Assembly (NCBI GenBank): GCA_965223775.1
Contig: OZ245021.1
Location: 5,069,517-5,133,516 of the forward strand
Direction of reading: 5' to 3'
From: Gammaproteobacteria bacterium
GTDB taxonomy: Bacteria > Pseudomonadota > Gammaproteobacteria > HK1
DNA: 64,000 nucleotides
In this document: positions 1-64,000 of the stretch, in pieces
Position numbering within the stretch: position 1 is the stretch's first letter
Layout: the number at the start of each line of letters is the position of its first letter
Position numbers and translations under genes: made by a program
Notes under the pieces: model-generated
Told to the model about the DNA's origin: nothing
Databases searched by the model: none
The model's input: only the letters and a program-made list of their open reading frames with translations

Positions 1-486
1 GCCCCGGCGGCAATGGCTCTGCACGTAGCGCAGGATGACGGGGATCTCCCTCGCGAGCGGACCGTGCACCTCTCGCCAGTAGCGCTGGAACTCCTCGACC
101 CCGAGGTCCGGCCGGCGGTGCACGAACTCGATGTTCTTGACGCACCCGTCCGGAAGATCGCCGTCCTTGATGAGGTGCTCGTCGGTGACGAGGGTCTTCA
201 TCGTGGAGCGGTCGATGAACCGCGCTTCGTCCTCCTGCACCGCCCGCAGCATGTCCGTGCCGTCGAGCGAACGGATCGCGTCCACGTCGTCGAACCAGAC
301 CTCCGCGATCCCGTCATGGGCGGGCTCCCCCTTGCGATACCCGGCGAGGAGGGTGTGGGACTGCACGTAGCGCCGGATCCCCGGAAGCCCCGAGACCACC
401 TCCGCGTGGCGGGTTCGCCAGTATTCCTGAAAGGGCTCGACCTCCATGTCCGCCCGGCGCTTGAAGTAGACGACCAGCTTGACCAT
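1..486 (-). CDS. EthD-domain protein with two tandem EthD domains; 5' part only, the ORF runs off the window start
   Basis: Manual minus-strand translation starting at the ATG at 486: MVKLVVYFKRRADMEVEPFQEYWRTRHAEVV...RYVQSH, then a second ...VKNIEFVHRRPDLGVEEFQRYWREVHGPLA...ILRYVQSH. There is no stop before position 1. It is absent from the ORF track because it is open-ended. Confidence 0.5.
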   Translation of the reverse strand, partial: MVKLVVYFKRRADMEVEPFQEYWRTRHAEVVSGLPGIRRYVQSHTLLAGYRKGEPAHDGIAEVWFDDVDAIRSLDGTDMLRAVQEDEARFIDRSTMKTLVTDEHLIKDGDLPDGCVKNIEFVHRRPDLGVEEFQRYWREVHGPLAREIPVILRYVQSHCRRG

Positions 487-625
487 CGATCTCCGCTCCC
501 CGTGTTCCACGTTGCGGCGGCCGCGCCGCGCGGCCGCTTCGCATGATAGGGCACCCGCCCCCGAAAGCGGCTCGGACTTCCGCCTTGAAGCCGCCCCCGC
601 GCCGATCCCGCGTTTGCCCGGCTCG

Positions 626-799
626 TCAGCCATCCAGCAGGTTGATCGAACGCAGCTCGGGGTGGATCGAGGAGCCGCGGCCAAGGGTTGCCCACTCGCA
701 GCCGTGCTCGATCGTCGCTTTCGGGGTCTTGCGTTCACCCGCCGCGTGGGCCTTGACCGCCCGCAGCAGCTCGTCGTTGATGTCTATCGTCGTGCGCAT
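626..799 (-). CDS. VapB-like ribbon-helix-helix antitoxin; small ORF with no adjacent toxin gene
   Basis: 58-aa ORF, MRTTIDINDELLRAVKAHAAGERKTPKATIEHG... The N-terminus matches the MRTTLDLDDELL VapB antitoxin signature. No PIN-domain gene follows it. Confidence 0.35.
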   Translation of the reverse strand: MRTTIDINDELLRAVKAHAAGERKTPKATIEHGCEWATLGRGSSIHPELRSINLLDG

Positions 800-993
800 G
801 TGCGAGAGTGTATTGGCAGATATGTTTTCGCACTACGATTGCCGGCAACGACCGAAAGGCAGCGGTTCTCCGGTCTGCGATCTCGCCCTCCTCCTCCCCC
901 GGCCATTCCCGCCGAGCCGTGCGATGATCCGCGCGGCGCGGCAGAATCGGGCTGCCGCCAGTTCGAAGGCATCGGAGATTCACGGCAAGGGCA

Positions 994-1932
994 ATGGCCG
1001 CACGTCCGAAGATCGAATCCGTCCCCGAACGGCTGAGCGCGCTCGCGCTGCGGTTCTCCGGAATGGAGGGCATCGGGGTGTCGTTCGAGTTCTTTCCTCC
1101 CCGGACGGAGGAGATGGAGAGGACCCTGTGGCGCTCGCTCCTCCGCCTCGCCCCGCTCGGGCCGAGGTTCGTGTCCGTAACCTACGGGGCGGGCGGCAGC
1201 ACCCGCCATCGTACCCACGCGACCGTGCACCGGATCCTCGAAGAGACCTCCCTGACGCCAGCGGCGCATCTCACTTGCGTCGGCGCATCGCGCGACGAAG
1301 TGGACGAGGTGGCGCGGTCCTACGACGCGGCCGGGGTCCGCCACATCGTTGCGCTTCGCGGCGACCCTCCCGAAGACGGCGCCCACTACGCCCCGCATCC
1401 CGGCGGATACGACCACGCCGTCGATCTCGTGGCCGGGCTCCGCCGGATTGCGGACTTCGACATCTCGGTCGCCGCCTACCCCGAAACCCATCCCGAGGCC
1501 CCGAGCCCCGAGTTCGATCTCGACAACCTCAGGCGCAAGCTGGACGCGGGCGCGAGCCGCGCCATTACCCAGTTCTTCTTCGATACCGAGCTGTTCCTGC
1601 GATTCCGGGATCGCGTGCGCCGGGCCGGGATCGAAGCACCGTTGATCCCGGGCATCCTGCCGGTGACGAACTATGGGCAGGTAGCCCGGTTCGCCCGCAT
1701 GTGCGGAACGACCGTGCCTTCCTGGATGACCCGGATCTTCGAAACCCTCGAGGACGACCCGGAGGCGCGCAAGCTGGTCGCCGCGATGGTGGCCGGGGAG
1801 CAGTGCCGGATCCTCGCCGCCGAAGGCATTTCCGACTTCCACTTCTACACCCTCAACCGGGCGGATCTCACGTTCGCCATCTGCCACATGCTCGGCCTTC
1901 GTTCCGCGCCCACCGGCCGAGCCGCCCCGTAG
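994..1932 (+). CDS. metF: 5,10-methylenetetrahydrofolate reductase
   Basis: 312 aa with VSFEFFPPRT, VSVTYGAGGSTR, IVALRGD, ITQFFFD and DFHFYTLNRA motifs; collinear with E. coli MetF. Confidence 0.92.
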   Translation: MAARPKIESVPERLSALALRFSGMEGIGVSFEFFPPRTEEMERTLWRSLLRLAPLGPRFVSVTYGAGGSTRHRTHATVHRILEETSLTPAAHLTCVGASRDEVDEVARSYDAAGVRHIVALRGDPPEDGAHYAPHPGGYDHAVDLVAGLRRIADFDISVAAYPETHPEAPSPEFDLDNLRRKLDAGASRAITQFFFDTELFLRFRDRVRRAGIEAPLIPGILPVTNYGQVARFARMCGTTVPSWMTRIFETLEDDPEARKLVAAMVAGEQCRILAAEGISDFHFYTLNRADLTFAICHMLGLRSAPTGRAAP

Positions 1933-2052
1933 CCGCCATCCCTTCACCGATATGCAACTTCAACCGCCTATGGTGACGAAACCGCGCTCAGCGCCGGACT
2001 CCCGAGCGGCACGCCTGCCTCCGGGAAACCTACCTCCAAAGGAGAGAAACCC

Positions 2053-3033
2053 ATGCGCTCGATCACCACTCTGGCCGGCCTGCTCCTGGCCGTTGCGCTC
2101 ACCGCCGACGCCCTGGCCGCGTCCGGCAAGCTCGTGCTCTACACCTCGCAGCCGAACAAGGACGCCCAGCAGACCGTCGACGCCTTCCGCTCGGCGTATC
2201 CCGACGTCGAGGTGGAATGGATCCGGGACGGCACCACCAAGGTGATGGCGAAGCTGCGGGCCGAGTTCGCGGCCGGCGCGCCGAAACCCGACGTGCTGCT
2301 GATCGCGGACGTCGTCAACATGGAGTCGCTCAAGCCCGAGGGACGCTTGATGGCGCACCCCGATGCGCCGGTCGGTCCGTACGACCCGGCTCTCTACGAC
2401 AAGGACCGCACCTACTTCTCGACGAAGCTGATCACGACGGGCATCGTCTACAACACCGGCGCACCGATGCAGCCCGCCGAGTGGTCCGACCTGGTCAAGC
2501 CCGAGGCAAAGGGCCTCGTCGCGATGCCGAGCCCGCTCACCTCGGGGGCGGCGACCGTGCACATGGCGACACTCACCTCCAACCCCTCGCTCGGCTGGAG
2601 CTACTACGAGATGCTCGCGGCCAACGGGGTGACCCCCAAGGGCGGCAACGGAGGCACCTTCAAGGCGGTCGCGGGCGGCGAGAAGCTCTATGGCATGGTG
2701 GTGGACTTCGTGCCGATCCGGGCCAAGGCGAAGGGTTCGCCGGTCGAGTTCGTGTTCCCCGAGTCGGGCGTGAGCGCAGTGACCGAGCCGGTCGCAATCC
2801 TCTCGACCGCCGGCAACCCCGATGCGGCCAAGGCATTCGTCGACTTCCTGCTCTCCCCGGACGGCCAGGCGCTCGCCGCGAGCCAGGGCTACCTGGCCGC
2901 ACATCCGGAGGTCGCGCCGCCGCCCGGATTCCCGCCGCGCGATCGGATTCGGCTGATGGCGTTCGATGCCGCGCAGGCGCTCGCCGGCGCGCACGCCGAC
3001 CGCAAGCGGTTCACCGAGGTGTTCGGCCAGTAG
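2053..3033 (+). CDS. ABC transporter periplasmic substrate-binding protein, Fe(III)/FbpA-AfuA-like family
   Basis: 326 aa with an N-terminal signal peptide (MRSITTLAGLLLAVALTADALA). SBP_bac_1/8-like sequence, an RBS GGAGAG upstream, and followed by a two-domain permease and an ATPase. Confidence 0.8.
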   Translation: MRSITTLAGLLLAVALTADALAASGKLVLYTSQPNKDAQQTVDAFRSAYPDVEVEWIRDGTTKVMAKLRAEFAAGAPKPDVLLIADVVNMESLKPEGRLMAHPDAPVGPYDPALYDKDRTYFSTKLITTGIVYNTGAPMQPAEWSDLVKPEAKGLVAMPSPLTSGAATVHMATLTSNPSLGWSYYEMLAANGVTPKGGNGGTFKAVAGGEKLYGMVVDFVPIRAKAKGSPVEFVFPESGVSAVTEPVAILSTAGNPDAAKAFVDFLLSPDGQALAASQGYLAAHPEVAPPPGFPPRDRIRLMAFDAAQALAGAHADRKRFTEVFGQ

Positions 3034-3349
3034 ACGTGCCCCCCGCTTGCGGCGGCCGGGGTCGTCGAACCGACGACCCCGGCCGCCGGGAGAAACCGAT
3101 CGACTCTCCGTGCCGGATCGGTCGGTTCTTCGTTCCTGGTCGAAGCGTCCGAAGCCTCACCGGGCGCCGGCGATGCCCGGCGCAACCGGGAGGGGCGCAG
3201 GAAATACCGAAGCGAGTCGCAGCAGAGCAGTCTTCCAGGCGTGCGGGCACCCGGAAGGAGCCCCTGCCGGACAGACTGCCGCGGAGCGGGTACTCCGCTG
3301 TCCGAGCACCGGCACATCCGTACGCACGGGGCGAAACACGGGAGCGCAG

Positions 3350-5092
3350 ATGAACCGGTTCCCGGCCGCGACGCACGCGTCCAGCCGCATCAAGCCGCGG
3401 ATCCCGGCACGGTTCGGAGCGGACCTCTGGCTCCTGTTGCTGCTCACCGCCTTCGTCTTCTCGCTCTCGGTGCTGCCGATGGGCCGGCTGCTTCTCGAGG
3501 GGGTGGCCCCCGGGGGTGCGCTTGACCTCTCGGTGCTCACCGAGGTGACGCGCGCGAAGTCCACCTGGCTCGCCACCGAACGCAGCCTCCTCACCGCCGC
3601 GGGCGGTACGGCTCTCTCGCTCCTCATCGGCAGCGCATTCGCGCTCCTCGTGGCGCTCACCGACCTGCGCGCCAAGACCGCGCTCGTCTTCTGTTTCATG
3701 ATCCCGTTCATGGTCCCCCCGCAGATCACCGCCCTGAGCTGGATCCAGCTCTTCGGACCCTCGAGCCCGCTGCTCAAGACGCTCGGGATCGCACCGCCCC
3801 TCGGCACCCCGCATCCACTCTATTCCCCGGAAGGGATCATGCTGCTCCTCGGGATCCAGCACGCGCCGCTCGTGTTCCTGGCCCTGCGCGGGGGCCTGCG
3901 CTCGATGCCGCGGGAGATGGTCGAGGCGGCGCGGGTGTGCGGCACCGGAAGCTTGCGGGTGCTCGCCGACATCGTGCTGCCGCTGATGGCTCCGGTGCTG
4001 GTCGCCGGGACCGCGCTCGCATTCGTCTCCGCCATCGGCAATTTCGGGATCCCGGCGATGCTCGGGATCCCGATCAACTACTCGACGCTGCCGGTGCTCA
4101 TCTATCAGCGGCTCTCGGGGTTCGGGCCATCGATCATCTCCGAGGTCGCGGTGCTCTCGATCCTGGTCGGGGTGATCGCCTTCGCCGGGGTGGCCATCCA
4201 GGGATGGATGCTCCGGCGGCGTGACTACCGCACCATCGGCGCTCCGTCGCAATCGCTCGCCTTCACCCTGGGCCGATGGCGAGCACCGGCGGAGTGTGCG
4301 TGCTGGGCGATCATCGTCCTGATCCTGGTCGTCCCCCTCGTTGCACTCGCGGCGACGTCCCTGGTCTCTTCCTACGGGGTGCCGCTCGACCTGAGGACCG
4401 CGACCCTCGAAGCCTATCGCGAGGTCATGTTCCGCCAGGCAGGCACGCTCCGCGCCTTCACCAATTCCTTCTTCCTCGCCGCCGGCGCGGCGGCGCTGCT
4501 GATGCTGATCGCGGTCCCGCTCGGGTACTTCATCGCCTGGCGGCGCTCGCCGGTGCTGCAGACATTGAACCTCATCGCGGAGCTGCCCTACGCGCTGCCC
4601 GGGGTGGTGCTCGCCATCGCCTGCATCCTGATGTTCATCAAGCCTCTGCCCCTGGTCGAGGTGAGCCTCTACGGAACCATCTGGATCATCTTCGTCGCCT
4701 ACCTCGCGCGCTTCCTCACCCTTGCGCTACGGCCGGTGATCGCCGGTTTCGCCCAGGTCGACCGCGCCCTCGAGCAGGCCGCCCAAGTCTGCGGCGCCCG
4801 CTTCCTCTTTCGCCTTCGCACCGTCGTGCTCCCGGCGGTGCTGCCGATGGCGGCCACCGGCGCGATACTGGTGTTCATGACCGCGTTCAACGAGCTGACC
4901 GTCTCCGCCCTGCTGTGGTCATCCGGCACCGAGACCCTCGGCGTGCTGGTCTACAACCTCGACGACGGGGGCTACACGGTCCTGGCCGCGGCGGTGGCGA
5001 TCCTCGCGGTCATCGCGATCCTGGGACTGATGGGCGCGGTGGAGGCATTGGCGCGCCGGTTGCCGGAGGGCGTAGTGCCGTGGCGCGACTGA
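3350..5092 (+). CDS. ABC transporter permease with two fused transmembrane domains, FbpB-like
   Basis: The ATG at 3350 (MNRFPAATHAS...) is in frame with the 2966..5092 ORF. It is a roughly 580-aa polytopic membrane protein with two binding-protein-dependent permease signatures. The upstream part of the ORF overlaps the SBP gene and is not coding. Confidence 0.8.
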   Translation: MNRFPAATHASSRIKPRIPARFGADLWLLLLLTAFVFSLSVLPMGRLLLEGVAPGGALDLSVLTEVTRAKSTWLATERSLLTAAGGTALSLLIGSAFALLVALTDLRAKTALVFCFMIPFMVPPQITALSWIQLFGPSSPLLKTLGIAPPLGTPHPLYSPEGIMLLLGIQHAPLVFLALRGGLRSMPREMVEAARVCGTGSLRVLADIVLPLMAPVLVAGTALAFVSAIGNFGIPAMLGIPINYSTLPVLIYQRLSGFGPSIISEVAVLSILVGVIAFAGVAIQGWMLRRRDYRTIGAPSQSLAFTLGRWRAPAECACWAIIVLILVVPLVALAATSLVSSYGVPLDLRTATLEAYREVMFRQAGTLRAFTNSFFLAAGAAALLMLIAVPLGYFIAWRRSPVLQTLNLIAELPYALPGVVLAIACILMFIKPLPLVEVSLYGTIWIIFVAYLARFLTLALRPVIAGFAQVDRALEQAAQVCGARFLFRLRTVVLPAVLPMAATGAILVFMTAFNELTVSALLWSSGTETLGVLVYNLDDGGYTVLAAAVAILAVIAILGLMGAVEALARRLPEGVVPWRD

Positions 5093-6147
5093 GCCTTGAG
5101 GACATCACCCGCCGCTTCGGCAGTCACGCCGCCGTCGACCGGGTGTCGATCGAGATCGCGGAGGGCGAGTTCCTCGCGCTTCTCGGCCCCTCCGGCTGCG
5201 GCAAGACGACGTTGTTGCGCCTCCTCGCCGGTTTCGAACGCGCCGACGGCGGGACCATCCGTTTCGACGACGAGACCGTGAGCGGACCGCATGTCCACGT
5301 GCCGCCGGAAGATCGGCGGGTCAGCATGGTATTCCAGTCGTATGCCCTGTGGCCGCACATGAGCGTGGCCGAGAACGTCGGCTATCCTCTCCGGGTGCGA
5401 AGAGTGCCGGCGGCCGGGCGGGCGGAGCGAGTGCGGGCAGCCCTGGCCCAGGTCGGGATGTCCGAGTTCGGCGGGCGCCGGCCGGCCGAGCTTTCCGGGG
5501 GGCAGCGCCAGCGGGTGGCCCTCGCCCGCTGTCTGGTCATGGAGCCCCGGGTGGTGCTGCTCGACGAGCCGCTTGCGAACCTCGACGTACACCTGCGCGA
5601 GGCCATGCAGTCGGAGTTCCGCCGGTTCCACGCGCAAAGCGGCGCGACGATGATCTACGTCACCCACGATCAGTCGGAAGCGATGGCGCTCTGCCACCGT
5701 ATCGCAGTCATGAGCGATGGACGGATCGAGCAGGTCGCCGCACCTCGCGAGGTCTTCGCGAGACCCGCTACTGCGATGGTGGCCGGATTCGTCGGGCGCG
5801 GGATGGTGGTGCCCGGTGAGGTGGTCGGCGCGGACGGCGACGGATACTGCGTCGCTCGCCTCCTCGGTGCAACGGTTCGTGTCAGATGCGGGAACCCGTC
5901 TCCTGGGGCCGCGACAGTTTGCTTGCGTCCGGACGCCCTCACGCCGGGCGAGGCGGGGCCGGACCGCATTGCGGGTCAGGTCGTCGACACGGTCTACCGG
6001 GGCTCGATGACCTCGATCGAAGTCAGGCCGGATGCGGATCCGTCATGCACATTGCGGGTCGACGTCGGAGACGTCCCACCGGCGGCGGGGGCACTCGTGC
6101 ACCTGGAGGTGCGCGACGGCTGGCGCATCGCGGGCGCACCGTCGTAG
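5080..6147 (+). CDS. ABC transporter ATP-binding protein with a C-terminal TOBE-like domain, FbpC/PotA-like
   Basis: The GTG at 5080 overlaps the permease stop (MARLSLEDITRRFG...). Motifs are Walker A GPSGCGKTT, LSGGQRQRVALAR and LLDEPLANLD. Confidence 0.85.
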   Translation: MARLSLEDITRRFGSHAAVDRVSIEIAEGEFLALLGPSGCGKTTLLRLLAGFERADGGTIRFDDETVSGPHVHVPPEDRRVSMVFQSYALWPHMSVAENVGYPLRVRRVPAAGRAERVRAALAQVGMSEFGGRRPAELSGGQRQRVALARCLVMEPRVVLLDEPLANLDVHLREAMQSEFRRFHAQSGATMIYVTHDQSEAMALCHRIAVMSDGRIEQVAAPREVFARPATAMVAGFVGRGMVVPGEVVGADGDGYCVARLLGATVRVRCGNPSPGAATVCLRPDALTPGEAGPDRIAGQVVDTVYRGSMTSIEVRPDADPSCTLRVDVGDVPPAAGALVHLEVRDGWRIAGAPS

Positions 6148-6395
6148 CGCGGTCCTCGCGAGACGGAACCCCGCCGCAGGGACGCCGGCGACCGGCCCCG
6201 ACCGGACGGGGAAAGGGCGGCGTTTCGCCGGGTCATCGATCGTCGCCGCGGCGGTACGTGCGAACGCGAGGGCCCGCCCGCCATGTTCCAGCCGGCGGCA
6301 CGGGCCTTGTCCTCTCGATCCATCGCCCGGCTTCCCGGCATTTCCGCTGCCGCCTCGATGGAAGGGAAGCGGGGCCGGGCGCCTCTCCGGGCGAC

Positions 6396-7265
6396 TCAGT
6401 GCCAGGCGCGGGGCTTGCCGCGGACGCTGATGCGCCACAGGAGGCGGGTGTTGCGCTCGTTCGTCGCGGGCTCGATCGGTGTCCCCGAGTGCAGCGTCTG
6501 GGTGGTGTCGTAGATCGCGATGTCTCCGACCCGGTACTTGTGGCGATAGATGAACCGCTCCTGGAGCACGTGCCGCTTGAGCTCCTTCAGTATCGCCGCG
6601 CCCTCCTCCTCGTCAATTCCCTCGATTGCGAAGGGTGTGCCGGCCACCCCGTAGAGGGTCTTGCGGCCGGTGACGTCGTGGGGTCGGATGATCAGGTGCC
6701 GAACCGCCGGGACCCGCTCCACCTGGTCGTCGGTGATGAGAGGATTCGCGACCGCCTCGTCTCCCTCCCCGCTGCCGGCACCGTAGAGGTGCCGGGCGTA
6801 GCGGCCCTCGAGACGCTGCTTCATCTCCTCCGGGAGCTCGTCGTACGCGCTCTTCAGGTCCGCGAGCTGCGTCTCGCCGCCGGCCGCCGGGGACTTGATG
6901 GAGTGAAGCATCGTCGCACTCGACGGAACCGCCTCGTAGGACTGGTCGGTATGCCAGAACGCGGCGCCGTTGCGCACCGCCTCGTTGTCCTTCCATTCGC
7001 CGGCGTAGTTGCCGATCGCCATCATCTCAGGGTAGCCCGGCATGCGCAGGTGGTCGAGCACGTGCGGAATGGGCTCACCCCACCAGCGCCCGAACTCGAG
7101 GTACCGATCCTTGGTCATGCGCTGGCCGCGAATGACGAGCAAACGATGTTCGTGCACGGCGTCGGCGAGGGTCCTGAGCGCCTCGTCGTCGAGACCGCCG
7201 GCGATGTCGATCCCGACCGCCTCGGCTCCGAAATTCGCACGTTCGAGCGGACTGATCGAAAGCAT
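6396..7265 (-). CDS. TauD/TfdA-family Fe(II)/2-oxoglutarate dioxygenase
   Basis: 289 aa with HTDQSY and other TauD-like conserved residues (WH...D...H). Confidence 0.75.
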   Translation of the reverse strand: MLSISPLERANFGAEAVGIDIAGGLDDEALRTLADAVHEHRLLVIRGQRMTKDRYLEFGRWWGEPIPHVLDHLRMPGYPEMMAIGNYAGEWKDNEAVRNGAAFWHTDQSYEAVPSSATMLHSIKSPAAGGETQLADLKSAYDELPEEMKQRLEGRYARHLYGAGSGEGDEAVANPLITDDQVERVPAVRHLIIRPHDVTGRKTLYGVAGTPFAIEGIDEEEGAAILKELKRHVLQERFIYRHKYRVGDIAIYDTTQTLHSGTPIEPATNERNTRLLWRISVRGKPRAWH

Positions 7266-7394
7266 GTTCGGTTCCTCCTGCTCCTTCGTTACCGCCGGCG
7301 GGCAGGGCGGATTGCCGCCAGACGCGGTTGACCGGCCCGCGCTCGTGGCGGCGATCGAGACCGCCGGGAGCTTCGGACGCCGGGAAACATTCTA

Positions 7395-7633
7395 GCCCGG
7401 AAAAAATCACCGATTTTCTGCTGCGGACGCCAATCTGTCGCTTCGCGCTCCCAAGGTCGCCGCGGTAGCGGGCCGTACTCCCTCAAGCCGCTTCGACAGC
7501 GCGAACGCGCTAGTGTCGGCTACGCCTTCGCCAGCGCGTAAACGCTCTTGCGGTCCGTGCGGCCCGCTACCACGGCATTCTGCTTCGCGGCTTCGCGGCG
7601 CCCTCGCGACGAAAATCGGTGATTTTTCCGGGC
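7395..7633. repeat. Palindromic MITE/REP-like element, copy 1
   Basis: Terminal inverted repeats GCCCGGAAAAAATCACCGATTTTC ... GAAAATCGGTGATTTTTCCGGGC, with an imperfect palindrome throughout. Four related copies occur elsewhere in the window. Confidence 0.85.
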
Positions 7634-7678
7634 TGGCCCGCCCGCCGCCGGAAGCACCCCGCGAGGCGCGCGGCTGGC

Positions 7679-8374
7679 TCAGGCGGCCGGCTGGCCGGCG
7701 CCGGTCTGGCTGAAGAGGATGCGGCGCTCCTCCTCGCTCGGCGGCTCCGTCCGCCGCCACTCCTTGCCCACGTCGACTCCCCGCCGGGCGGCGGGGCGCG
7801 CCTTCATCGCCCCGTGCCACCGCACCACGTTCGGATAGGCGTCGAGAGACTGCCCGAACATCTTGTAGGGCAGGAGCCAGGGCCACGTCGCCATGTCGGC
7901 GATGGAGTAGGCGCCGGCGAGGAACTCCCGATCGGCCAGGCGACGGTCCATGACCCCGACGAGCCGGTCGTACTCCTTGGCGTAACGGTCGTGCGCATAC
8001 GGATTCGCCTCGGGGGCATAGTTCACGAAGTGGCTGAGCTGGCCGGCCATGGGACCGAAGCCGCCCACCTGCCAGTAGAGCCATTGCAGGACCTCGAAGC
8101 GGGCGTTCGCCCCGCGGGGCAGGAACCGGCCCGTCCTCTCCGCGAGATAGCACAGGATCGCGCCCGACTCGAAGATCGCGATGCGCCCCTCCGGCCCCTC
8201 CGGATCGACGATTGCCGGCATCCGGTTGTTCGGGCTGATCGCGAGAAACTCGGGCTTGAACTGGTCTCCCTGCCCGATGTTGACCGGCACCAACCGGTAG
8301 GGAAGCCCGCACTCCTCGAGCATGATGGATATCTTCCAGCCGTTGGGGGTGGGCCAGTAGTAGAGGTCGATCAC
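7679..8374 (-). CDS. Glutathione S-transferase, YfcG/GstB-like (Nu class)
   Basis: The C-terminal 231 aa of the 724-aa ORF align with E. coli YfcG (VIDLYYWPTPNGWKISIMLEE...FLAISPNNRMPAIVD...FESGAILCYLAE). A GTG start at 8374 is preceded by GGAGAG. The long Pro/Arg/Gly-rich upstream extension is not coding. Confidence 0.85.
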   Translation of the reverse strand: MIDLYYWPTPNGWKISIMLEECGLPYRLVPVNIGQGDQFKPEFLAISPNNRMPAIVDPEGPEGRIAIFESGAILCYLAERTGRFLPRGANARFEVLQWLYWQVGGFGPMAGQLSHFVNYAPEANPYAHDRYAKEYDRLVGVMDRRLADREFLAGAYSIADMATWPWLLPYKMFGQSLDAYPNVVRWHGAMKARPAARRGVDVGKEWRRTEPPSEEERRILFSQTGAGQPAA

Positions 8375-8412
8375 CGGTGCTCTCCGTTCGTTCGGTTCAA
8401 TCAGCGCGGGAG

Positions 8413-11400
8413 TCAGTCGGCAACGGCCGCGAGCTGGCGGCCGACGAGCTGGCTGTAGAGGCCCCGACGGCCGAGGAGCTCGTCGTGGCTCCCGATCTCC
8501 ATTACCCGGCCCTCGTCCATCACCACGATGCGGCCCGCGCTTCGCACCGTGGACAGCCGGTGCGCGATGATGACCGTGGTGCGATCGTGCATCAGCGTCT
8601 CGAGCGCGTGCTGCACGGCCTGCTCGCTCACCGCATCGAGGTGGGAGGTCGCTTCGTCGAGGACGAGGACGGGGGCATCCTTGAGGAACGCGCGGGCGAT
8701 GGCGACCCTTTGCCGCTGTCCACCCGAGAGTCGCACCCCTCGTTCCCCCACCGGGGTATCGAGGCCCTCCGGCAAGGCGGCCGCAAAATCGGCGAGCGCG
8801 GCCCGCTCCACGGCCCGGACGATCGCCTCCTCGTCCGCCTCCGGCCGCGCGACGAGGATGTTCGCCCGGAGCGTCTCGTTGAAGAGCCAGGTGTCCTGGC
8901 TCACAAGCGCGATGCGGGCGCGGAGCTCGTCGAGGCGCCACTGCCGGAGATCGTGCCCCGCGAGGCGTACCGTCCCCCGTTCCGGATCGAAGAAGCGGAG
9001 CAACAGGTGGGCGGCGGTCGTCTTGCCCGCTCCGGAAGGCCCGACGAGAGCGATGCGCATTCCCGCCGGAACCTCGAAGGACACCTCGCGAAGAGCCCGA
9101 TCCTCGCGGCCGGGGTAACGAAAGTCGACCGCCTCCATCGCGAGCGCCAGTCCCCCGGCCGCGCCCCTCGGCCCGGTCAGGGGCGCCGCCGCGGGGACCG
9201 CCAGCGGCCCCGAGACCGCTGCATCCGCCTCCGGCCTCCCCGACCCCCCCGGGGCATCCGCCTCCGGCCCCCCCGGACCCTCCGGGGCGACCGCCTCCTC
9301 TTCGAGACTCCGGGGTTCCCGATGAACCGCGACCACCCCCGGGCCGTCCCGCACCGTCACCGGTTCGCGATGCACCGCGTACAGCCGGCGGGTCGCGCCG
9401 AGCGTGTCGGAGAGCTGCCGCCCGATGTACGCGATCTCCGACACGGGAAGGAACGAAGCCATCGCGATGAGGGCGAGCAGGGGAAGCAGTGCCGAATCGA
9501 GGCGCCCGACCGACACGAGCCAGGCTCCGCTCACCACCACCATGAGGCCCCCGAGCCCGGTCGCGGTCTCGAGCACCACGTTCTGCAGGGTGAGGCTCCG
9601 GAAGAAGGGGAGTCTGAGGCCGACGTGGCGCCGGGCGAGGTTGAGGAACTCGCGGCGCCGCTCGGGCGTGCGCTCGAACGCGATGATCTCGCCAAGCCCC
9701 TGGATGGTGTCCACCGTGTGGGCATTGAGGTCGGCGAGCGCTTCGCGGGCCCGCGAACCGAGCACGTCCACCCGGTGGCGGGCGAGGAAGGGGCTCAAGG
9801 CGACGACCGCGAGGATGGGGGCGAGGGCCGCCGCGAGCGGCCAGCCGAACCACAGCAGCACCCCGACGACGGTCGCGGGAACGAGCACCGCGACCAGCCC
9901 CGGAGCGATGGTGTGCGCGAAGAAGTACTCCACCAGCTCCACGTCGTGGGTCGCCATCGCGACGAGGTCACCGGAACGCCGGCGGAGCAGCCACGCGGGG
10001 GCGAGCGCGTCGATCTTGCGATAGAGATCGATCCGCATCCGGGCAAGCATGCGGAACGCCATGTCATGGGCAATCCAGGACTCGACCCAGTGCAGGATCC
10101 CGGCCGCCGGGGCCGCCGCGTAGAGGGCGTACAGCCACGGGGTGAAGTCGCCGCCGCGCTTGAGGGCGGCCACCGCGAGGGCGCTCAACACCCCGACCCC
10201 GATGAGGCAGGCCACACGGACGACCCCGAACCCGAACGTGAGGGCGAGCCGGCCCCGCCACGGCCGGACGTGGCGGAAGAGCTCGCGGAACGCCCCGAGC
10301 CAACCCAGGCCCTCGGCGCGGGTGATCTCGTCGGCCGGCCCTCCGCCCGAGAACAGGGGAGCGAGGTCCTCGGCCGGCGTCCGGCCGGCGGGAGCGGCGA
10401 GCTCGACGTCGTCGGGCTTGCGGCTCTCCTCCGCCTGACCTCGCATCAGGTGGAAGTAGGCCCCCGCGCGGCGCATGAGATCCGCGTGCCGGCCCGACTC
10501 CACCACCCGACCGCCGTCGAGGACGAGGATGCGGTCAGCCCCGATGACGCTCGACAGGCGGTGGGCGAAGATGAGCGTCGTGCGGCCCGCCATCAGGCGT
10601 TCGAGCGCCTCCTGGATCACCGCCTCGTTCTCCGCGTCCACCGCGCTCAGCGCTTCGTCCAGCACCAGAATGGGCGCGTCCCGGAGCACCGCGCGGGCGA
10701 TCGCGACCCGCTGGCGCTGCCCGCCGGAAAGCCGCACCCCGCGCTCACCGACGACCGTCCGGTAGCCGTCCGGCAGACGCTCGATGAACTCGTGCGCGTT
10801 CGCAGTGCGGGCGGCGGCGGCGAGCTCCTCGCGGGTCGCATCCGGCTTGCCGAAGCGAAGGTTGTCCTCCACCGTGCCGTGGAAGAGGATGGTGTCCTGG
10901 TTGACGACCGCGATCCGCCCGTGGACCTCGTGGGCGGAGAGCTCGCGGAGGTCACGTCCTCCCATGCGGACCGACCCCGCGTCCGGGTCGTAGAGGCGAA
11001 GGAGGAGGCGGACGATCGACGTCTTGCCGGCACCGCTCGACCCGACGAATCCGACCCGTTCCCCGGCTTCGATCCGGAAGTCGAGACCGCGATGTGCGGG
11101 GCGCCGCGCGCCGGGATAGGTGAACCCCACCGCTTCGAACTCCACCGTCGGCGCCATCTCCTCCCTCGCGCCGGAGTCCTTCGAGGCGGAATACTCGACG
11201 AGCGGCCGCCCCGCGAGGAGACTCAGCACGCCGTCGGCCGCCGCCATTCCGACCAGTCCCTGGTGGAGCAAGGCGCGCAGATCGCGCTGCGGCCGGAACA
11301 CCTCGATGCCCATCATCAGCACGACGAGCAGCTCGGCGAGGCTCATCGCCCCCGCATCCACCCTGAACGCGCCGTAGCCGAGCACCACCGCGGCGCCGAC

Positions 11401-12156
11401 CGCGAGCCCCACGTCGGTGATCCCGCGGCCGAGGGAGTTGACCGCGAGGACCCACATCGTGGTGCGGAAGACCTCCTGCGCCCGCGCGGCGAGACGGCGG
11501 CCGCGCGTGCCGCTCTGACCGAACGCCTTGAGGGTCGCAAGCCCCTGGAGGGTGTCGAGGAACTCGGCCGCAAACGCCGCGTAGGCGCGCTGGCGCCGGC
11601 GGCTGTTCGCGCGGTCCCACCGGGTGAACGCGGCGGGGGCGAGGAGGGTGAACAGGGCGAACGCGAGCAGGACCAGCGCGACCGGAAGGTCGAGGAACGC
11701 GAGGAACGCGAACACGATGATCGGGGTGAGCGCGGCCACGCAGAGCTGGGGCAGGAACTGGCCGAACCACGTCTCGAGCTGCTCGACCCCCTCCACGATC
11801 GATACCAGCACCGCCCCGGTACGCTCGAGACCGAACCACGCCGGCCCGAGCCTGGTGACCTGGTCGTAGAGGCGCTCGCGCAGGTGCATCTGCACCCGGG
11901 CCGCGGTGCGGTGCGCGATCATGTTGCGCCAGTACTCGAGCCACCCCCGGAGCAGCATGACCCCGCCGACGAGGGCGAACTTCCATGCCAGCGCCTCGAA
12001 CGGCTCGCCCGCGAAGACCCCCGCGATCAGCCACCCGAGCGCGGCGAGACGGCCGATCCCGACCAGCGCGGCGGCGAGGCCGACCACAACCGCGAACGCG
12101 ATCCGCCCGCGCACACCGGCGGTAAACGCAAAGAGTCCGGGGTCGGGCAACATCGC
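8413..12156 (-). CDS. Fused two-half ABC exporter (TMD-NBD-TMD-NBD), CydD/CydC-like thiol exporter family
   Basis: A single 1282-aa ORF with two six-TM domains and two NBDs (GSSGAGKTS...LSGGQRQRVAIARA and GPSGAGKTT...LSGGQRQRVAIARA). The start could be the ATG at 12261 or the internal ATG at 12156; the latter avoids overlap with the LOG gene. Confidence 0.8.
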   Translation of the reverse strand, partial: AMLPDPGLFAFTAGVRGRIAFAVVVGLAAALVGIGRLAALGWLIAGVFAGEPFEALAWKFALVGGVMLLRGWLEYWRNMIAHRTAARVQMHLRERLYDQVTRLGPAWFGLERTGAVLVSIVEGVEQLETWFGQFLPQLCVAALTPIIVFAFLAFLDLPVALVLLAFALFTLLAPAAFTRWDRANSRRRQRAYAAFAAEFLDTLQGLATLKAFGQSGTRGRRLAARAQEVFRTTMWVLAVNSLGRGITDVGLAVGAAVVLGYGAFRVDAGAMSLAELLVVLMMGIEVFRPQRDLRALLHQGLVGMAAADGVLSLLAGRPLVEYSASKDSGAREEMAPTVEFEAVGFTYPGARRPAHRGLDFRIEAGERVGFVGSSGAGKTSIVRLLLRLYDPDAGSVRMGGRDLRELSAHEVHGRIAVVNQDTILFHGTVEDNLRFGKPDATREELAAAARTANAHEFIERLPDGYRTVVGERGVRLSGGQRQRVAIARAVLRDAPILVLDEALSAVDAENEAVIQEALERLMAGRTTLIFAHRLSSVIGADRILVLDGGRVVESGRHADLMRRAGAYFHLMRGQAEESRKPDDVELAAPAGRTPAEDLAPLFSGGGPADEITRAEGLGWLGAFRELFRHVRPWRGRLALTFGFGVVRVACLIGVGVLSALAVAALKRGGDFTPWLYALYAAAPAAGILHWVESWIAHDMAFRMLARMRIDLYRKIDALAPAWLLRRRSGDLVAMATHDVELVEYFFAHTIAPGLVAVLVPATVVGVLLWFGWPLAAALAPILAVVALSPFLARHRVDVLGSRAREALADLNAHTVDTIQGLGEIIAFERTPERRREFLNLARRHVGLRLPFFRSLTLQNVVLETATGLGGLMVVVSGAWLVSVGRLDSALLPLLALIAMASFLPVSEIAYIGRQLSDTLGATRRLYAVHREPVTVRDGPGVVAVHREPRSLEEEAVAPEGPGGPEADAPGGSGRPEADAAVSGPLAVPAAAPLTGPRGAAGGLALAMEAVDFRYPGREDRALREVSFEVPAGMRIALVGPSGAGKTTAAHLLLRFFDPERGTVRLAGHDLRQWRLDELRARIALVSQDTWLFNETLRANILVARPEADEEAIVRAVERAALADFAAALPEGLDTPVGERGVRLSGGQRQRVAIARAFLKDAPVLVLDEATSHLDAVSEQAVQHALETLMHDRTTVIIAHRLSTVRSAGRIVVMDEGRVMEIGSHDELLGRRGLYSQLVGRQLAAVAD

Positions 12157-12226
12157 GCGTTCTTGCGGACTCAGGCCGAGCGGGGTGCGCTCGCCCGGTG
12201 CGGGAAGGTGGGAAATCCCTCCCCGA

Positions 12227-12802
12227 TCACTCGGTCGCGCCCGGCGCTTCGGACGGAACAACCCCCATCAGGCGGTCCACGAGCCTTCCCGCTTCGTCTT
12301 CGACGATCAGCTCCTCGCGCGCTCCACGCCCGATGAACCCGGCGTCGACCCCCGTATCGAGGAGAGCGACGAAGGGGTCGAAGTACCCGTTCACGTTGAA
12401 CACGCCGCATGGCTTGCCGAGGAGGTCGAGGTAGTTCGCGCTCATCACCTCGAAGAGCTCGTCGAAGGTCCCGATCCCGCCGGGAAGGGTGAGAAAGGCG
12501 GCGGCGCGGTCGAACATCACCTGCTTGCGCTCCGCCATGGAATCGACCATGACCAGCTCGCTCAGCCCGGACGCGAGAATCTCCCGGTCGGCGAGGAATC
12601 GAGGGGCCACGCCGACGATGCGGACCCCGGCCTCGGCCGCCGCCTCGGCCACCGTCCCCATCATCCCGCCGCCCCCGCCGCCGTAGACGAAGCCGAGGCC
12701 GCGCGCGGAGGCCGCCTGCACCATCGCCCGGGCGGCGGCTGCGTGCGCGGGGTCCCGGGCCGGCCGGGCGCCGGCGAAGACGCAGATGAGAGGGGGGGAC
12801 AT
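12227..12802 (-). CDS. LOG-family protein (cytokinin riboside 5'-monophosphate phosphoribohydrolase-like, TIGR00730)
   Basis: MSPPLICVFAGA..., the PGGIGTFDELFE motif and GYFDP. Length is about 191 aa from the ATG at 12802; the 12859 start is an alternative. Confidence 0.8.
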   Translation of the reverse strand: MSPPLICVFAGARPARDPAHAAAARAMVQAASARGLGFVYGGGGGGMMGTVAEAAAEAGVRIVGVAPRFLADREILASGLSELVMVDSMAERKQVMFDRAAAFLTLPGGIGTFDELFEVMSANYLDLLGKPCGVFNVNGYFDPFVALLDTGVDAGFIGRGAREELIVEDEAGRLVDRLMGVVPSEAPGATE

Positions 12803-12960
12803 CAGCGCTTGTCTCGCTGCAGCGGTCGTGAAGGGCATGCCTGCTTCGCGGCCGGACACATCGCCTGACCAAACGGCGCGATGGAAATCAGGTGCGGCAT
12901 GGGAGGGTCAGGGCGATTGGTGGACGGACCGCGGAAGAGCCGGCGGCAACCGTCCCGCGC

Positions 12961-13584
12961 CTATCGCTTCCGGCATCCGTCGAGCCGGGCCTGCCACTCG
13001 TCCGCCTTCCCGGAATCGGGGGCGAGCCCCAGCTCGCCATCGCGGAAGGCCCGGACCAACCGGCGGACGGCGGCGCAGTGCCCGCCCTGCGCCCCGTGGG
13101 TATACCAGGCGAGGGCGAGACCCTCGTCCGAGGCCACCATCGTTCCCTGGCCCTGCTCCGCCAGCAGGCCCATGAAGGTCTGGGCCGGCGGATAGCGGCT
13201 CTCCGCCGCGGCCTCGACGAACCGCACCGCTTGCAACTGGTCGAACGTGGCCCCGCCGAGCCCGAACATGTGGAGCATCCCGAGATGGTAGACGGAGGCG
13301 GGGTCGCCCCGAGCGGCGAGCGGCTCCCAGGCTTTGCGGGCGGCCGCGAACCCCGGGTGCTTCGGATCGCGGGAGGCCACGGCTTCGTCATAGACGGCAA
13401 GCGCCGCGAGGTGCGCCTCGCGTACCTCGGGGGCGACGGGAGCAATCTCCGTCTCGGGCAGGACGTTCGCCCGCCGGTACTTCTCGAGACCGGTGGAACC
13501 TTCATCCCCTGCCCCGGCGACCCCGCACCACAGGACGGACCCGACCATCACCACCGATGCCCACTTGGCCGCCCCGTAGGTCAC
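12961..13584 (-). CDS. Sel1-repeat (TPR-like) protein, probably exported
   Basis: Sel1-like repeats (YHLGMLHMFGLGG..., LAWYTHGAQGGHCAAV). A hydrophobic N-terminal segment follows the GTG at 13584; the ATG at 13548 is an alternative start. Confidence 0.6.
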   Translation of the reverse strand: MTYGAAKWASVVMVGSVLWCGVAGAGDEGSTGLEKYRRANVLPETEIAPVAPEVREAHLAALAVYDEAVASRDPKHPGFAAARKAWEPLAARGDPASVYHLGMLHMFGLGGATFDQLQAVRFVEAAAESRYPPAQTFMGLLAEQGQGTMVASDEGLALAWYTHGAQGGHCAAVRRLVRAFRDGELGLAPDSGKADEWQARLDGCRKR

Positions 13585-14311
13585 CTTCCCCTCCAACCTC
13601 GAATCAGTTCTCGATACGGGCCGACGAATCGGCCCGACCGGCAACCGCGCACCCCCGGAGAATCCACGTACATGCGACGACCCGCCTGAGCGCCGCCGGC
13701 TCCGCCTTCGGCTACGACCGCTCCGTGACCGCAAACGTCAACGCGGCGTTCCGCCGCCACGATGCCGAGCGCAGGCGGAGGCACGAACGCCGCGGCGGCG
13801 AGGATAGCACGACGCCGAGGACGGCCCCGTGCCCGGACGCTGCACCGCAAGCAGCTTGTAGTGCGACCGGACCGCCGCCAGGAGGTAGCGTGCGGTCAAG
13901 CACGGCGTCATGAGCCACCACTGGCGCTTCGGCCACATGCCCCCGGTACCGGGTGTGTCGCAGAAGGACGTCGCGAAGATCATCGCATTCGTGCGCAAGC
14001 TACAGCGAGCCAATGGGGTCTGCTGAGCCCCCGCCTTCGCGTTCGAACTTGTCGCCTGCGCCCGTCCGGCTTCCGGTGCATCGCCTGCACTCCTGACTGG
14101 AGACGCCGCTGCGCGAAGTCGTCTCAGAAGATCAATCGAGCTCGAATTCACGGTCGCGTGCGCGATCCTGGTGACGACCGCGACATTGACGACCATCGCT
14201 TCACCGGAGACGGTGATCCGATTCGCGGCGACGCGCCGCACCGTCCCCGGGTGGTGTCGTGTTCTCACGGCTTGATCTTCCGGTAGCTGGAACCCCTACA
14301 TTGAATTCTCG

Positions 14312-16807
14312 TTGCTTGCCTCGGACAGCAGTATGGAGCCGGTAGCCGAAGTACGCGTGACCCCGATTGAACGGGATCCCGTGTGCGGGATGAAGGTCGA
14401 TCCTTCGACGCGAGGACTCTCGCTGGAGCATTCGGGGCGCCGATACCATTTCTGCGCCGAGCCGTGCCGCGCGAAATTCGCCGCGGCACCCTCGAGCTAC
14501 CTCGAGTCCGAAGATCCCGTCTGCGGGATGCGGGTTCACCGCGCCTCGGCAGAGCATTTCTCCTCGTACGCCGGAGAGCGCTACTTCTTCTGTTCAGGAA
14601 GGTGCCGGTCCCGTTTCGAGGCTTCCCCGGGTGAGTATCTCGGTGACCGTGCGGAGCGCAATCCCGCGCCCCCGGGCACCCGCTGCACCCGCTACACCTG
14701 CCCGATGGACCCGGAGATCGTGCGCGACGCTCCGGGGGACTGCCCGATTTGCGGCATGGCGCTCGAGCCCATGGTGCAGTCCCGGGAGGCGGGCCCCAAT
14801 CCGGAGCTCGTGGACTTCAGGCGGCGCCTTTGGATCGGTGCCCCCCTCGGCCTCGCAACGCTGGTCCTCGAAATGGGAGGGCACCTCGGCATCCCCTTTG
14901 CCGAATGGCTTGGACCGCTCCTGCACGTCTGGCTCCAGCTTGTTCTTGCAACCCCGGTTGTCGCCTGGGTGGCGGCTCCATTTTTTCGGCGCGGCTGGAC
15001 GTCGGTCGTTCACCGCCGCCTCAACATGTGGACCCTGATTGCCCTCGGTGCGGGTGCGTCCTATGCATTCAGCGTGGTTGCGGTGCTTGCGCCGGACTTG
15101 TTCCCCGCATCGGTGCGTGGACCCCATGGACTGCCTCCGGTCTACTTCGAAGCCGCAGCGGTGATTCTCCTTCTCGTGCTCGTCGGACAGGTGCTCGAGC
15201 TCTCCGCACGCGAGCGCACGGGCGATGCCATCCGCGCGCTCCTCGATCTCGCGCCGAAGACCGCGCGCCGGATCGGCGACAACCGCTACGAGGACGTGCC
15301 GCTCGAAATGGTCGGGGTCGGCGACCGGCTCCAGGTCCGGCCCGGCGAGAGCGTCCCGGTCGACGGGGTGGTGCTTCGCGGGCGTTCGGCAGTCGACGAG
15401 AGCATGCTCACGGGGGAGGCGATACCCGTCGAAAAGGCACCCGGCGACGCGGTGACTGCAGGCACGCTCAACCGCTCCGGGTTGTTCAGCATGCGTGCCG
15501 AGCGAATCGGGGCGGACACCGTCCTTGCCCGGATCGTCGACCTGGTTGCTACCGCGCAGCGAAGCCGCGCGCCTGTCCAGGGGCTTGTGGACCGTGTTGC
15601 GAGCTGGTTTGTGCCGGCGGTGATCGCGGTGGCGTTGGCCGCGTTCGCCGTCTGGCTGCTCGTCGGCCCCGAGCCCGCTCTCTCCCACGCTCTCCTCGTC
15701 GCGGTCAGCGTCCTCGTCATCGCCTGTCCGTGCGCGCTCGGGCTCGCTACCCCCATGTCGATCATGGTGGCGACAGGACGCGGAGCCCGAGAAGGAGTGC
15801 TGGTTCGCGACGCGGCGGCGCTCGAGAGCCTCGCGCAAGTGGACACGCTGGTCGTCGACAAGACCGGCACCCTGACCGCAGGAACGCCGGAGCTGACTGA
15901 TGTGCTCACCATGGGTGCAGGGATGGGCGAAGGCGAACTGCTTGCCCTTGCCGCCTCGGTCGAACGCGGATCGGAGCACCCGCTTGCGGCGGCGATCGTC
16001 CATGGCGCCGAGGCGCGGGGGATCACCCTGCACGAAGCGACGGACATCGAGGCGGTTCCCGGAAAAGGGATCAGGGGCCGGGTCGCGGGCCGAGATCTCG
16101 CCCTGGGCAATGCGGCGCTCATGCTCGACCTCGGCATCGAGCTCGGGGCCGGGTCGCGCGACGGCGAACGGCTTCAGCGCGCTGGCAAGACGGCAATGTT
16201 CGTCGTCGTGGACGGGGAGCTTCAGGGCATTGTGGCGGCGGCGGATCGGCTACGGCCCACCGCACGCGAAGCGCTGGGGATACTGCGCGAGCTGGGCCTT
16301 GGCGTCGTGATGGCGACCGGTGACAACGTGCTCACGGCGCGCGCGGTCGCCCGGGAGCTCGACATCAACGACTGGCGGGCGGAGACCGGCCCGGAGGACA
16401 AGAGCGATCTGGTCGCCGAGCTCCGGACCGGCGGGCGTCGGATCGCCATGGCGGGCGACGGCATCAACGACGCACCGGCGCTCGCAACGGCCGACGTCGG
16501 GATCGCGATGGGGACCGGCGCGGACGTCGCGGTCGAGAGTGCGGAGATCACGCTCATTGGCGGCGATCTCACTGGAATCGTACGTGCCGTGCGGCTCGCC
16601 CGCGCGGCCTCAGCCAACATCCGCCAGAATCTGCTCTTCGCCTTTGCCTACAATGTGGTCGGAGTCAGCATTGCCGCGGGTGTGCTTTACCCGGCGTTTG
16701 GCCTGCTTCTGTCTCCCATCGTTGCCGCCGCCGCCATGAGCCTTTCGTCCGTGTCGGTCATCGGCAATGCGCTTCGGCTCAGAAGCGCCCGGCTCGGTAG
16801 TCCTTGA
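14312..16807 (+). CDS. copA: Copper-translocating P1B-type ATPase with two N-terminal TRASH/YHS-like metal-binding modules
   Basis: 831 aa with two CGM.V...HFC..C..F modules, the CPC transmembrane motif, phosphorylation site DKTGTLT, GDGINDAPAL and eight TM segments. Confidence 0.9.
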   Translation: MLASDSSMEPVAEVRVTPIERDPVCGMKVDPSTRGLSLEHSGRRYHFCAEPCRAKFAAAPSSYLESEDPVCGMRVHRASAEHFSSYAGERYFFCSGRCRSRFEASPGEYLGDRAERNPAPPGTRCTRYTCPMDPEIVRDAPGDCPICGMALEPMVQSREAGPNPELVDFRRRLWIGAPLGLATLVLEMGGHLGIPFAEWLGPLLHVWLQLVLATPVVAWVAAPFFRRGWTSVVHRRLNMWTLIALGAGASYAFSVVAVLAPDLFPASVRGPHGLPPVYFEAAAVILLLVLVGQVLELSARERTGDAIRALLDLAPKTARRIGDNRYEDVPLEMVGVGDRLQVRPGESVPVDGVVLRGRSAVDESMLTGEAIPVEKAPGDAVTAGTLNRSGLFSMRAERIGADTVLARIVDLVATAQRSRAPVQGLVDRVASWFVPAVIAVALAAFAVWLLVGPEPALSHALLVAVSVLVIACPCALGLATPMSIMVATGRGAREGVLVRDAAALESLAQVDTLVVDKTGTLTAGTPELTDVLTMGAGMGEGELLALAASVERGSEHPLAAAIVHGAEARGITLHEATDIEAVPGKGIRGRVAGRDLALGNAALMLDLGIELGAGSRDGERLQRAGKTAMFVVVDGELQGIVAAADRLRPTAREALGILRELGLGVVMATGDNVLTARAVARELDINDWRAETGPEDKSDLVAELRTGGRRIAMAGDGINDAPALATADVGIAMGTGADVAVESAEITLIGGDLTGIVRAVRLARAASANIRQNLLFAFAYNVVGVSIAAGVLYPAFGLLLSPIVAAAAMSLSSVSVIGNALRLRSARLGSP

Positions 16808-16844
16808 CATTCCAGTTCCCGGAATCCCTGCGCCGACCATCGGA

Positions 16845-16892
16845 AGCAAGATCGAAAGCAAGATCGAAAGCAAGATCGAAAGCAAGATTGGA
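16845..16892. repeat. Four-copy 12-bp tandem repeat (AGCAAGATCGAA) in the copA-cueR intergenic region
   Basis: agcaagatcgaa repeated three times, then agcaagattgga. It lies just upstream of the MerR-family start codon at 16902. Confidence 0.9.
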
Positions 16893-16901
16893 GCGTCCAT
16901 C

Positions 16902-17177
16902 ATGCGAATCGGAGAGATCGCAGAACGAAGTGGCCTTCCGCCAAAGACAATCCGACACTACGAGGACATCGGTCTTATTCGACCGGACCGGACCGAGAAC
17001 GGCTACCGCTGCTTCACGGACGCGGATGTGCACAGGCTCATCTTCCTCGCCCAGGCGCGCGCGCTCGGCTTTTCGCTCGAAGACCGCCGTGCCTTGCTCG
17101 AGCTCCATGGGGATCGTCGGCGTTCGAGTGCCGATTCGCCTTCGTCTCGTCAACGTGGCGAACGCGAGTGTCCGTAA
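16902..17177 (+). CDS. MerR-family (CueR-like) regulator, C-terminally truncated; HTH domain only
   Basis: MRIGEIAERSGLPPKTIRHYEDIGLIRP...GYRCF...ARALGFSLED aligns with the CueR N-terminus. The ORF ends after 91 aa, with no dimerisation helix or Cys metal-binding loop. The stop lies 56 bp from an inserted Uma2 cassette. Confidence 0.6.
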   Translation: MRIGEIAERSGLPPKTIRHYEDIGLIRPDRTENGYRCFTDADVHRLIFLAQARALGFSLEDRRALLELHGDRRRSSADSPSSRQRGERECP

Positions 17178-17232
17178 TCAGGAAGGTCATTCATCACGCC
17201 ATGGGTGTCCCCGATTGCTCACGCTCCCCATC

Positions 17233-18024
17233 TCATCTACTCAACCTCCGCAACTCGGATTCGGTCTCCGGCCGGCCGGGGGTCGCGGAGTACGCCTCGG
17301 CCTCTTCCCGGACACGCGCGCTCAATCGCTGCCGCCGGAGGACGATGCGCGAGACCGCCTCCATCCGCTCCGAGAGGGTGCGGCCGAACCGCACCTTCTC
17401 CACCGCTTCGCACACGTCATCCGGCGTGAGCCCCTCGAGCACCCGCGACGCATCGAGCGTGCGCGGCGGGCTCCCGTCACCGAGGGCAATGAAGTCCACC
17501 CGCAGCTCGTCGGTGCCCTTGCGGCCGTGCAGCCGCCACAGCTCCCGCACCCCCAGGTCGCCATAGCGCTCGATCTTGCCCTCGTCGAAGCTCGTGACCT
17601 CGGTCTCGACCACCAGATCGGGCGCGGTGAGCTCGACGAACGCCACCACCGCCGCGTCTCCTTCGTGACGGGCGGCGTAGTAGCCGCGCGCGCGCTCGCC
17701 GACGTAGAACGCGCAGTCGGGCTCCATCCCCGTGCCGGACGGCTCGCCCGGCCCCCGCAGTCGGGCGGACCGAAGCCCCTTCACCGCATCGGTGACGGCG
17801 CTTCCCGCCGCATCCACGATGCGGTCGACGAGTTCAGTCAGGTCTTCGTGCAGGTGCGAGGGCGCCATCAGGGTGATGATCCCCCGCACCGGGTCGAGGC
17901 AGACCCGACGGAAATGCCGGTTCCAGTCAATTGCCGCAAGCGCGACTACGGTATCGGGATCGGCCCGCAGGACGTGGAGGGTGGAGCCGAGGGGTCCGGT
18001 GTGCATCGTGGCGGGATGGTCCAT
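17233..18024 (-). CDS. Uma2-family (DUF820, PD-(D/E)xK) putative endonuclease, copy A
   Basis: APDLVVETEVTSFDEGKIERYGDLGVRELWRLHGR matches the Uma2 core. An ATG at 18024 is preceded by GGAGG. A near-identical paralogue is at 19534..20316. Confidence 0.7.
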   Translation of the reverse strand: MDHPATMHTGPLGSTLHVLRADPDTVVALAAIDWNRHFRRVCLDPVRGIITLMAPSHLHEDLTELVDRIVDAAGSAVTDAVKGLRSARLRGPGEPSGTGMEPDCAFYVGERARGYYAARHEGDAAVVAFVELTAPDLVVETEVTSFDEGKIERYGDLGVRELWRLHGRKGTDELRVDFIALGDGSPPRTLDASRVLEGLTPDDVCEAVEKVRFGRTLSERMEAVSRIVLRRQRLSARVREEAEAYSATPGRPETESELRRLSR

Positions 18025-18168
18025 GAGATCGAACCTCCAATGTGAACCCACGGGCCGCCCGCCGCGAAGCCGCCCGCGCGAATTCTGCACCCCCCGTCAT
18101 CCGGATGTCCATCGCCCACGCGCTCGACTCGCGCCCGGCGAGCGACCGCTCGCACCGAACCGGGACGA

Positions 18169-18879
18169 TCAGGAGAAGCGCCGCCACAGCAGGGCGCCGC
18201 CGCAAACCGCGGCGGGAATGACGACGAGGGCGGCGAACGGCACGGCCAGCAGCAGCGCCGCCGGGACACCGAATCCGAACGCCGCCGCCCGGTTGGTCCG
18301 GAGCAGCGCGATGGTGTCGCCGAAGTCACGGCCGCGATTCTCCGCCGCGTAGTCGACGAACTGCACGGCCAGCATCCACGCGCCGAACGCGAGCCAGACC
18401 AACGGCGCGGCAACGTTCACGACCGGTATCAGGGTCAGGACGAAGATCCCCGCCAAACGCGGCAGGTGGTAGGCGAGCTTCCGCGCTTCCCGGGAAAGGG
18501 CGCTCACGACGGCCCGTCCCACGTTCTCCTCGCAGTCCGGACCCGTGCCGAATGCTTCGCGCTCGGCGCGGGCGGAGAGCAGGCCGAGGAACGGGCTCGC
18601 CAGCAGCACCGCCAGAAAGCTGAACATCCAGCCGGCGGCGACGATCCCGAAGACGTAGAACAGGGGCGCGAGCACGTATCCGAGCCAATCCAGCCAGCCC
18701 GGCGCCAGCGCTGCGAACCACTCCAGCGCATCGCGCAGCAGGGCGTGTCCGAGAACGAGCAGCAGTGCGATGGCGACGAAGCTGACCGCCACCGGCGCCC
18801 ACACGAAGCGGCGCAGGGGTCTCGCGCGGGCGAGCCCCGCCCCGCGAAGGAAGCAACTCAACCCGACACCGAGTTTCAT
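18169..18879 (-). CDS. cysZ: CysZ-family (EI24/DUF540) membrane protein, putative sulfate transporter
   Basis: Collinear with E. coli CysZ, including PLVWLAFGAWMLAVQFVDY and IPAAVCGGALLW motifs and four or more TM segments. Confidence 0.7.
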   Translation of the reverse strand: MKLGVGLSCFLRGAGLARARPLRRFVWAPVAVSFVAIALLLVLGHALLRDALEWFAALAPGWLDWLGYVLAPLFYVFGIVAAGWMFSFLAVLLASPFLGLLSARAEREAFGTGPDCEENVGRAVVSALSREARKLAYHLPRLAGIFVLTLIPVVNVAAPLVWLAFGAWMLAVQFVDYAAENRGRDFGDTIALLRTNRAAAFGFGVPAALLLAVPFAALVVIPAAVCGGALLWRRFS

Positions 18880-19310
18880 TTCACGAACGGCGTGTCCGCC
18901 TTGCCCGCTCCGGGTCGCTCGCCCTTCACGCGGCGACGACCGAGGCCCACCGCCGCGGGAACGCAAGACGAAGGATCGGGGTGCGGCGGCTCATCCGGCC
19001 GGCCACCGCTCCGGGTCCGGGCGCGGGCGGGGTCCCGACGGATTGCGGCGCGGCAACGACCGGGAACGGAAACGGCGAACCGGTCTGAACGAGAACGTGC
19101 CGGCCGAGAATTCAGGCGCGGGGACTCGAACATGGGCCGTGGCGAGCTCCGCAACGCGAGCCCGGCGCGAACGAAGGCCCGGGGATGAGGCCGAGCCGCG
19201 CCCCATACGGCGCAAGGCCGGCGGAGACGGATGGAGGCTCGGCCGCGAGAGGTCAGCGGAGATACGTGGCGAGGGCAAGGGTCCCTCCGCGGGCTCGGCG
19301 CCTCCCCCTA

Positions 19311-19500
19311 GCCCGCAAATCTCACCAGCTTCCTGCTGCGGACGCCGATCCATGCGCTGTGACAGGCCGTACTCCCTCAAGCCGCTTCGACGTAGTGTCG
19401 GCTACGCCTTCGCCAGCGCGTAAGCGCTCCTTCGGTCCGTGCGGCCTGTCACAGCGCCGTCTCGCCGCCCTCGCGACGAAAGCTGGTGAGATTTCCGGGC
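19311..19500. repeat. Palindromic MITE/REP-like element, copy 2 (shorter variant)
   Basis: TAGCCCGCAAATCTCACCAGC ... GCTGGTGAGATTTCCGGGC termini. The internal sequence is shared with copies 1 and 5. Confidence 0.8.
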
Positions 19501-19533
19501 TAGAGTCGGGCGGCCGGCCGCCCGTCCCCGGCT

Positions 19534-20316
19534 TCACCCGCCGGACGTCGAAGCGGTCTCCGCCCCGCCCGGGGTCGCGGAGTACGACTCGGCCTCCTCG
19601 CGGACGCGCGCGATCAGTCGCTGGCGCTGCAGCACGATCGCCGCCACCGCCGCCGTCCGCTCCGAGCGGGTCTGGCCGAACCGCACCTTCTCCACCGCTT
19701 CGCACACGTCTTCGGGCGTCAACCCTGCGAGCACCCGCGACCTGTCGAGCTTGCGCGGGGGGCTCCCGTCACCGAGGCCGAGGAAGTCCACCCGCAGCTC
19801 GTCGGTGCCCATGCGGCCGTGCAGCCGCCACAGCTCCCGCACCCCCAGGTCGCCATAGCGCTCGATCTTGCCCTCGTCGAAGCTCGTGACCTCGGTCTCG
19901 ACCACCAGATCGGGCGCGGTGCGCTCGACGAATGTCACCACCGCCGCGTCTCCTTCGTGACGGGCGGCGTAGTAGCCCCGCGCGCGCGCGCCGACGTAGA
20001 ACGCGCAGTCGGGCTCCATCCCCGTGCCGGACGGCTCGCCCGGCCCCCGCAGTCGGGTGGACCGAAGCCCCTTCACCGCATCGGCGACGGCGCTTCCCGC
20101 CGCGTCCACGATACTGTCGACGAGCTCAGTCAGGTCTTCGTGCAGGTGCGAGGGCGCCATCAGAGTGATGATCCCCCGCACCGGGTCGAGCCAGACCCGG
20201 CGGAAATGCCGGTTCCAGTCAATCGCCGCAAGCGCGACTACGGTATCGGGATCGGCCCGCAGGACGTGGAGGGTGGAGCCGAGGGGCCCCGTGTGCATCG
20301 TGGCGGGATGGTTCAT
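19534..20316 (-). CDS. Uma2-family putative endonuclease, copy B
   Basis: About 90% amino-acid identity to copy A over roughly 230 aa, with the same RBS and about 100 bp of shared upstream DNA. The 3' ends diverge. Confidence 0.7.
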   Translation of the reverse strand: MNHPATMHTGPLGSTLHVLRADPDTVVALAAIDWNRHFRRVWLDPVRGIITLMAPSHLHEDLTELVDSIVDAAGSAVADAVKGLRSTRLRGPGEPSGTGMEPDCAFYVGARARGYYAARHEGDAAVVTFVERTAPDLVVETEVTSFDEGKIERYGDLGVRELWRLHGRMGTDELRVDFLGLGDGSPPRKLDRSRVLAGLTPEDVCEAVEKVRFGQTRSERTAAVAAIVLQRQRLIARVREEAESYSATPGGAETASTSGG

Positions 20317-20667
20317 GAGATCGAACCTCCAATGTGAACCCACGGGCCGCCCGCCGCGAAACCGCCCGCTCGGATTCTGCGCCCCCCGTCATCCGGATGT
20401 CCATGACCCGCCCGCTCGACGCGCGGGCCGGCCGGCAGCCGCTCGCCGCGCCGTGCCGAGGCCACCCGAATGCGGCGCCAACCTGACCGAGGCGCTTCAC
20501 GCGCTCTACGCTCGCATCGCGCCCGGGGCGGTGCGAAGTTCCGGTTCCATGCGCTTCGCAATTGCTTCATCACCGACGCCGACCCGAGCCCATCGCGAAC
20601 CGGCCCCGTATCGGATGAATGCCTCGGGCCGGGAGGCCAACCTCGGCGAGACGGACGACTCCCCGGT

Positions 20668-21996
20668 TCATGCCGCGTCGTTCCCCACGCGCGTCGCGGC
20701 CGCGCCCAGCCACCGCCCCCGCGTCACCGCGACGGCGAGGCCGAACAGCACGAGCCCGGTACACGCGAACGCCGTCATCTGGAACCGGACGCCCATCCAT
20801 TCGATGAGGGCGCCTCCCGCGAGCAGTCCCAGGGGCAGTCCGTACACCGCAAGCATGCGCGCCCCCATGACCCGCCCCCGGTAGGCCGGCGCGGTGACCA
20901 TCAGCAGGACCGCCGCCATCGAGGTCATCGCGAGGCTCTGCGCGAATCCGACCGCGACCAGCACCGCCATGCCGGAGGTGTGGGAGCCGGTGAAGGCGAG
21001 GACTGCGGTCAGCCCCAGCCACGCGGCCATCCCGACCGCCATCACCGTCGCCGGTGACCGCAGCTTCGCGACCGCCACAACGACCGAACCGAGCAGCGCA
21101 CCGACGGCAAACGCGGCAATGAGCTGCGCCAGGCCGTTCTCGTCCACCCCGTAGACGACCCTTGCGACGACGGGGAGGAAGCCGTTGGTGATCGGATAGG
21201 CGACGAGGTTCGCGAGCAAGGCGAGATAGAGCACGAACCGGATCGTCCCCGACGACCGGATGTACGCGAGTCCCCGGCCGAATTCGGACACGAACCGGGC
21301 CGCGCCCGGCCCGGGCGGCAGATCGATCCGGCCGAGAGGCGGCGGAGAGATCCCGAAACCGATGAGCGTCGCGAAGAAATACAACGCGGCGACTGCCGCA
21401 TAGGCGTGCCCCACCCCGAATGCGGCCATGATCGCGGCTCCGGCCAGGGCCCCGACGATGCGGGGCACGTCCATCGTCAGGCGTGCGAACCCGCTCGCGT
21501 TCATCAGCAGCTTCGCAGGGATGGTGTCCGCGACGAGCGAGGTCCGGAGCATGATGTCGAGCGGCCGCAGGAACCCGCCGAGCGTGGCGATGACGAACGC
21601 ATGCCACGGTTCCAGCCATCCGGAGAGACCAAGCCCCATCGCCGCCGCGGCGATCACCGTGTACGCCGCGCGCATGGAGAGGAGCATGGTGCGCCGGCTC
21701 ACCCGGTCGGCCACCACCCCGAGCCCCGGCGCGAGCAGGGTTCCGCCGAACTGCAGGGCGACGAGCACCGAGAGCAGGAACGGCGAGCCGGTCTGGACGA
21801 GGACATACCAGCCGAGGATCAGGTTCTCCATCTCGAAGCCGGAGGAGGTCGTCACGTCCGACCCACACTGGAAGCGAAAGCTCCGCACGGCGAACGGGGC
21901 GAGCAGTCCGCGGCCCGGGACCCCGCCCCGCCGTCGTGCCGGTCGCGGAGCGGAGGCGGGATCTGCGTCCGGCTTCGGAGTCCGGGGTTTCAGCAC
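20668..21996 (-). CDS. MFS transporter
   Basis: 442 aa with 12 predicted TM segments and MFS-like loop motifs. Confidence 0.75.
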   Translation of the reverse strand: MLKPRTPKPDADPASAPRPARRRGGVPGRGLLAPFAVRSFRFQCGSDVTTSSGFEMENLILGWYVLVQTGSPFLLSVLVALQFGGTLLAPGLGVVADRVSRRTMLLSMRAAYTVIAAAAMGLGLSGWLEPWHAFVIATLGGFLRPLDIMLRTSLVADTIPAKLLMNASGFARLTMDVPRIVGALAGAAIMAAFGVGHAYAAVAALYFFATLIGFGISPPPLGRIDLPPGPGAARFVSEFGRGLAYIRSSGTIRFVLYLALLANLVAYPITNGFLPVVARVVYGVDENGLAQLIAAFAVGALLGSVVVAVAKLRSPATVMAVGMAAWLGLTAVLAFTGSHTSGMAVLVAVGFAQSLAMTSMAAVLLMVTAPAYRGRVMGARMLAVYGLPLGLLAGGALIEWMGVRFQMTAFACTGLVLFGLAVAVTRGRWLGAAATRVGNDAA

Positions 21997-22399
21997 CCGA
22001 CGATACGCCGGTTCACTCGCGTCGCGCGAGTCGGGCTTGCTCGAGGATCTCGCCCATGCGCCTCGAACCGTCCGTAGTCACGGCGCGGAAGCGCCGGGCG
22101 ACGATTCGTGGGCCGGGCACCCTGCACCCGGCCCGGACGCTGCGTTACGCCGCTCTTTCACTGCCATCGGCGGCCGGCACCGACGACCGCATGGCCGACG
22201 GCCAAGCGCAACCGCGCACGCGGAAGGGTTCGTGGCGCCGGGGACCCGCACGCCTCGACGGCCCGGATGTCGCGGCTCGGCGCCAAGCCTGGTGTGGCGG
22301 CAGTGAGGAGGACAGGGGTTCGGCCGTGAATGGACCGGGAGACATCCGGACCGACCGTCTCTCAGTCTGCGTGCCAGTCCCCTCAATGGCCGCAAACGG

Positions 22400-28470
<6,071 letters not shown>

Positions 28471-28786
28471 CCTGACTTGGAGCTTCCTCTGTCCGGGTTC
28501 GAATCCACGGCACGGTTACCGGCACACGGATCGTTTGAATGCGCCGCCGAAAAGCCCTCTCCGCTCGACGCACGAACGGACAAATCTGACACATTTCGCC
28601 GAGGATTCCTATCCTTTCCGAGTCTTGGCCAACAATCAGGCGGATTGTTCTTCGCCCGGTCATTCCGATCCGGGGCGTCAGCCGTGCGGCAACGACCGTT
28701 TCCGCACACCTCCTCCGGACTCGTCTTGCATGCCACGTTCCCGGGAAGTATGCTTTCCTGTATCCGGATTTCATACCGAGAACACC

Positions 28787-29002
28787 ATGCGCATCTCCGA
28801 GCGAGGCCAGATCACCATTCCAAAGGCGCTGAGGGACCGGTTCGGGATGGATCACAACGTGGAGGTAGAGATGTCCGCGACCGCGAAGGGGCTCCTCATC
28901 CACAAGCGAACGGCGGCCGAGCACCCCGTCGATCGCGTCTATGCCCTGCTCGGCCAGGGCGGCGACACGGACGACTACCTCGAGGAGATCCGCGGGAGGT
29001 GA
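28787..29002 (+). CDS. vapB: AbrB/MazE/SpoVT-family antitoxin, VapB-like
   Basis: MRISERGQITIPKALRDRFGM... is a SpoVT/AbrB swapped-hairpin signature. Its stop overlaps the downstream PIN gene start (TGATG). Confidence 0.75.
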   Translation: MRISERGQITIPKALRDRFGMDHNVEVEMSATAKGLLIHKRTAAEHPVDRVYALLGQGGDTDDYLEEIRGR

Positions 29003-29394
29003 TGACGGCGGTCGACACCAGCGTGCTGCTCGACGTCTTCCTCGCTGACGAGCGGCATGGCGAGCAGTCGAAGGAGTGGCTTCGCGCGGCCTATGACGCG
29101 GGCGCCATCATCGTCTGCGACATCGTGTACGCGGAGCTGACCCCCGCGTTCCGCGACCGGGCGGCGCTCGACGGGGCATTGCGGGAAATCAACGCGAAGA
29201 CTTCCCCGATCGATACCGCGATCGCGCACGAAGCCGGGAGGCGCTGGATCCGCTACCGCCAGGCCGGAGGGCCGAGGAAGCGGATCATCTCCGACTTCCT
29301 GATCGGTGCCCACGCGCTTGCCGCGGCAGAGGCTTTCCTGACTCGGGACCGAGGCTTCTACGCTACGTACTTCCCCGAATTGAAGAATCCCTGA
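29002..29394 (+). CDS. vapC: PIN-domain toxin, VapC-like
   Basis: MTAVDTSVLLDVFL...IVCDIVYAEL...ISDFLIGAHA. PIN acidic residues are present, and the gene is translationally coupled to the antitoxin. Confidence 0.75.
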   Translation: MTAVDTSVLLDVFLADERHGEQSKEWLRAAYDAGAIIVCDIVYAELTPAFRDRAALDGALREINAKTSPIDTAIAHEAGRRWIRYRQAGGPRKRIISDFLIGAHALAAAEAFLTRDRGFYATYFPELKNP

Positions 29395-29413
29395 GCACCG
29401 CGGGCCGGGGCGG

Positions 29414-30484
29414 TCAACGCACGAGGAGGACCCCGGCGTTGGCGGCCCAGGAGATGGTCTCGCGCTCCCCGGGGTCGTAGGCGCGGTCGGAGACCGAGCG
29501 GTGCTGCTCCACATGCACGTAGTGGCCGGGGGCGACCTCGAACACGTCGGTCTCGAGCGAGCCGAGGAACTCGGTGGTCACGTAGGTGCCGCCGAGGCGG
29601 TTGGCGAGATCCGGGCGCTCGCCGGTGAACATCAGGTCCGCCCGCACCGAGAACCACGCATCGCGCCCCACGGGCACCGTCTCGCCGTCATCCGGTGCGC
29701 GGACGTAGAACACCTGCCCGAAGCTCTCGACGAACACCATCGAGCCGCTGTGGGAGCGGATGGTCCCCGGCATGAGGTTGTTGTTGCCGATGAACTCGGC
29801 CACGAACTTCGTGCGCGGGTGCTCGTAGATCTCCCGCGAGGTCCCGATCTGCTGGACCACCGCGTCGCTCATGACGATGACCTTGTCGGCCAGGGACATC
29901 GCCTCCTGCTGGGAGTGGGTGACCATGACGAAGGTGATCCCCGTCTCGCGCTGGATCTTCTTGAGCTCGACCATCATCTGCTGGCGCAGGTTGTAGTCGA
30001 GCGATCCCAGCGGTTCGTCGAGCAGGAGCACGGTGGGCTCGCCGATGAGGGCGCGGGCGAGGGCGACGCGCTGCTGCTGGCCGCCGCTCAAGTCGCTCGG
30101 CCGGCGCGAAGCGAGCTCCGCGAGGTCCACCATCTCGAGCATCTGCCAGACCCGGCGGGTCCGCTCCTCCGGGTTCATGCCCTTCATCTTGAGGCTGAAC
30201 TCGACGTTCTGGAACACGGTGCGGTGGGGAAAGAGGGCAAAGCTCTGGAACATCATCGCGGTATCGCGCCGCGACGGCGGCAGGTCGGTGACGTCCTCGC
30301 CCGCGATGTAGATGCGCCCCTCGGTGGCGTCCTCCAGCCCCCCGATCATCCGCAGGGTGGTGGTCTTGCCGCAGCCGCTCGGCCCGAGCATCGACACGAA
30401 CTCGCCGTGCACGAAGTCGGCCGAGAAGTCGATGACCGCCCGGGTATCCTCGCCGAAGGTCTTGGAGACGTTGCGCAGCGCCAC
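29414..30484 (-). CDS. Orphan ABC transporter ATP-binding protein with a C-terminal TOBE/MOP-like domain, PotA/CysA-like
   Basis: GPSGCGKTT, LSGGQQQRVALARA and LLLDEPLGSLD. The GTG at 30484 gives a canonical N-terminus (MALRNVSKTFG); the 30580 ATG would add a 32-aa extension. No permease or SBP gene is adjacent. Confidence 0.75.
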   Translation of the reverse strand: MALRNVSKTFGEDTRAVIDFSADFVHGEFVSMLGPSGCGKTTTLRMIGGLEDATEGRIYIAGEDVTDLPPSRRDTAMMFQSFALFPHRTVFQNVEFSLKMKGMNPEERTRRVWQMLEMVDLAELASRRPSDLSGGQQQRVALARALIGEPTVLLLDEPLGSLDYNLRQQMMVELKKIQRETGITFVMVTHSQQEAMSLADKVIVMSDAVVQQIGTSREIYEHPRTKFVAEFIGNNNLMPGTIRSHSGSMVFVESFGQVFYVRAPDDGETVPVGRDAWFSVRADLMFTGERPDLANRLGGTYVTTEFLGSLETDVFEVAPGHYVHVEQHRSVSDRAYDPGERETISWAANAGVLLVR

Positions 30485-30592
30485 GTCCGGGCACCCCGGC
30501 CCGCTGACGGGGAGGAAGCCGCCGGGGGCCTCTTCCAAGACCGCCGGAGCGGCCTGGGTCACCGGATCGCCCCCCTCCACCGATCGGTTCTT

Positions 30593-33409
30593 CTACTGGT
30601 CGCCCATGGCGTGGGCCGTCGCCTGGACGAGCGACCACACCGTCTCGAACGGCACGTCGTCGAAGTAGCCCTGCTGGTTGAGGCTCGAGAGCACTCCCAC
30701 CGCGGTCCGCGCCGCGGCATCGTCGCCCGCTTCCTCGGCCAGCTTCTCGAGCGCCTCCTTGAGCGGCAGGGAGCGGTCCTCGCCGAGCGCGGCCGCAACC
30801 AGCGCCTCGAGCCGCTCCACCCCCTGGCGGAACGCGAGCGGCTCGTTCGGGCGCCCGAAGAGCCCCCGGATGCCGTTTTGCGCGAGGCGGTCGCGCAACC
30901 CGTCCGGCATCGACTGCGTGACGCCCTCGAGGATCTCCCCGAGCCCGAAGCCCGAGGTGAAGAGCCCCCGGATGGTGTCCATGGTGCCGTCGGCGCCGCC
31001 CCCGTACATCCGGATCTGGGCTTGGGCGAGCGCCCCGCCCATCGCCCGCGCCTGGTCGATGTGGACATCGCGCTCCGCCTCGATGTGCATCTTGGCGAGC
31101 TCGAGGAACGTGGCCGCGTCGTTGTACTTCCGGAGCGCGCCCGCCTTCGTCTCGAGGCCCCGCGCCTCCGCCTCGAACATCCGCTCGGTATTGAGCACCC
31201 GCAGGTTCTCGATCTCCATCTCCGCCCGGCCCCGCGCGCCGGCCTCGCGCTCGATGCCGACCGCCTGGATCTGCTGCGCCTCGCTCGCCGCCCGCGCCCG
31301 CGCGAGGGTCGCGCCGGCCTCCTCCCCCGCCGCCTCGCGCCTCGCCTCGGACTGGGTGATCATGTGCAGGCGAGTGATCCGGGCCTTCGCCTCCTCGCCG
31401 ATCTCGTGCGACCGGGCACCGGCCTCGGCTTCGATCCGATCGATCTCCTTCTGCCGCTCGGCCGCCGCGACGAGGGGCACCGAATCGGCCTGCGACTGGG
31501 CGCGGCGGCGCTCCGCCGTCGCCTTCAGCCGCTCGGACTCGGCCATCTCGAGCGCCTGCGTCTTCGCCGCGACCGCGATCTCACGGTCCCGTTCCTCCTG
31601 TTCGCGCGCGAGGAAGCGCCGGATATCGGCCCGCTCCCGGTCGCCTTCCTTCTCGATCACCGCGATCTCGCGATTGCGCTCCTCGATCTCCACCGCCCGC
31701 ACACGCTGGACACGCGCCCGGTCGAGCTCCTCCTCCTTCGCGACGAGGGCGATCTCACGGTCCCGCTCTTCCTGATCGCGCAGGCGCCGGCGCTGGACGT
31801 CGGCCCGGTCGAGCTCCTCGCCCTTGGCCGCGAGCGCGATCTCACGGTCCCGCTCCTCGCGCTCGCGGGCGAGGGTGCGCCGGATCTCGGCCGCCTCGCG
31901 CCGCTCGGTGTCCTCGAGGATGGCGATCGATTTCGCGATCTGGGCCTGCTCCACCGCCTGCGCGGTGCGGATCTCCTCGCGCTCGACTTCGAGCCGCTGA
32001 TCGAGGATGAACCGCTGCTTGGCGGAGAGGATCCGGGTCTGCTCGTCGGAGACCTCCTGGTCCTGCCGGGCGGCGGCGAACGCTTCCTGCTTGTCGAGGT
32101 CGAGCATCGCGAGCCGGGTCTCGAGGGACCGGGCGCGCATCGCGAGGCTCGCCTCCTCCTGCGACTTGTGCCGGAGGGAGCGTGCCGCCTCCTCCGCCTC
32201 CGTCACCGCGGTAATCCGCTCGATGTCGGCGCGCTGGCGCTGGCGCTCCTTGGTGGCGAGCTCGATGTCCCGGTCCTTCTCGGCGCTCTCCCGGGAAAGC
32301 CCTCGCGCGATGTCCGCGATCTCCTCCTCCCGCGCCTTCTCGATGAGCTCGATCTGGCGGTCCTTCTGGGCCTTCTCCAGGGAAAGGCTGCGCCGGACGT
32401 CGGCAAGCTCCTGCTCGCTCGCCTTCTCGATGAGGGCGATGTCGCGGTCGCGCCGGTTGCGCTCGATGGCGAGGTCCTTCTCGATGTCGGCCGACTCGCG
32501 GCGGCGGCCTTCCTCGATGACCGCGATGTCGCGCTCGGTCCGCATCCGCTCGAGGTCCTTCTCGTTGTCGATCTCCTTCGTCTCGACCGCCATGCGCTGG
32601 TCGAGCACGTAGACCTGCTTCTGGCCCACCTGGAGGGCCTGCTCGTTCGCGATCTCCCGGTCCTGCTGGGCGCGGGCGAACGCCTCCTGGCGCTCGATCT
32701 CGAAGAGCTCGAGCTGCGCGTCGAGGTCCCGCTGGCGGATCGCGACCGTGGTCCGCTTCTCGGTGTTGTGCACGGTCCGGCGCGCGTTCGAGGTGATCTC
32801 GGTGATGATCTTGAGCCCCTCGGCGTCGAACACGTTGTCGGTCTTGAAGAACTCGCGCCCCGACTGCTCGAGGGCGACGATCGTGACTTCCTCCAGGACG
32901 AGGCCGTTCGCGCTGAAGCTCTCGGTCACGTCGGCCCGGATCTCGCGCGCGAACGAGTCGCGGTTCTCGTGCAGCTCGTCCAGGGTCTTGGTCGCGGCGT
33001 AGCTCCGGAGCGCGCTCACCACCTTCGCCTCGAGGAGGTTGCGGACCCGGTCCGCGTCGAAGGTCCGCTCGCCGAGGCTTCGGGCGGCGGTGAGGAGGTC
33101 CTCGGTCGTGTGTCCCACGTGGGCGTAGAGCTCCGCGACCACGTCCACCCGGATCTTGTCCGAGGTGAGGACCGCCTGCTCGCGCGCCCGGCTCACCACC
33201 AGCTTGATCGTTTCGAGCGAGACCCAGGTGACCTCGTGAAACACCGGGAGCACGACGGCGCCCTTGCCCAGGGACACCTTGGTGCCGAGGAATCCGGTGC
33301 GGATGAACCCCACGTTGGCCGGCGCCCGCTTGTAGACCCAGATCGAGATCACGTAGAGGATCGCGATGATGACGATCGCCAGCACGATGAGGGTGATGAT
33401 GGTTTCCAT
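30593..33409 (-). CDS. Flotillin-like SPFH/band-7 protein (YqiK/FloA family) with an expanded coiled-coil
   Basis: N-terminal TM helix plus an SPFH domain, then roughly 500 aa of coiled-coil built from repeated units (ERDREIAL.AK.EELDRA.VQR). Confidence 0.8.
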   Translation of the reverse strand: METIITLIVLAIVIIAILYVISIWVYKRAPANVGFIRTGFLGTKVSLGKGAVVLPVFHEVTWVSLETIKLVVSRAREQAVLTSDKIRVDVVAELYAHVGHTTEDLLTAARSLGERTFDADRVRNLLEAKVVSALRSYAATKTLDELHENRDSFAREIRADVTESFSANGLVLEEVTIVALEQSGREFFKTDNVFDAEGLKIITEITSNARRTVHNTEKRTTVAIRQRDLDAQLELFEIERQEAFARAQQDREIANEQALQVGQKQVYVLDQRMAVETKEIDNEKDLERMRTERDIAVIEEGRRRESADIEKDLAIERNRRDRDIALIEKASEQELADVRRSLSLEKAQKDRQIELIEKAREEEIADIARGLSRESAEKDRDIELATKERQRQRADIERITAVTEAEEAARSLRHKSQEEASLAMRARSLETRLAMLDLDKQEAFAAARQDQEVSDEQTRILSAKQRFILDQRLEVEREEIRTAQAVEQAQIAKSIAILEDTERREAAEIRRTLAREREERDREIALAAKGEELDRADVQRRRLRDQEERDREIALVAKEEELDRARVQRVRAVEIEERNREIAVIEKEGDRERADIRRFLAREQEERDREIAVAAKTQALEMAESERLKATAERRRAQSQADSVPLVAAAERQKEIDRIEAEAGARSHEIGEEAKARITRLHMITQSEARREAAGEEAGATLARARAASEAQQIQAVGIEREAGARGRAEMEIENLRVLNTERMFEAEARGLETKAGALRKYNDAATFLELAKMHIEAERDVHIDQARAMGGALAQAQIRMYGGGADGTMDTIRGLFTSGFGLGEILEGVTQSMPDGLRDRLAQNGIRGLFGRPNEPLAFRQGVERLEALVAAALGEDRSLPLKEALEKLAEEAGDDAAARTAVGVLSSLNQQGYFDDVPFETVWSLVQATAHAMGDQ

Positions 33410-33496
33410 GGATTGATCCGTGTTCGTGACCTGGCTCTTGTTCGTCGCGGGCGCGCTATCGCGTGCGGGCCGATGCGATGCCCGGGAGGACCCGCA

Positions 33497-35602
33497 TCAG
33501 ACCCACGTCTCCGGCCGTACGCCGAAGTCGAAGGTGGGAAGCGTACCGCGTTCGCGGCGCATGCGGGCGCGCAAATCGTCCGTCGCGGCGCGGTCGACCT
33601 CGCTCCCGTCCCCGTTCAGCGCCACCCCGTAGCCCTCCCGGGCCGTCTCCGCGGTGAGGAGCCCCCGCACCACGTCGCGGCGCACGACGGTCGGGTCGCG
33701 CTCGAGGGCATCGCCCCAGCCGCCTCCGCCCGCGGTCCGGAACAGGATCCGGTCGCCCGGCGCCACCCGCACGTTGTCCACTTTCGAGGGCAGCCTCTCG
33801 CGGCTCCCGTCGTCGCGCACGAGCCACTTCTCCGAGCAGGCGCCGGGCTTTCCGCCGAGGATACCCCACGGCCGACTGAGGTGACGGTCGTCGTGGATCG
33901 AGACCTCCCCTTCCTCGAGCAGCCGGTAGACCTTCTCCACTCCGTTTCCGCCGCGGTGCAGGCCGGGTCCTCCGGTGTCGGGGATGGAGCGGTAGACCTC
34001 GATCCGCATCGGGTAGTAGCTCTCGAGGTACTCCGCGGGGATGTTCTCGAACAGCGGCCACCACGAGTGCCCGTCCATGCCGTCTCCGACCGGCCGGCCG
34101 GGGATCCCGCCGTAGAGGATCTCCATGAGCTGGAACGACCGCCCCTCCGCGTCCGTTCCCGAGTAAAGGAAGTGGGGGCTCGATCCGTACCCCGCCGCGG
34201 TGGCCATCTCGGGCGCGTTCCGGCTGAGCGCGCCCCCCAGCACGTCGAACTGCCGGGCGAGGGCGTGGGTGCGCGAGCCGAGGGCGGCGGGGAAGTCCGG
34301 GTGCAGCAGCGACCCCTTCGGCAAGGTGACGTGGATGATGTCGTAGAAGCCGTCGTTGAACAGGATCTGGGGGTCGAACACCATGATCATGTAGACCCCG
34401 ATGAACATCTTGAACATCCCCTCGTGGAGATAGAAGTTCACCGGGCCGGGGGCCTGCGGCGAGGTCCCCGTCCAGTCGAAGTAGGCATCCTCGCCCTCGC
34501 GCCACACGGTCAGCTTGAGCTTGAACGGGCCGTTGCCGCACCCATCGTCGTCGATGAAATCCTCGAACGTCTGCGGCTCTTGCGGCAGGTTCTGGACGAT
34601 GAGCTGGCGCATCGCCCGCTCGGTCCGTTCCAGCAGGGCGGTGCACGCGCGCCGGTAGACGTCGGGGCCGAACCGCTCGCAGATCTCGATGACGCGGCGC
34701 TCCCCGGCCCGGCAGCCCGCGATGATCGCCATGAGATCGCTCAGGTTCATCTCCGGGGTGCGGGTGTTGTTCATGATGATGTCGAGGGCGCCCCGGTTGA
34801 GCTCGCCGCCCTCGTAGATCTTCACCGGCGGGATGCGCAGCCCCTCTCCGAAGATGGAGGTCGCGGCGGTCGGCATGCTGCACGGCACCGGGCCGCCGAC
34901 GTCCATCATGTGGCCGAACATCGAGCTGAAGCCGATGATCTCCCCCTGGTGAAAGATGGGCATGAGCACCATCCAGTCGTTGATGTGGCTGATCGCGCCG
35001 CCGCACTTGTAGGGATCGCTCTGCAGGACGATGTCCCCGGGGGCGAACTCGAACGCCTGCTCGGCGAGCATCTCCGGGATGTAGGAACCGAACTGCCCGA
35101 CGATCATGCGGCCCGCGGCGTCCGTGATCATGGGGAACTCGTCGTGCTGCTCGCGAATGACCGGCGACATCGCGGACCGGAACAGCACCGCGTCCATCTC
35201 GTGGCGGGCGTTGCGCAGCGCGTTCTCGATGAGGTCGAGGGTGATCGGGTCGAGGGCGGGGCCGGGAGCGCGCCGGGGCCGGGCGGCCCGGGTAGCGGCC
35301 GGGGCGGCGCCCGCCGCCGCGGAGCCGAGGCGGTCGGGGACCGTCGCGGGCACGGGACGCGTCCGGGCCGCCGCCCCGTTGCCGTTCGGTGCACCGCGGG
35401 AAGTGGACGATGCGGCGCCGTTCCCGCCGGCGGCCCGCCGAGGTTCCGCCGCCGGCGTCCCGCCTGCGTTCGCCGCCGCTCCGTTGCCGTTCGCCGGAGC
35501 GCGGGTCCCGGCATCGTGAATAAGCCGGTCGAATTGCTCGCGGCTCGATCGAAGCATCTCGTCGAGCGAGATGGCCCGTCCCGAATTGTGTGGCGTTTCC
35601 AT
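33497..35602 (-). CDS. hyuB: Hydantoinase B/oxoprolinase family protein with an N-terminal low-complexity extension
   Basis: The HyuB core runs from DPITLDLIENALRNARHEMDAVLFRSAMSPVIRE through GGGWGD. An ATG at 35602 (METPHN...) is followed by about 110 aa of Gly/Ala/Asn-rich linker before the core. Confidence 0.75.
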   Translation of the reverse strand: METPHNSGRAISLDEMLRSSREQFDRLIHDAGTRAPANGNGAAANAGGTPAAEPRRAAGGNGAASSTSRGAPNGNGAAARTRPVPATVPDRLGSAAAGAAPAATRAARPRRAPGPALDPITLDLIENALRNARHEMDAVLFRSAMSPVIREQHDEFPMITDAAGRMIVGQFGSYIPEMLAEQAFEFAPGDIVLQSDPYKCGGAISHINDWMVLMPIFHQGEIIGFSSMFGHMMDVGGPVPCSMPTAATSIFGEGLRIPPVKIYEGGELNRGALDIIMNNTRTPEMNLSDLMAIIAGCRAGERRVIEICERFGPDVYRRACTALLERTERAMRQLIVQNLPQEPQTFEDFIDDDGCGNGPFKLKLTVWREGEDAYFDWTGTSPQAPGPVNFYLHEGMFKMFIGVYMIMVFDPQILFNDGFYDIIHVTLPKGSLLHPDFPAALGSRTHALARQFDVLGGALSRNAPEMATAAGYGSSPHFLYSGTDAEGRSFQLMEILYGGIPGRPVGDGMDGHSWWPLFENIPAEYLESYYPMRIEVYRSIPDTGGPGLHRGGNGVEKVYRLLEEGEVSIHDDRHLSRPWGILGGKPGACSEKWLVRDDGSRERLPSKVDNVRVAPGDRILFRTAGGGGWGDALERDPTVVRRDVVRGLLTAETAREGYGVALNGDGSEVDRAATDDLRARMRRERGTLPTFDFGVRPETWV

Positions 35603-35703
35603 ATCCGCTCTCCCGGTATCGAGGCTCCGCGGGTCCCCCACGGAGCGGTTTCTCCGCCCGGTCGAGCCGCCCGTCGAGCGGCTTCCCGGGTGTGCGCCGG
35701 CGC

Positions 35704-36144
35704 TCAGGGGATGAGCTTCAGCAGCACGGTTGTGACCGTCACGTTCGTCACCACGATCCCGATCGCGGTCTTCAGCATGTCGGCTCGCAGCGCTGCGATC
35801 CTGGCCCCGAGGCGCCCTTCCACCGCGACGATCTCGGTGCCGAGACACCCCTCCACCGCGGCGAGCTCGGCGCTGAAGTCTCCCCTCGTCGAGGCAAGCT
35901 CAGCGCTGAAACGCCCCTTCGTCGCAGCGAGCTCGGCGCTGAAATGCCCCTTCGTTTCAGCGATTTCTGCACTGAGGCGACCCTCCGCGGCGGCGATCTC
36001 GGCACTGACGTGCCCCTTCGTCGCCACGCCTTCGGTCATGGCCCGGTGCACCGTCCTGACGACGGCCCTGGCATGGGCTTCATCGACGCCCGCCGCCCGC
36101 AGGTCTTCCACACCTTCCAGGGTGTCGAATCCAACGGCGCTCAT
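35704..36144 (-). CDS. DUF1640-family coiled-coil protein with a C-terminal TM anchor
   Basis: MSAVGFDTLEGVEDLRAAGVDEAHARAV... Eleven-residue units repeat (EIAAAEGRLSAEIAETKGHFSAELAATKGRFSAELASTRGDFSAELAAVEG). The C-terminal hydrophobic segment is TAIGIVVTNVTVTTVLLKL. Confidence 0.6.
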   Translation of the reverse strand: MSAVGFDTLEGVEDLRAAGVDEAHARAVVRTVHRAMTEGVATKGHVSAEIAAAEGRLSAEIAETKGHFSAELAATKGRFSAELASTRGDFSAELAAVEGCLGTEIVAVEGRLGARIAALRADMLKTAIGIVVTNVTVTTVLLKLIP

Positions 36145-36207
36145 TCCCGTCCCTCCTTGGCCACGAAGTCCAATTGCCCGGATGGTACCCAACCGAAACC
36201 GGCAACA

Positions 36208-38274
36208 TCAAACCGGCCGGCCCCCGCCGCCCGCTGGGCGGATCAGGATGTTGAGGTGGGGGTCCACCTCCCCCTCGTGACCGGGGTGGACCACGGTTGT
36301 CGAGTCGCGCTGGGTGATCACCGCCGGGCCGGGAATCCGGTTCCCCGGCCGCAGCCGGTCCCGGTCGTAGATGTTCGTCGTCATGAACTGCCCGTCGAAG
36401 AACACGGGGTGCCGGCCGGTCACCGCGCCCGCCGCGTCCGGCCCCTCGACATCGAAGCGCGGGAACTCCACCTTGACCACCCGCCCGACCGCCACCGCCC
36501 GCGCGTTCACCAGCTCCACCGGCTGGTCGAGGCGAAAGCCGTACTGGCGCTCGTGGAGATCGCCGAAACGCTCCACGGCCTCCGCGAGCCGCCCCGCGCG
36601 GAGCGCCTCGGGGTCCACCGCGATAGCGAACTCGTAACCCTGGCGGAAGTAGCGCACGTCGAGCTCGAAGGCGACCGACTGCCGGTCGGCCGGCACGCCC
36701 TCGTTGGATAGCCACACCCTCGCCTCCTCCCCGAGCCCCGCGAGCGAGTCCGCGATCTCCTCGGACCGGACCTCGTCCAGGGTGCGGATCAGGGTATGGG
36801 CGAACTCGTTCTTGATGTCCGAACAGAGGAACCCGAGGGCGGAGAGCACCCCCGGGGTGGGCGGGACGATCACGGGATGGCACCCCGCGAGGATCGCCAT
36901 CGCGTTTCCGTGCAGCGGGCCCGCTCCGCCGAACGCGACGAGGGCGAAGTCGCGCGGATCGAGGCCCTTCTGGACAGTGATGAGCCGAAGCGCCCCGAAC
37001 ATGTTCTCGTTGACGATGTCGAGGATCCCCTGCGCAGCCTGGTGGAGATCGAGCCCGAGGGCCCGGGCCGTCTTCCCGACCGCCTCCTCGGCCGCGGCCA
37101 CGTCGAGCTGCATCTCGCCCCCGAGGAGCGCCGGCGGGAGCCGGCCGAGCACCACGTTGGCGTCGGTGACCGTCGGCCGGTCGCCGCCACGGCCGTAGCA
37201 GGCGGGGCCGGGCCGCGCCCCCGCGCTCTCCGGCCCTACCCGGAGCGCCCCGGTCATCGGCACGTGGGCGACGGAGCCTCCGCCGGCGCCCACGCTGTGC
37301 ACCTCCACCGACGGCACCTTGATCGGATAGTACCCGAGCGAGGTCTGGCGCGAGATGTCGGGCTTCCCGTCCTGGATGAGGGACACGTCGGTGGAGGTGC
37401 CCCCCATGTCGAAGCCGAGGGCGTCCGGATGGCCGGCGAGCGAGGCGAGAAACGCCGCCCCCGACACCCCGCCGGCCGGTCCCGACAGCATCGTGTGCAC
37501 CGGCGATTCGGCCGCGTGGGCGACGCTCATCAGACCCCCGTCGGAACGCACGATGTGGACGTGGGGATCGAAGGCGACTTCCCGGAGCTTCGCCTCGAAG
37601 TGGCCGAGGTAGCGGCGCATGCTCGGCCCCACGTAGGCGTTCATGACCGCGACGAGGGTCCGCTCGTACTCGCGGAACTCGGCGAGGATGTCGGAGGCGA
37701 TGGTGACCGGGAGATCGGCGGCCCGCTCGTGCACGAGCTCCGCGAGCCGCCGCTCATGGGCGGGGTTCGCGTAGGCGTGGAGGAGAGAGATGGTGATCGA
37801 CTCCACCCCCGCGCCGACAAGCTCGTCAATCGCGGCGCGGGCGCGGGCCTCGTCGAGCGCGGTCACCACCTCGCCCCGCGCGCTCATCCGCTCCGGCACC
37901 CCCCGGGTGTGCTCGAGGTCGGCGAGCGGATCGGGCTTTTGCATGATCATCCAGCCCGCGAGCGGCCCCGGGGTCTGGGAGCGGGCGAGATGCAGGATCT
38001 GCTCGAAGTCCGCGGTGACGAGGAGGCCGACCTTCGCGCCCTTCTCCTCGAGCACGATGTTGGTGGATACGGTCGTGCCGTGGAGCAGGCTCGACACGTT
38101 CCCGGCCGATTCGCCGGTCCGTTCCAGGATGCCGCGCACCCCGGTCAGGATGCCGATCGACTGGTCCTCGGGAGTGGACGGGGTCTTGAACAGCGAGAGC
38201 CGCCCGGACTCGTCGTCGCAGAGCAGCAGATCGGTGAACGTACCCCCGACGTCGATTCCGAGACGGCTCGCCAT
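36208..38274 (-). CDS. hyuA: Hydantoinase A/oxoprolinase family protein
   Basis: 688 aa. It starts MASRLGIDVGGTFTDLLL and carries two ASKHA-fold ATPase motifs (DMGGTSTD). Confidence 0.88.
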   Translation of the reverse strand: MASRLGIDVGGTFTDLLLCDDESGRLSLFKTPSTPEDQSIGILTGVRGILERTGESAGNVSSLLHGTTVSTNIVLEEKGAKVGLLVTADFEQILHLARSQTPGPLAGWMIMQKPDPLADLEHTRGVPERMSARGEVVTALDEARARAAIDELVGAGVESITISLLHAYANPAHERRLAELVHERAADLPVTIASDILAEFREYERTLVAVMNAYVGPSMRRYLGHFEAKLREVAFDPHVHIVRSDGGLMSVAHAAESPVHTMLSGPAGGVSGAAFLASLAGHPDALGFDMGGTSTDVSLIQDGKPDISRQTSLGYYPIKVPSVEVHSVGAGGGSVAHVPMTGALRVGPESAGARPGPACYGRGGDRPTVTDANVVLGRLPPALLGGEMQLDVAAAEEAVGKTARALGLDLHQAAQGILDIVNENMFGALRLITVQKGLDPRDFALVAFGGAGPLHGNAMAILAGCHPVIVPPTPGVLSALGFLCSDIKNEFAHTLIRTLDEVRSEEIADSLAGLGEEARVWLSNEGVPADRQSVAFELDVRYFRQGYEFAIAVDPEALRAGRLAEAVERFGDLHERQYGFRLDQPVELVNARAVAVGRVVKVEFPRFDVEGPDAAGAVTGRHPVFFDGQFMTTNIYDRDRLRPGNRIPGPAVITQRDSTTVVHPGHEGEVDPHLNILIRPAGGGGRPV

Positions 38275-38290
38275 GCGATGGGCGCGGCGC

Positions 38291-38520
38291 TAGCGCGGAA
38301 ATCTCACCGACTTTCGTCGCGAGGGCGCCGAGCCGTCGCGTTGACGGGCCGCACGGACAGAAGAAACGCGAGCGCTTCTTTTCGAAAGAGCGCTTGCGCG
38401 CTGGCCGAAGTCGTGGTCGACGCCAGCGCATTCGCGCTGTCGAAGCGGCTTGCGGGAGTACGGTCCGTCAGCGCGAGTGGATCGGTGTGCGCAGCAGAAA
38501 GTTGGTGAGATTTCCACGCT
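38291..38520. repeat. Palindromic MITE/REP-like element, copy 3 (inverted orientation)
   Basis: Its termini are GGAAATCTCACCGAC at the left end and GTTGGTGAGATTTCCACGCTAGC at the right end. The terminal CTAG provides the stop codon of the 38519..39088 gene. Confidence 0.8.
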
Positions 38521-39088
38521 AGCCCCTCACGCCGCCGCCGGCGTCCGGAGAGGGCGGGCGGGAGCGGTCGGAACCGGCCCGGGGCGGAGGACGGCGAGGT
38601 CGCCAGCCGGTGCGGAACGCCCGCACGAGGTGGTGGAGCAGGTAGAACAGGATGGCGAGGATGACCATCACCACGATGCTGACGATCCGCGCGCCGAACC
38701 CGATGTCCGACCCCGCGCCGGCGGCGGCCGGCGCCATGAGCAGCTCGCTCAGCATCTCGATGGCCTGGATGATCGCCCCGGCGAAGAAGATGACGGCGAC
38801 GAGGATCGCGATCTGGAGGGTGTCGTACACGAGCGCGGTCGCGTCGAGCTCCCCGCCGTCGCGGAATACCTGGCGGCGGAAGGACTGCCAGTGGGCGATG
38901 GCGTAGGCGACCACCCCGACGAGCGATGCGAACCAGAACAGCACGTTGCTGAAATGGATGCCGGGAATGCGCTCCAGGAGATAGATCTCGAAGGGCTTGT
39001 AGAAGTAGAGGAAGACGAGCGCGACGACGACCGCGACCAGCGCGATCCACGGCCGGGGACGCCGCCAGCGGGACACTTCGTCGTTCAC
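38519..39088 (-). CDS. Hypothetical integral membrane protein (about four TM segments)
   Basis: 189 aa with four hydrophobic helices. It ends 16 bp upstream of the COG0523 gene on the same strand and has high GC3. Confidence 0.55.
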   Translation of the reverse strand: MNDEVSRWRRPRPWIALVAVVVALVFLYFYKPFEIYLLERIPGIHFSNVLFWFASLVGVVAYAIAHWQSFRRQVFRDGGELDATALVYDTLQIAILVAVIFFAGAIIQAIEMLSELLMAPAAAGAGSDIGFGARIVSIVVMVILAILFYLLHHLVRAFRTGWRPRRPPPRAGSDRSRPPSPDAGGGVRG

Positions 39089-39103
39089 GCCGGACTCAAG
39101 CCT

Positions 39104-40392
39104 TCATGAAATCGGTCGGGGCCGCGGAGCCTTCGACTCCGCGCCGGCGCATGGTACATCAATGCGGGGGGGCGTCGTCGCCGCCCCGAGGGACTCGCGG
39201 AACGCCGCGAGCGAACGCTCGATCCGCTCCCGTTCGAGACCGCGCACGATGAACACGATGCGGGTGCCGCGCCGCGGGGCGCCGCCGTCCGCCTCCCGCT
39301 CCCAGGTGCGGGGCCACGCCGGCAGGTGAGTCGGGGGATGGACGGTGTGCTGGACCGCGTTGAGGAGGACCGGGCCGTCGAGCTCGGGCACGTCGACGAT
39401 GCCCTTCACGCGCAGGATGTCCTCCCCGTGCCGGTGGAGGAGCATCCCGAGCCAGATCCCGAACACCGTCCAGTCGATGGGCTCGTCGGTCTCGATGCGG
39501 AACGAGGTGACGTCGTCGGTGTGGTCGTGTGGGGCGGGCTCCGCCGCCGCGGACGCGGCGCTCGCGTGCTCCGAACCGCCTCCCGAGGGGCGTTCGGGGC
39601 GAGCGATGCCGCCCGTCGGCGGGCTGCCTGCCGGCGGTCCGCGACCCAGCCCGAGCCAGCGCTCCGCCTCCGCCTGACGCGAGTCCGCACGGTGGCCGTC
39701 CTCCATGAGGAGGGCGACCGCATCCGAGGCGCCCTCCTCCTCCTCTCCGCCGGTCGCCCTGCCGGGCGTGGACGCGGGCACGGGCGCGGCGGCGCGCCGG
39801 ATGGGAGCAGCGGGGTTCATGGCCCGGAGCCTCCCCTCGAGGGCACGGGACGCCCCGGGCTCGGCAAGGTCGGTCTTGGTCAGGATCATCCGGTCCGCGA
39901 GGGCCGCCTGCTTCACCGACTCCGGATAGCGGTCGAGCTGCGCGGATCCGTGGAGCGCGTCCACCACCGTCACCACCGCCCCCGGCCGGTAGTGGTGACG
40001 AAGCACCGGATCGGCGGTCAGGGTATGCACGATGGGGGCCGGGTCGGCGAGCCCCGACGACTCGATGACCACCCGGTCGTAGCGCGGAACCTCGCCCCGC
40101 TCGCGCCGCCCGTGGAGCTCGAGGAGGGCGGATCGCAGGTCGTCCCGCACCGCGCAGCACACGCACCCGTTGTCGAGCAGCACCATGCTCCCGGTCACCG
40201 GCTCGAGGAGGTGGTGGTCGAGGCCCACCTCCCCGAACTCGTTCACGAGCACCGCGCACGAGGCGAGACGCGGGGAAGCGAGGAGGCGGCGAAGGAGGGT
40301 GGTCTTCCCGCTTCCGAGGAAGCCGGTCACCACGTTGACCGGGACGAGCCGGCTCCAGTCCGCGCCGCTCATCCCTCCCTCTCCCGCGCTCT
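39104..40392 (-). CDS. CobW/COG0523-family GTPase (putative metal chaperone)
   Basis: The ATG at 40392 follows the RBS GAGGGAGGG. Motifs are GFLGSGKTTLL and GCVCC, with a CobW C-terminal domain. The 693-aa ORF's N-terminal extension is another gene's frame and is not coding. Confidence 0.8.
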
Positions 40393-41160
40393 CGGCCCGG
40401 ACGCCTCGACGGAAGGTCCGTTCCCTTCGCAGTCGAACCCCGCTCCGCCCGCCGCCACTCCTGCCGCCTCGGCCATCGCTTGGTCCGGGGGGTGCCCCGC
40501 ACGGCCCGCGAGGCAGAGCACGGCGGGGAGCATTCGCCGCGCGATCACCTCCACCCCCGCCGCGTTCGGATGGATCCCGTCCTCCTGGTTGAGCGAGGTC
40601 ACGGTGGCCACCCCGTCCAGCAGGAACGGATAGAGGATCGCCCCGTGCCGGGCGGCGAGCTCCGGATAGATCGGGTCGAACCGGGCCGCGTAGTCCGGCC
40701 CGAGGTTGGGGGGAGCCACCATGCCGGCGAGGAGGACGGGGAGGCCCCGCTCGGCGAGGATGCCGAGCAGGCGGTCGAGGTTCGCCCGGGTCACCGCCGG
40801 GTCGATCGCGCGCAGCCCGTCGTTCGCCCCGAGGGCGACGACGACCGCGTGCGGGTCGTCCGCGAGGGCCCATTCGATCCGGGCGAGCCCGCCGGCCGTG
40901 GTATCGCCCGACACCCCCGCGTTGATCACCCTCGCGTCGATCCGGTGCGCGCGAAGGACGGTCTCCAGCCGGGCGGGGAGCGCGTCGCGTGACGCGAGCC
41001 CGTAGCCGGCGGTGAGGCTGTCCCCGAGCATGAGGATCCGGAGCGGGCCCTTCGCCGCGTGCACCGGGGTGGACGCGGCCGCCATCAGCGTCGCGGCGAG
41101 GAACGCCGCCGCGACCGGTGGGTAGTGCGTCAGATAGACTCTCGAGAATTGTTCGATCAT
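40369..41160 (-). CDS. tesA: SGNH/GDSL hydrolase, TesA-like arylesterase/thioesterase, with a signal peptide
   Basis: Signal peptide, GDSLTAGYG, the catalytic block and DGIHPN. The C-terminal 45 aa past the expected end may be read-through sequence. In E. coli tesA lies divergent to ybbA. Confidence 0.7.
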   Translation of the reverse strand: MIEQFSRVYLTHYPPVAAAFLAATLMAAASTPVHAAKGPLRILMLGDSLTAGYGLASRDALPARLETVLRAHRIDARVINAGVSGDTTAGGLARIEWALADDPHAVVVALGANDGLRAIDPAVTRANLDRLLGILAERGLPVLLAGMVAPPNLGPDYAARFDPIYPELAARHGAILYPFLLDGVATVTSLNQEDGIHPNAAGVEVIARRMLPAVLCLAGRAGHPPDQAMAEAAGVAAGGAGFDCEGNGPSVEASGPRAREREG

Positions 41161-41387
41161 TCCTCCCAGCAGCGGATGCGTACACACTCCCTCACGAGTT
41201 CCTCGTGATCCATGCTCTCAATCCTACGCGCATCGTTCAATGCACCCTGCACAGTCGCATCTATCGTCTGGCGGCCATAACGTTCTTCGTGTACTCGTTT
41301 GGCGATTCGCCCTCTGTCCCAGCTATCGAATACAAATAGTCCAATGACTACGAGAATGCCAATGATGATTATGTGCTTCCAACTCAC
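41157..41387 (-). CDS. Small hypothetical membrane protein encoded in an AT-rich islet
   Basis: 76 aa, MSWKHIIIIGILVVIGLFVFDSW..., with a single N-terminal TM helix. The locus is about 45% GC against about 70% in the flanks. Confidence 0.4.
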   Translation of the reverse strand: MSWKHIIIIGILVVIGLFVFDSWDRGRIAKRVHEERYGRQTIDATVQGALNDARRIESMDHEELVRECVRIRCWEE

Positions 41388-41584
41388 TTTGTTATCTTAA
41401 AGAGTTGTTGTTATTTATTTTTTGCCGTGCCAAATTTCGAACGAGGCCCCCGGCGCGGGATGTCGCGGTGGCGCCCGGCCGCCGACCGACGGGTAAAGAT
41501 GGGTAAAGAACGGCCGGTGCGCGGCAGCCTCAGCCGCCGCGATTGGTATCCTGCGCGCACTCCGCCGGTCGCCGAAGAGCCGCC

Positions 41585-42400
41585 ATGTCCACCGCCGCCC
41601 ATCGTCCCATCGTATCGCTCGAGGATCTTGCCGTCACCCTGACCGGCGCGGCCGGTCCGGTGGAGGTCCTGCGCGGCATCGACCTCGACCTCGCGCCCGG
41701 GGAGACGGTGAGCGTGGTCGGTCCGTCCGGGGCCGGGAAGACCACCCTGCTCATGGTCGTCGGTGGTCTCGAGCGGCCTACGGGGGGACGAGTCGAGGTG
41801 GCGGGCGCGGATCTCGCGAGCCTCGACGAAGACGATCTCGCGCGGTTCCGGGGAGCCCACGTCGGCATCGTGTTCCAGGCGTTCCACCTCATCCCGACCA
41901 TGACCGCCATCGAGAACGTGGCCGCGCCGCGCGAGCTCGCGGGCGCCCCCGACGCGTTCGACCGGGCGCGCGAGGAGCTCGCGGCGGTCGGGCTCGAGCA
42001 TCGCCTGGGGCACTACCCGGGCGAGCTGTCGGGCGGCGAGCAGCAGCGGGTGGCCATCGCCCGCGCCCTCGTCAACCGCCCGGCCCTCCTCCTCGCGGAC
42101 GAGCCGACCGGGAACCTCGACGCCGCAACCGGCGACCAGGTCATCGGACATCTCCTCGCCCGGAGCCGCGACCGGGGAGCCGCCGTCCTCCTCATTACCC
42201 ATGAAGCACGGCTCGCGGCTCTCTGCGACCGTACGATCCGCATGGCGGACGGCCGCCTCGAAGCGGCGCCGGGGGAGACTTCGGCGGCACCGGAGAGCGG
42301 GCCGGTCCACGGCCCGGCGCGCGACCCCTCCGGCGCCTCGGACGAAGGGGGCGGCGGCCTCCGCCCCGCCGCCGTCTCGGTCACCGCCAGCCCCCGGTAG
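41585..42400 (+). CDS. ybbA: ABC transporter ATP-binding protein, YbbA/LolD/MacB-type
   Basis: GPSGAGKTTLL, LSGGEQQRVAIARA and LLADEPTGNLD. Followed by an FtsX-family permease. Confidence 0.85.
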   Translation: MSTAAHRPIVSLEDLAVTLTGAAGPVEVLRGIDLDLAPGETVSVVGPSGAGKTTLLMVVGGLERPTGGRVEVAGADLASLDEDDLARFRGAHVGIVFQAFHLIPTMTAIENVAAPRELAGAPDAFDRAREELAAVGLEHRLGHYPGELSGGEQQRVAIARALVNRPALLLADEPTGNLDAATGDQVIGHLLARSRDRGAAVLLITHEARLAALCDRTIRMADGRLEAAPGETSAAPESGPVHGPARDPSGASDEGGGGLRPAAVSVTASPR

Positions 42401-42405
42401 CCGCC

Positions 42406-45003
42406 ATGGCGCCCGTCGCCCTCCGGTTCGCGGCCCGCGAGCTTCGCCAGGGGCTCCGCGGCCTCCGCGGGTTCGGAGTCTTCCTCGGTTGCCTCGCCCT
42501 CGGGGTGGCGGCGATCGCCGGGGTGCTGTCGACCGCGACGTCGATCGTGACCGGGCTCAAGGCGGACGGGCGGGAGGTGCTCGGCGGCGACCTCGCCATT
42601 CGCGCCATCTACCGGGAGCTGACCCCCGACGCGCGGGCCGAGGTGGAGCGGGCGGCGGCGGCGATCTCCCATTTCGCGGAGATGCGCACCATGGCGCGCC
42701 GCCCGGACCGGGCAGCGCAGGCGAGCGTCCTCGTCGAGCTCAAGGCGGTGGACGGGCGCTATCCCCTCTTCGGCACGTTCGAAGCGCGGCGCGCCGACGG
42801 AAGCGCCGTCTCCCTGCCGCGGGGACTCGGCCGGGAGGGCGGCCAGTGGGGCGCGCTCGTCGAACCTTCCCTCGTCGATCGCCTCGATCTTGAGGACGGG
42901 GATCGGCTCGCGATCGGCGACATCGAGCTCGAGGTGCGGGGGACGATCGAGCGCGAGCCCGACCGGGCGGGTTCCGGAGGGCCGTTCGGCTTCTGGCCGC
43001 GCGCGCTGGTGAGCCTCGACGCGCTCGTCGAGTCGGGGCTCCTCCGCGAAGGGAGCCTCGTATACCACCAGTACGCGATACGCCTGCCCGAGGGCGCGCG
43101 GGCGGCCGCGGTGCGGGCGGACCTCGGCGAGCGTCTGCGCGCGGGCGGCTGGCAGATCCGGAGCTACGAGGACGCCGCCCCCGGCATTCAGCGGATGGTG
43201 GAGCGGCTCGGGTCCTTCTTGAGCCTCGTCGGCCTCACCGCCCTTCTCGTCGGCGGGGTCGGAGTCAGCAACGCGGTCCGGGCCTGGCTCGACGGACGGC
43301 TCGGGGTGATCGCGACCCTCAAGTGCATCGGCGCCTCCCGCCGCGTCGTGTTCTCGACCTTTCTTGCCCAGCTCACCGTGCTGGCCGGGCTCGGGGTGCT
43401 CGCCGGACTCGCCGCCGGAGCGCTCGCCCCGGTCGCGGTCGGCGAGCTGCTCGAGAAGCTGCTCCCGACCCCCATCGCCCTCGGCGTCTATCCGGGCGTC
43501 CTCGCGCTCGCCGCGCTGTTCGGGCTGCTCACCGCGCTCACCTTCACGGTGTGGCCCCTGTCGCGGGCGCAGGAGACGCCCGCCGTCGCCCTCTTTCGGG
43601 GGGTCGGGCTCGGCGTGCGCCCCGGGCGCGCGGGCCATCTCGCCGTGGCCCTCGCGGGCGGCGCCCTCCTCGCCGCGCTGGCCATCGCGAGCGCCCCGGA
43701 TCGCGTCTTCGCCGCGTGGTTCGCGGGCGGCGCGGCGCTCACCCTCCTCGCCTTCCGGGGCGCCGGATGGGGGGTGGTGCGGGCCGCCCGCGCCCTTCAC
43801 CGGCCCGCCCGCTCCGGCCCCGGTTCCGGCCCCGGCCGAGACCCGCATCGCTCACGGCTCGGCCCCCGGATGCGGATGGCGGTCTCGAACCTCTACCGGC
43901 CAGGCAACGCCACGGGCGACATCGTGCTCTCGCTCGGCCTCGGCCTCACCGTGCTCGTCACCGTCGCCCTCGTCGAAGGGAACCTGCGGCGCGGCATCGC
44001 GGAATCGCTCCCCGAGGACGCCCCCGCGTTCTTCTTCATCGGCGTCGAAGCGGACCGGCTCGAGCGGTTCCGCGAGACGGTGGCGGGAGTCGACGGCACC
44101 AGCCGGTTCCGGTCCGTGCCCTTCCTCCGCGGGCGCATCGTCCGGGTGAACGGCCTCGATCCGGAGGAAGCGCTGGTCAACGACGAGCACGCGTGGGTCA
44201 TCCAGGGCGACCGCGGGCTCAGCTACGCGACGACCGCCCCCGACAGCCCGGTCGTCGCCGGCCAGTGGTGGCCGGAAGACTACGCGGGGCCGCCGCTCCT
44301 CTCGGTCGACGTCGACGTCATCGACGCGTTCGAGCTTGAGCTCGGGGACACCATCACCCTCAACGTCCTCGGCCGGGAGATCACCGCGGAGGTCCGCCAC
44401 GTCCGCCGGGTGGAATGGCAGGGCATGCAGCTCAACTTCGCCCTCCTTCTGTCGCCCGAGCCGATGCGCCGCGCCCCACACGGCCACGTCGCGACGGTGC
44501 GCGCGGAGCCGGACGCGGAGGCCCGGGTGGAGCGGACCCTCGCCCGGGAGTACCCGGAGATCACCGTCATCCGGGTGCGCGAGGCGCTCGGGCGGGTCGC
44601 GGAGGTGATGGGCAACATCGCGGGGGCGGCGCGGGCGGTGGGCGGAATCACGCTCCTCGCGGGGGCGCTCGTGCTCGCGGGGGCGGTCGCGGCCGGCCAC
44701 CGCCGGCGCACCTACGAGAGCGTGGTGCTCAAGGTCCTCGGGGTGCGGCGGCGCGACGTCGCCCTCATCCACGCGGCGGAGTTCGGGCTCCTCGGGCTCC
44801 TCGCGGGAGCGGTCGCGGCGGCCGCCGGCACGGTGACCGCGTGGGCGGTGGTCACCCAGGTGCTCGAGCAGGAGTGGACGTTCCTGCCGGGAACCGTCGC
44901 GGCCACCGTCGCATCCTGCGTGGCCCTCACCCTCGCCCTCGGGCTTCTCGGGACCTGGCGCGCCCTCGGCGAGCCCGCCGCACCCTTCCTCCGCAACGAG
45001 TGA
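42406..45003 (+). CDS. ybbP: FtsX-family ABC transporter permease, YbbP-type (two FtsX domains)
   Basis: 865 aa with two clusters of four TM helices, each with a large periplasmic loop. It is translationally coupled to ybbA. Confidence 0.8.
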   Translation: MAPVALRFAARELRQGLRGLRGFGVFLGCLALGVAAIAGVLSTATSIVTGLKADGREVLGGDLAIRAIYRELTPDARAEVERAAAAISHFAEMRTMARRPDRAAQASVLVELKAVDGRYPLFGTFEARRADGSAVSLPRGLGREGGQWGALVEPSLVDRLDLEDGDRLAIGDIELEVRGTIEREPDRAGSGGPFGFWPRALVSLDALVESGLLREGSLVYHQYAIRLPEGARAAAVRADLGERLRAGGWQIRSYEDAAPGIQRMVERLGSFLSLVGLTALLVGGVGVSNAVRAWLDGRLGVIATLKCIGASRRVVFSTFLAQLTVLAGLGVLAGLAAGALAPVAVGELLEKLLPTPIALGVYPGVLALAALFGLLTALTFTVWPLSRAQETPAVALFRGVGLGVRPGRAGHLAVALAGGALLAALAIASAPDRVFAAWFAGGAALTLLAFRGAGWGVVRAARALHRPARSGPGSGPGRDPHRSRLGPRMRMAVSNLYRPGNATGDIVLSLGLGLTVLVTVALVEGNLRRGIAESLPEDAPAFFFIGVEADRLERFRETVAGVDGTSRFRSVPFLRGRIVRVNGLDPEEALVNDEHAWVIQGDRGLSYATTAPDSPVVAGQWWPEDYAGPPLLSVDVDVIDAFELELGDTITLNVLGREITAEVRHVRRVEWQGMQLNFALLLSPEPMRRAPHGHVATVRAEPDAEARVERTLAREYPEITVIRVREALGRVAEVMGNIAGAARAVGGITLLAGALVLAGAVAAGHRRRTYESVVLKVLGVRRRDVALIHAAEFGLLGLLAGAVAAAAGTVTAWAVVTQVLEQEWTFLPGTVAATVASCVALTLALGLLGTWRALGEPAAPFLRNE

Positions 45004-45024
45004 CCGCCGCGGTGCGGGCGCCGG

Positions 45025-45855
45025 TCACCGGCGCCTTTCGTCGAGCCGCGCTCTGAGCGCCGCGAGCTCGACCTCGGCGGCCTCGGCCCGCGACTCCGCA
45101 GCGTCGGCCCGTGACTTCGCAGCACCGGCCCTCGACTCCGCGGCTCCGGCCCTCGACTGCGCAGCGTCAGCCTTCCTCTGCGCAGCGTCGGCCTTCGACT
45201 CCGCAGCGTCGGCTCGTGACTCGGCGGCTTCAGCCCGCGACTCGGCGGCCTCGCGCGCGGCGAGTTGGTCGATACGGCTGAGAAGGCGCTCTCCCGTCGC
45301 CGGGTCGAAGAAGTGCATCTCCTCACCCTTCACCCGGAAGTCGAGATCGAGCGTCTTGCTGCGAAGGAGCAGCATCCCGTCGAGAGACTCCACCACCGGC
45401 TGCGGCACGTACGCGCCCTCCACCAGGCGACGGCCCTTGAGACGCAGCCCGAGGTATTCCCCCGTCGGGTCGTACTGCCAGTACTCCTGCACCCCGAGCC
45501 GCTCGTAGAGCTTCGCCTTCCGCCCGTCGTCCTCGCGCCACGTGCTGACCGACGCGACTTCCATCACGAAGGCGGGCACCACGCCCTCCTCCCACACCTT
45601 GTAGCTCGGGCGTTTGTGGCTGGGAACGCCGAACGCGACGAACACGTCCGGCGCCACCCGGGCGCGTGGATTGCCCTCCTCGTAGTAGATGAAGAGATCC
45701 CCGGACACGTAGACGTCCGGGCGGTCCCGGTAGTGGTGCTGGAGCGCGCTGACCGAATTGATGATCGCGAGGAGCTGCCAGTCATTCTCCGCCATCGGCT
45801 GGCCGTCCCCGCTCGGATACTCAACCGTGGCGGCAGGTCGAACGATTCGACTCAT
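45025..45855 (-). CDS. Uma2-family putative endonuclease (third, divergent paralogue) with a C-terminal (AAESRAD/E)n repeat tail
   Basis: PDVFVAFGVPSHKRPSYKVWEEGVVPAFVMEVASVST...YERLGVQEYWQYDP is a Uma2 core. The RBS GGAGGG precedes the start. Seven-residue repeats are encoded by 21-bp tandem DNA repeats at about 45060-45250. Confidence 0.7.
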   Translation of the reverse strand: MSRIVRPAATVEYPSGDGQPMAENDWQLLAIINSVSALQHHYRDRPDVYVSGDLFIYYEEGNPRARVAPDVFVAFGVPSHKRPSYKVWEEGVVPAFVMEVASVSTWREDDGRKAKLYERLGVQEYWQYDPTGEYLGLRLKGRRLVEGAYVPQPVVESLDGMLLLRSKTLDLDFRVKGEEMHFFDPATGERLLSRIDQLAAREAAESRAEAAESRADAAESKADAAQRKADAAQSRAGAAESRAGAAKSRADAAESRAEAAEVELAALRARLDERRR

Positions 45856-46181
45856 CGGAAGGTCCCTCCATGCGGCGCGACCGGGACGGGCCGCGCCGGC
45901 TCGTGCGCGTCCCGGGCTCCGGCGACGATAGCACGCTCATGTCCGCTCCCCAAGCGACGATCCGGGGTCCGATGATGAAGCGGGAACGGGGTCCGAGTCG
46001 TCAGCAGATCTCCTCGACATTCGCAGGAATTCGCCCCGGCGTGACCACGCGCCGGACACTGTGGGAGCCATATCCGCACCGAGACCAATCGGCGAACGTC
46101 ACGACGTTTCGCGTTTCTACTCTGGCGTTCCCGGCCTCGCCATAGCTAACCGACACTTCCGGTGTTCCGGCTCGATTCGGG

Positions 46182-49100
46182 TCATTGCTCGGGAGCTAGC
46201 GTGATCCGACGATGCTCCGCCGCAATCATCCGCCAAGGTCCGCCACAGAGAATCCACTTGCCGGCGGTGTGGACCGGGTTTTCAATCGGCAGCACTTCGT
46301 AGCTGCCATTCTCCGTCCGCTCCACGACGTACAGGTACCAGGAATCCGCTGCCTGCCCATCCGACATCTCGAACGCCTTGTGTACCTGGGCACGGCTCAG
46401 CTCCACAACCTCGTCGCCGTCCCACGAACGTCCCCTCCCCTTCACTTCGATCAGGCGTACCGCCCCCGTCTCGGGATCGATACTGCGGAGATCCCAGCCC
46501 TGCTGATGTGGATCGCCGAATTCCGGATTGCGGCCAGACTCCCTTTCGTATTGCGCGGCAACTTTGCGATACACCTCGTCCCCAAGCAGTCCACCAGCGT
46601 CCCGGCCTCCTTCTTCGGCACCACTGGAGTCGTCGCCATCAGTGTCCGGCGCGATCTCCCCCTTCAACGCGTTCTTCAGTTCCTCCGTCTTGCGCTTCTG
46701 CAGGGCAAAGGCTCTGTCTCTGGTGAAGGAGCCACCCATCGAACCCGACTCGCTATGCTCAGGGCTGCCAGAGGTGCCGTCTTGGGTGACACTCGATACG
46801 TCGTCAGCCTGATCCGACCCGTCAAGCTCGGAATCACCGGACACATCCTCTTGTCGCACCGACTCATCCGCGTCCCTCCGCCTTCCCGCGGTGGGTTCGT
46901 CGGCACCCGTGGCCGGGGCGAGATCGCCATCCGGACCGGTTGCTCCCTCAACGCCCGGAGCGCGTTGGAACGTCGTCGGCAACTCGAAATCGGGAGCAAA
47001 GGAGCGCACGAACTTGTCGGCGGCAAGAACGAAATCGTCTGCGGCGTCGATTGATGCCAGCATTGCAGTGAGATCCGCCGACAGGTCGGCGCGCTGGCCG
47101 AAGGAAAGAGACCTCAGAAGTTCCTTGGCCGCGTCCGCGCCGAACTGGATTGGCCGGCCGGCGACGGTCAGGTCGCCCTCGTGCAGGCGCGCGTTCACGG
47201 GTACGTTCTCAGCGGACATGCCTTTGACGCTGATCTTGAGATCGAGCCGTTCGAGGCGGCGAAGACGCCACTCCATCGTCGGCTCGATAACCGCGCCCTC
47301 GTCCTCCTCCAACCTTCCGATACCCTTGACATGCCGGAGTAGTTGGCAGATGAGCTCGAATCGGGGCGTCCAGACGTCTACAGACCGTTCAGTTCCCTCA
47401 CTCCAATCCATCTCGACAATGGCCGACAAGCGCTCCAAACCAAGCTTCTCCGCTGTGCGGAGCCGCTGATCGGGCGAATTGCCCAAGTGGCCGCCGGTGG
47501 CGGTTCGCAACTCGCCTTGCCCGGGAAAGAACCTTCGGTTCTCAATGTCGTCGAAGTAGATTTCTTCCTCGGACGGGCACATCCATTCTCGCCCATCGAA
47601 AACCGCCGCATTGCGAACGACGCCATTCCATCGCTCCGCATGCAAGATGTTGTCGTTCATGTCCTCAAGACAGTATGCATACGCGGTTGGGAGAACGTTG
47701 CGTACTTTATTCGCCAACCCGTCGGGCGAGAATCGGGCGCACGCCCAGACCTTCCGGAGGTAAGCCAGCGCCTGCTCCCCCGTCGTCGTTTCTGAGAACT
47801 GGTACGGGAACGCCGAGTGTTCCCACTCTTCACGCAGCCTTTCGTGGAATCGATCCAAGGGGGCGATCCAGCCACCGAGCGCCCCACGTGACCGGCCCCC
47901 AACTCGCTGAACGATTCGGGCGAATGGGATACGTTCGTTGTCCTCGGACAGGACGACGAGCTCCGGCACGGCCTGCTCGAAACGGAGTTTGTCTTCGTCC
48001 GTTTCAACCTGTTCGCGAACCTCTCGAAGCAGTTCGGCAAGCGCTTCTGGGGGGAGCTGTGACCCCACTCTCAAGAGTCGTTGGAGCGCGGTCGCATCGG
48101 GAATCGCCACGCCGAACCTCACGCCCTCCTGCTCCAGCACGGACATGAGGTCGCCCGAGAGCACCGCGACCGGTGCATCCTCCCGCGCCGGATCGGCCTC
48201 CCGGAGCACGTCTTGCGGGCGCCTGAGCTGGCCGTCGCAGCAGGGCACCCATGCGAGTCGGGACAGTTTGACCGCCCAAGTGCTTGGAAGCTCTCCCCGG
48301 CGGGAATGCGGGTAGCGGTAGAAATACTCGACCCCCCTGCGCCCCTTGCCGCGTAGCTTGCTGAAGCCGTCATCAAGCCATGCGCTGATCGCCGCTCGCA
48401 CCTCGGTGGGCGCGTTCGTATCTGGAAGGGAAGGTTCGATGTCGAAGTCCCGGAGCACGTAGCCGCTATTGTTCGACTCGCTGATCGCCTCGACTTTCAA
48501 TCCCAGAAACTCTGCCGCCTTCCCGCGTTCCCAGCGGTTGACTCTGTCCTCGATCGACCGAACTGCAAGCGTACCTTTGACGCCGGCCGCCTCGAAGAAC
48601 GTGCGCCATTCCTTCGGGTCGGCGGTCTCCGGATCCTCCAGATACGCCGCAGCGATTACGGGCGCATTCGGAAACAGGCATCCTCGGCTCTGGCCGCGTA
48701 CGTAGGGCTCCGCCAGGAGCGCGTCTCCGACCGGGACGCCTCGCCGGCCGCTCGCCGACTCCACGAGCACTCGGATCAGCAGGTCATGGCGCTTTCGATG
48801 TGCGGCCCAGCGGCCGAGTGGAACGAGCGCAGACCACTCCGGCGTTGGCGAGGCGTCCAGCCGGTTCACGGCGGCTTCGACAAGCTCACGAAGACCGATA
48901 CCTCGGGCGCGAGTCTCGATCCATTCCCGGGCCTGCGACAGATGGACCCGTTCCCCGCGCTTCCTCCCGGCACCTTGGCGGAGCGCCCCGCTCCACTCCT
49001 CCGCGAGGCAGCGGTCCTCGCCCGGAATGAATTGCTCCATCAATCTGCGCGTTTCGGGTCCACCCGGCTCACGCTCGGACGGAAGCGGCTCGTTGAAAAA

Positions 49101-50600
49101 CACCGATTCATCGACCGATCGCCACGCCCCGCCCGCCGTTCGGATGCAAGGGAGACTGGCCGTCGACCAAGCGTTTCCCGAGGCAAGCTCGGAGATGACG
49201 CCCCAAATGCGGAATAGCAAGTCACGGCGCGTCGATTCCTCGTCTTCGAGTTTCTCCCACCAACTTTCGAGCCCGCCGGCCCAAGCGTGTTCCAGGTCGC
49301 CAGACGACATCTCGGAGAGAAGGCCAGCCTGATCCAGTAACTCGTACCCACCCTCTCCGAGCACCCGATCGACGAGCACAGGGCCTCTCAGGAGCGCCGC
49401 CGGCCGAAGGGTGGGCTGCTCCTCGAACGCTTCCGCGAATGGCACGGGCGGAACGATCGCTTCCCTCGGCTTCGCGAATCCCAAGGCGCCGGTTCCCTCG
49501 GTCCACACGGGGATCACCGAAGCGTTCTCAAGCAGATCCTTCAGACGGGACAGCCAGCGTTCTTCGGCGAGGATCGCTTCGAGGCCGCCAGCCTCTTGCG
49601 AAGGCGCTGCGAGCACCGCGAAAGCCGCCTTGGCCGCATCGGGCTCCGAGAACGTGCGGGCCGCCCAACCGAGGACGCTCGCCAGCACGTCTGCAATTCG
49701 ATCCATGATGTCTCGTTGCCACGGATCGTCCTCTATCTCTCCGAGCCCCGTACGCGAGATGTTCAACAACCAGTCCGCGTTAACATGAACTCCAAGGGGA
49801 AGCATCACCTCCGTGGGCAACGTGGCGTAAATCCGGCCTTTCTGTGGGGGCACGGGCAGCCCTCGGTCATCCAAGGGCAGTATCCCGAGCACGCGACGCG
49901 CCCGGGCCGCTACGGCGTACACCAGCTCGCGCTCCTCCTTGGTGGGCTGAATCTTCCGATACTCGAGAAATCGTCGAATCGCCGCCCGCGAAGGCTTGAA
50001 CTCCACGGGAAAGAGCTGCCAACGCCGTTCCTCGCCGTCAGAACGAGCTATTGCCGTCATGCTTCCGTGGACTACCCCGTCGTCAACGCTCAGCGTCCAG
50101 ACCTGCCCGCCCGCGTCGAGGCGCTCCAGATTCGATGCCGCCAGGACCGCGAGGAGCGTGGGATCGTCGTCGGACAGAAGACGAGCCAGATCGGATTGAA
50201 GGTCCGTAGCGGGGTCGAAGCGCTTACACAGTTCGAACCGGGTAGTGAATCCCGCTTCCGGCTCCGCAATCCCATCGTCCCAGATTGGCAGGACCGCCCC
50301 CAGCGGCTCGATCTGAACGTCGCCGTATTCCTCGCCGACGACCTGGGACATTTCGTAGCGGAACGTCCAGTCCCACCCGGAGACCCGAGCTTCTCGGAAC
50401 CGCCCGAAGACACTCTTGAAGCCGATTCCCATGAATCCGACGGAGGCGGCGCCCTTGGTCGATCGGAAGACCTTCGACAGTCCCTCGACATCCTTCTTTT
50501 CGATCGGATTCTGTCCGTCGTGCTGAAAGATCAAGTTATCGCCATCGTCCGAGAGCCGGAACGCGATGGAACGGGCGCCGGCATCCAGCGCGTTCTGCAC
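46182..50600 (-). CDS. Large NOV/sacsin-like protein: an N-terminal GHKL (Hsp90-like) ATPase motif and a C-terminal DUF3883 (predicted restriction-endonuclease-like) domain
   Basis: 1472-aa ORF. The N-terminus carries ELVQNALDAGA, a sacsin/GHKL N-box-like motif. The C-terminus carries GWDLRSIDPETGAVRLIEVKGRG...WYLYVVER, a DUF3883 signature. The locus is visibly lower in GC than its flanks. The start is uncertain: the frame stays open for 57 codons upstream with no ATG, GTG or TTG, then an in-frame TAG, then a GTG with a perfect RBS. Confidence 0.75.
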   Translation of the reverse strand: MQNALDAGARSIAFRLSDDGDNLIFQHDGQNPIEKKDVEGLSKVFRSTKGAASVGFMGIGFKSVFGRFREARVSGWDWTFRYEMSQVVGEEYGDVQIEPLGAVLPIWDDGIAEPEAGFTTRFELCKRFDPATDLQSDLARLLSDDDPTLLAVLAASNLERLDAGGQVWTLSVDDGVVHGSMTAIARSDGEERRWQLFPVEFKPSRAAIRRFLEYRKIQPTKEERELVYAVAARARRVLGILPLDDRGLPVPPQKGRIYATLPTEVMLPLGVHVNADWLLNISRTGLGEIEDDPWQRDIMDRIADVLASVLGWAARTFSEPDAAKAAFAVLAAPSQEAGGLEAILAEERWLSRLKDLLENASVIPVWTEGTGALGFAKPREAIVPPVPFAEAFEEQPTLRPAALLRGPVLVDRVLGEGGYELLDQAGLLSEMSSGDLEHAWAGGLESWWEKLEDEESTRRDLLFRIWGVISELASGNAWSTASLPCIRTAGGAWRSVDESVFFNEPLPSEREPGGPETRRLMEQFIPGEDRCLAEEWSGALRQGAGRKRGERVHLSQAREWIETRARGIGLRELVEAAVNRLDASPTPEWSALVPLGRWAAHRKRHDLLIRVLVESASGRRGVPVGDALLAEPYVRGQSRGCLFPNAPVIAAAYLEDPETADPKEWRTFFEAAGVKGTLAVRSIEDRVNRWERGKAAEFLGLKVEAISESNNSGYVLRDFDIEPSLPDTNAPTEVRAAISAWLDDGFSKLRGKGRRGVEYFYRYPHSRRGELPSTWAVKLSRLAWVPCCDGQLRRPQDVLREADPAREDAPVAVLSGDLMSVLEQEGVRFGVAIPDATALQRLLRVGSQLPPEALAELLREVREQVETDEDKLRFEQAVPELVVLSEDNERIPFARIVQRVGGRSRGALGGWIAPLDRFHERLREEWEHSAFPYQFSETTTGEQALAYLRKVWACARFSPDGLANKVRNVLPTAYAYCLEDMNDNILHAERWNGVVRNAAVFDGREWMCPSEEEIYFDDIENRRFFPGQGELRTATGGHLGNSPDQRLRTAEKLGLERLSAIVEMDWSEGTERSVDVWTPRFELICQLLRHVKGIGRLEEDEGAVIEPTMEWRLRRLERLDLKISVKGMSAENVPVNARLHEGDLTVAGRPIQFGADAAKELLRSLSFGQRADLSADLTAMLASIDAADDFVLAADKFVRSFAPDFELPTTFQRAPGVEGATGPDGDLAPATGADEPTAGRRRDADESVRQEDVSGDSELDGSDQADDVSSVTQDGTSGSPEHSESGSMGGSFTRDRAFALQKRKTEELKNALKGEIAPDTDGDDSSGAEEGGRDAGGLLGDEVYRKVAAQYERESGRNPEFGDPHQQGWDLRSIDPETGAVRLIEVKGRGRSWDGDEVVELSRAQVHKAFEMSDGQAADSWYLYVVERTENGSYEVLPIENPVHTAGKWILCGGPWRMIAAEHRRITLAPEQ

Positions 50601-50938
50601 CAGCTCGAATACGTAGATCCAACGATGCTCGAAGGTCAGCTCGAATGCGCGTAGCGCCCCTCGGCCGTCCGGCGTTCCGTAGGACGTCTGGTTGTCACGA
50701 GCAAGTAACTCGACGAAATCTCTACGTGTCAGTTCTGCACGGCTTCTCTGAGTTCTGCCTTTCCAGAGGGGCTACTCACGACCCGACTCGGTTGCGGGGT
50801 ACTTCACGTTCCGTTCCTCCTACCGGTTGCGCCGCAGGTTGGGTTTCCGGCAGTCCCGGACAGGGCCGAGCCAAGTGCTACCTCGCCCGGATCGTCTCCG
50901 TCGTCTGCAAGTCTTTGGGCTCCGACGGCTGGCGCCGG

Positions 50939-51277
50939 CTATCGCGCGAGATGGGCGAGGAGGCCGGGGTCGAGCGGGTCGCAGGGCCGGCCGAGGAGGC
51001 GCTCCGCCGCGGGCCACAGGCCGCCGAGGTCCGGGACGACCTCGCTCCGGCCGGTCTTCGTGCGCAGCACGTAGGACGAGGCGGCCCACTCCGCGAGGAC
51101 GAGCCCCAGCGGGTCGAGCACCCGGTTGACGAGCCGGACCCGCTCCTGGCGCTCCCGCGCCGGGGTCACGCGCGGGCGCTCCGCTGCGCCTGCGTCGGAC
51201 CCGCCGAAGATGGCCGGGCTCGCGGCCCGCTCGGTCCAGTGCCGCTCGCCCCCGAGCACCCCGCAGAGGCCGCACAC
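50939..51277 (-). CDS. Hypothetical protein
   Basis: 112 aa with high-GC third-position codon usage. It lies 8 bp downstream of the deacetylase gene on the same strand. No recognisable domain. Confidence 0.35.
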   Translation of the reverse strand: MCGLCGVLGGERHWTERAASPAIFGGSDAGAAERPRVTPARERQERVRLVNRVLDPLGLVLAEWAASSYVLRTKTGRSEVVPDLGGLWPAAERLLGRPCDPLDPGLLAHLAR

Positions 51278-51284
51278 GGTCCGC

Positions 51285-52295
51285 TCAGTCCGCGGCCGCG
51301 ACCTGCGTCGGGCTCGTTCCGCGCGGGGAGCGGGCCCGGAAGTCGTCCGCGATCTCGTCGAAGGTGCAAAAACGCACCCCCGGATGGGACGAGATGTACT
51401 CGTAGATCCGTTCGTGCATGAGCAGCACCTGGGGGCGCCCCGAGACGTCCGGGTGGATCGTCATCGTGAACACCGCGTAGTCGTACTCGCGGTACACCCA
51501 GTCGAACTGGTCCCGCCACAGTTGCTCGATGTCGCGCGGGTTGGCGAACCCGTAGCTGTTCGGGGCGGTCTTGATGAACATCATCGGCGGGAGATCGTCG
51601 AGGTACCAGCTTCCCGGGATGTCGATGAGGTCGGTCTCCTCGCCCCGAACGAGCGGCTTCATCCACTCGCTCGGGTGCTTGGAGTAGTCGATCTTGGTCC
51701 AACTGTCGCCCACCCGCACGTAGAACGGGTGGAAGTCGTTGTTCATCAGGCTGTGGTCGTACTTGATGCCGCGCTTGAGGAGCAGCTCGTTGGTATAGGG
51801 GCTGAACTCCCACCAGGGTGCGACGTAGCCGGTCGGCGACCGCCCGCAGAGCCGGTCGATGAGGTCGATGCACTTGTCGAGCACCGCCTCCTCCTGCTCC
51901 GGGGTCATCGCGATGGGATTCTCATGGGAGTACCCGTGGACCCCGATCTCGTGGCCGGCGTCCGCCACCATCTTGCACTCGTCGGGGAAGGTCTCGATGG
52001 AGTGGCCGGGAATGAACCACGAGGTGCGGATCCCGAACTTGTCGAAGAGCCGGACCATGCGCGGCACCCCGACCTCGCCGGCGAAGAGGCCGCGTGAGAT
52101 GTCGCACGGGGAGTCCTCGCCGCCGTAGGAGCCGAGCCAGCCGGCGACCGCGTCCACGTCCACCCCGTAGGCGCAGAGGATCTCCTTGCGCCCGCCCGGC
52201 CGGGCGAGAAACTCCTGCCGCACCTCGGGCGACGGGCCGGAGTCCGGCGCCGCGTTCGAATGCACCAGCGGCCGCGGCCGATATCGTTCACGCAT
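51285..52295 (-). CDS. Polysaccharide deacetylase family protein (NodB/PuuE-like)
   Basis: The ATG at 52295 follows an RBS (GGAGTGAAGGGG). A NodB homology domain shows metal-binding His and Asp residues (HGYSH, D..D). Confidence 0.75.
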
Positions 52296-52909
52296 CCCCT
52301 TCACTCCTCGTGTTGCGCCGGGCGCTCCGGCGGCCATGACGGCGGGCCGACCGAAGCCTTCTGAAGCCTTCTCGCGAATCGCCGCCGTCCTTTCCCCGAG
52401 CCGGCCGGCCCGGACCAATGTAGGAGACAAGTCGCCCGGTGGCAACCGGAACGCGCTGCCGCCGGGAGGCAGATTCGATTCGGCCGCAATTCAACCTCGA
52501 CCGAATCCGCAGAACGCACGGAGCGCCGTCAGCCGTGGCCACGGCGCGCCGGACGCACGAGTTCCAAGTTTCCGAGCCGTCGCATCGCACGCACTTCCGG
52601 CGGCCAGGCCTCCGGACCTTCGTCTTTCCCCGGTGCCCGGCGTGAAGTCTTCACGATGGCCGCCGGCCGTCAGGAGACACGGCCGGCCGCGCCGCATTGC
52701 GCCCTCCCCCTCCCTCGCGCCGCTCCGCTCCCTCGCTATACTGAAGGGAGATCGGGGGAAGCTCGGGGGGAGCTTGGCGCCGCCCCGTCTCCGGGAGGGC
52801 CGGGCCGCACCGCCGCACCGCCGCCCGCACTCGCGCGCCAGAGAATCCGGGGTTCCCGCCGGGTGCCGCGATGGACCGTTTCCACGAATCCGACTTCAGA
52901 GGATCGAAG

Positions 52910-53560
52910 ATGACCGAAGACGCCGCCCTCGCCCAGGCCCGCGCCGAGTTCGCCGCGCTCCGCGACACCATCGAGCGGCTCGACGATGCGGGGCTCGACC
53001 TCCTGTTCCGGGTCGCCCGCACGCCGAACGCCTTCGACGAGACGCGCGACGTGCCGGACGAGCTGCTGCGCGCGGCCTTCGACATCGCCCGCATGGGGCC
53101 GACATCGGCGAACTCGCAGCCGATGCGCATCATCCTTGCCCGGAGCGCGGAGGCGAAGGAACAGCTCGCGCCCGCGCTCTCGGAAGGCAACCGGGAGAAG
53201 ACGATGGCGGCGCCGGTCACCGCGATCATCGGCTACGACACCGAGTTCTGGCGGGACTCCCCCCGCACCTTCATCCGCGACCTCGGGCCCACCTTCGCCA
53301 GCGCTCCGGATCGGGCGGAGGTGGCCGCGTTTCGCAACGGCACCCTTGGCGCCGCCTACTTCCTGCTCGCGTGCCGGGCGCTCGGGCTCGACTGCGGCGC
53401 CATGTCCGGCTTCGACAACGCGGCGGTCGACGAAGCGTTCTTCGCCGGGACCAGCACGAAGTCGAACTTCCTCTGCAACCTCGGGTGGGGCAGGCCGGAG
53501 AGCGTCATGGGTCCCCGTCTCTACCGCTACGAGTTCGACGAGGTGTGCCGGTACGCCTGA
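52910..53560 (+). CDS. Nitroreductase-family protein, RutE/YdjA-like (malonic semialdehyde reductase-like)
   Basis: RTPNAFDE...GPTSANSQPMRIIL...GYD... RutE-like motifs, about 216 aa. Confidence 0.7.
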   Translation: MTEDAALAQARAEFAALRDTIERLDDAGLDLLFRVARTPNAFDETRDVPDELLRAAFDIARMGPTSANSQPMRIILARSAEAKEQLAPALSEGNREKTMAAPVTAIIGYDTEFWRDSPRTFIRDLGPTFASAPDRAEVAAFRNGTLGAAYFLLACRALGLDCGAMSGFDNAAVDEAFFAGTSTKSNFLCNLGWGRPESVMGPRLYRYEFDEVCRYA

Positions 53561-53788
53561 CCGGCGAGCGCCGCGGGCCGCCGCCGAGTACGAAGGCCAC
53601 CGCCCGGAGGGGCGGAGGGCCGAGCGCGAGGGCAGCCGGCCGCGAAGGGGCGCCGGAGAGAGGCCCACGGGGGAGGGAACCGCCCGCTTTGGAATCGCCA
53701 TGCGAGCGCGAGGAGACATCTCCGGCCGAATCCGGAAATTGCGGTGTGACGAAGGTTCCCCACGAGCGCAAGGAGACGACATCGGGCC

Positions 53789-54850
53789 ATGAATGACACC
53801 GATACCACGGCCTCCACGACCCGCCCACCGCCCGGCTCCGGCTCCGGCCCGTACCGGCTCGTCGGCAGCAACGGTTCGCCGTATTCGATCAAGCTCCGCG
53901 CGATCCTTCGCTACCGCCGCCTGCCCTTCGTCTGGGAGCTCCGCACGGAACGCAACCGGGCCGAGTTCGCGGACCTGCGTCCGCCCGTCATCCCGATCCT
54001 CCAGTACCCGGAGGACGGGAGCTTCCACGTCGATACCACCCCGATCGCCGAGACTCTCGAAGCACGCCACCCGGATCGGCGGTCGATCCTTCCGGACGAC
54101 CCCGCGCACGCCTTCTTCTCCTACCTCATCGAAGACATGGCGGACGAATGGCTCACCAAGCCGATGTTCCACTACCGGTGGGCGTACGACGCCGACATCC
54201 GCTACGCGGGCCTCTGGATCGCCGACGACTTCTATCCCGACCGCACCGGAGAGGCGCGCGAGTCCACCGCACGTGATTTTGCGAAACGCCAGATCGAGCG
54301 CATGCCGCTCGTCGGCTGCACGCCCGAGAACGCGCCGGTGATCGAAGAAAGCTACCGCCGTGTCCTGGCCGCCCTCGAGCCGCACGTCGGCGCGTACCGA
54401 TTCCTCTTCGGGACCCGGCCGGCCCTTGCCGACTTCGGCCTCTTCGGCCAACTGAAGACGCTCGCCACCGACCCGACGCCGCTCGCGATCATGCGCGCGG
54501 ATGCGCAGCGCACCGAGAGCTGGGTTCGCCAGCTCGACGACGCCTCCGGCATCGAGGGCGAATGGTTGGGGGCGGACGATCCGCTTCCGCGAGCGGTCTC
54601 CGAACTGCTGCGGCTCTGCGGGGAGGTGTATCTCCCGTTCCTCGCGGCCAACGCGGCGGCGGCGGCGAAGGGAGAGGACGAATTCGAGGTGGAGCTCCTG
54701 GGCCGGCCGTTCCGGCAGGCCGCGTTCCGCTACCAGGTCAAGTGCCTCGCCGAGCTCCGGCGGCGGCTCGAAGGGCTGGACGAAGACGTGCGCGCGCAAG
54801 TCAGGCGTACGCTCGAAGACGTCGGCGCCTGGGAGGCCCTCGCCGGCTGA
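53789..54850 (+). CDS. Glutathione S-transferase family protein
   Basis: Thioredoxin-like N-terminal domain (YSIKLRAILRYRRLPF...PILQYPEDG) and a C-terminal alpha-helical GST domain. Confidence 0.7.
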   Translation: MNDTDTTASTTRPPPGSGSGPYRLVGSNGSPYSIKLRAILRYRRLPFVWELRTERNRAEFADLRPPVIPILQYPEDGSFHVDTTPIAETLEARHPDRRSILPDDPAHAFFSYLIEDMADEWLTKPMFHYRWAYDADIRYAGLWIADDFYPDRTGEARESTARDFAKRQIERMPLVGCTPENAPVIEESYRRVLAALEPHVGAYRFLFGTRPALADFGLFGQLKTLATDPTPLAIMRADAQRTESWVRQLDDASGIEGEWLGADDPLPRAVSELLRLCGEVYLPFLAANAAAAAKGEDEFEVELLGRPFRQAAFRYQVKCLAELRRRLEGLDEDVRAQVRRTLEDVGAWEALAG

Positions 54851-54922
54851 ATCAGTCTCCCGGCACTTGCCGCGGCCGCGGTAGCGCCGACGGCCCGCCA
54901 ACACCGGCGCCAGCCCGCAACG

Positions 54923-55095
54923 ATCACCGATTTTCTGCCGCGGACGCCAATCTTTCGCTTCGCGCTCCCAGGAGGGCCACGGTCCAGGAAAGGCGGCGAT
55001 CCCCGGAATCCCGCGCTCCCAACCTGAGTCTTGTGCGTAATCAGGTTCTGCCTTGCAGCTTCGCGGCGCCCTCGCGACGAAAATCGGTGAGATAT
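54923..55095. repeat. Palindromic MITE/REP-like element, copy 4 (variant core)
   Basis: GATCACCGATTTTCTGCCGCGGACGCCAATCTTTCGCTTCGCGCTCCCA ... CTTCGCGGCGCCCTCGCGACGAAAATCGGTGAGAT. The arms are shared with the other copies but the centre differs. Confidence 0.75.
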
Positions 55096-55216
55096 GCGGT
55101 CAGTGTTCAACGCCTGATCACAGTCCGGAGATGCCCTTCCGAGAGGAGACGAGAAAAAGGTATACTTAGTCAATTACGAAGAAATTTTTTCGCTTGTCCG
55201 AACCCGACAGTTCCCT

Positions 55217-55516
55217 GTGCCCAAATTCGCGAATTCCCTGCCGCCGCTCGACTGCCTGCGATTCTTCGAGGCCGCCGCCCGACACCAGAGCTTCGCCCAT
55301 GCGAGCAAGGAGCTCGGCGTCACCGCCGCCGCCGTCGCCCACCGTATCCGCATGCTCGAGGGCCATCTTCGGACCGAACTCTTCGATCGCCGGCAGCGCA
55401 GCGTGCGCCTCAACCGCCGGGGGCGGTCCTACTTCGAGGAGGTGCAGCGCATCCTCCTCGACATTCGCGATACCACCGAGCTCCACGGCGATCGCAGGCG
55501 CTTGCGCGGCCGCTAG
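55217..55516 (+). pseudogene. LysR-family regulator fragment (HTH domain only), truncated at a repeat element
   Basis: The 99 aa align with the first 95 aa of the downstream full-length LysR (LPPLDCLRFFEAAARHQSF...ELGVTAAAVAHRIRMLE...RSVRLNRRGR). The stop codon TAG is the first 3 nt of repeat copy 5. No effector-binding domain follows. Confidence 0.6.
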
Positions 55517-55766
55517 CCCCGGAAAAATCACCGATTTCCTGGCTAGCGGACGCCAATCTGTCGCTTCGCGCTCCCAAGGTCGCCGCGGTAGCGGGCCGTA
55601 CTTCCTCAAGCCGCTTCGACAGCGCGAACGCGCCGGTGGCGGCTACGCCTTCAGCCAGCGCGCAAGCGCTCTTTCGGTCCGCGAAGCTGCGTAAGCAGAT
55701 GCGGCCCGCTACCACGGCATTCTGCTTCGCAGCTTCGCGGTGCCCTCGCGACGAAAATCGGTGATT
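55514..55766. repeat. Palindromic MITE/REP-like element, copy 5
   Basis: About 90% identical to copy 1 over about 250 bp, with the same terminal inverted repeats. Confidence 0.85.
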
Positions 55767-55888
55767 CTTCCGGGCTGGAAGCGGAACGCAGCGGGGCGGA
55801 ACGCGTCGCAGGATCTTGCTCTCGGCGCGCAGATGTGCTGCGATGAGATACTCACGTTTTCCCAACGGGCTCCGTCCGGACCTTCGCC

Positions 55889-56803
55889 GTGCCACTCCTG
55901 CCCCCGCTCGAAAGCCTGCGCTTCTTCGAAGCCGCCGCCCGACACCAGAGCTATGTCCTTGCCGGCAAGGAGCTCGGCGTCACCGCCGCCGCCGTGGGCC
56001 ACCGCATTCGCACCCTGGAAAAGCATCTCGGGGCCGAGCTCTTCGAACGCCAGCGGCACAGCGTGCGCCTCAACCGTCGCGGCCGCGTCTATCTGAAGGA
56101 AGTGCAGCGCATCCTCGCCGAGGTGCACGGCGCCTCCGAGCGCCAACGCTACACGCCCCGGCGGGTGCGCATCGTCTCGGTCGAGGCGGTGGCCGAGAAG
56201 TGGCTGCTGCCCAAGCTCACCTCGTTCAGGGCGGCCTATCCCGGAATCGCCATCGAGCTCGAGACCGACCACCGCGGCGTCGACCCGGCGCGGGGCGACT
56301 TCGACGCCTGGCTCGCCTATACCGGCGAGACCGCCGCGCCGCGCCCGGTGCCGCGGCGCGAGGACACGCTGCTCGAGGAGACGCTCTACGAGGAGGAGCT
56401 ACTGCCGGTGTGCAGCCCGGCGCTGCTCTCCGCGCGCGGCCGCCCCCGCGGCCCCGCCGACCTGCACGACTGGCCGCTGCTCTACGACCTCGGCTGGGAC
56501 GCCGACTGGTCGTACTGGTTCGGCTGCCAGAGCCAGCCCACCCCGGACCTCTCGCGGGCTTCGGGGTTCCGCCTTTACAGCATGCTGGTCCAGGCCGCGG
56601 CCAACGGGCTTGGTGCCGCCATCGGACGCCCGATGCTAATCGCCCACGAACTCGAACGGCGCGTCCTCGTGCCGCTCTTCGACCGCCAGGCCGGGGCGCC
56701 GGAGCGCTGCTGCCTGATCACTACCGCCGCCTCCCGGCAGCGGCCCGAGCTGCGGGCGTTTCGGGAATGGATCCTGCGCCAGGCGAGGGCGGCGGCCGTG
56801 TGA
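55889..56803 (+). CDS. LysR-family transcriptional regulator (GcvA-like)
   Basis: 304 aa from a GTG start. Contains an N-terminal HTH (LESLRFFEAAARHQSYVLAGKELGVTAAAVGHRIRTLE) and a C-terminal substrate-binding domain. Confidence 0.85.
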   Translation: MPLLPPLESLRFFEAAARHQSYVLAGKELGVTAAAVGHRIRTLEKHLGAELFERQRHSVRLNRRGRVYLKEVQRILAEVHGASERQRYTPRRVRIVSVEAVAEKWLLPKLTSFRAAYPGIAIELETDHRGVDPARGDFDAWLAYTGETAAPRPVPRREDTLLEETLYEEELLPVCSPALLSARGRPRGPADLHDWPLLYDLGWDADWSYWFGCQSQPTPDLSRASGFRLYSMLVQAAANGLGAAIGRPMLIAHELERRVLVPLFDRQAGAPERCCLITTAASRQRPELRAFREWILRQARAAAV

Positions 56804-56860
56804 CGCTCGGCGGCGGCGTCGAGCTCGCCGCGCACCGAACATGTGGCGCGGGCGGCGAGC

Positions 56861-57676
56861 TCAAGCAAGCCAACGCTTGCGGCGCCGGTAATGCTTGACA
56901 TCGCGGTAACTGCGGCGGCCGCCGACGGAAAGCCCAAGGTGGAATTCCTTGACATCCTCGTTTTCTCTCAGAGTCTCCGCCTCGCCGTCGAGGACGACGC
57001 GGCCGTTCTCGAGGATGTAACCGTACGATGCGTAACGTAGCGCGATCGCGGCGTTTTGTTCCGCGAGCAAGACGCTCACCTCTTCCTTTGCGTTGAGCTG
57101 GCTGACAATCGTGAAGATCTCGTCGACGAGCTGAGGGGCAAGTCCCATCGACGGTTCATCGAGCAAAATGAGTCTGGGGTGTGCCATCAGCGCCCGGCCG
57201 ATGGCCGTCATCTGCTGCTCACCGCCCGAGACATAACCGGCCTGACTCCTGCGGCGATCACGAAGCGCGGGAAAGTAGCTGTAGACCATTTCAAGATCCC
57301 GCACCAATTCGGCACGATTACTCTTGCGGGTATAGGCACCGGTGCGCAGGTTTTCCTCTACGGTCAAGTGCTCGAAGCAGCGACGACCTTCCATGACCTG
57401 AATGAGACCCTGCTCGACCAGATCGGCTGGATCGATGCCCTTCGTGCGCCGACCGCGGTACTCGATGGTGCCCTTTACGACCTCGCCGCGCTCGGACTGG
57501 AGCAGATTCGATATCGCCTTGAGCGTGGTGGTCTTTCCGGCGCCGTTGGCTCCGAGGAGGGCAATGATGCCCCCCTCGAAGACCTCGAGCGAAACACCCT
57601 TGAGCACCAGAATCACGTGATCGTAGATGACCTCGATGTTGTTGATGCTCAGACGGACGGGGGCATTTGCGCTCAC
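56861..57676 (-). CDS. livF: Branched-chain amino acid-type ABC transporter ATP-binding protein, LivF-like
   Basis: GANGAGKTT, VSGGEQQMTAIGRAL and LLDEPSMGLAP. Confidence 0.85.
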   Translation of the reverse strand: MSANAPVRLSINNIEVIYDHVILVLKGVSLEVFEGGIIALLGANGAGKTTTLKAISNLLQSERGEVVKGTIEYRGRRTKGIDPADLVEQGLIQVMEGRRCFEHLTVEENLRTGAYTRKSNRAELVRDLEMVYSYFPALRDRRRSQAGYVSGGEQQMTAIGRALMAHPRLILLDEPSMGLAPQLVDEIFTIVSQLNAKEEVSVLLAEQNAAIALRYASYGYILENGRVVLDGEAETLRENEDVKEFHLGLSVGGRRSYRDVKHYRRRKRWLA

Positions 57677-57680
57677 GGCG

Positions 57681-58385
57681 TCACCTTCCCTTGTTCAGGA
57701 CCTCGACCATTCCCTTGTTCAAGGGCACTCGGAGCCGAGCGACATCTCCGTACGCAGTGTGATGCCCTTCTCGCTCGCGTACTTTGCGGCGGAGGTCTCG
57801 ACCATCGGGCGCACGATCTCCCCCGTAGCTCGACTCGTGGTAGAGATTGGCGATCTTCAAGCCCGAGAGCTTGTCCATGCCGCCCTCTTTCATCCCGATA
57901 TATTTGATTTTCGCGGTATTCTGGCTCCAGTAGTTGGTCACGAGGGGAAAGATGTACGGAAACACGCGGCCGTCGCTCGCGTCCGTGCGACCGTATCCCA
58001 TCGAGATGACCGGGATCTTGTCGGCCGTCGCACGCTCGATGAGCCGGTAGGTGATACCGGTGCTCAGCGGCTGGACGATGCTTGCGCCCGTCGGGCCGGA
58101 GTTCTTGAGCCGCTCGTAGCACTCGACACCGCGATCGGAGTTGTAGGCGGTCTCGCATTCCTCCCAGGTCAGCGTGACCCCGCCGACGCCGCCATCGCGC
58201 AGATTGAGCAGCGTGTAGTAGTCCTCGATGCCGCCGAAGAAGCCGGTACCGCCCGCTGCGTAGGGCCCGGTTCGATGGACGAGCATGGGAAAGAACTGCT
58301 CGCTGTCCGCCGCCGGAACGGTGGCGAACGGCGTCGCCGCCAGTATTGCGGCAGCCAGGAAACTGAGTCCGATTCTGGTTTTCAT
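57681..58385 (-). pseudogene. Type I periplasmic binding protein (LivK-like), N-terminal fragment only
   Basis: Signal peptide (MKTRIGLSFLAAAILAATPFA) and the first lobe, then loss of similarity about 190 aa in. A +1 homopolymer shift (CCCCC at about 57820-57824) recovers only about 35 more SBP-like residues. The livF start follows 4 bp later, so the C-terminal half is deleted. Confidence 0.6.
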
Positions 58386-59363
58386 GAACGCTTCTCCTGT
58401 AAGTCGTTTCTGGTCACGCAGACACGGTTCTTCCTGCGAACGTGGGCTCGCAGGAAGCCGAAGCGAACCGCTCGGCGGCGGTTCTGGTACGCAAATGGCC
58501 ATGTGCGCATCTTTTTTTTGCCGATTTCCCACAACCGCGCGAGGCCGTTCGGCTCAACGATCAGGAACAAGATGATCACGCTGCCGAATATGATGAGCTC
58601 CAGGTTCGACAGCACGTCGCTCGACATCGTCCCGCCTGCAAACGTCGACGAGAGCGTATTCAGCACGACCGGCATCAGCACGATGAACGCCGCCCCGAGA
58701 AACGACCCCATGACACTTCCCAGCCCGCCGATGATGATCATGAAAAGGATCTGGAACGAGCGCGCCAGATCGAAGGCCTCGGTATCGGCATTGCCGACAT
58801 ACGTGAACACGTAGAGGCTGCCGGCCACGCCGCAGTAGAACGAACTGACCGCAAAGGCGAGCAGCTTCCCTCGGAGAAGCTGGACGCCGATGATCTCCGC
58901 CGCAATGTCCATGTCGCGGATCGCCATCCAGGTTCGCCCGGTAGGGCTGCGGATCATGTTCTTCGCCAGCAGCGCGAGTAGCACCACGACCGCCAGGGTC
59001 ACGAGGAATTTCGTCTCGGCGGTTGCGTTGGGCCCCGAGACGACGACGTTCAGCGGGGCCAGGAAGGCCAGGGGGCCTCCCTTCGGTCGCGAACGACCCG
59101 AGCAGGGTCCGCGTCGGGGCCGAGGCGACGCCGGCCGGGTCGTAGTTCGTGAACCAGCCAACATGGTCAAACAGCCACAGCAGGAAGAACTGCGCCGCGA
59201 GCGTCGCCACTGCGAGGTAAAAGCCCTTGATCCGCAGGCTTGGCAATCCGAAGACGATGCCGACCATGGCTGCAAACAGGCCGGCAATGAAGAAATCGAG
59301 AACCAGAGGGAGCTCCGGCAATCTGAGCGCGAGGTTGTAGCACGCGTATGCTCCGACGGCCAT
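58382..59363 (-). pseudogene. LivM-like permease. It has lost its N-terminal 150 aa and carries an internal frameshift
   Basis: The ORF 58554..59363 encodes LivM residues about 150-245 (AVGAYACYNL...LRIKGFYLAVATL). The C-terminal part (PLAFLAPLNVVV...IRDMDIAAEIIGV...GGLGSVMGS) continues in the frame of ORF 58382..59956. The frames join at a five-base homopolymer (GGGGG on the + strand) at 59071-59075. Confidence 0.65.
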
Positions 59364-59403
59364 GAGTAAGCGGGCAATCTGAGCCGTACTTGTCGCCTGG
59401 CTG

Positions 59404-59694
59404 TCAGTGTGAAGGTGGGTCGTGGTTGTGGTGCCCGAGGGCGGAGGGCAAGGGGTCGTGAGCGAAGAGCGACTTCCACATTCGTGGGGTGAGTTCGCGG
59501 ACGCGCTTGGTCGGATGCTCGCTGATGCGCTGCAGGACGTCGACCAGGTAGGTGTAGGGGTCCACGCCGTGCAGCCGGCAGGTGACCAGCAGACTCTGGA
59601 TGATACCCACCCGGCGGGCGCCGACCTCGGTGGAGGTGAACAGCCAGTTTCGTTTTCCCATGGGAATCGGAGGTAGTCGCGGCATGGCTCGGAA
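59404..59694 (-). mobile_element. IS66-family transposase C-terminal remnant (about 96 codons)
   Basis: RLPPIPMGKRNWLFTSTEVGARRVGIIQSLLVTCRLHGVDPYTYLVDVLQRISEHPTKRVRELTPRMW matches the IS66 TnpC C-terminal region. It is fused in frame to the LivH N-terminal fragment in ORF 59404..60072. Confidence 0.7.
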
Positions 59695-59958
59695 ACGCCG
59701 TGTCAGGAGGAACACGGCGGATACGGCGGCAAGCGCGATCGAAAGCCAGCCCGTCCAGTCCCAGAACGCGCCGGCCGCGCCGAATTCGAGCAGCAGCACG
59801 AAGGTCAGCGCGGCGAACAGGACCAGCGCGCCCTGGGCAAAGTTGAACACGCCCGACGCCTTGAAGATGAGGACGAACCCCAAGGCGACCAGCGAGTACA
59901 TGATCCCGGACAGGGCGCCTCCGATTACCACCTCGAGAAAGAACGCTACGGACCACAT
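59695..59958 (-). pseudogene. LivH-like permease N-terminal fragment (about 88 aa), truncated by the IS66 remnant
   Basis: MWSVAFFLEVVIGGALSGIMYSLVALGFVLIFKASGVFNFAQGALV... matches the LivH N-terminus. The rest of the gene is replaced by IS66-derived sequence. Confidence 0.6.
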
Positions 59959-60001
59959 GGCTCGTTCACGTTTCGTTCGACCCGGCGCCCATCGAAAGGC
60001 G

Positions 60002-61195
60002 CTAACCCTGACCCAGGTACGCCCGCACCACGACCGGGTCGGTGCGCACATCGTCCGGCTTGCCCTCGGCAATCTTCTCGCCGTGATCGAGCACGACCAC
60101 GATGTCGGAGATGTCCATGACCACGCTCATGTCGTGTTCGATGAGAATCATCGTCGTGCCCCATTCCTCGTTGATGTCGAGAATGAAACGGGCCATGTCC
60201 TCCTTTTCCTCGACGTTCATGCCCGCCATCAGCTCGTCCAGCAGGAGCACGGTCGGCTCCATCGCCAGGGCGCGGCCAAGCTCGACCCGCTTCTGGATTC
60301 CGTAGGGAAGACGGCCGACCGGCACGTTGCGGTATTCCTGGATCTCCAGGAAATCGATGATTCCTTCGACGTGCTTTCGGTTGCGGATCTCTTCGCGTTG
60401 GGCCCATCCCCAATACACCGCGTTCCAGAGGAAGTTGCTCCCGGTCTTGAGCAGCCGGCCGGACATGATGTTGTCCAGCGTTGTCATACCCTTGAACAGG
60501 GCGATGTTCTGAAAGGTCCGCCCGAAACCGAGCCGGGCGACGGCATTGGGAGCGAGACGGGTGCGATCGTTGCCCTCGAACACGATGCGGCCGGTGTTGG
60601 GGCGGTAAAAGCCGCTGATGACGTTGAGCATGGAGGTCTTGCCCGCGCCGTTGGGGCCGATGATCGAGAAGATCTCGCCGCGGTCGATCTCGAAGGTGAC
60701 CCCCTGCAGGGCGCGTATGCCGCCAAAACGCAGATGGATGTCCTCGACGCCGAGAAACGACGCGGTGGCCGACGGTGCGCCCAGATCGCGGCGTCGCCGC
60801 TTCCTGTCCATCAGTGCAACAAGCGCCTGGTCGCGCGTCTCGAAGAGATTCGCGCGAAACCGTTCTTCTCGCGCGCGCTCGCGAATCGTCTCGCGGGTCT
60901 CCTCGGTGGCGCTCACCCGGACCGTTCCGAGGCTGAACGCAATGTTCGATTGCTTTCCCCGGGCGGCGAACCGAGTCCACACGCCGGGGACGATCACGCA
61001 CCCGGCGTAGTTGACAAGGAAGTACCAGCGACGTCCCGACGCCGCGAGCTGGCGGTCGACCTCGTCGTAGAAATTGTCGATCTCACCGTGGCTGGTGAAA
61101 TGAAGCGAGGAGAAATCGACCTCCATCACGTCCAGGGCGTCGTGAAACACAACGCGGCCCCGGATCGTCTTGTCCGTCACTGCCTGTGCTTCCAT
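60002..61195 (-). CDS. livG: LivG-like ABC ATP-binding protein with a roughly 140-aa N-terminal extension of unknown function
   Basis: An ATG at 61195 lies 11 nt after the acyl-CoA ligase stop. Residues 1-140 (MEAQAVTDKTIRGRVVFHDALDVMEVDFSSLHF...RRWYFLVNYAGCVIVPGVW...) have no domain I recognise. They are followed by a canonical NBD (GPNGAGKTS, LPYGIQKRVELGRAL, LLLDELMAGMN). Confidence 0.7.
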   Translation of the reverse strand: MEAQAVTDKTIRGRVVFHDALDVMEVDFSSLHFTSHGEIDNFYDEVDRQLAASGRRWYFLVNYAGCVIVPGVWTRFAARGKQSNIAFSLGTVRVSATEETRETIRERAREERFRANLFETRDQALVALMDRKRRRRDLGAPSATASFLGVEDIHLRFGGIRALQGVTFEIDRGEIFSIIGPNGAGKTSMLNVISGFYRPNTGRIVFEGNDRTRLAPNAVARLGFGRTFQNIALFKGMTTLDNIMSGRLLKTGSNFLWNAVYWGWAQREEIRNRKHVEGIIDFLEIQEYRNVPVGRLPYGIQKRVELGRALAMEPTVLLLDELMAGMNVEEKEDMARFILDINEEWGTTMILIEHDMSVVMDISDIVVVLDHGEKIAEGKPDDVRTDPVVVRAYLGQG

Positions 61196-61206
61196 TGCCC
61201 GGCCCG

Positions 61207-63173
61207 CTACTGCGGTACCTTCGGGACTCGCGGGCTGAAGCAGGCCGCATCGCGGATCTTCAGGTCGCCACGCAGGGTCCCCGTGCTGCCGTCCTCGAAG
61301 GTCACCTGGGCCTCGACTTCGCAGTGTTCCCGGTCCGAATAGAGCGCTTCCACCAGGGCGTCGTACCGTTCGGCGATGAAGTGCCGCCGCACCTTGCGCG
61401 TGCGCGTAAGTTTCGGCGTCGTCGGCATCGAGCTCCTTGTGCAGAATGAGAAAGCGCCCGATCTGCGATCCCCCAAGATGGGAATCGGAGGCGAGTTCCC
61501 GGTTGACTCTCTCGATATGGCCCTGGATGAGGTCATGGACATCGACCTTGCCGACGAGGTCCTGGCAACTGACATACGCGACCCCCTGGCGTTGGGCCCA
61601 GTTCCCGACCGCCTGGAGATCGATGTTGATGAATGCGACGGTGCTGTCGCGTTCGTTGCCGAAGGCAACCGCCTCCTTGATCTCGGGGAAGAACTTGAGC
61701 TTGTTCTCGATGTACTTGGGGGCGAACACGGTTCCGTCGCTGAGCTTTCCCACGTCCTTGACCCGGTCGATTATCTTCAGGTGCCCGGCCTCGTCGAAGT
61801 AGCCGGCATCTCCGGTGCGAACCCAACCGTCGGGGGTCTTGGTCTCGCTCGTGGCTTGCGCGTTCCGGTGGTACTCCCGGAACACACCGGGGCTGCGATA
61901 CACGACTTCGCCATCGTCCGCGATCCGGACCTCGACGCCCGGTGCCGGCGTTCCGACCGTATCCGGTCTGACTTCCTCGTCCGGGTGCATCGTCACGAAC
62001 ACGGCCGCCTCGGTCTGACCGTAGAGTTGCTTGAGATTCACTCCGAGGGAGCGATAGAACGCGAAGATGTCGGGGCCAAGGGCCTCGCCCGCGGTATACG
62101 CCAGCCGGATACGCGAGAATCCCAGTGTATTGACCAGCGGATCGAAGACGAAGGCGCGCCCGAGGGCATACAACACGCGGTCGACCAACCGCACCGGCTT
62201 TCCATCGAGAATACTTGTGCCCGCGCGCTGCGCGACCCCCATGAAGTAGTGGAACAGCCTGCGCTTCGGCCAACCGGTATCCTCGATACGGATCATCACC
62301 TCGGTGAGGATGTTTTCCCAGATCCGCGGCGGGGCGAAGAAATAGGTCGGACCGATCTCGTGCAGATCGTGCATCACCGTCGCCCCCGACTCCGGACAGT
62401 TGACGCAGAAGCCGGTGGCATAGGACTGGGCGAAGGAGAAGATGTTGTCGCCGACCCAGGCCATGGGAAGGTAGGCCATGACCTCCTCATCCTCTCCGAG
62501 ACGATCGCGCTCGGCCGCGTTGCGGGCCGTGATGACGAGGTTGTCGAAAGAAAGGACGACCCCCTTGGGCCTTCCGGTCGTTCCGGACGTGTAGAGGATG
62601 ACGGCAGGGTCCGCTGCTTCGCCCATGGCTACTTCGTGGAGAAAGAAACCCGGGTTCTCCGCATCGTGTTCGCGGCCCCGCGCCTGCACCTTCGCGAATT
62701 CGTGCAGGAACGGATGGTCGTAACGGCTCAAGCCTCGAGGATCCTCGTAGACCACAAGCCGTACACTCGGGCAGCGCTCTTGTACTTCCAGAACCTTGTC
62801 AACCTGTTCCTGATCCTCCAGGAGGACATAGGCTGCTTCGGCGTGGTTGAGGACGTACGAGACCTCTTCGGCCACGGCGTCCTGGTAGACCGGGACGGGG
62901 ATGGCGCCCAGCGACTGGGCCGCGGTCATCGCCCATATAGAGCTGCGGGCGGTTGTCGCCGATGATGGCGACCTTGTCGCCCCGATTCGCACCCAGCGCG
63001 GCGAGGCCGCACGCCAATGCCCGCACCTCGTCCAGGACTTCGCGCCACGTCCAGCTTTGCCAGATGCCATGGTCCTTCTCCCGCATGGCGGGACGGTCTG
63101 GCCGCCGCCGGGCGTTCCGCAGGAGCAGCTTGGGAAACGTGTCGTGGACTTGGGCCTCGATGTCGGCGGACAT
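61207..63173 (-). pseudogene. Long-chain acyl-CoA synthetase (FadD-like AMP-binding enzyme) interrupted by two +1 frameshifts
   Basis: N-terminus from the ATG at 63173 (RBS GAGGGGG): MSADIEAQVHDTFPKLLLRNARRRPDRPAM...GDKVAIIGDNRPQLY. Frame changes at about 62934-62940. The middle part carries YTSGTTGRPKGV. Frame changes again at an AAA run at about 61411-61413. The C-terminus is PKLTRTRKVRRHFIAERYDALVEALY, which is ORF 61207..61668. Confidence 0.65.
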
Positions 63174-63563
63174 GCGCGAACACCCCCTCAAGTACCGCAC
63201 TCCGTCAGCCGCCCGCTGCCGGTGCATCGGCACGGCGGATGCGGTGGCGACCCCGCCGGGTTTCGCAGCCTTACCGTCTCCAGTGCAATTCTTGGCAACA
63301 TGATGCGTCCAATCCTTCCGCGCGCCACGCATATCGGTGGGGTGGAGCGATACATGGCTGAACAACGGCATTCTCGTTCGCGGTGCTCATGCGCTTCGCT
63401 TTCCGCCATACGGATTCGTGCTGCGTCGGCCGGACCTTAGGAAATGGAGCGCCTCTTGCCGCCCCCCATTGGGAGGGTGCGAAGGGAGAACACCGGAAAC
63501 AATTCACGGACAGCCTCGGGAAGAACGGGTGGCGACGCCGGGGACGGGTCGCCGATGACGGCT

Positions 63564-64000
63564 TCAGCTTCGGAGCTCGGGAACTCCGGCCAACGACAGC
63601 ACCAGCCGTACCAGCTCCGCCTGTCGCGAGACTTGAGCCTTGTCGAAGACATGCCTCATGTGCCAGCGGACGGTGCTGATGCTTCGGCCCGTCGCCAGGG
63701 CGATGTCGCGGACGGTCCTGCCGTCCGCCAGCAGCACCGCCACCTGGCTTTCCGCCGGTGTGAGGCCAAGAACCTCTGCCACCAGACCCGAATCGACGCG
63801 CGTCCGGCTTGCCGGATCGACGACCAGAACGAGCGCGCCGATGCGCCGCGGGCGTACGTCCAAGTCCCGCTCGCCAACGGGGCTCACGTGCAGCACGAGT
63901 TGCGGCAGAAGCGACGGGCGCCTCACCGTCATCGCACCGGCGGCGCCCTGGCCGCCGAAGGGCGGCAGCGCACGGGCCAGGAGCCTCTGGAGTTCGGCGT
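63564..64000 (-). CDS. LuxR-family transcriptional regulator, C-terminal part; the ORF is open beyond the window end
   Basis: C-terminal LuxR-type HTH (LTPAESQVAVLLADGRTVRDIALATGRSISTVRWHMRHVFDKAQV). There is no in-frame stop upstream to position 64000. Confidence 0.6.
   Translation of the reverse strand, partial: AELQRLLARALPPFGGQGAAGAMTVRRPSLLPQLVLHVSPVGERDLDVRPRRIGALVLVVDPASRTRVDSGLVAEVLGLTPAESQVAVLLADGRTVRDIALATGRSISTVRWHMRHVFDKAQVSRQAELVRLVLSLAGVPELRS

Follow-up and report, generated by a model that had tools for sequence, protein, structure and literature searches.

Repeats behind genes in a gammaproteobacterial contig are very probably IS1380-type MITEs that insert at rare CTAG-type sites

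Five similar repeats with no coding content lie in the 64,000-nucleotide stretch of gammaproteobacterial DNA analyzed here (the window), each close to the end of a gene, which raises the question of what they are and why they occupy these positions. The initial annotation had described them as a family of fully palindromic, MITE- or REP-like elements placed at gene 3' ends. The existence of five related repeats was confirmed, far above chance, in two ways: the invariant 22-nt motif CCCTCGCGACGAAANNNGGTGA matches the window at exactly five places, compared with 0.06 expected from shuffled sequences, and a covariance model trained solely on copies from other genomes recovers these five sites (46 to 148 bits, Table 1), with all remaining matches scoring 14 bits or less. 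The places named originally were correct, but the limits of copies 4 and 5 had been drawn 10–13 nt short. Each copy runs from CCCGCAWATCTCACC to GGTGAGATWTGCGGG, with a 4-bp target duplication outside these ends that is mostly CTAG. The inverted repeat first quoted for the family is present literally in copies 1 and 5 only, copies 2 and 3 carrying a variant with compensating changes.

Table 1. Limits and parts of the five repeat copies, and of the scar of a sixth, in window coordinates
Feature	Limits	Length (nt)	Strand	Model score (bits)	Left side	Right side	Remarks
Copy 1	7392-7636	245 (with flanks)	-	73	CTAG 7392-7395; IS1380-type end CCCGGAAAAAATCACC 7396-7411	family motif CCCTCGCGACGAAA 7601-7614; end GGTGATTTTTCCGGG 7618-7632; CTGG 7633-7636	
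Copy 2	19308-19503	196	-	148	CTAG 19308-19311; CCCGCAAATCTCACC 19312-19326	CCCTCGCGACGAAA 19468-19481; GGTGAGATTTCCGGG 19485-19499; CTAG 19500-19503	most canonical
Copy 3	38290-38522	233	+	118	CTAG 38290-38293; CGCGGAAATCTCACC 38294-38308; TTTCGTCGCGAGGG 38312-38325	GGTGAGATTTCCACG 38504-38518; CTAG 38519-38522	opposite orientation
Copy 4	54910-55104	195	-	52 (with 114-nt insert)	CCAG 54910-54913; CCCGCAACGATCACC 54914-54928	CCCTCGCGACGAAA 55069-55082; GGTGAGATATGCGGT 55086-55100	degenerate
Copy 5	55513-55778	266	-	46.5	CTAG 55513-55516; CCCCGGAAAAATCACC 55517-55532	CCCTCGCGACGAAA 55743-55756; GGTGATTCTTCCGGG 55760-55774; CTGG 55775-55778	
Sixth-copy scar	6150-6175		.				window retains one 15-nt repeat unit GGGGTTCCGTCTCGC

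All five copies are at or near the 3' end of a gene, and the gene assignments made at the outset stand. Copy 1 lies 43 nt past the stop codon of a GST gene (stop 7679, minus strand) and has TauD (start 7265, minus strand) as its other neighbor; the strand on which it folds better (see below) is the minus strand, sense to both genes. Copy 2 is likewise sense to both neighbors, 31 nt past the Uma2 stop (19534) and upstream of CysZ (start 18966). Copy 3 is antisense to both of its neighbors: its right-hand CTAG provides, as a minus-strand TAG, the stop codon of a 189-aa membrane ORF (38519-39088), and hydantoinase A starts at 38274 on the other side. Copy 4 is found 60 nt past the second GST gene (53789-54850, plus strand), to which it is antisense; it retains the two ends, which belong to different subtypes, and the sub-terminal motifs, around a 114-nt interior unrelated to the family. 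The CTAG of copy 5 contains the TAG stop of an HTH-only lysR fragment (55217-55516), and this copy is antisense to the plus-strand genes on its flanks.

The nature of the repeats is indicated by their outermost 15 nt, which a large IS1380 clade has as its terminal inverted repeats. Metagenome contigs were searched for an autonomous partner with the terminal 19-mer GGTGAGATATGCGGGCTAG, from which the sub-terminal G peculiar to the MITE was excluded. The 19-mer caps elements of 1649–1754 bp with one ORF of 460–490 aa each, as well as many unrelated small elements. The ORFs of the long elements match Pfam PF13701 (E = 1e-149 to 1e-157) and NCBIfam NF033539 'IS1380 family transposase' (382–399 bits, cut-off 180), and at least 12 IS1380-type transposase genes, 52–65% identical to the query, are present in the metagenome loci fetched by the 19-mer. 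In metagenomes this transposase clade has very many members, one of which is labeled 'IS1380 family transposase' by one source. The autonomous elements end in CCCG[C/G]A[T/A]ATCTCAC, with CTAG on both flanks in most of them. The window ends CCCGCAAATCTCACC and CCCGGAAAAAATCACC match CCCGCATATCTCACC of the NF033539-encoding elements and also CCCGCATTTCTCACAG of an annotated IS1380-family copy on the Pseudomonas putida plasmid pKF715A, which is arranged as CTAG-CCCGCATTTCTCACAG...CTGTGAGAAATGCGGG-CTAG. The MITE resembles the sampled insertion sequences over approximately 15 nt and no further, so the interior is the family's own. No IS1380-type transposase gene was found in the window or in L001-L110, neither among the 106 listed genome loci nor in the loci of relatives, and no autonomous copy was detected among the 106 listed loci from end pairs 0.5–4 kb apart, recurrent neighbor proteins or DNA repeated between loci. 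The elements thus combine ends matching those of IS1380 elements, a 4-bp duplication, small size, the lack of a transposase gene, unrelated flanks and presence or absence at a given site. We conclude that they are very probably IS1380-type MITEs, a commonplace form of selfish DNA, and that they insert at rare CTAG-type 4-mers that are often TAG stop codons. The transposase would make a 4-nt staggered cut in the target and join the ends to it, as in other IS1380-family elements.

The behavior of the flanking 4-mers and the comparison with relatives both bear on mobility. Among copies with readable ends, 21 palindromic and nine non-palindromic direct repeats were counted versus three inverted repeats, the non-palindromic pairs including TTAG/TTAG, CTAA/CTAA, CTAC/CTAC, TCAG/TCAG and CTGA/CTGA. 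This excess of direct repeats is what a duplicated target would give and does not suit a lengthened inverted repeat. CTAG is the usual target, with TTAG, CTAA or TTAA used less frequently and CCAG now and then. Three relatives (L108, L109 and L110), with hydantoinase A 89–94% identical, lack copy 3, and in them the membrane ORF and hyuA are separated by only 15–47 nt. The empty site in L108 reads GGCGTGAGGGG-TTAG-CCCCGCC, compared with GGCGTGAGGGG-CTAG-(copy 3)-CTAG-CGCC in the window. L108 has a 196-nt copy of its own (121 bits) between hyuA and hyuB with CCAG on both sides, at a position occupied by one CCAG alone in the window and in L109. In one of these two empty sites the insertion duplicated the stop codon of the upstream gene. 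The early suggestion of non-autonomous mobile DNA is therefore upheld: the ends and the 4-bp duplication match the IS1380 family, the empty sites demonstrate mobility, and the target-site duplications and empty sites proposed as checks were both found. The figure of hundreds genome-wide is an extrapolation from the five copies, and the approximately 66 kb available from the three relatives contain only one copy. Copies 1 and 5, and some others elsewhere, have CTAG at one end and CTGG/CCAG at the other; unlike 4-mers of this kind require that one of the duplicates mutated afterwards. Every insertion would generate two new CTAG sites, which would explain head-to-tail pairs with one common 4-mer, and abutting elements indeed have a single 4-mer in common.

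An independent metagenome contig (L107) that is 99.3–99.8% identical to the window around copy 1 provides a view of strain-level change. Its GST-TauD site retains the same flanking CCAG and CTAG, and the interior between them is flipped, so that the model matches the opposite strand; this version of copy 1 is 208 nt long versus 245 nt in the window. Because the two unlike flanking 4-mers are preserved, the flip points to in-place inversion or conversion via the 26-bp arms and not to excision followed by re-insertion. The same contig contains a half-element (L107 4131-4270, model positions 24-161, 26 bits) between direct repeats of GGGGTTCCGTCTCGC at the site where the window has the scar of a sixth copy (Table 1).

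Beyond the window, a scan with the 22-mer in a sample of one genome per species gave at least 106 loci, nearly all in sediment and soil MAGs and with few chance matches. The carriers include Acidobacteriota (Thermoanaerobaculia, Holophagae and Sulfomarinibacteraceae), several Gammaproteobacteria (three of them single-contig chromosomes), one alphaproteobacterium, Gemmatimonadota, Planctomycetota, Nitrospirales (Nitrospirota), Eisenbacteria and 'Deltaproteobacteria', at least six phyla overall. In addition to the five copies in the window, the fetched loci yield 101 regions, with unrelated flanks. Just over half of the two-ended copies (39/75) are 182–186 nt long, with a mode of 184 nt; sizes overall range from 184 to 266 nt and the window copies are longer variants. 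The right end is invariably ...CCCTCGCGACGAAAnnnGGTGAGAtaTGCGGG, followed by CTAG, CTAA, TTAG or similar, beyond which the copies diverge. This is a MITE family without a previous name. A full-text literature search for the conserved motifs returned unrelated primers only. A plasmid collection queried with a whole copy and both end consensus sequences gave only chance matches, and viral contigs gave no match to the element. Exact-protein look-up of three other flanking genes returned no record, probably because of differing start-codon calls.

The position of the repeats behind genes is probably explained by the choice and scarcity of their target. CTAG occurs 10 times in the 64-kb window, compared with 185 expected from base composition, and the elements contain or border eight of the 10; of the remaining two, the one at 22400 falls at the terminus of a minus-strand ORF. 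TTAG, CTAA and TTAA together occur seven times in the window, and the genome has a G+C content of 69%. At foreign loci, where genes were called with a crude GC3-based caller, the stop codon of a neighbor lies inside the flanking 4-mer in 33 of 101 copies and a gene 3' end is 100 nt or less away in 56 of 101. In tandem contexts the upstream stop is inside the 4-mer in 13 of 33, with median distances of 9 nt from the stop and 71 nt to the next start. CTAG-type 4-mers appear to be extremely rare in this genome, and TAG and TAA stop codons would supply much of the remainder. Given this rarity and this supply, insertions would fall on or just after stop codons, and because the duplication restores the stop the gene would survive and the insertion be tolerated. 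We infer that the 3'-end pattern arises from target choice together with the survival of harmless insertions, which would explain why the repeats seem tied to gene 3' ends while playing no part in expression.

The interior of the elements is dominated by a long hairpin. Folding compared with shuffled sequences gives z = −7.6 for copy 1 and z = −9.4 and −11.5 for the two strands of copy 2 (−129.2 kcal/mol at z = −11.5). The proposal that each whole element folds into one long hairpin thus holds far beyond shuffles for copies 1 and 2 and fails for copy 4 (z = −2.3), in which the long hairpin is absent. Nor are the elements fully palindromic, as first described: the two conserved sub-terminal motifs are not complementary to each other, and the elements therefore have polarity. 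The architecture of the family consists of a 26-bp outer stem, two small conserved internal loops (5' GUC-GC-GA opposite 3' GCA-GC-AG), a long covarying stem, the sequence of which varies by lineage with pairing preserved, and an apical GTAC...GTAC hairpin (GGCGUACU...AGUACGUC). MAFFT and RNAalifold by themselves recover only the outer stem, the full structure having come from the covariance-model alignment. In the model alignment of 50 copies, pairing holds for 88.3% of cells, compared with 73% in column shuffles and 34–43% with slid partners, and double changes are present in 55 of 74 pairs, a number reached by none of 500 shuffles.

The structure is also kept on one strand in particular. 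In 64 of 66 copies, the strand reading 5'-CTAG CCCGCATATCTCACCnnnTTTCGTCGCGAGGG... has a fold more stable than that of the complement, by approximately 19 kcal/mol, an energy difference that is independent of the alignment. The model's pairs on that strand include 418 G.U and U.G versus 113 A.C and C.A, and derived changes from a Watson–Crick consensus within genome groups comprise 115 to G.U versus 45 to A.C, both sets of counts being non-independent events from an alignment fitted to the structure. Sister families, which have the same ends and unrelated interiors, give z = −8 to −18 and strand differences of 20–30 kcal/mol. The hairpin is an inherited, actively maintained property of the family, kept on one strand, and the two non-complementary internal-loop motifs are conserved across phyla. 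The strand bias is not predicted by a plain double-strand cut-and-paste model and may indicate that one particular single strand, whether RNA or DNA, is of importance to the element. Such a strand could act as a folded intermediate or cofactor that is used or tolerated by IS1380/piggyBac-type transposases, and we hold it possible, though rather unlikely, that one single strand (RNA or ssDNA) takes part in the element's own spread or control. If so, a single-strand role would extend to many unrelated, strongly structured small elements with the same ends. A replication-linked orientation was considered and set aside, the better-folding strand comparing with the local GC skew at 52 versus 38, a weak difference judged non-significant without statistics.

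Conserved pairing of this kind would also be expected of structured non-coding RNA genes, or of cis-acting hairpins that the host keeps as terminators or 3'-end stabilizers, and the strong covariation, the predominance of G.U over A.C on one strand, the very stable hairpins and the location of copies behind genes are all consistent with such a function. We nevertheless consider it very improbable. Tandem contexts have the better-folding strand in the sense direction 17 times and in the antisense direction 16 times, and of the window copies two are sense and three antisense; because orientation is random relative to genes, the hairpin appears to serve the element and not the neighboring gene. 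A consensus scan of copies 1 and 2 detected no U-tract and no intrinsic-terminator or sigma-70 match, which together with the balanced orientation argues against the terminating or transcript-stabilizing role that the initial annotation had put forward. Moreover, copies come and go between close relatives, one has flipped in place with its neighbors unchanged, copy 4 has lost its hairpin, and the placement is accounted for by target choice. Rfam gave no match in the window at gathering score, only a spurious 8-bit match in a permissive E-value scan of copy 1 (E < 10) and no matches in 20 loci with sister MITE families; the repeats match no tRNA or rRNA family in Rfam, so that the derivation from such genes allowed for at the outset is not supported.

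Other mobile or repetitive systems account for parts of the evidence. REP, BIME or REPIN palindromes, which a domesticated HUH (RAYT) transposase would mobilize through single-stranded hairpins, would likewise be intergenic, hairpin-forming and multi-copy, and the one-strand bias would suit a single-stranded DNA substrate. To our knowledge, however, REP and REPIN elements make no target duplication, whereas these repeats show a 4-bp duplication and empty sites; their ends exactly match the inverted repeats of the IS1380 family, the unit measures 184 nt, a GTAG-type REP unit of 20–40 nt is absent and no neighbor protein recurs among the 106 listed loci. We regard this origin as extremely improbable, and the "REP-like" label is best dropped. 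Derivation from another CTAG-preferring DDE family, either the IS5 group (4-bp YTAR duplication) or IS630/Tc1 (CTAG target, TA duplication), is recommended by the target: MITEPsy1 inserts at CTAG/YTAA with a 4-nt duplication (PMC3189936), and YTAR targets are described in the IS5 and IS711 literature. It is nonetheless highly improbable, as the CCCGCATATCTCACC ends are unlike the GGAAGG-type ends of MITEPsy1 and ISPsy2, all autonomous elements found with these ends encode an IS1380-family transposase, and the IS4 and IS1634 models score far under cut-off; a TA-only duplication is excluded by the nine non-palindromic 4-mer direct repeats and by the duplication of CCAG, which contains no TA. A segmental duplication or assembly artifact confined to this region, which the initial annotation had named as its refutation, could be suspected from copies 1 and 5, which are 96% identical in ungapped blocks, and from copies 4 and 5, which are separated by only 400 nt. 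We give it next to no credence: the flanks of the five copies are unrelated to one another, more than 100 foreign loci exist in unrelated genomes, single-contig chromosomes among them, and copy 1 recurs at its site in an independent metagenome contig.

With the repeats read as IS1380-type MITEs, annotators gain a name and a rule, namely a 15-nt end, a 4-bp CTAG-type duplication and a stop-codon position, for a repeat frequently met in uncultured sediment bacteria, whose assemblies it breaks. A 184-nt element present in Acidobacteriota, Proteobacteria, Gemmatimonadota, Planctomycetota and Nitrospirota of similar habitats would serve as a clean marker of cross-phylum DNA exchange, and the conservation of structure on one strand, seen also in the sister families, is the only feature from which something new could be learned on how IS1380- and piggyBac-like elements move or are controlled.

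Among known systems, the closest are the IS1380 insertion sequences themselves. IS1247, a member of that family, is 1672 bp long with 16-bp inverted repeats and a 5-bp duplication, and the CTAG target duplication common to IS1380 elements and the window elements conforms to the family rule of an element of roughly 1.7 kb with 16-bp repeats and a duplication of 4–5 bp (PMC3281130). The same terminal inverted repeat, CCCGCAWWTCTCAC, is present in the IS1380 family (IS1247; the pKF715A copy, NZ_AP015030.1 308.3–310.0 kb). The window elements differ in being 190–266 nt long and non-coding, with only approximately 15 terminal nt in common, and the conserved interior hairpin is their own, being absent from the sampled IS1380 insertion sequences. 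Ends of the 5'-CCC...GGG-3' type, as in the window family, are also those of piggyBac. Like the repeats studied here, piggyBac and its MITEs duplicate a 4-bp, palindromic, TA-centered target, in their case TTAA, which is also among the targets used here. The two transposase groups are related, IS1380 transposases serving as the prokaryotic outgroup in piggyBac phylogeny (PMC10813416). In comparison with eukaryotic piggyBac, the present family resides in bacterial hosts, prefers CTAG over TTAA and uses CCAG too.

In form, the family also resembles the ERIC, Correia/NEMIS, RUP and bcr1-type repeats, which are imperfect palindromes of 100–200 nt with short target duplications and many intergenic copies, are co-transcribed with their neighbors and are predicted to form RNA hairpins with compensating changes. 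Each of these is known from a single genus or family, and for most of them no transposase is known; the window family spans phyla and has an identifiable transposase family, and we know of no sequence relation between it and any of them. MITEPsy1 of Pseudomonas syringae (100 nt, from the IS5-family ISPsy2) is likewise small and non-coding with terminal inverted repeats (PMC3189936), but it has GGAAGGTCTGAAAAAGCC ends, another transposase family, a narrow host range and no 180-nt covarying hairpin. MITEPye1 of Paracoccus yeei, of the IS1182 family, is a small intergenic element with IS-type inverted repeats and direct repeats, no transposase and a long RNA stem-loop predicted by Mfold, present in 1–3 copies per chromosome in one species (PMC11578231). 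The features by which MITEPye1 was defined as a MITE are shared by the window elements, the parent insertion sequence family being IS1182 in the one case and IS1380 in the other (PMC11578231).

Copy 1, one of the window's five hairpin MITEs with IS1380-type ends, was compared with its counterpart in L107, an independent metagenome contig from a 99%-identical strain, and the element proved to be inverted in place between the two. The unlike 4-mers beside it (CCAG and CTAG) and its other flanks are the same in both contigs, whereas the interior is flipped in L107 and is 37 nt shorter than in the window. L107 additionally carries a half-element, matching positions 24-161 of the family's covariance model, with the 15-nt direct repeat GGGGTTCCGTCTCGC on both sides. 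Because the window keeps only a single GGGGTTCCGTCTCGC unit at this site, the sequences suggest that the half-element is absent through deletion between the direct repeats. Elsewhere in these otherwise near-identical contigs, ~4 kb of the window is reduced to ~60 nt in L107, which, judged from sequence, is a strain-specific indel.

Copy 4 points the same way as copy 5, and for this reason the region that they bound may represent a MITE-bounded module of foreign origin. The stretch directly after copy 4 is markedly A+T-rich; the adjoining lysR fragment is HTH-only and shares 79% identity with the beginning of the full-length lysR.

Features of the window, L107 and L002 in the order discussed
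Feature	Position	Strand
Copy 1	7392-7636	
Copy 1 counterpart, L107	2667-2874	
Half-element, L107	4131-4270	
Half-element site	~6150-6175	
Segment reduced in L107	1962-6024	
Copy 4 to copy 5, whole	54910-55778	
Copy 4	54910-55104	
A+T-rich stretch	55105-55216	
lysR fragment	55217-55516	
Copy 5	55513-55778	
Full lysR	55889-56803	
Uma2-family genes, common stretch	17262-17561; 19554-19853	
21-nt units	45056-45265	
ORF with 21-nt units	45025-45855	minus
87-nt repeats	31548-32464	
938-aa ORF	30593-33409	minus
CGTCGCGAGGG-ended element, L002	5031-5294	

CTAG, the usual flanking 4-mer, occurs 10 times in the whole window (185 expected), and TTAG, CTAA and TTAA have 2-3 occurrences apiece; GATC, with 483 sites versus 185 expected, is over-represented. 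Two Uma2-family genes, one of them directly upstream of copy 2, have a 300-nt stretch in common (87% identity). The seven tandem 21-nt units, which lie within one ORF, and the diverged 87-nt repeats, which lie within the 938-aa ORF, look like protein-level repeats; relatives' counterpart of the 938-aa ORF matches Pfam Band_7.

The 19-nt IS1380-type terminus also ends dozens of unrelated elements of 120-450 nt in metagenome loci (L111-L230). These small elements, none of which matched Rfam in the 20 loci scanned, are mostly highly structured, with one strand folding far better, and some are A+T-rich. In the foreign genome locus L002, a 263-nt element with CGTCGCGAGGG-type sequence at both ends is a head-to-head variant of the MITE family. 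Finally, in L008, L009, L010, L016 and L074, two elements abut with one common 4-mer (...GCGGG-CTAG-CCCGC...), an arrangement that fits a later insertion re-using the duplicated target of an earlier one.

Follow-up and report, generated by a model that had tools for sequence, protein, structure and literature searches.

Two adjacent Uma2-like genes, probably members of a gene-converted local array, beside a cueR gene probably cut when a separate copA fragment was inserted

The 64-kb stretch of DNA analysed here (the window) carries two copies, A and B, of an Uma2-like gene close to a truncated cueR gene. The two genes are probably members of a local array of lineage-expanded, stand-alone genes for predicted Uma2-like nucleases and not an inserted cassette. 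They are likely to have been homogenised by gene conversion, and cueR to have been cut by the separate insertion of a copA fragment. This corrects the causal story drawn from the initial annotation, in which the arrival of an Uma2 cassette next to cueR would account for its truncation: the copper regulator would not have been broken by the nuclease gene, but the copA fragment would have arrived already broken beside a long-resident gene.

Both copies are intact genes on the minus strand. Copy A (17233..18024) encodes 263 amino acids with the TT1808/DUF820 fold and is regarded as the positional counterpart of the copy that follows cysZ in related genomes, because the cysZ context is shared. Copy B (19534..20316, 260 amino acids) is intact and keeps all residues that are invariant in the family. 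Comparison of the window with itself gave a direct repeat of 894 bp (17262-18153 against 19554-20446) with 92.2% identity and three gaps. The repeat covers about 130 bp upstream of each ATG and nearly the whole coding sequence, and the similarity ends about 10 codons short of the stop codon. The proteins are 89.5% identical across 256 amino acids and are the only members of their subfamily in the window. The duplication, the protein identity of about 90% and the diverging 3' ends that had been described earlier are all borne out by these figures. The ribosome-binding site said to be shared by the copies is also present, but with a spacing of nine nucleotides (GGAGG-N9-ATG) and not seven. Copy A is, as had been noted, close to the truncated cueR, with 55 bp between the cueR stop (17177) and its own (17233).

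Two metagenome assemblies made independently match the window with 99.5-99.9% identity and have the same arrangement, fully in L001 and for the A side in L002. Since these assemblies agree and the copies differ at 8% of positions, the repeat is not an assembly artefact. An expanded or mis-joined repeat would have to account for 67 differing positions, three indels and the unique genes between the copies, and this explanation has next to no probability. The exact protein of copy A has no record in public assemblies, and a 99% variant (P0001) stood in for it in that look-up.

The gene order in related genomes indicates which parts of the locus are old. Six loci in five genome lineages (L004, L079, L080, L082 and L083/L084, the last two counted as one because the same protein and gene order were obtained from two samples) have the Uma2-like gene, here designated U, at the same syntenic position. 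The locus common to the relatives is gltBD-MFS-[cysZ]-U...Sel1-LOG-ABC with one to three U copies. The layout is MFS-cysZ-U-(Phd/PIN)-Sel1 with one copy in L083/L084 and MFS-cysZ-U-U-U in L082; L004 has a tandem pair of U, L079 three copies with cysZ remnants upstream of one of them, and L080 one copy. In relatives, the variable slot beside the gene is occupied by TA, DUF4143 ATPase and methylase genes. Neither copA nor cueR is present at the syntenic locus in any of the five lineages. The relatives had been proposed as a place to look for an intact cueR at this position, and none of the five has a cueR there. The ancestral layout was probably gltB-gltD-MFS-cysZ-U-[variable slot]-Sel1-LOG-ABC-GST. 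Local segmental duplication, together with unequal recombination, would have changed the number of U copies in it, which is one to three among the related genomes.

The cysZ gene (sulfate transporter, 18169..18879, minus strand, 236 amino acids) lies intact between copies A and B, as had been described, with an NCBIfam CysZ equivalog match of 193 bits; its coordinates were mapped from the gene call in L001, and the open reading frame in the window is 18169..18966. It is ancestral at the locus and directly follows the MFS gene in the closer relatives L082 and L083. Next to it is a decayed relic of an MFS transporter gene (18972..19116, minus strand), corresponding to codons about 60-108. The relic has 76% nucleotide identity, and 59% amino acid identity over 49 amino acids, to the window's own MFS gene (20668..21996, minus strand), which by synteny belongs to the conserved left flank gltB-gltD-MFS, and 78-82% identity to the MFS genes of L004, L080, L082 and L083. 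The relic is evidence of an old segmental duplication. Flank homologies such as that of 19202-19302 to the spacer between the first and second U of L082 show that the history was more tangled than one simple event.

The copA gene (14333..16807, plus strand), encoding a P-type copper ATPase with YHS/HMBD metal-binding domains, is intact according to Pfam and to the gene call in L001. The following cueR (16902..17177, plus strand) has only 91 codons. It matched TIGR02044 with 85.1 bits against a cutoff of 147.4, over model positions 1-80 of 127, and is therefore not a full-length member. Its homologues have 128-147 amino acids, and in the alignment the C-terminal approximately 50 residues are absent from the window gene. 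Both the partial match and the longer homologues agree with the earlier description of a truncated MerR/CueR-like regulator. Compared with the CueR-CopA copper efflux module, the locus has an intact copA, MerR-type operator-like dyads (TTCC-N7-GGAA) upstream of copA and of the truncated cueR, and 76-79 N-terminal residues that are typical of CueR. It differs in that cueR ends at model position 80, without the dimerisation helix and the cysteine pair of the metal-binding loop.

These genes are part of a segment (13817..17232, plus strand) that fills the variable slot from copy A to the promoter of the Sel1 gene; it is absent from the slot in the relatives and homologous to L081. It consists of the 122-bp 3' fragment of a cytochrome c gene (13905..14026, plus strand; 91% identical to the cytochrome c 3' end at L081 4001-4122), copA and the 5' part of cueR. 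L081 has an intact copA and an intact cueR of 147 amino acids, in a different context on another contig. Positions 14271-17128 of the window are 92.3% identical to L081 7409-10227, the same identity as for copA, and the DNA homology stops inside cueR at 17128. The segment thus has a broken gene at each end. Because the L081 homology ends inside cueR and a cytochrome c fragment is found at the other end, the truncation is placed at the breakpoint of an acquired fragment. A fragment of about 3.4 kb with the tail of cytochrome c, copA and the first approximately 76 codons of cueR would have entered the slot downstream of copy A by illegitimate recombination, and cueR would therefore have been truncated; the fragment may be of foreign origin or derive from another part of the same genome. 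The right edge of the slot, where the sequence is conserved again, is at about 13811-13816 in L004, L080, L082 and L083, while the match in L079 starts only from 13568. An att-like site at this edge was considered and rejected; no integration site is claimed, because the conserved block near 13816 resembles the promoter and leader region of the Sel1 gene itself.

It is very improbable that an Uma2 unit of about 1 kb is instead a selfish, mobile or addiction-like cassette, copied to two nearby sites with one insertion truncating cueR. The relatives hold U at the site without copA or cueR, which makes the copA-cueR segment the newcomer, and the breakpoint in cueR coincides with the end of homology of a fragment that is broken at its other end as well. 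The 894-bp repeat has neither terminal repeats nor a target-site duplication, and its 3' boundary is inside the coding sequence. Clustering of the flanking open reading frames at about 73 loci of the family gave no conserved partner gene, the largest cluster being found at seven loci that are all syntenic orthologues, and no transposase or integrase conserved beside the copies. No relatives of A and B were found on viral contigs, plasmids or phages, and neither protein matched PHROGs. The cognate methyltransferase gene expected of a restriction-modification system does not adjoin A or B in the window, and only in L080 was a methyltransferase found, about 7 kb away.

The search gave 1769 homologues, the best 120 of which are all more than 72% identical, and the subfamily forms 443 clusters at 50% identity. 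Some properties of the family would fit a mobile cassette. Related genomes have at least 14, at least 12 and at least 11 copies each, often in local same-strand clusters, and each of the two units in the window has its own promoter-like site. Members occur in two phyla, in uncultured high-GC Gammaproteobacteria as well as in Vicinamibacterales, and the amino acid identity of 70-77% between the phyla implies that the family was at some point transferred horizontally. Uma2 genes have been noted near mobile elements in gamma-proteobacteria (PMC3424549). However, for 75 of 85 copies the closest match of the N-terminal part is in another genome. Because the nearest relative is mostly found in another genome, the paralogues appear to be old and stable and not the result of a recent burst. 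Of the proliferating selfish or addiction-like modules suggested by the initial annotation, the multi-copy nature of the family stands, but a mobile or addiction-module nature is not supported.

Within the local array, the divergence between A and B is mosaic. The copies are 96% identical in nucleotides 1-540 and only 77% identical in nucleotides 661-770. The synonymous divergence (dS) is 0.081 for codons 1-180 and 0.333 for codons 181-256 (Fisher p=0.0006), and dN/dS is about 0.38. In nucleotides 661-770, copy B is nearer to copies in L082 and L079 (80-81% identity) than to copy A. The tandem pair of L004 has a similar mosaic, with 98% identity followed by 78%. A and B are probably old paralogues in which gene conversion later homogenised the promoter and leader of about 130 bp and the first approximately 540 nucleotides of the coding sequence, the 3' part retaining the old divergence. 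The divergence of the MFS relic from its parent matches this old level. The downstream flanks of A, B and the copies of the relatives had no convincing homology.

A single recent duplication of 894 bp without gene conversion, in which the 3' divergence results from relaxed selection on the C-terminus, is unlikely. A and B are mutual best matches overall, the length of the C-terminal tail varies across the family, and the steeper 3' divergence could partly be due to a weaker constraint on the C-terminal helices. Against this, the synonymous divergence rises as well and is four times higher in the 3' part, copy B is in that part closer to the copies in L082 and L079 than to A, the MFS relic associated with the copies has already diverged by 24%, and the independent L004 pair has the same kind of mosaic. 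Old paralogues with later conversion resemble tandem paralogue arrays under concerted evolution, in which adjacent same-strand genes share a homogenised tract but have diverged for longer in the rest of their sequence. The difference is that homogenisation is exceptional in this family, where most paralogues are stable and have orthologues elsewhere.

The homogenised tract includes the leaders. The leader of copy A (18025..18153, minus strand) has a sigma-70-like site TGGACA-18-CAGAAT (18111..18082) and the GGAGG ribosome-binding site, and that of copy B (20317..20446, minus strand) has its promoter-like site at 20403..20374; both leaders were delimited by the repeat boundary. A promoter scan of 4 kb gave two sites, one per copy, against 0.3 expected, and it is inferred that A and B are each transcribed from their own sigma-70-type promoter. 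The same motif was found upstream of 28 of 100 family copies (24 distinct leaders listed), and other family copies have entirely different leaders.

That each copy is a toxin with a non-protein antitoxin, for example an RNA in the leader of about 130 bp (a type I/III-like addiction module), is highly improbable. The conservation of promoter and leader in about a quarter of the copies across genomes and the failure to find a protein partner would agree with such a module, and DUF820 genes have been described as TA-associated in Synechocystis (PMC4963859). However, the leaders had no Rfam match, their folding energy was no better than that of shuffled sequence (z -0.4 and -1.1), and the fold of the leader alignment had three predicted pairs with no covariation or compensatory changes. 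These results rule out a conserved RNA element in the leader, and the entirely different leaders of other copies also speak against a module.

The Uma2 identity of the copies rests on Pfam and on a fold model, both of which agree with the PD-(D/E)xK assignment made earlier. The Pfam Uma2 model (PF05685, cutoff 27) matched copy A above threshold with 29.6 bits (E 5.6e-7, residues 46-167), while copy B had 23.5 bits and is placed in the family because it is 89.5% identical to A and not by its score. Most of the best 120 homologues have a precomputed PF05685 match. The AF2 model built with a diverse alignment (A4) had a pLDDT of 89.8 and the TT1808-type restriction-endonuclease-like fold; a model from close homologues alone (A2) was unusable (pLDDT 50). 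A search of PDB sequences with the family profile gave only chance-level matches. In an alignment of 22 sequences down to 30% identity, E101, D103 and H59 are invariant, D136, E140 and K150 are nearly so, and E60 is also among the conserved residues. In the model, the conserved residues lie where beta2 begins, on beta3 and in the helix that comes after it, and they are candidate catalytic residues. Each copy probably encodes a PD-(D/E)xK nuclease that depends on Mg and acts on DNA, with a possible role in recombination or in protecting the cell from foreign DNA. To our knowledge no function has been established for the Uma2 family, although it has thousands of members and several of its crystal structures are solved, and nuclease activity is, as far as we know, unproven for the family as a whole.

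The subfamily resembles Uma2/DUF820/TT1808 proteins (PF05685; 1wdj, 3ot2, 6okh, 9y1l) in having acidic residues and a lysine at the expected elements, in being encoded by stand-alone genes and in its large lineage-specific expansions, which have been reported for Uma2 in cyanobacteria (PMC9403480). It differs in being at the edge of the Pfam model, in its length of about 250-260 amino acids against about 150-190 in the solved structures, with an N-terminal addition of about 45 residues (modelled as two beta-hairpins) and a C-terminal helical extension of about 60 residues, and in not being cyanobacterial. The PADLOC profile of the phage-defence candidate PDC-S17, also a single-gene predicted nuclease, gave weak, partial matches over the nuclease core (E 1.5e-7 and 3e-8). 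PDC systems (Payne et al., bioRxiv 10.1101/2024.01.29.577857) are candidates that were picked because they lie within BREX, DISARM or type I RM systems, whereas A and B are not part of such a system and no known defence system adjoins them. A literature search on Uma2 in sponge symbionts gave nothing usable.

The analysis documents a subfamily of Uma2-like proteins that is divergent but well conserved, has a confident fold assignment and is hardly detected by Pfam. Being tight and highly expressed-looking, with a clear promoter and conserved predicted catalytic residues, it would be a reasonable experimental entry point to Uma2. Apart from the subfamily, the locus is a variable one whose changes are of an ordinary kind. 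As a speculative and unlikely extension, the proteins of about 260 amino acids may form an undescribed nuclease arsenal of many paralogues, shared horizontally between unrelated uncultured high-GC Gammaproteobacteria and Vicinamibacterales that are possibly co-resident symbionts. Conversion would keep the catalytic N-terminal two-thirds uniform, and the C-terminal beta/helical part would diversify as a target-recognition module. If so, the arrangement would generate diversity for the defence of the cell against foreign DNA. Breaks made by the nuclease may, in addition, turn the adjacent slot into an insertion hot spot.

Two further features of the window had been connected with the duplication. 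The gene at 45025..45855 (minus strand) had been counted as a third Uma2 gene in the same proliferation. It is a classical Uma2 gene (Pfam Uma2, 62 bits) with an Ala/Glu-rich C-terminal repeat, but it is a member of another subfamily, without significant similarity to either copy (tblastn against A, E=3.6), and is unrelated to the duplication of A and B. The palindromic element reported beside copy B was confirmed as a 191-bp MITE-like element (19309..19499) with terminal inverted repeats of about 23 bp, about 30 bp from the end of the gene. L001, with 99.5% identity on either side of the element, lacks it, and related copies are found elsewhere in the window; the element downstream of B is recently inserted.

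The region, compared with itself, contains a single strong direct repeat of 894 bp, in which positions 17262-18153 and 19554-20446 are 92.2% identical with three small gaps. The repeat belongs to two neighbouring Uma2-like genes on the minus strand, both intact open reading frames: copy A (17233..18024, 263 amino acids) and copy B (19534..20316, 260 amino acids). The proteins are 89.5% identical across 256 residues, and in both genes the ATG lies nine bases 3' of a GGAGG. The repeated stretch extends from about 130 bp upstream of the ATG to about 10 codons ahead of the stop, where the similarity fades. No additional copy of this subfamily was found elsewhere in the 64-kb window. The same layout is present in two independent metagenome assemblies, L001 and L002, which are 99.5-99.9% identical to the window; an assembly artefact is thereby ruled out as the source of the duplication, and the gene pair described in the initial annotation is real. 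The cysZ gene between the copies was also found, as was the palindromic element beside copy B, about 30 bp away.

A comparison with five relatives that have a syntenic locus shows that it lies between two conserved blocks, gltB-gltD-MFS and Sel1-LOG-ABC-GST-TauD. The locus is arranged most simply in L083/L084 (the same protein and gene order from two samples), as MFS-cysZ-U-(Phd/PIN toxin-antitoxin)-Sel1, where U is a copy of the family. In L082 the order is MFS-cysZ-U-U-U, with DUF8371 and DUF4143 genes next; in L004 two U copies lie in tandem, 16 bp apart, and L080 has one copy. L079 has three copies with other genes between them and cysZ remnants directly upstream of one copy. A family copy is therefore resident at the locus across the clade and the cysZ-U arrangement is old; by its common cysZ context, copy A corresponds to the relatives' copy after cysZ. 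Neither copA nor cueR was found at the syntenic locus in any of L004, L079, L080, L082 and L083/L084.

Between the last U and the promoter of the Sel1 gene there is a variable slot, the cargo of which differs between lineages. For L004, L080, L082 and L083, four of the five relatives compared, the conserved sequence restarts at window positions 13811-13816; L079 matches only from 13568. The cargo in the slot and after gltD in the relatives (L083 10927-11936; L082 12109-17094; L080 1451-3840 and 8233-9387) includes a Phd/PIN toxin-antitoxin pair, DUF8371, DUF4143/AAA_14 and an N6_N4 methyltransferase. The locus is an ordinary variable locus that behaves as an insertion hot spot.

In the window the slot carries copA and a CueR-like gene that ends 55 bp from copy A and, in line with the initial annotation, is truncated: it matches TIGR02044 at positions 1-80 of 127 only, while its homologues have 128-147 amino acids and carry the Cys loop usual at the C-terminus. 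The closest homologue, at 85% identity, is found on the separate contig L081 in a context unlike that of the window, consisting of cytochrome c, DsbC, a DDE transposase, CopC, CopA and an intact CueR. Through copA and into cueR, window 14271-17128 shares 92.3% identity with L081; inside cueR the homology ends at 17128, about codon 76. The other end of the acquired copA segment is marked by an orphan 3' fragment of a cytochrome c gene (13905-14026), which matches the final 122 bp of its L081 counterpart at 91% identity. Because the homology with L081 breaks in cueR and in cytochrome c, the slot holds a fragment of about 3.4 kb with a broken gene at each end, and the truncation of cueR is the acquired fragment's own breakpoint. 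The proposal that a Uma2 cassette had been inserted beside cueR has the causality wrong, since the relatives carry U at the locus without copA or cueR; the Uma2 gene was already there before the copA segment, and its insertion is rejected as the cause of the truncation. L001 and L002, which are nearly identical strains, have the truncated cueR too. Unless the genome has a second cueR elsewhere, the truncation would leave copA without its activator. Two MerR/CueR-type operator-like dyads (TTCC-N7-GGAA within CTTGA...) are found upstream of copA (14271-14305) and of the truncated cueR (16803-16835). Between the stop codon of copA and the start of the truncated cueR, a 12-bp unit (ATCGAAAGCAAG) is repeated four times (16839-16886); L081 has it once at the homologous site.

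The divergence between copies A and B is uneven. dS rises from 0.081 in codons 1-180 to 0.333 in codons 181-256 (Fisher p=0.0006), and within the latter the final 36 codons have 0.52. Over nucleotides 1-540 the copies are 96% identical, compared with at most 94% for the best other copy from relatives, while over nucleotides 661-770 they are only 77% identical and B is 80-81% identical to copies of L082 and L079. The tandem pair of L004 has the same mosaic, with 98% identity in the first 330 nucleotides and then 78%. Between B and cysZ there is a decayed MFS relic of 145 bp (18972-19116, codons ~60-108), 76% identical to the intact MFS gene (20668-21996) 2.5 kb away, which is left by an old segmental duplication. 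Immediately downstream of B, the stretch 19202-19302 has homology to the spacer between the first two U copies of L082. Taken together, these observations indicate that the array underwent segmental duplication and rearrangement locally, long ago, and that gene conversion later made the leaders and the first two-thirds (5') of A and B alike. The overall dN/dS is about 0.38, and both genes remain under purifying selection.

With the Pfam model Uma2/DUF820 (threshold 27 bits) copy A scores just above (29.6) and copy B just below (23.5) the threshold; neither an NCBIfam model nor a match in a PDB sequence search was found. Structure prediction with close homologues alone was unusable (pLDDT 50). 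When cluster representatives at 50% identity were searched exhaustively, full-length relatives of 30-50% identity were obtained, and the model built from their alignment is confident (pLDDT 89.8, pTM 0.84). In this alignment H59, E101 and D103 do not vary even in sequences of only 30% identity, and D136, E140 and K150 hardly vary; going by the secondary structure of the model, the conserved residues fall at the beginning of beta2, on beta3 and on the helix after beta3. All family-invariant residues are kept in both A and B. Each gene is predicted to encode a metal-dependent nuclease of Uma2 type. Compared with solved proteins of the TT1808/DUF820/Uma2 family (1wdj and 3ot2; PMC3424549), the subfamily has about 45 additional N-terminal residues and a C-terminal helical extension of about 60. 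The Uma2 fold and the multi-copy nature of the family, both proposed earlier, are borne out by Pfam and the structure model and by genome counts, respectively. The genes are a divergent subfamily of the known, functionally uncharacterised Uma2 family, which PMC9403480, PMC3424549 and PMC4963859 describe only as a predicted endonuclease. One representative, P0222, has 558 amino acids and matches the query twice in full; in some genome two tandem copies have evidently been joined in a single reading frame.

A word-indexed search gave 1769 homologues, of which the best 120 are all more than 72% identical, and 212 stretches encode relatives when one genome per species is counted. Three long-read chromosomes of uncultured Gammaproteobacteria have at least 14, 12 and 11 copies. 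At about a quarter of the loci, 2-4 copies are grouped within a few kb, nearly always in one orientation. When N-terminal parts were compared, 75 of 85 copies had their nearest counterpart in a different genome and not in their own, so that most of the expansion is old and stable rather than a recent burst. No conserved neighbour gene was found when flanking ORFs were clustered, nor any relatives in viral contigs, plasmids or phage genomes. The reading of the genes as a cassette or addiction module is rejected. Lineage-specific expansions of Uma2 are described in cyanobacteria (PMC9403480) and mobile-element contexts in gamma-proteobacteria (PMC3424549). Chromosomes of Vicinamibacterales (Acidobacteriota; L028, L031, L032, L049, L061, L063, L067, L071, L073 and L075-L078) have multiple copies of the ~250-amino-acid subfamily with 70-77% amino acid identity to the best gammaproteobacterial copy, which implies that the gene has at some point been passed from one phylum to the other.

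Only two sigma-70-like sites (TGGACA-18-CAGAAT) were found in 16700-20700 by consensus scan, at the equivalent position upstream of A and B, compared with 0.3 expected from shuffles, and each copy may be transcribed independently. A conserved promoter-like TGGACA-N17-19-CAGA(A/C)T motif 60-130 bp upstream is found in about 28 of 100 family copies from various genomes (the window, L004, L005, L006, L010, L012, L014, L019, L035, L046 and others), followed by a leader of 47-66 nucleotides containing GGCGG..CGGCCC. Other copies have a leader of another kind, in which a perfect hairpin (GGGTGTCC...GGGACACCC) directly adjoins the start codon. An RNA structure received no support from covariation.

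PADLOC gave a weak match of A and B to PDC-S17, one of 145 candidates picked for being embedded in known defence systems (bioRxiv 10.1101/2024.01.29.577857). Because of this match and the variable neighbourhood, with its toxin-antitoxin genes, DUF4143 ATPases and the methyltransferase of L080, the most likely guess would be a role against foreign DNA.

The classical Uma2 gene at 45025-45855 adjoins a 1472-amino-acid ORF (46182-50600). At its C-terminal end the Uma2 protein carries an Ala/Glu-rich heptad-like repeat (AESRA[D/E]A...), which causes spurious tail-fibre and LmuB hits. A MITE-like element of 191 bp with terminal inverted repeats of about 23 bp (TAGCCCGCAAATCTCACCAGCTT...) is present at 19309-19499, with relatives at 38290-38513 and, partial, at 7471-7564 and 55594-55681. 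The element has moved recently, since it is precisely missing in L001, where the sequence to either side is 99.5% identical and the empty site reads CCTCCCCC-CTC-GAGTCGGG.

Follow-up and report, generated by a model that had tools for sequence, protein, structure and literature searches.

Apparent relic of an acyl-CoA ligase and LivGHMKF-type ABC importer operon with an IS66 remnant

Gene content and gene order of the cluster

Pfam searches and tblastn comparison with intact relatives showed a cluster for an acyl-CoA ligase and a LivGHMKF-type ABC importer at positions 56861-63173, minus strand, of the window (the whole stretch of 64,000 nt that was analysed). Both searches agreed with an earlier note on this DNA that all these genes were present on that strand. 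Only livG and livF are intact, while the ligase, livH, livM and solute-binding protein (SBP) genes are broken. There are seven lesions, six in the sequence itself and a missing seventh gene.

The livG-type ATPase is an intact ORF of 397 aa (60002..61195, minus strand) with the Pfam domains ABC_tran and BCA_ABC_TP_C, and was 71% identical over its full length to that of the related locus L081 by tblastn. A structure model and its Foldseek matches gave it a STAS-like N-terminal domain of about 135 aa. The livF-type ATPase (56861..57676, minus strand; 271 aa; ABC_tran) is likewise an intact ORF, and showed 72-75% identity with its homologues over the full length. A LivG type with a BCA_ABC_TP_C tail and a LivF type, both aligning over the full length, are the ATPases of a LivFGHMK-type (HAAT) importer. 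Walker A and signature motifs are intact in both. LivG carries P322L in the DEP motif of Walker B, a change found in none of 120 homologues, and LivF is substituted at three positions where 69 of 69 homologues agree.

Gene order had been described as scrambled (ligase-G-H'-IS-'M-K'-F), but comparison with relatives shows it to be the conserved native one. Of about 80 related loci, most have ligase-livG-livH-livM-SBP-livF, usually followed by a paaK-like gene, and L001, L081 and L083 have this order complete to paaK with intact gene sizes. The full order was found in 57 of 83 related loci once livG was counted; in most of them livG has no N-terminal extension and had not passed the coverage filter. 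The surviving pieces here are ordered as in most of the 83 loci, with the paaK-like gene alone missing; it lies 3' of livF in 58 of the 83.

The same genes in the same order and orientation make up acyl-CoA ligase, LivGHMKF-type (HAAT family, TC 3.A.1.4) and PaaK-like clusters from Betaproteobacteria, Methylomirabilota and alphaproteobacterial genomes and MAGs (L001, L081, L083, L091, L092), with 55-78% amino-acid identity. Subfamily traits are common to both, namely the STAS-like N-terminal domain of LivG, an insertion of about 100 aa in LivH and a long loop in LivM. The relatives have intact ligase, livH, livM and SBP genes and the PaaK-like gene, whereas in the present cluster these four are broken and the PaaK-like one is absent.

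An intact operon of this kind contains a FadD-like acyl-CoA ligase, LivG and LivF, LivH and LivM, a Peripla_BP_6 protein and usually a second, PaaK-like ligase. Judging from characterised relatives, such an operon would take up a hydrophobic organic acid, either fatty, dicarboxylic or aromatic, and couple it to CoA. For Rhodopseudomonas palustris, SBPs of the "branched-chain amino acid" type encoded beside CoA ligases bound fatty, dicarboxylic or aromatic acids and not Leu, Ile or Val (PMC3223731). The fatty-acid/dicarboxylate uptake genes RPA3723-3725 of that species, next to pimFABCDE, likewise combine a transporter with a COG0683, Peripla_BP_6-like binding protein and a neighbouring acyl-CoA ligase (PMC3223731), but gene content and order differ from the present cluster, and the likeness concerns the function of the intact form only.

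Lesions of the ligase, permease and SBP genes

The FadD-like, AMP-binding ligase pseudogene (61207..63173, minus strand) has two 1-nt insertions, one at 62936 and one within 61411-61413. By tblastn it runs over three frames (63143-62937, 62935-61331 and 61413-61231), and its Pfam AMP-binding match is broken across two ORFs (profile positions 3-61 and 61-384). Codon-level comparison with L092 showed that the first is an A inserted between TAT and TGG and the second an expansion of A2 to A3. Removing 62936 and 61412 restored a clean ligase ORF of 654 aa with no other stop, which bears out the two +1 shifts reported before. The 1022-aa "ligase-LivG fusion" ORF (60002-63070) is a decay artefact and not a new protein.

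The livH permease relic (59692..59958, minus strand) keeps codons 1-89 of about 402, matching profile positions 3-67 of 269 of BPD_transp_2, and its alignment with LivH of L091 and L092 stops at ...LLTRRF. These 89 codons (59958-59692) continue without a change of frame into the final ~95 codons of a transposase of the IS66 family, much as the earlier note had it (an 88-aa stub). The LivH-IS66 chimera is also a decay artefact and not a new protein.

The IS66 remnant is the 3' end of the element (59366..59691, minus strand), with the transposase stop codon at 59406-59404 and the right terminal repeat ...CCCGCTTAC at 59366. A profile search supported the IS66 call (DDE_Tnp_IS66_C, E=1.5e-13), and this intact right terminus lies where an inverted repeat was to be sought (near 59360-59404). 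The DDE_Tnp_IS66 catalytic domain, tnpA and tnpB were not found in the remnant with Pfam. It is 65-70% (amino acid) and 72% (nucleotide) identical to ISAzo19 and Thiolapillus IS66 elements, and aligned with residues 456-533 of the 539-residue ISAzo19 transposase. ISAzo19 (Aromatoleum aromaticum EbN1 plasmid 2) and the IS66 element of Thiolapillus brandeum pTBH10 have the right terminus ...CCGCTTAC, as here, at a similar distance from the stop codon, but of the present element only the last 326 nt are left, without tnpA, tnpB, the DDE catalytic domain or the left end. IS66 terminal inverted repeats begin GTAAGCG..., and the right end here matches ISAzo19, whose right end in L084 reads ...ACCGCTTAC and is accompanied by a duplication of 8 bp. 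Here one 8-bp target-site copy would be the flank TCATGGCC (59365-59358), the other being gone with the deletion. Comparison with homologues places the insertion at livM codon 82/83; a later deletion took about 87% of the IS together with codons 90-~402 of livH and 1-82 of livM.

The livM permease relic (58484..59365, minus strand) starts at codon 83 of 375 and runs over two frames by tblastn. The 1-nt insertion could be an A at 59078 or lie in the C run at 59071-59075, and the former, three bases away from the C5/G5 run to which the shift had been assigned, explains it best; L091 and L092 read ATE(D/G)GPL across the site. So the relic is 5'-truncated and frameshifted as first described, but the loss is 82 codons rather than about 150 and the shift is best placed outside the GGGGG homopolymer. 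The livM stop is replaced by CAG (58486-58484) and the frame is open to 58382; in 71 of 72 homologues the protein ends 2 residues beyond WPF. The cluster thus lacks two complete BPD_transp_2 permeases, with 89 of about 402 codons of livH and a truncated, frameshifted livM without its stop.

The SBP relic (57719..58385, minus strand) matches profile positions 5-151 of 343 of Peripla_BP_6. Codons 1-~187 (58385-57822) run, with a change of frame, into the final ~33 codons with the native stop (57820-57719; stop at 57721-57719), and the tail aligned with the ends of the SBPs of L001, L083, L091 and L092. The CCCCC at 57820-57824, taken before for a frameshift, marks where about 226 codons were deleted out of frame from within the gene. 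More than half of the gene is missing as proposed, but instead of ending after one lobe it retains its own 3' end; with the tail out of frame, no complete two-lobed Peripla_BP_6 protein is encoded. The livM stop loss, the missing paaK-like gene and the intact IS66 right terminus at 59366 are additions to the earlier description.

Sequence accuracy and origin of the block

The three 1-nt shifts are each an extra A, at 62936 (TAT|A|TGG), within 61411-61413 (GAA|A|CTT) and most parsimoniously at 59078 (GGG|A|GGC), and by codon-level comparison all three are outside runs longer than 3 nt. In place of four homopolymer frameshifts there are therefore three single-A insertions and one deletion junction. 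Other coding sequence of the window (47.9 kb, with 150 homopolymer runs of at least 5 nt) gave no detected frameshift, and the only A8 run of the cluster is in frame. Errors at a uniform rate would place all three shifts in the cluster with P ~0.0013. An independent assembly, the sister contig L090, agrees with the window: the two differ by nine indels, all outside the bodies of shared genes. Eight of them fall between genes, and three of these eight cluster at the stop codon of a deacetylase gene, where the alignment is ambiguous. About 40 other ORFs of the window match Pfam over their full length, in line with the claim that the damage is local. The position of the shifts, the clean runs and the intact other genes speak against a homopolymer sequencing artefact. 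The window sequence is accurate enough to take its frameshifts seriously.

The window proteins also have more changes at 95%-conserved columns than about 95% of homologues (against the median, 9 vs 2 in the ligase, 4 vs 0 in LivM, 6 vs 1 in LivF and 6 vs 1 in LivG), which points to relaxed constraint; the excess is partly due to a somewhat divergent lineage, as mean identity is 0.56-0.71 for the window copy and 0.58-0.77 for others.

The block lies immediately downstream of a host LysR gene, at a place that varies between strains. Its left border is a 57-nt spacer (56804..56860) between the convergent LysR and livF stops, with no paaK-like gene in it, and the right border lies past the window end. 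L090, a metagenome contig of 6x coverage, is 98.6% identical to the window over 11.2 kb, with genes about 99.7% identical (0.1-0.4 mismatches per 100 nt in most genes), and keeps only the last 232 nt of livF (56861-57092) from the cluster. The 95%-identical relatives L086 and L087 keep nothing of it, and their homology to the window ends at 56794. Copies of a MITE-like palindromic element of about 245 nt bracket a neighbouring LysR fragment, and a terminal piece of this element lies exactly at the breakpoint of the liv cluster deletion of the sister strain.

The cluster has a GC content of 0.60-0.64 (flanks 0.70) and a GC3 of 0.74-0.86 (flanks 0.85-0.95), the GC3 difference being moderate and not dramatic; at the left border GC3 drops from 0.90 (LysR) to 0.74 (livF). 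The best livG homologue among 5.8 billion proteins was 78% identical, whereas the flanking LysR has relatives of 88-100%. The lower GC points to a foreign origin of the block, with which the best identities of 75-78% are consistent. No close relative with an intact copy was found nearer than this, so we infer the ancestral junction sequences and the order and timing of events.

Proposed history and meaning of the locus

We consider the cluster most probably (about 0.85) a decayed, non-functional relic of a horizontally acquired accessory operon. The operon would have been acquired downstream of the host LysR gene. The IS66-family element, which may have been the first hit or a later one, inserted in livM and was followed by the deletion of the rest of livH, the livM start and most of the IS, and a second deletion removed the ~226 codons within the SBP gene. 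Three single-A insertions break the ligase twice and livM once, and the livM stop was lost. With transport lost, purifying selection would slacken, so that small indels, deletions and substitutions at invariant residues could pile up; in the sister strain all but 232 nt of livF has been deleted. Inactivation, accumulated small lesions and finally complete deletion is the usual path of gene loss in bacteria.

It is possible, with a minor share of the probability, that the operon was already broken on arrival, with the IS66 insertion and some deletions having occurred in a donor or mobile element and the dead block coming as a passenger. The GC3 of the IS66 remnant (0.81) is cluster-like and not host-like, the elements closest to it are ISAzo19-like ones from beta- and gammaproteobacteria, and the window has no second copy of the IS, the IS66 gene of the related contig L089 not matching the remnant. 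However, the check for copies covers 64 kb of the host genome and a full-length IS could lie elsewhere, the lack of extra stops in the ligase suggests that the small lesions are recent, and the sister-strain deletion shows that decay is active in the host lineage.

We regard it as unlikely that the three frameshifts are consensus or polishing errors, which would put the ligase and the remaining livM in frame and leave only the two large deletions real. An error would also give a perfect 654-aa ORF when two bases are removed, one candidate livM site adjoins a C5 run, and the related contigs are long-read metagenome assemblies, as the window may be. The A insertions outside longer runs, the clean runs and other coding sequence, the indels of L090 and the substitutions at invariant residues stand against it. 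The transporter is dead even without the three extra A's.

That the IS66 and SBP junctions arose by collapse or chimerism during assembly is very improbable: IS elements are classic misassembly breakpoints, but the IS piece here is only 326 nt long and ends precisely where livM resumes in register with its homologues, the SBP gene retains its tail, its stop and the usual distance to livF at its junction, and L090 reproduces the LysR-spacer-livF 3' end independently. Least credible of all is that parts are still used, livG and livF as orphan ATPases for another permease pair or the ligase by programmed frameshifting, for although both ATPase ORFs are complete with their motifs, five independent hits might spare 2 kb of 6.3 kb by chance (P ~0.15) so that they need no special explanation, LivG and LivF have the substitutions described above, the three shift sites share no slippery-site logic and the sister strain lost livG and most of livF.

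The pre-existing view of genuine local pseudogenisation with an IS66 remnant, and not random error, thus holds for the decayed operon and is strengthened by the sister contig deletion. The pseudogenisation is real and local but biologically ordinary, a common case of gene decay with a dead transporter. The cluster ORFs should carry pseudogene labels, and the case has little importance beyond annotation.

It is doubtful that the spot downstream of LysR is an insertion and deletion hotspot driven by the MITE-like element. If so, the series from the window to L090 and to L086/L087 would be MITE-associated deletion and not random illegitimate recombination, and one particular mutational process might likewise lie behind the three identical insertions of an A. 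For the decayed operon itself, the locus offers a snapshot of the dismantling of an acquired operon, with three stages to be seen among near-identical strains, from the window to L090 and then to L086/L087.

Content and native order of the cluster

Every feature of the decayed ligase and Liv-type importer cluster (56861-63173) is on the minus strand. With Pfam, the AMP-binding domain of the ligase was divided between one ORF matching profile positions 3-61 and another matching 61-384, livG carried ABC_tran and BCA_ABC_TP_C, the livH relic matched BPD_transp_2 at positions 3-67 of 269 and was fused to DDE_Tnp_IS66_C, livM gave two more BPD_transp_2 fragments, the solute-binding protein (SBP) gene matched Peripla_BP_6 at positions 5-151 of 343, and livF carried ABC_tran; livG and livF are still complete ORFs. 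The GC content was 60-64%, against about 70% on the left flank, and GC3 was 0.74-0.86, against 0.85-0.95 in typical genes of the window. Long plus-strand ORFs at 57627-58814, 59582-61342 and 61376-62965 were set aside as antisense shadows, which are usual in GC-rich DNA; those scored had lower GC3 (0.68 and 0.73).

A LivG scan with one genome per species gave 80 related loci, and extra contigs were added from the protein collection and JGI metagenomes. Three such loci (L001, L081 and L083) have, in order, a ligase (about 650 aa), livG (391 aa, extended at its N-terminus), livH (about 300 aa), livM (358 aa), SBP (436-452 aa), livF (270-282 aa) and a PaaK-like ligase (412-436 aa). The full order was found in 57 of 83 loci, with livG counted, which in most loci is without the extension and hence under the coverage filter; loci without the full order were mostly truncated contigs. 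Because the surviving pieces in the window follow this same order, what the earlier note had called scrambled is the native arrangement. The PaaK-like seventh gene is absent from the window cluster, and a 57-nt spacer separates the stops of livF and the convergent LysR gene.

Lesions at codon level

Lesions were read at codon level against L091 and L092, the two closest clusters (75-78% identity in livM), with a frame map obtained by aligning intact proteins to the window in tblastn. Comparison with the cluster in relatives, as the earlier note had proposed, gave both the native order and this codon-level reading of the lesions.

The SBP gene runs through codons 1 to about 187 and then reads EIVRPMVETSAAKYASEKGITLRTEMSLGSECP and a stop, one base out of frame. 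This tail corresponds to the C-terminal ~33 residues in the L091, L092, L001 and L083 proteins, down to the terminal MSLGS(D/E)C motif, and about 226 codons (aa 186-411) are gone at the junction TACGGG/GGAGATC. The site taken earlier for a shift at a CCCCC run is the junction of this internal deletion, and the gene is not simply truncated, since its native C-terminal tail and stop are kept beyond it.

The livH relic matches homologues over 89 codons (...LLTRRF, to 59692) and then gives way to the final ~95 codons of a transposase of the IS66 family. The IS66 identity held in HMM search (DDE_Tnp_IS66_C, E=1.5e-13), and the remnant was 65-70% identical to residues 456-533 of 539 of ISAzo19 and to a Thiolapillus element. 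Its transposase frame closes with a stop codon at 59406-59404, and the remnant ends with ...CCCGCTTAC at 59366; in L084, ISAzo19 ends with ...ACCGCTTAC and has an 8-bp duplication at its flanks. The bases after the end, TC ATG GCC GTC GGA, encode F M A V G of livM (codons 82-86), in register with L091 and L092, so the IS66 element inserted into livM in the orientation of the operon. About 1.26 kb of the operon and ~87% of the IS were later lost to a deletion reaching from livH codon 90 into the transposase gene. Of the inverted repeat and target-site duplication to be looked for near 59360-59404, the right terminus was found at 59366; the second copy of the target duplication would have gone with this deletion. 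The IS66 gene on L089, a related contig, did not match the remnant.

In livM, the window has GCG ACC GAA GGG A GGC CCC CTG where L091 and L092 read ATE(D/G)GPL. Without the A at 59078 the frame reads ATEGGPL again; loss of a C from the neighbouring C5 run (59071-59075), where the shift had been placed before, would give ATEGRPL. Insertion of the A would be the more parsimonious cause, because a C5 slip requires an additional substitution. In 71 of 72 homologues livM stops two residues past WPF; in the window this stop is replaced by CAG (58486-58484), and the frame runs 34 further codons into the SBP start.

The ligase has two shifts. In the first, L092 reads CTC TAC TGG GCC and the window CTC TAT A TGG GCG, an extra A at 62936 which is in no homopolymer; in the second, GGC GAA TTG ACG stands against GCC GAA A CTT ACG, an A2 to A3 change at 61411-61413. 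With both extra bases deleted, an uninterrupted 654-aa ORF without other stop is obtained. The four homopolymer frameshifts described earlier are thus reduced to extra A's at 62936, 61411-61413 and, by parsimony, 59078, the fourth site being the deletion junction.

Some ORFs created in the region are decay artefacts. At 60002-63070 (-) the middle ligase frame continues by chance, via frameshift junk, into livG and forms a 1022-aa ORF, which gene prediction might list as a fusion of ligase and ABC ATPase, and 59404-59958 reads as a LivH-IS66 chimera. In the subfamily nearest the window, LivH is ~402-405 aa rather than ~300 aa (L091 1742-2968, L092 4475-5683), with a ~100-aa hydrophobic insertion past residue ~60 that the window relic (59692-59958) enters (FWDWTGWLS...), and LivM has a loop ~16 aa longer.

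Mutation or sequencing error

The error question was approached by indirect tests. JGI metagenomes, searched for exact matches to the IS66/livM junction, contained none, so there was no second assembly of the broken cluster against which the frameshifts could be tested. About 40 other ORFs of the window (47.9 kb) showed full-length Pfam domain matches, or at least no split, and no frameshift was detected in them across 150 homopolymer runs of >=5 nt (27 of >=6 nt); the A8 run of the cluster itself (58512-58519) is in frame. The only other relic in the window is an HTH-only LysR fragment (55217-55516). Assuming uniform errors, the probability that all three shifts hit the 5.8 kb of cluster coding sequence was ~0.0013. 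The sister contig L090, an independent assembly, aligned at 98.6% over 45950-57092; among nine indels none was in shared gene bodies and eight were intergenic, three of these eight clustering in an ambiguously aligned stretch at the stop codon of the deacetylase gene.

Constraint was tested by counting window deviations at columns >=95% conserved among homologues. The ligase had 9 (homologue median 2; as many or more in 3 of 74), livM 4 (median 0; 0 of 72), livF 6 (median 1; 4 of 69) and livG 6 (median 1; 3 of 120), including P322L in the Walker-B DEP motif, found in 0 of 120 homologues. These counts show relaxed constraint on the cluster proteins, and the slightly higher overall divergence of the window copies accounts for part of the excess. 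Two lesions are deletions of 0.7-1.3 kb, which cannot be base-calling errors and alone would be enough to abolish transport. The unsplit ORFs, the large deletions and the relaxed constraint bear out the central view of the earlier note, that pseudogenisation is genuine and local.

Origin and ancestral function

The LysR gene next to the cluster has relatives at 88-100% identity, P0262 being identical to it. L090 and the window share their left-hand genes (NOV_C protein, deacetylase, nitroreductase, GST, LysR fragment and LysR), mostly with 0.1-0.4 mismatches per 100 nt and 1.5 in the deacetylase. Past LysR and the 57-nt spacer L090 keeps only livF nt 56861-57092, beyond which come ~50 nt from the end of a MITE-like repeat and then unrelated genes; from L090 11261 on there is a 338-aa gene with ABC transporter genes after it. 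In L086 and L087 (95% identity in LysR), homology to the window ends at 56794, and a fragment of a group-II-intron maturase is in place of the cluster; further on they rejoin L090. Since these contigs differ from the window past LysR, the site is strain-variable, and the cluster was already there in the ancestor shared by the window and L090 and is now undergoing deletion.

LysR homologues in the host lineage number hundreds at 78-88% identity, so this lineage is well sampled, yet the best livG homologue anywhere was only 78% identical. Together with composition, this indicates that the cluster was probably acquired horizontally. No near match was present in the plasmid collection, and neither Rfam nor a tRNA scan gave a hit in the window, which therefore shows no integration site linked to a tRNA. 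The LuxR-type gene at the right window edge had no counterpart in any fetched locus, and the block has its right border past the end of the window. The host is a Pseudomonadota lineage, with the best named matches to its GltD in Gammaproteobacteria MAGs (~70-74%).

Other features of the region were also observed. The MITE-like element is ~245 nt with ~22-nt terminal inverted repeats (CCCGGAAAAAATCACCGATTTTC...) and folds as a single long hairpin (-134 kcal/mol). At least five copies or fragments are in the window (7392-7636, 55513-55778, 54909-55090, 19308-19501 and 38289-38475), and a terminal fragment in L090 (11202-11251) coincides precisely with the liv-cluster deletion breakpoint. Two copies bracket the LysR fragment, which is 99 aa long and 79% identical at nt level to the 5' end of the complete LysR gene (55889-56803), 660 nt downstream. 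The module of fragment and complete LysR is kept in L086, L087, L089 and L090 in differing genomic contexts. L087 and L088 belong to one 6.25-Mb ENA metagenome contig (positions 5.80 Mb and 6.24 Mb), which carries the module and downstream ABC genes twice, the second copy at the contig end; this may reflect either an artefact of circular overlap or a true large duplication. The intergenic stretch 50601-51284, between the NOV_C and deacetylase genes, had 5.9 mismatches per 100 nt against L090, far above the values given for the genes around it, and is a local hypervariable or replaced segment. The 1472-aa NOV_C-domain protein (46182-50600) has a GC3 of only 0.73, and three paralogous Uma2-family genes (putative restriction endonuclease fold) are found in 30 kb (17233-18096, 19534-20388 and 45025-45936, all on the minus strand).

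In this LivG subfamily, the ~135-aa N-terminus (window LivG residues 1-140; 60776-61195, -) is without Pfam match yet highly conserved, with 15 invariant columns in 62 sequences. Its AlphaFold2 model (pLDDT 89.8) had top Foldseek PDB matches nearly all to STAS/anti-sigma-factor-antagonist domains (TM 0.54-0.63, E ~1e-3), and it would be a STAS-like domain fused to the ABC ATPase.

In Rhodopseudomonas palustris, 22 SBPs named for branched-chain amino acids had ligands contradicting their annotation, none of the 22 bound Leu, Ile or Val, and the ligands of those adjoining CoA ligases were fatty, dicarboxylic or aromatic acids (PMC3223731). By this analogy, the intact ancestor most likely imported a fatty, dicarboxylic or aromatic acid for subsequent CoA activation. 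In sum, an operon in an accessory region has genuinely decayed; the damage is local and well resolved, and it is ordinary in kind.
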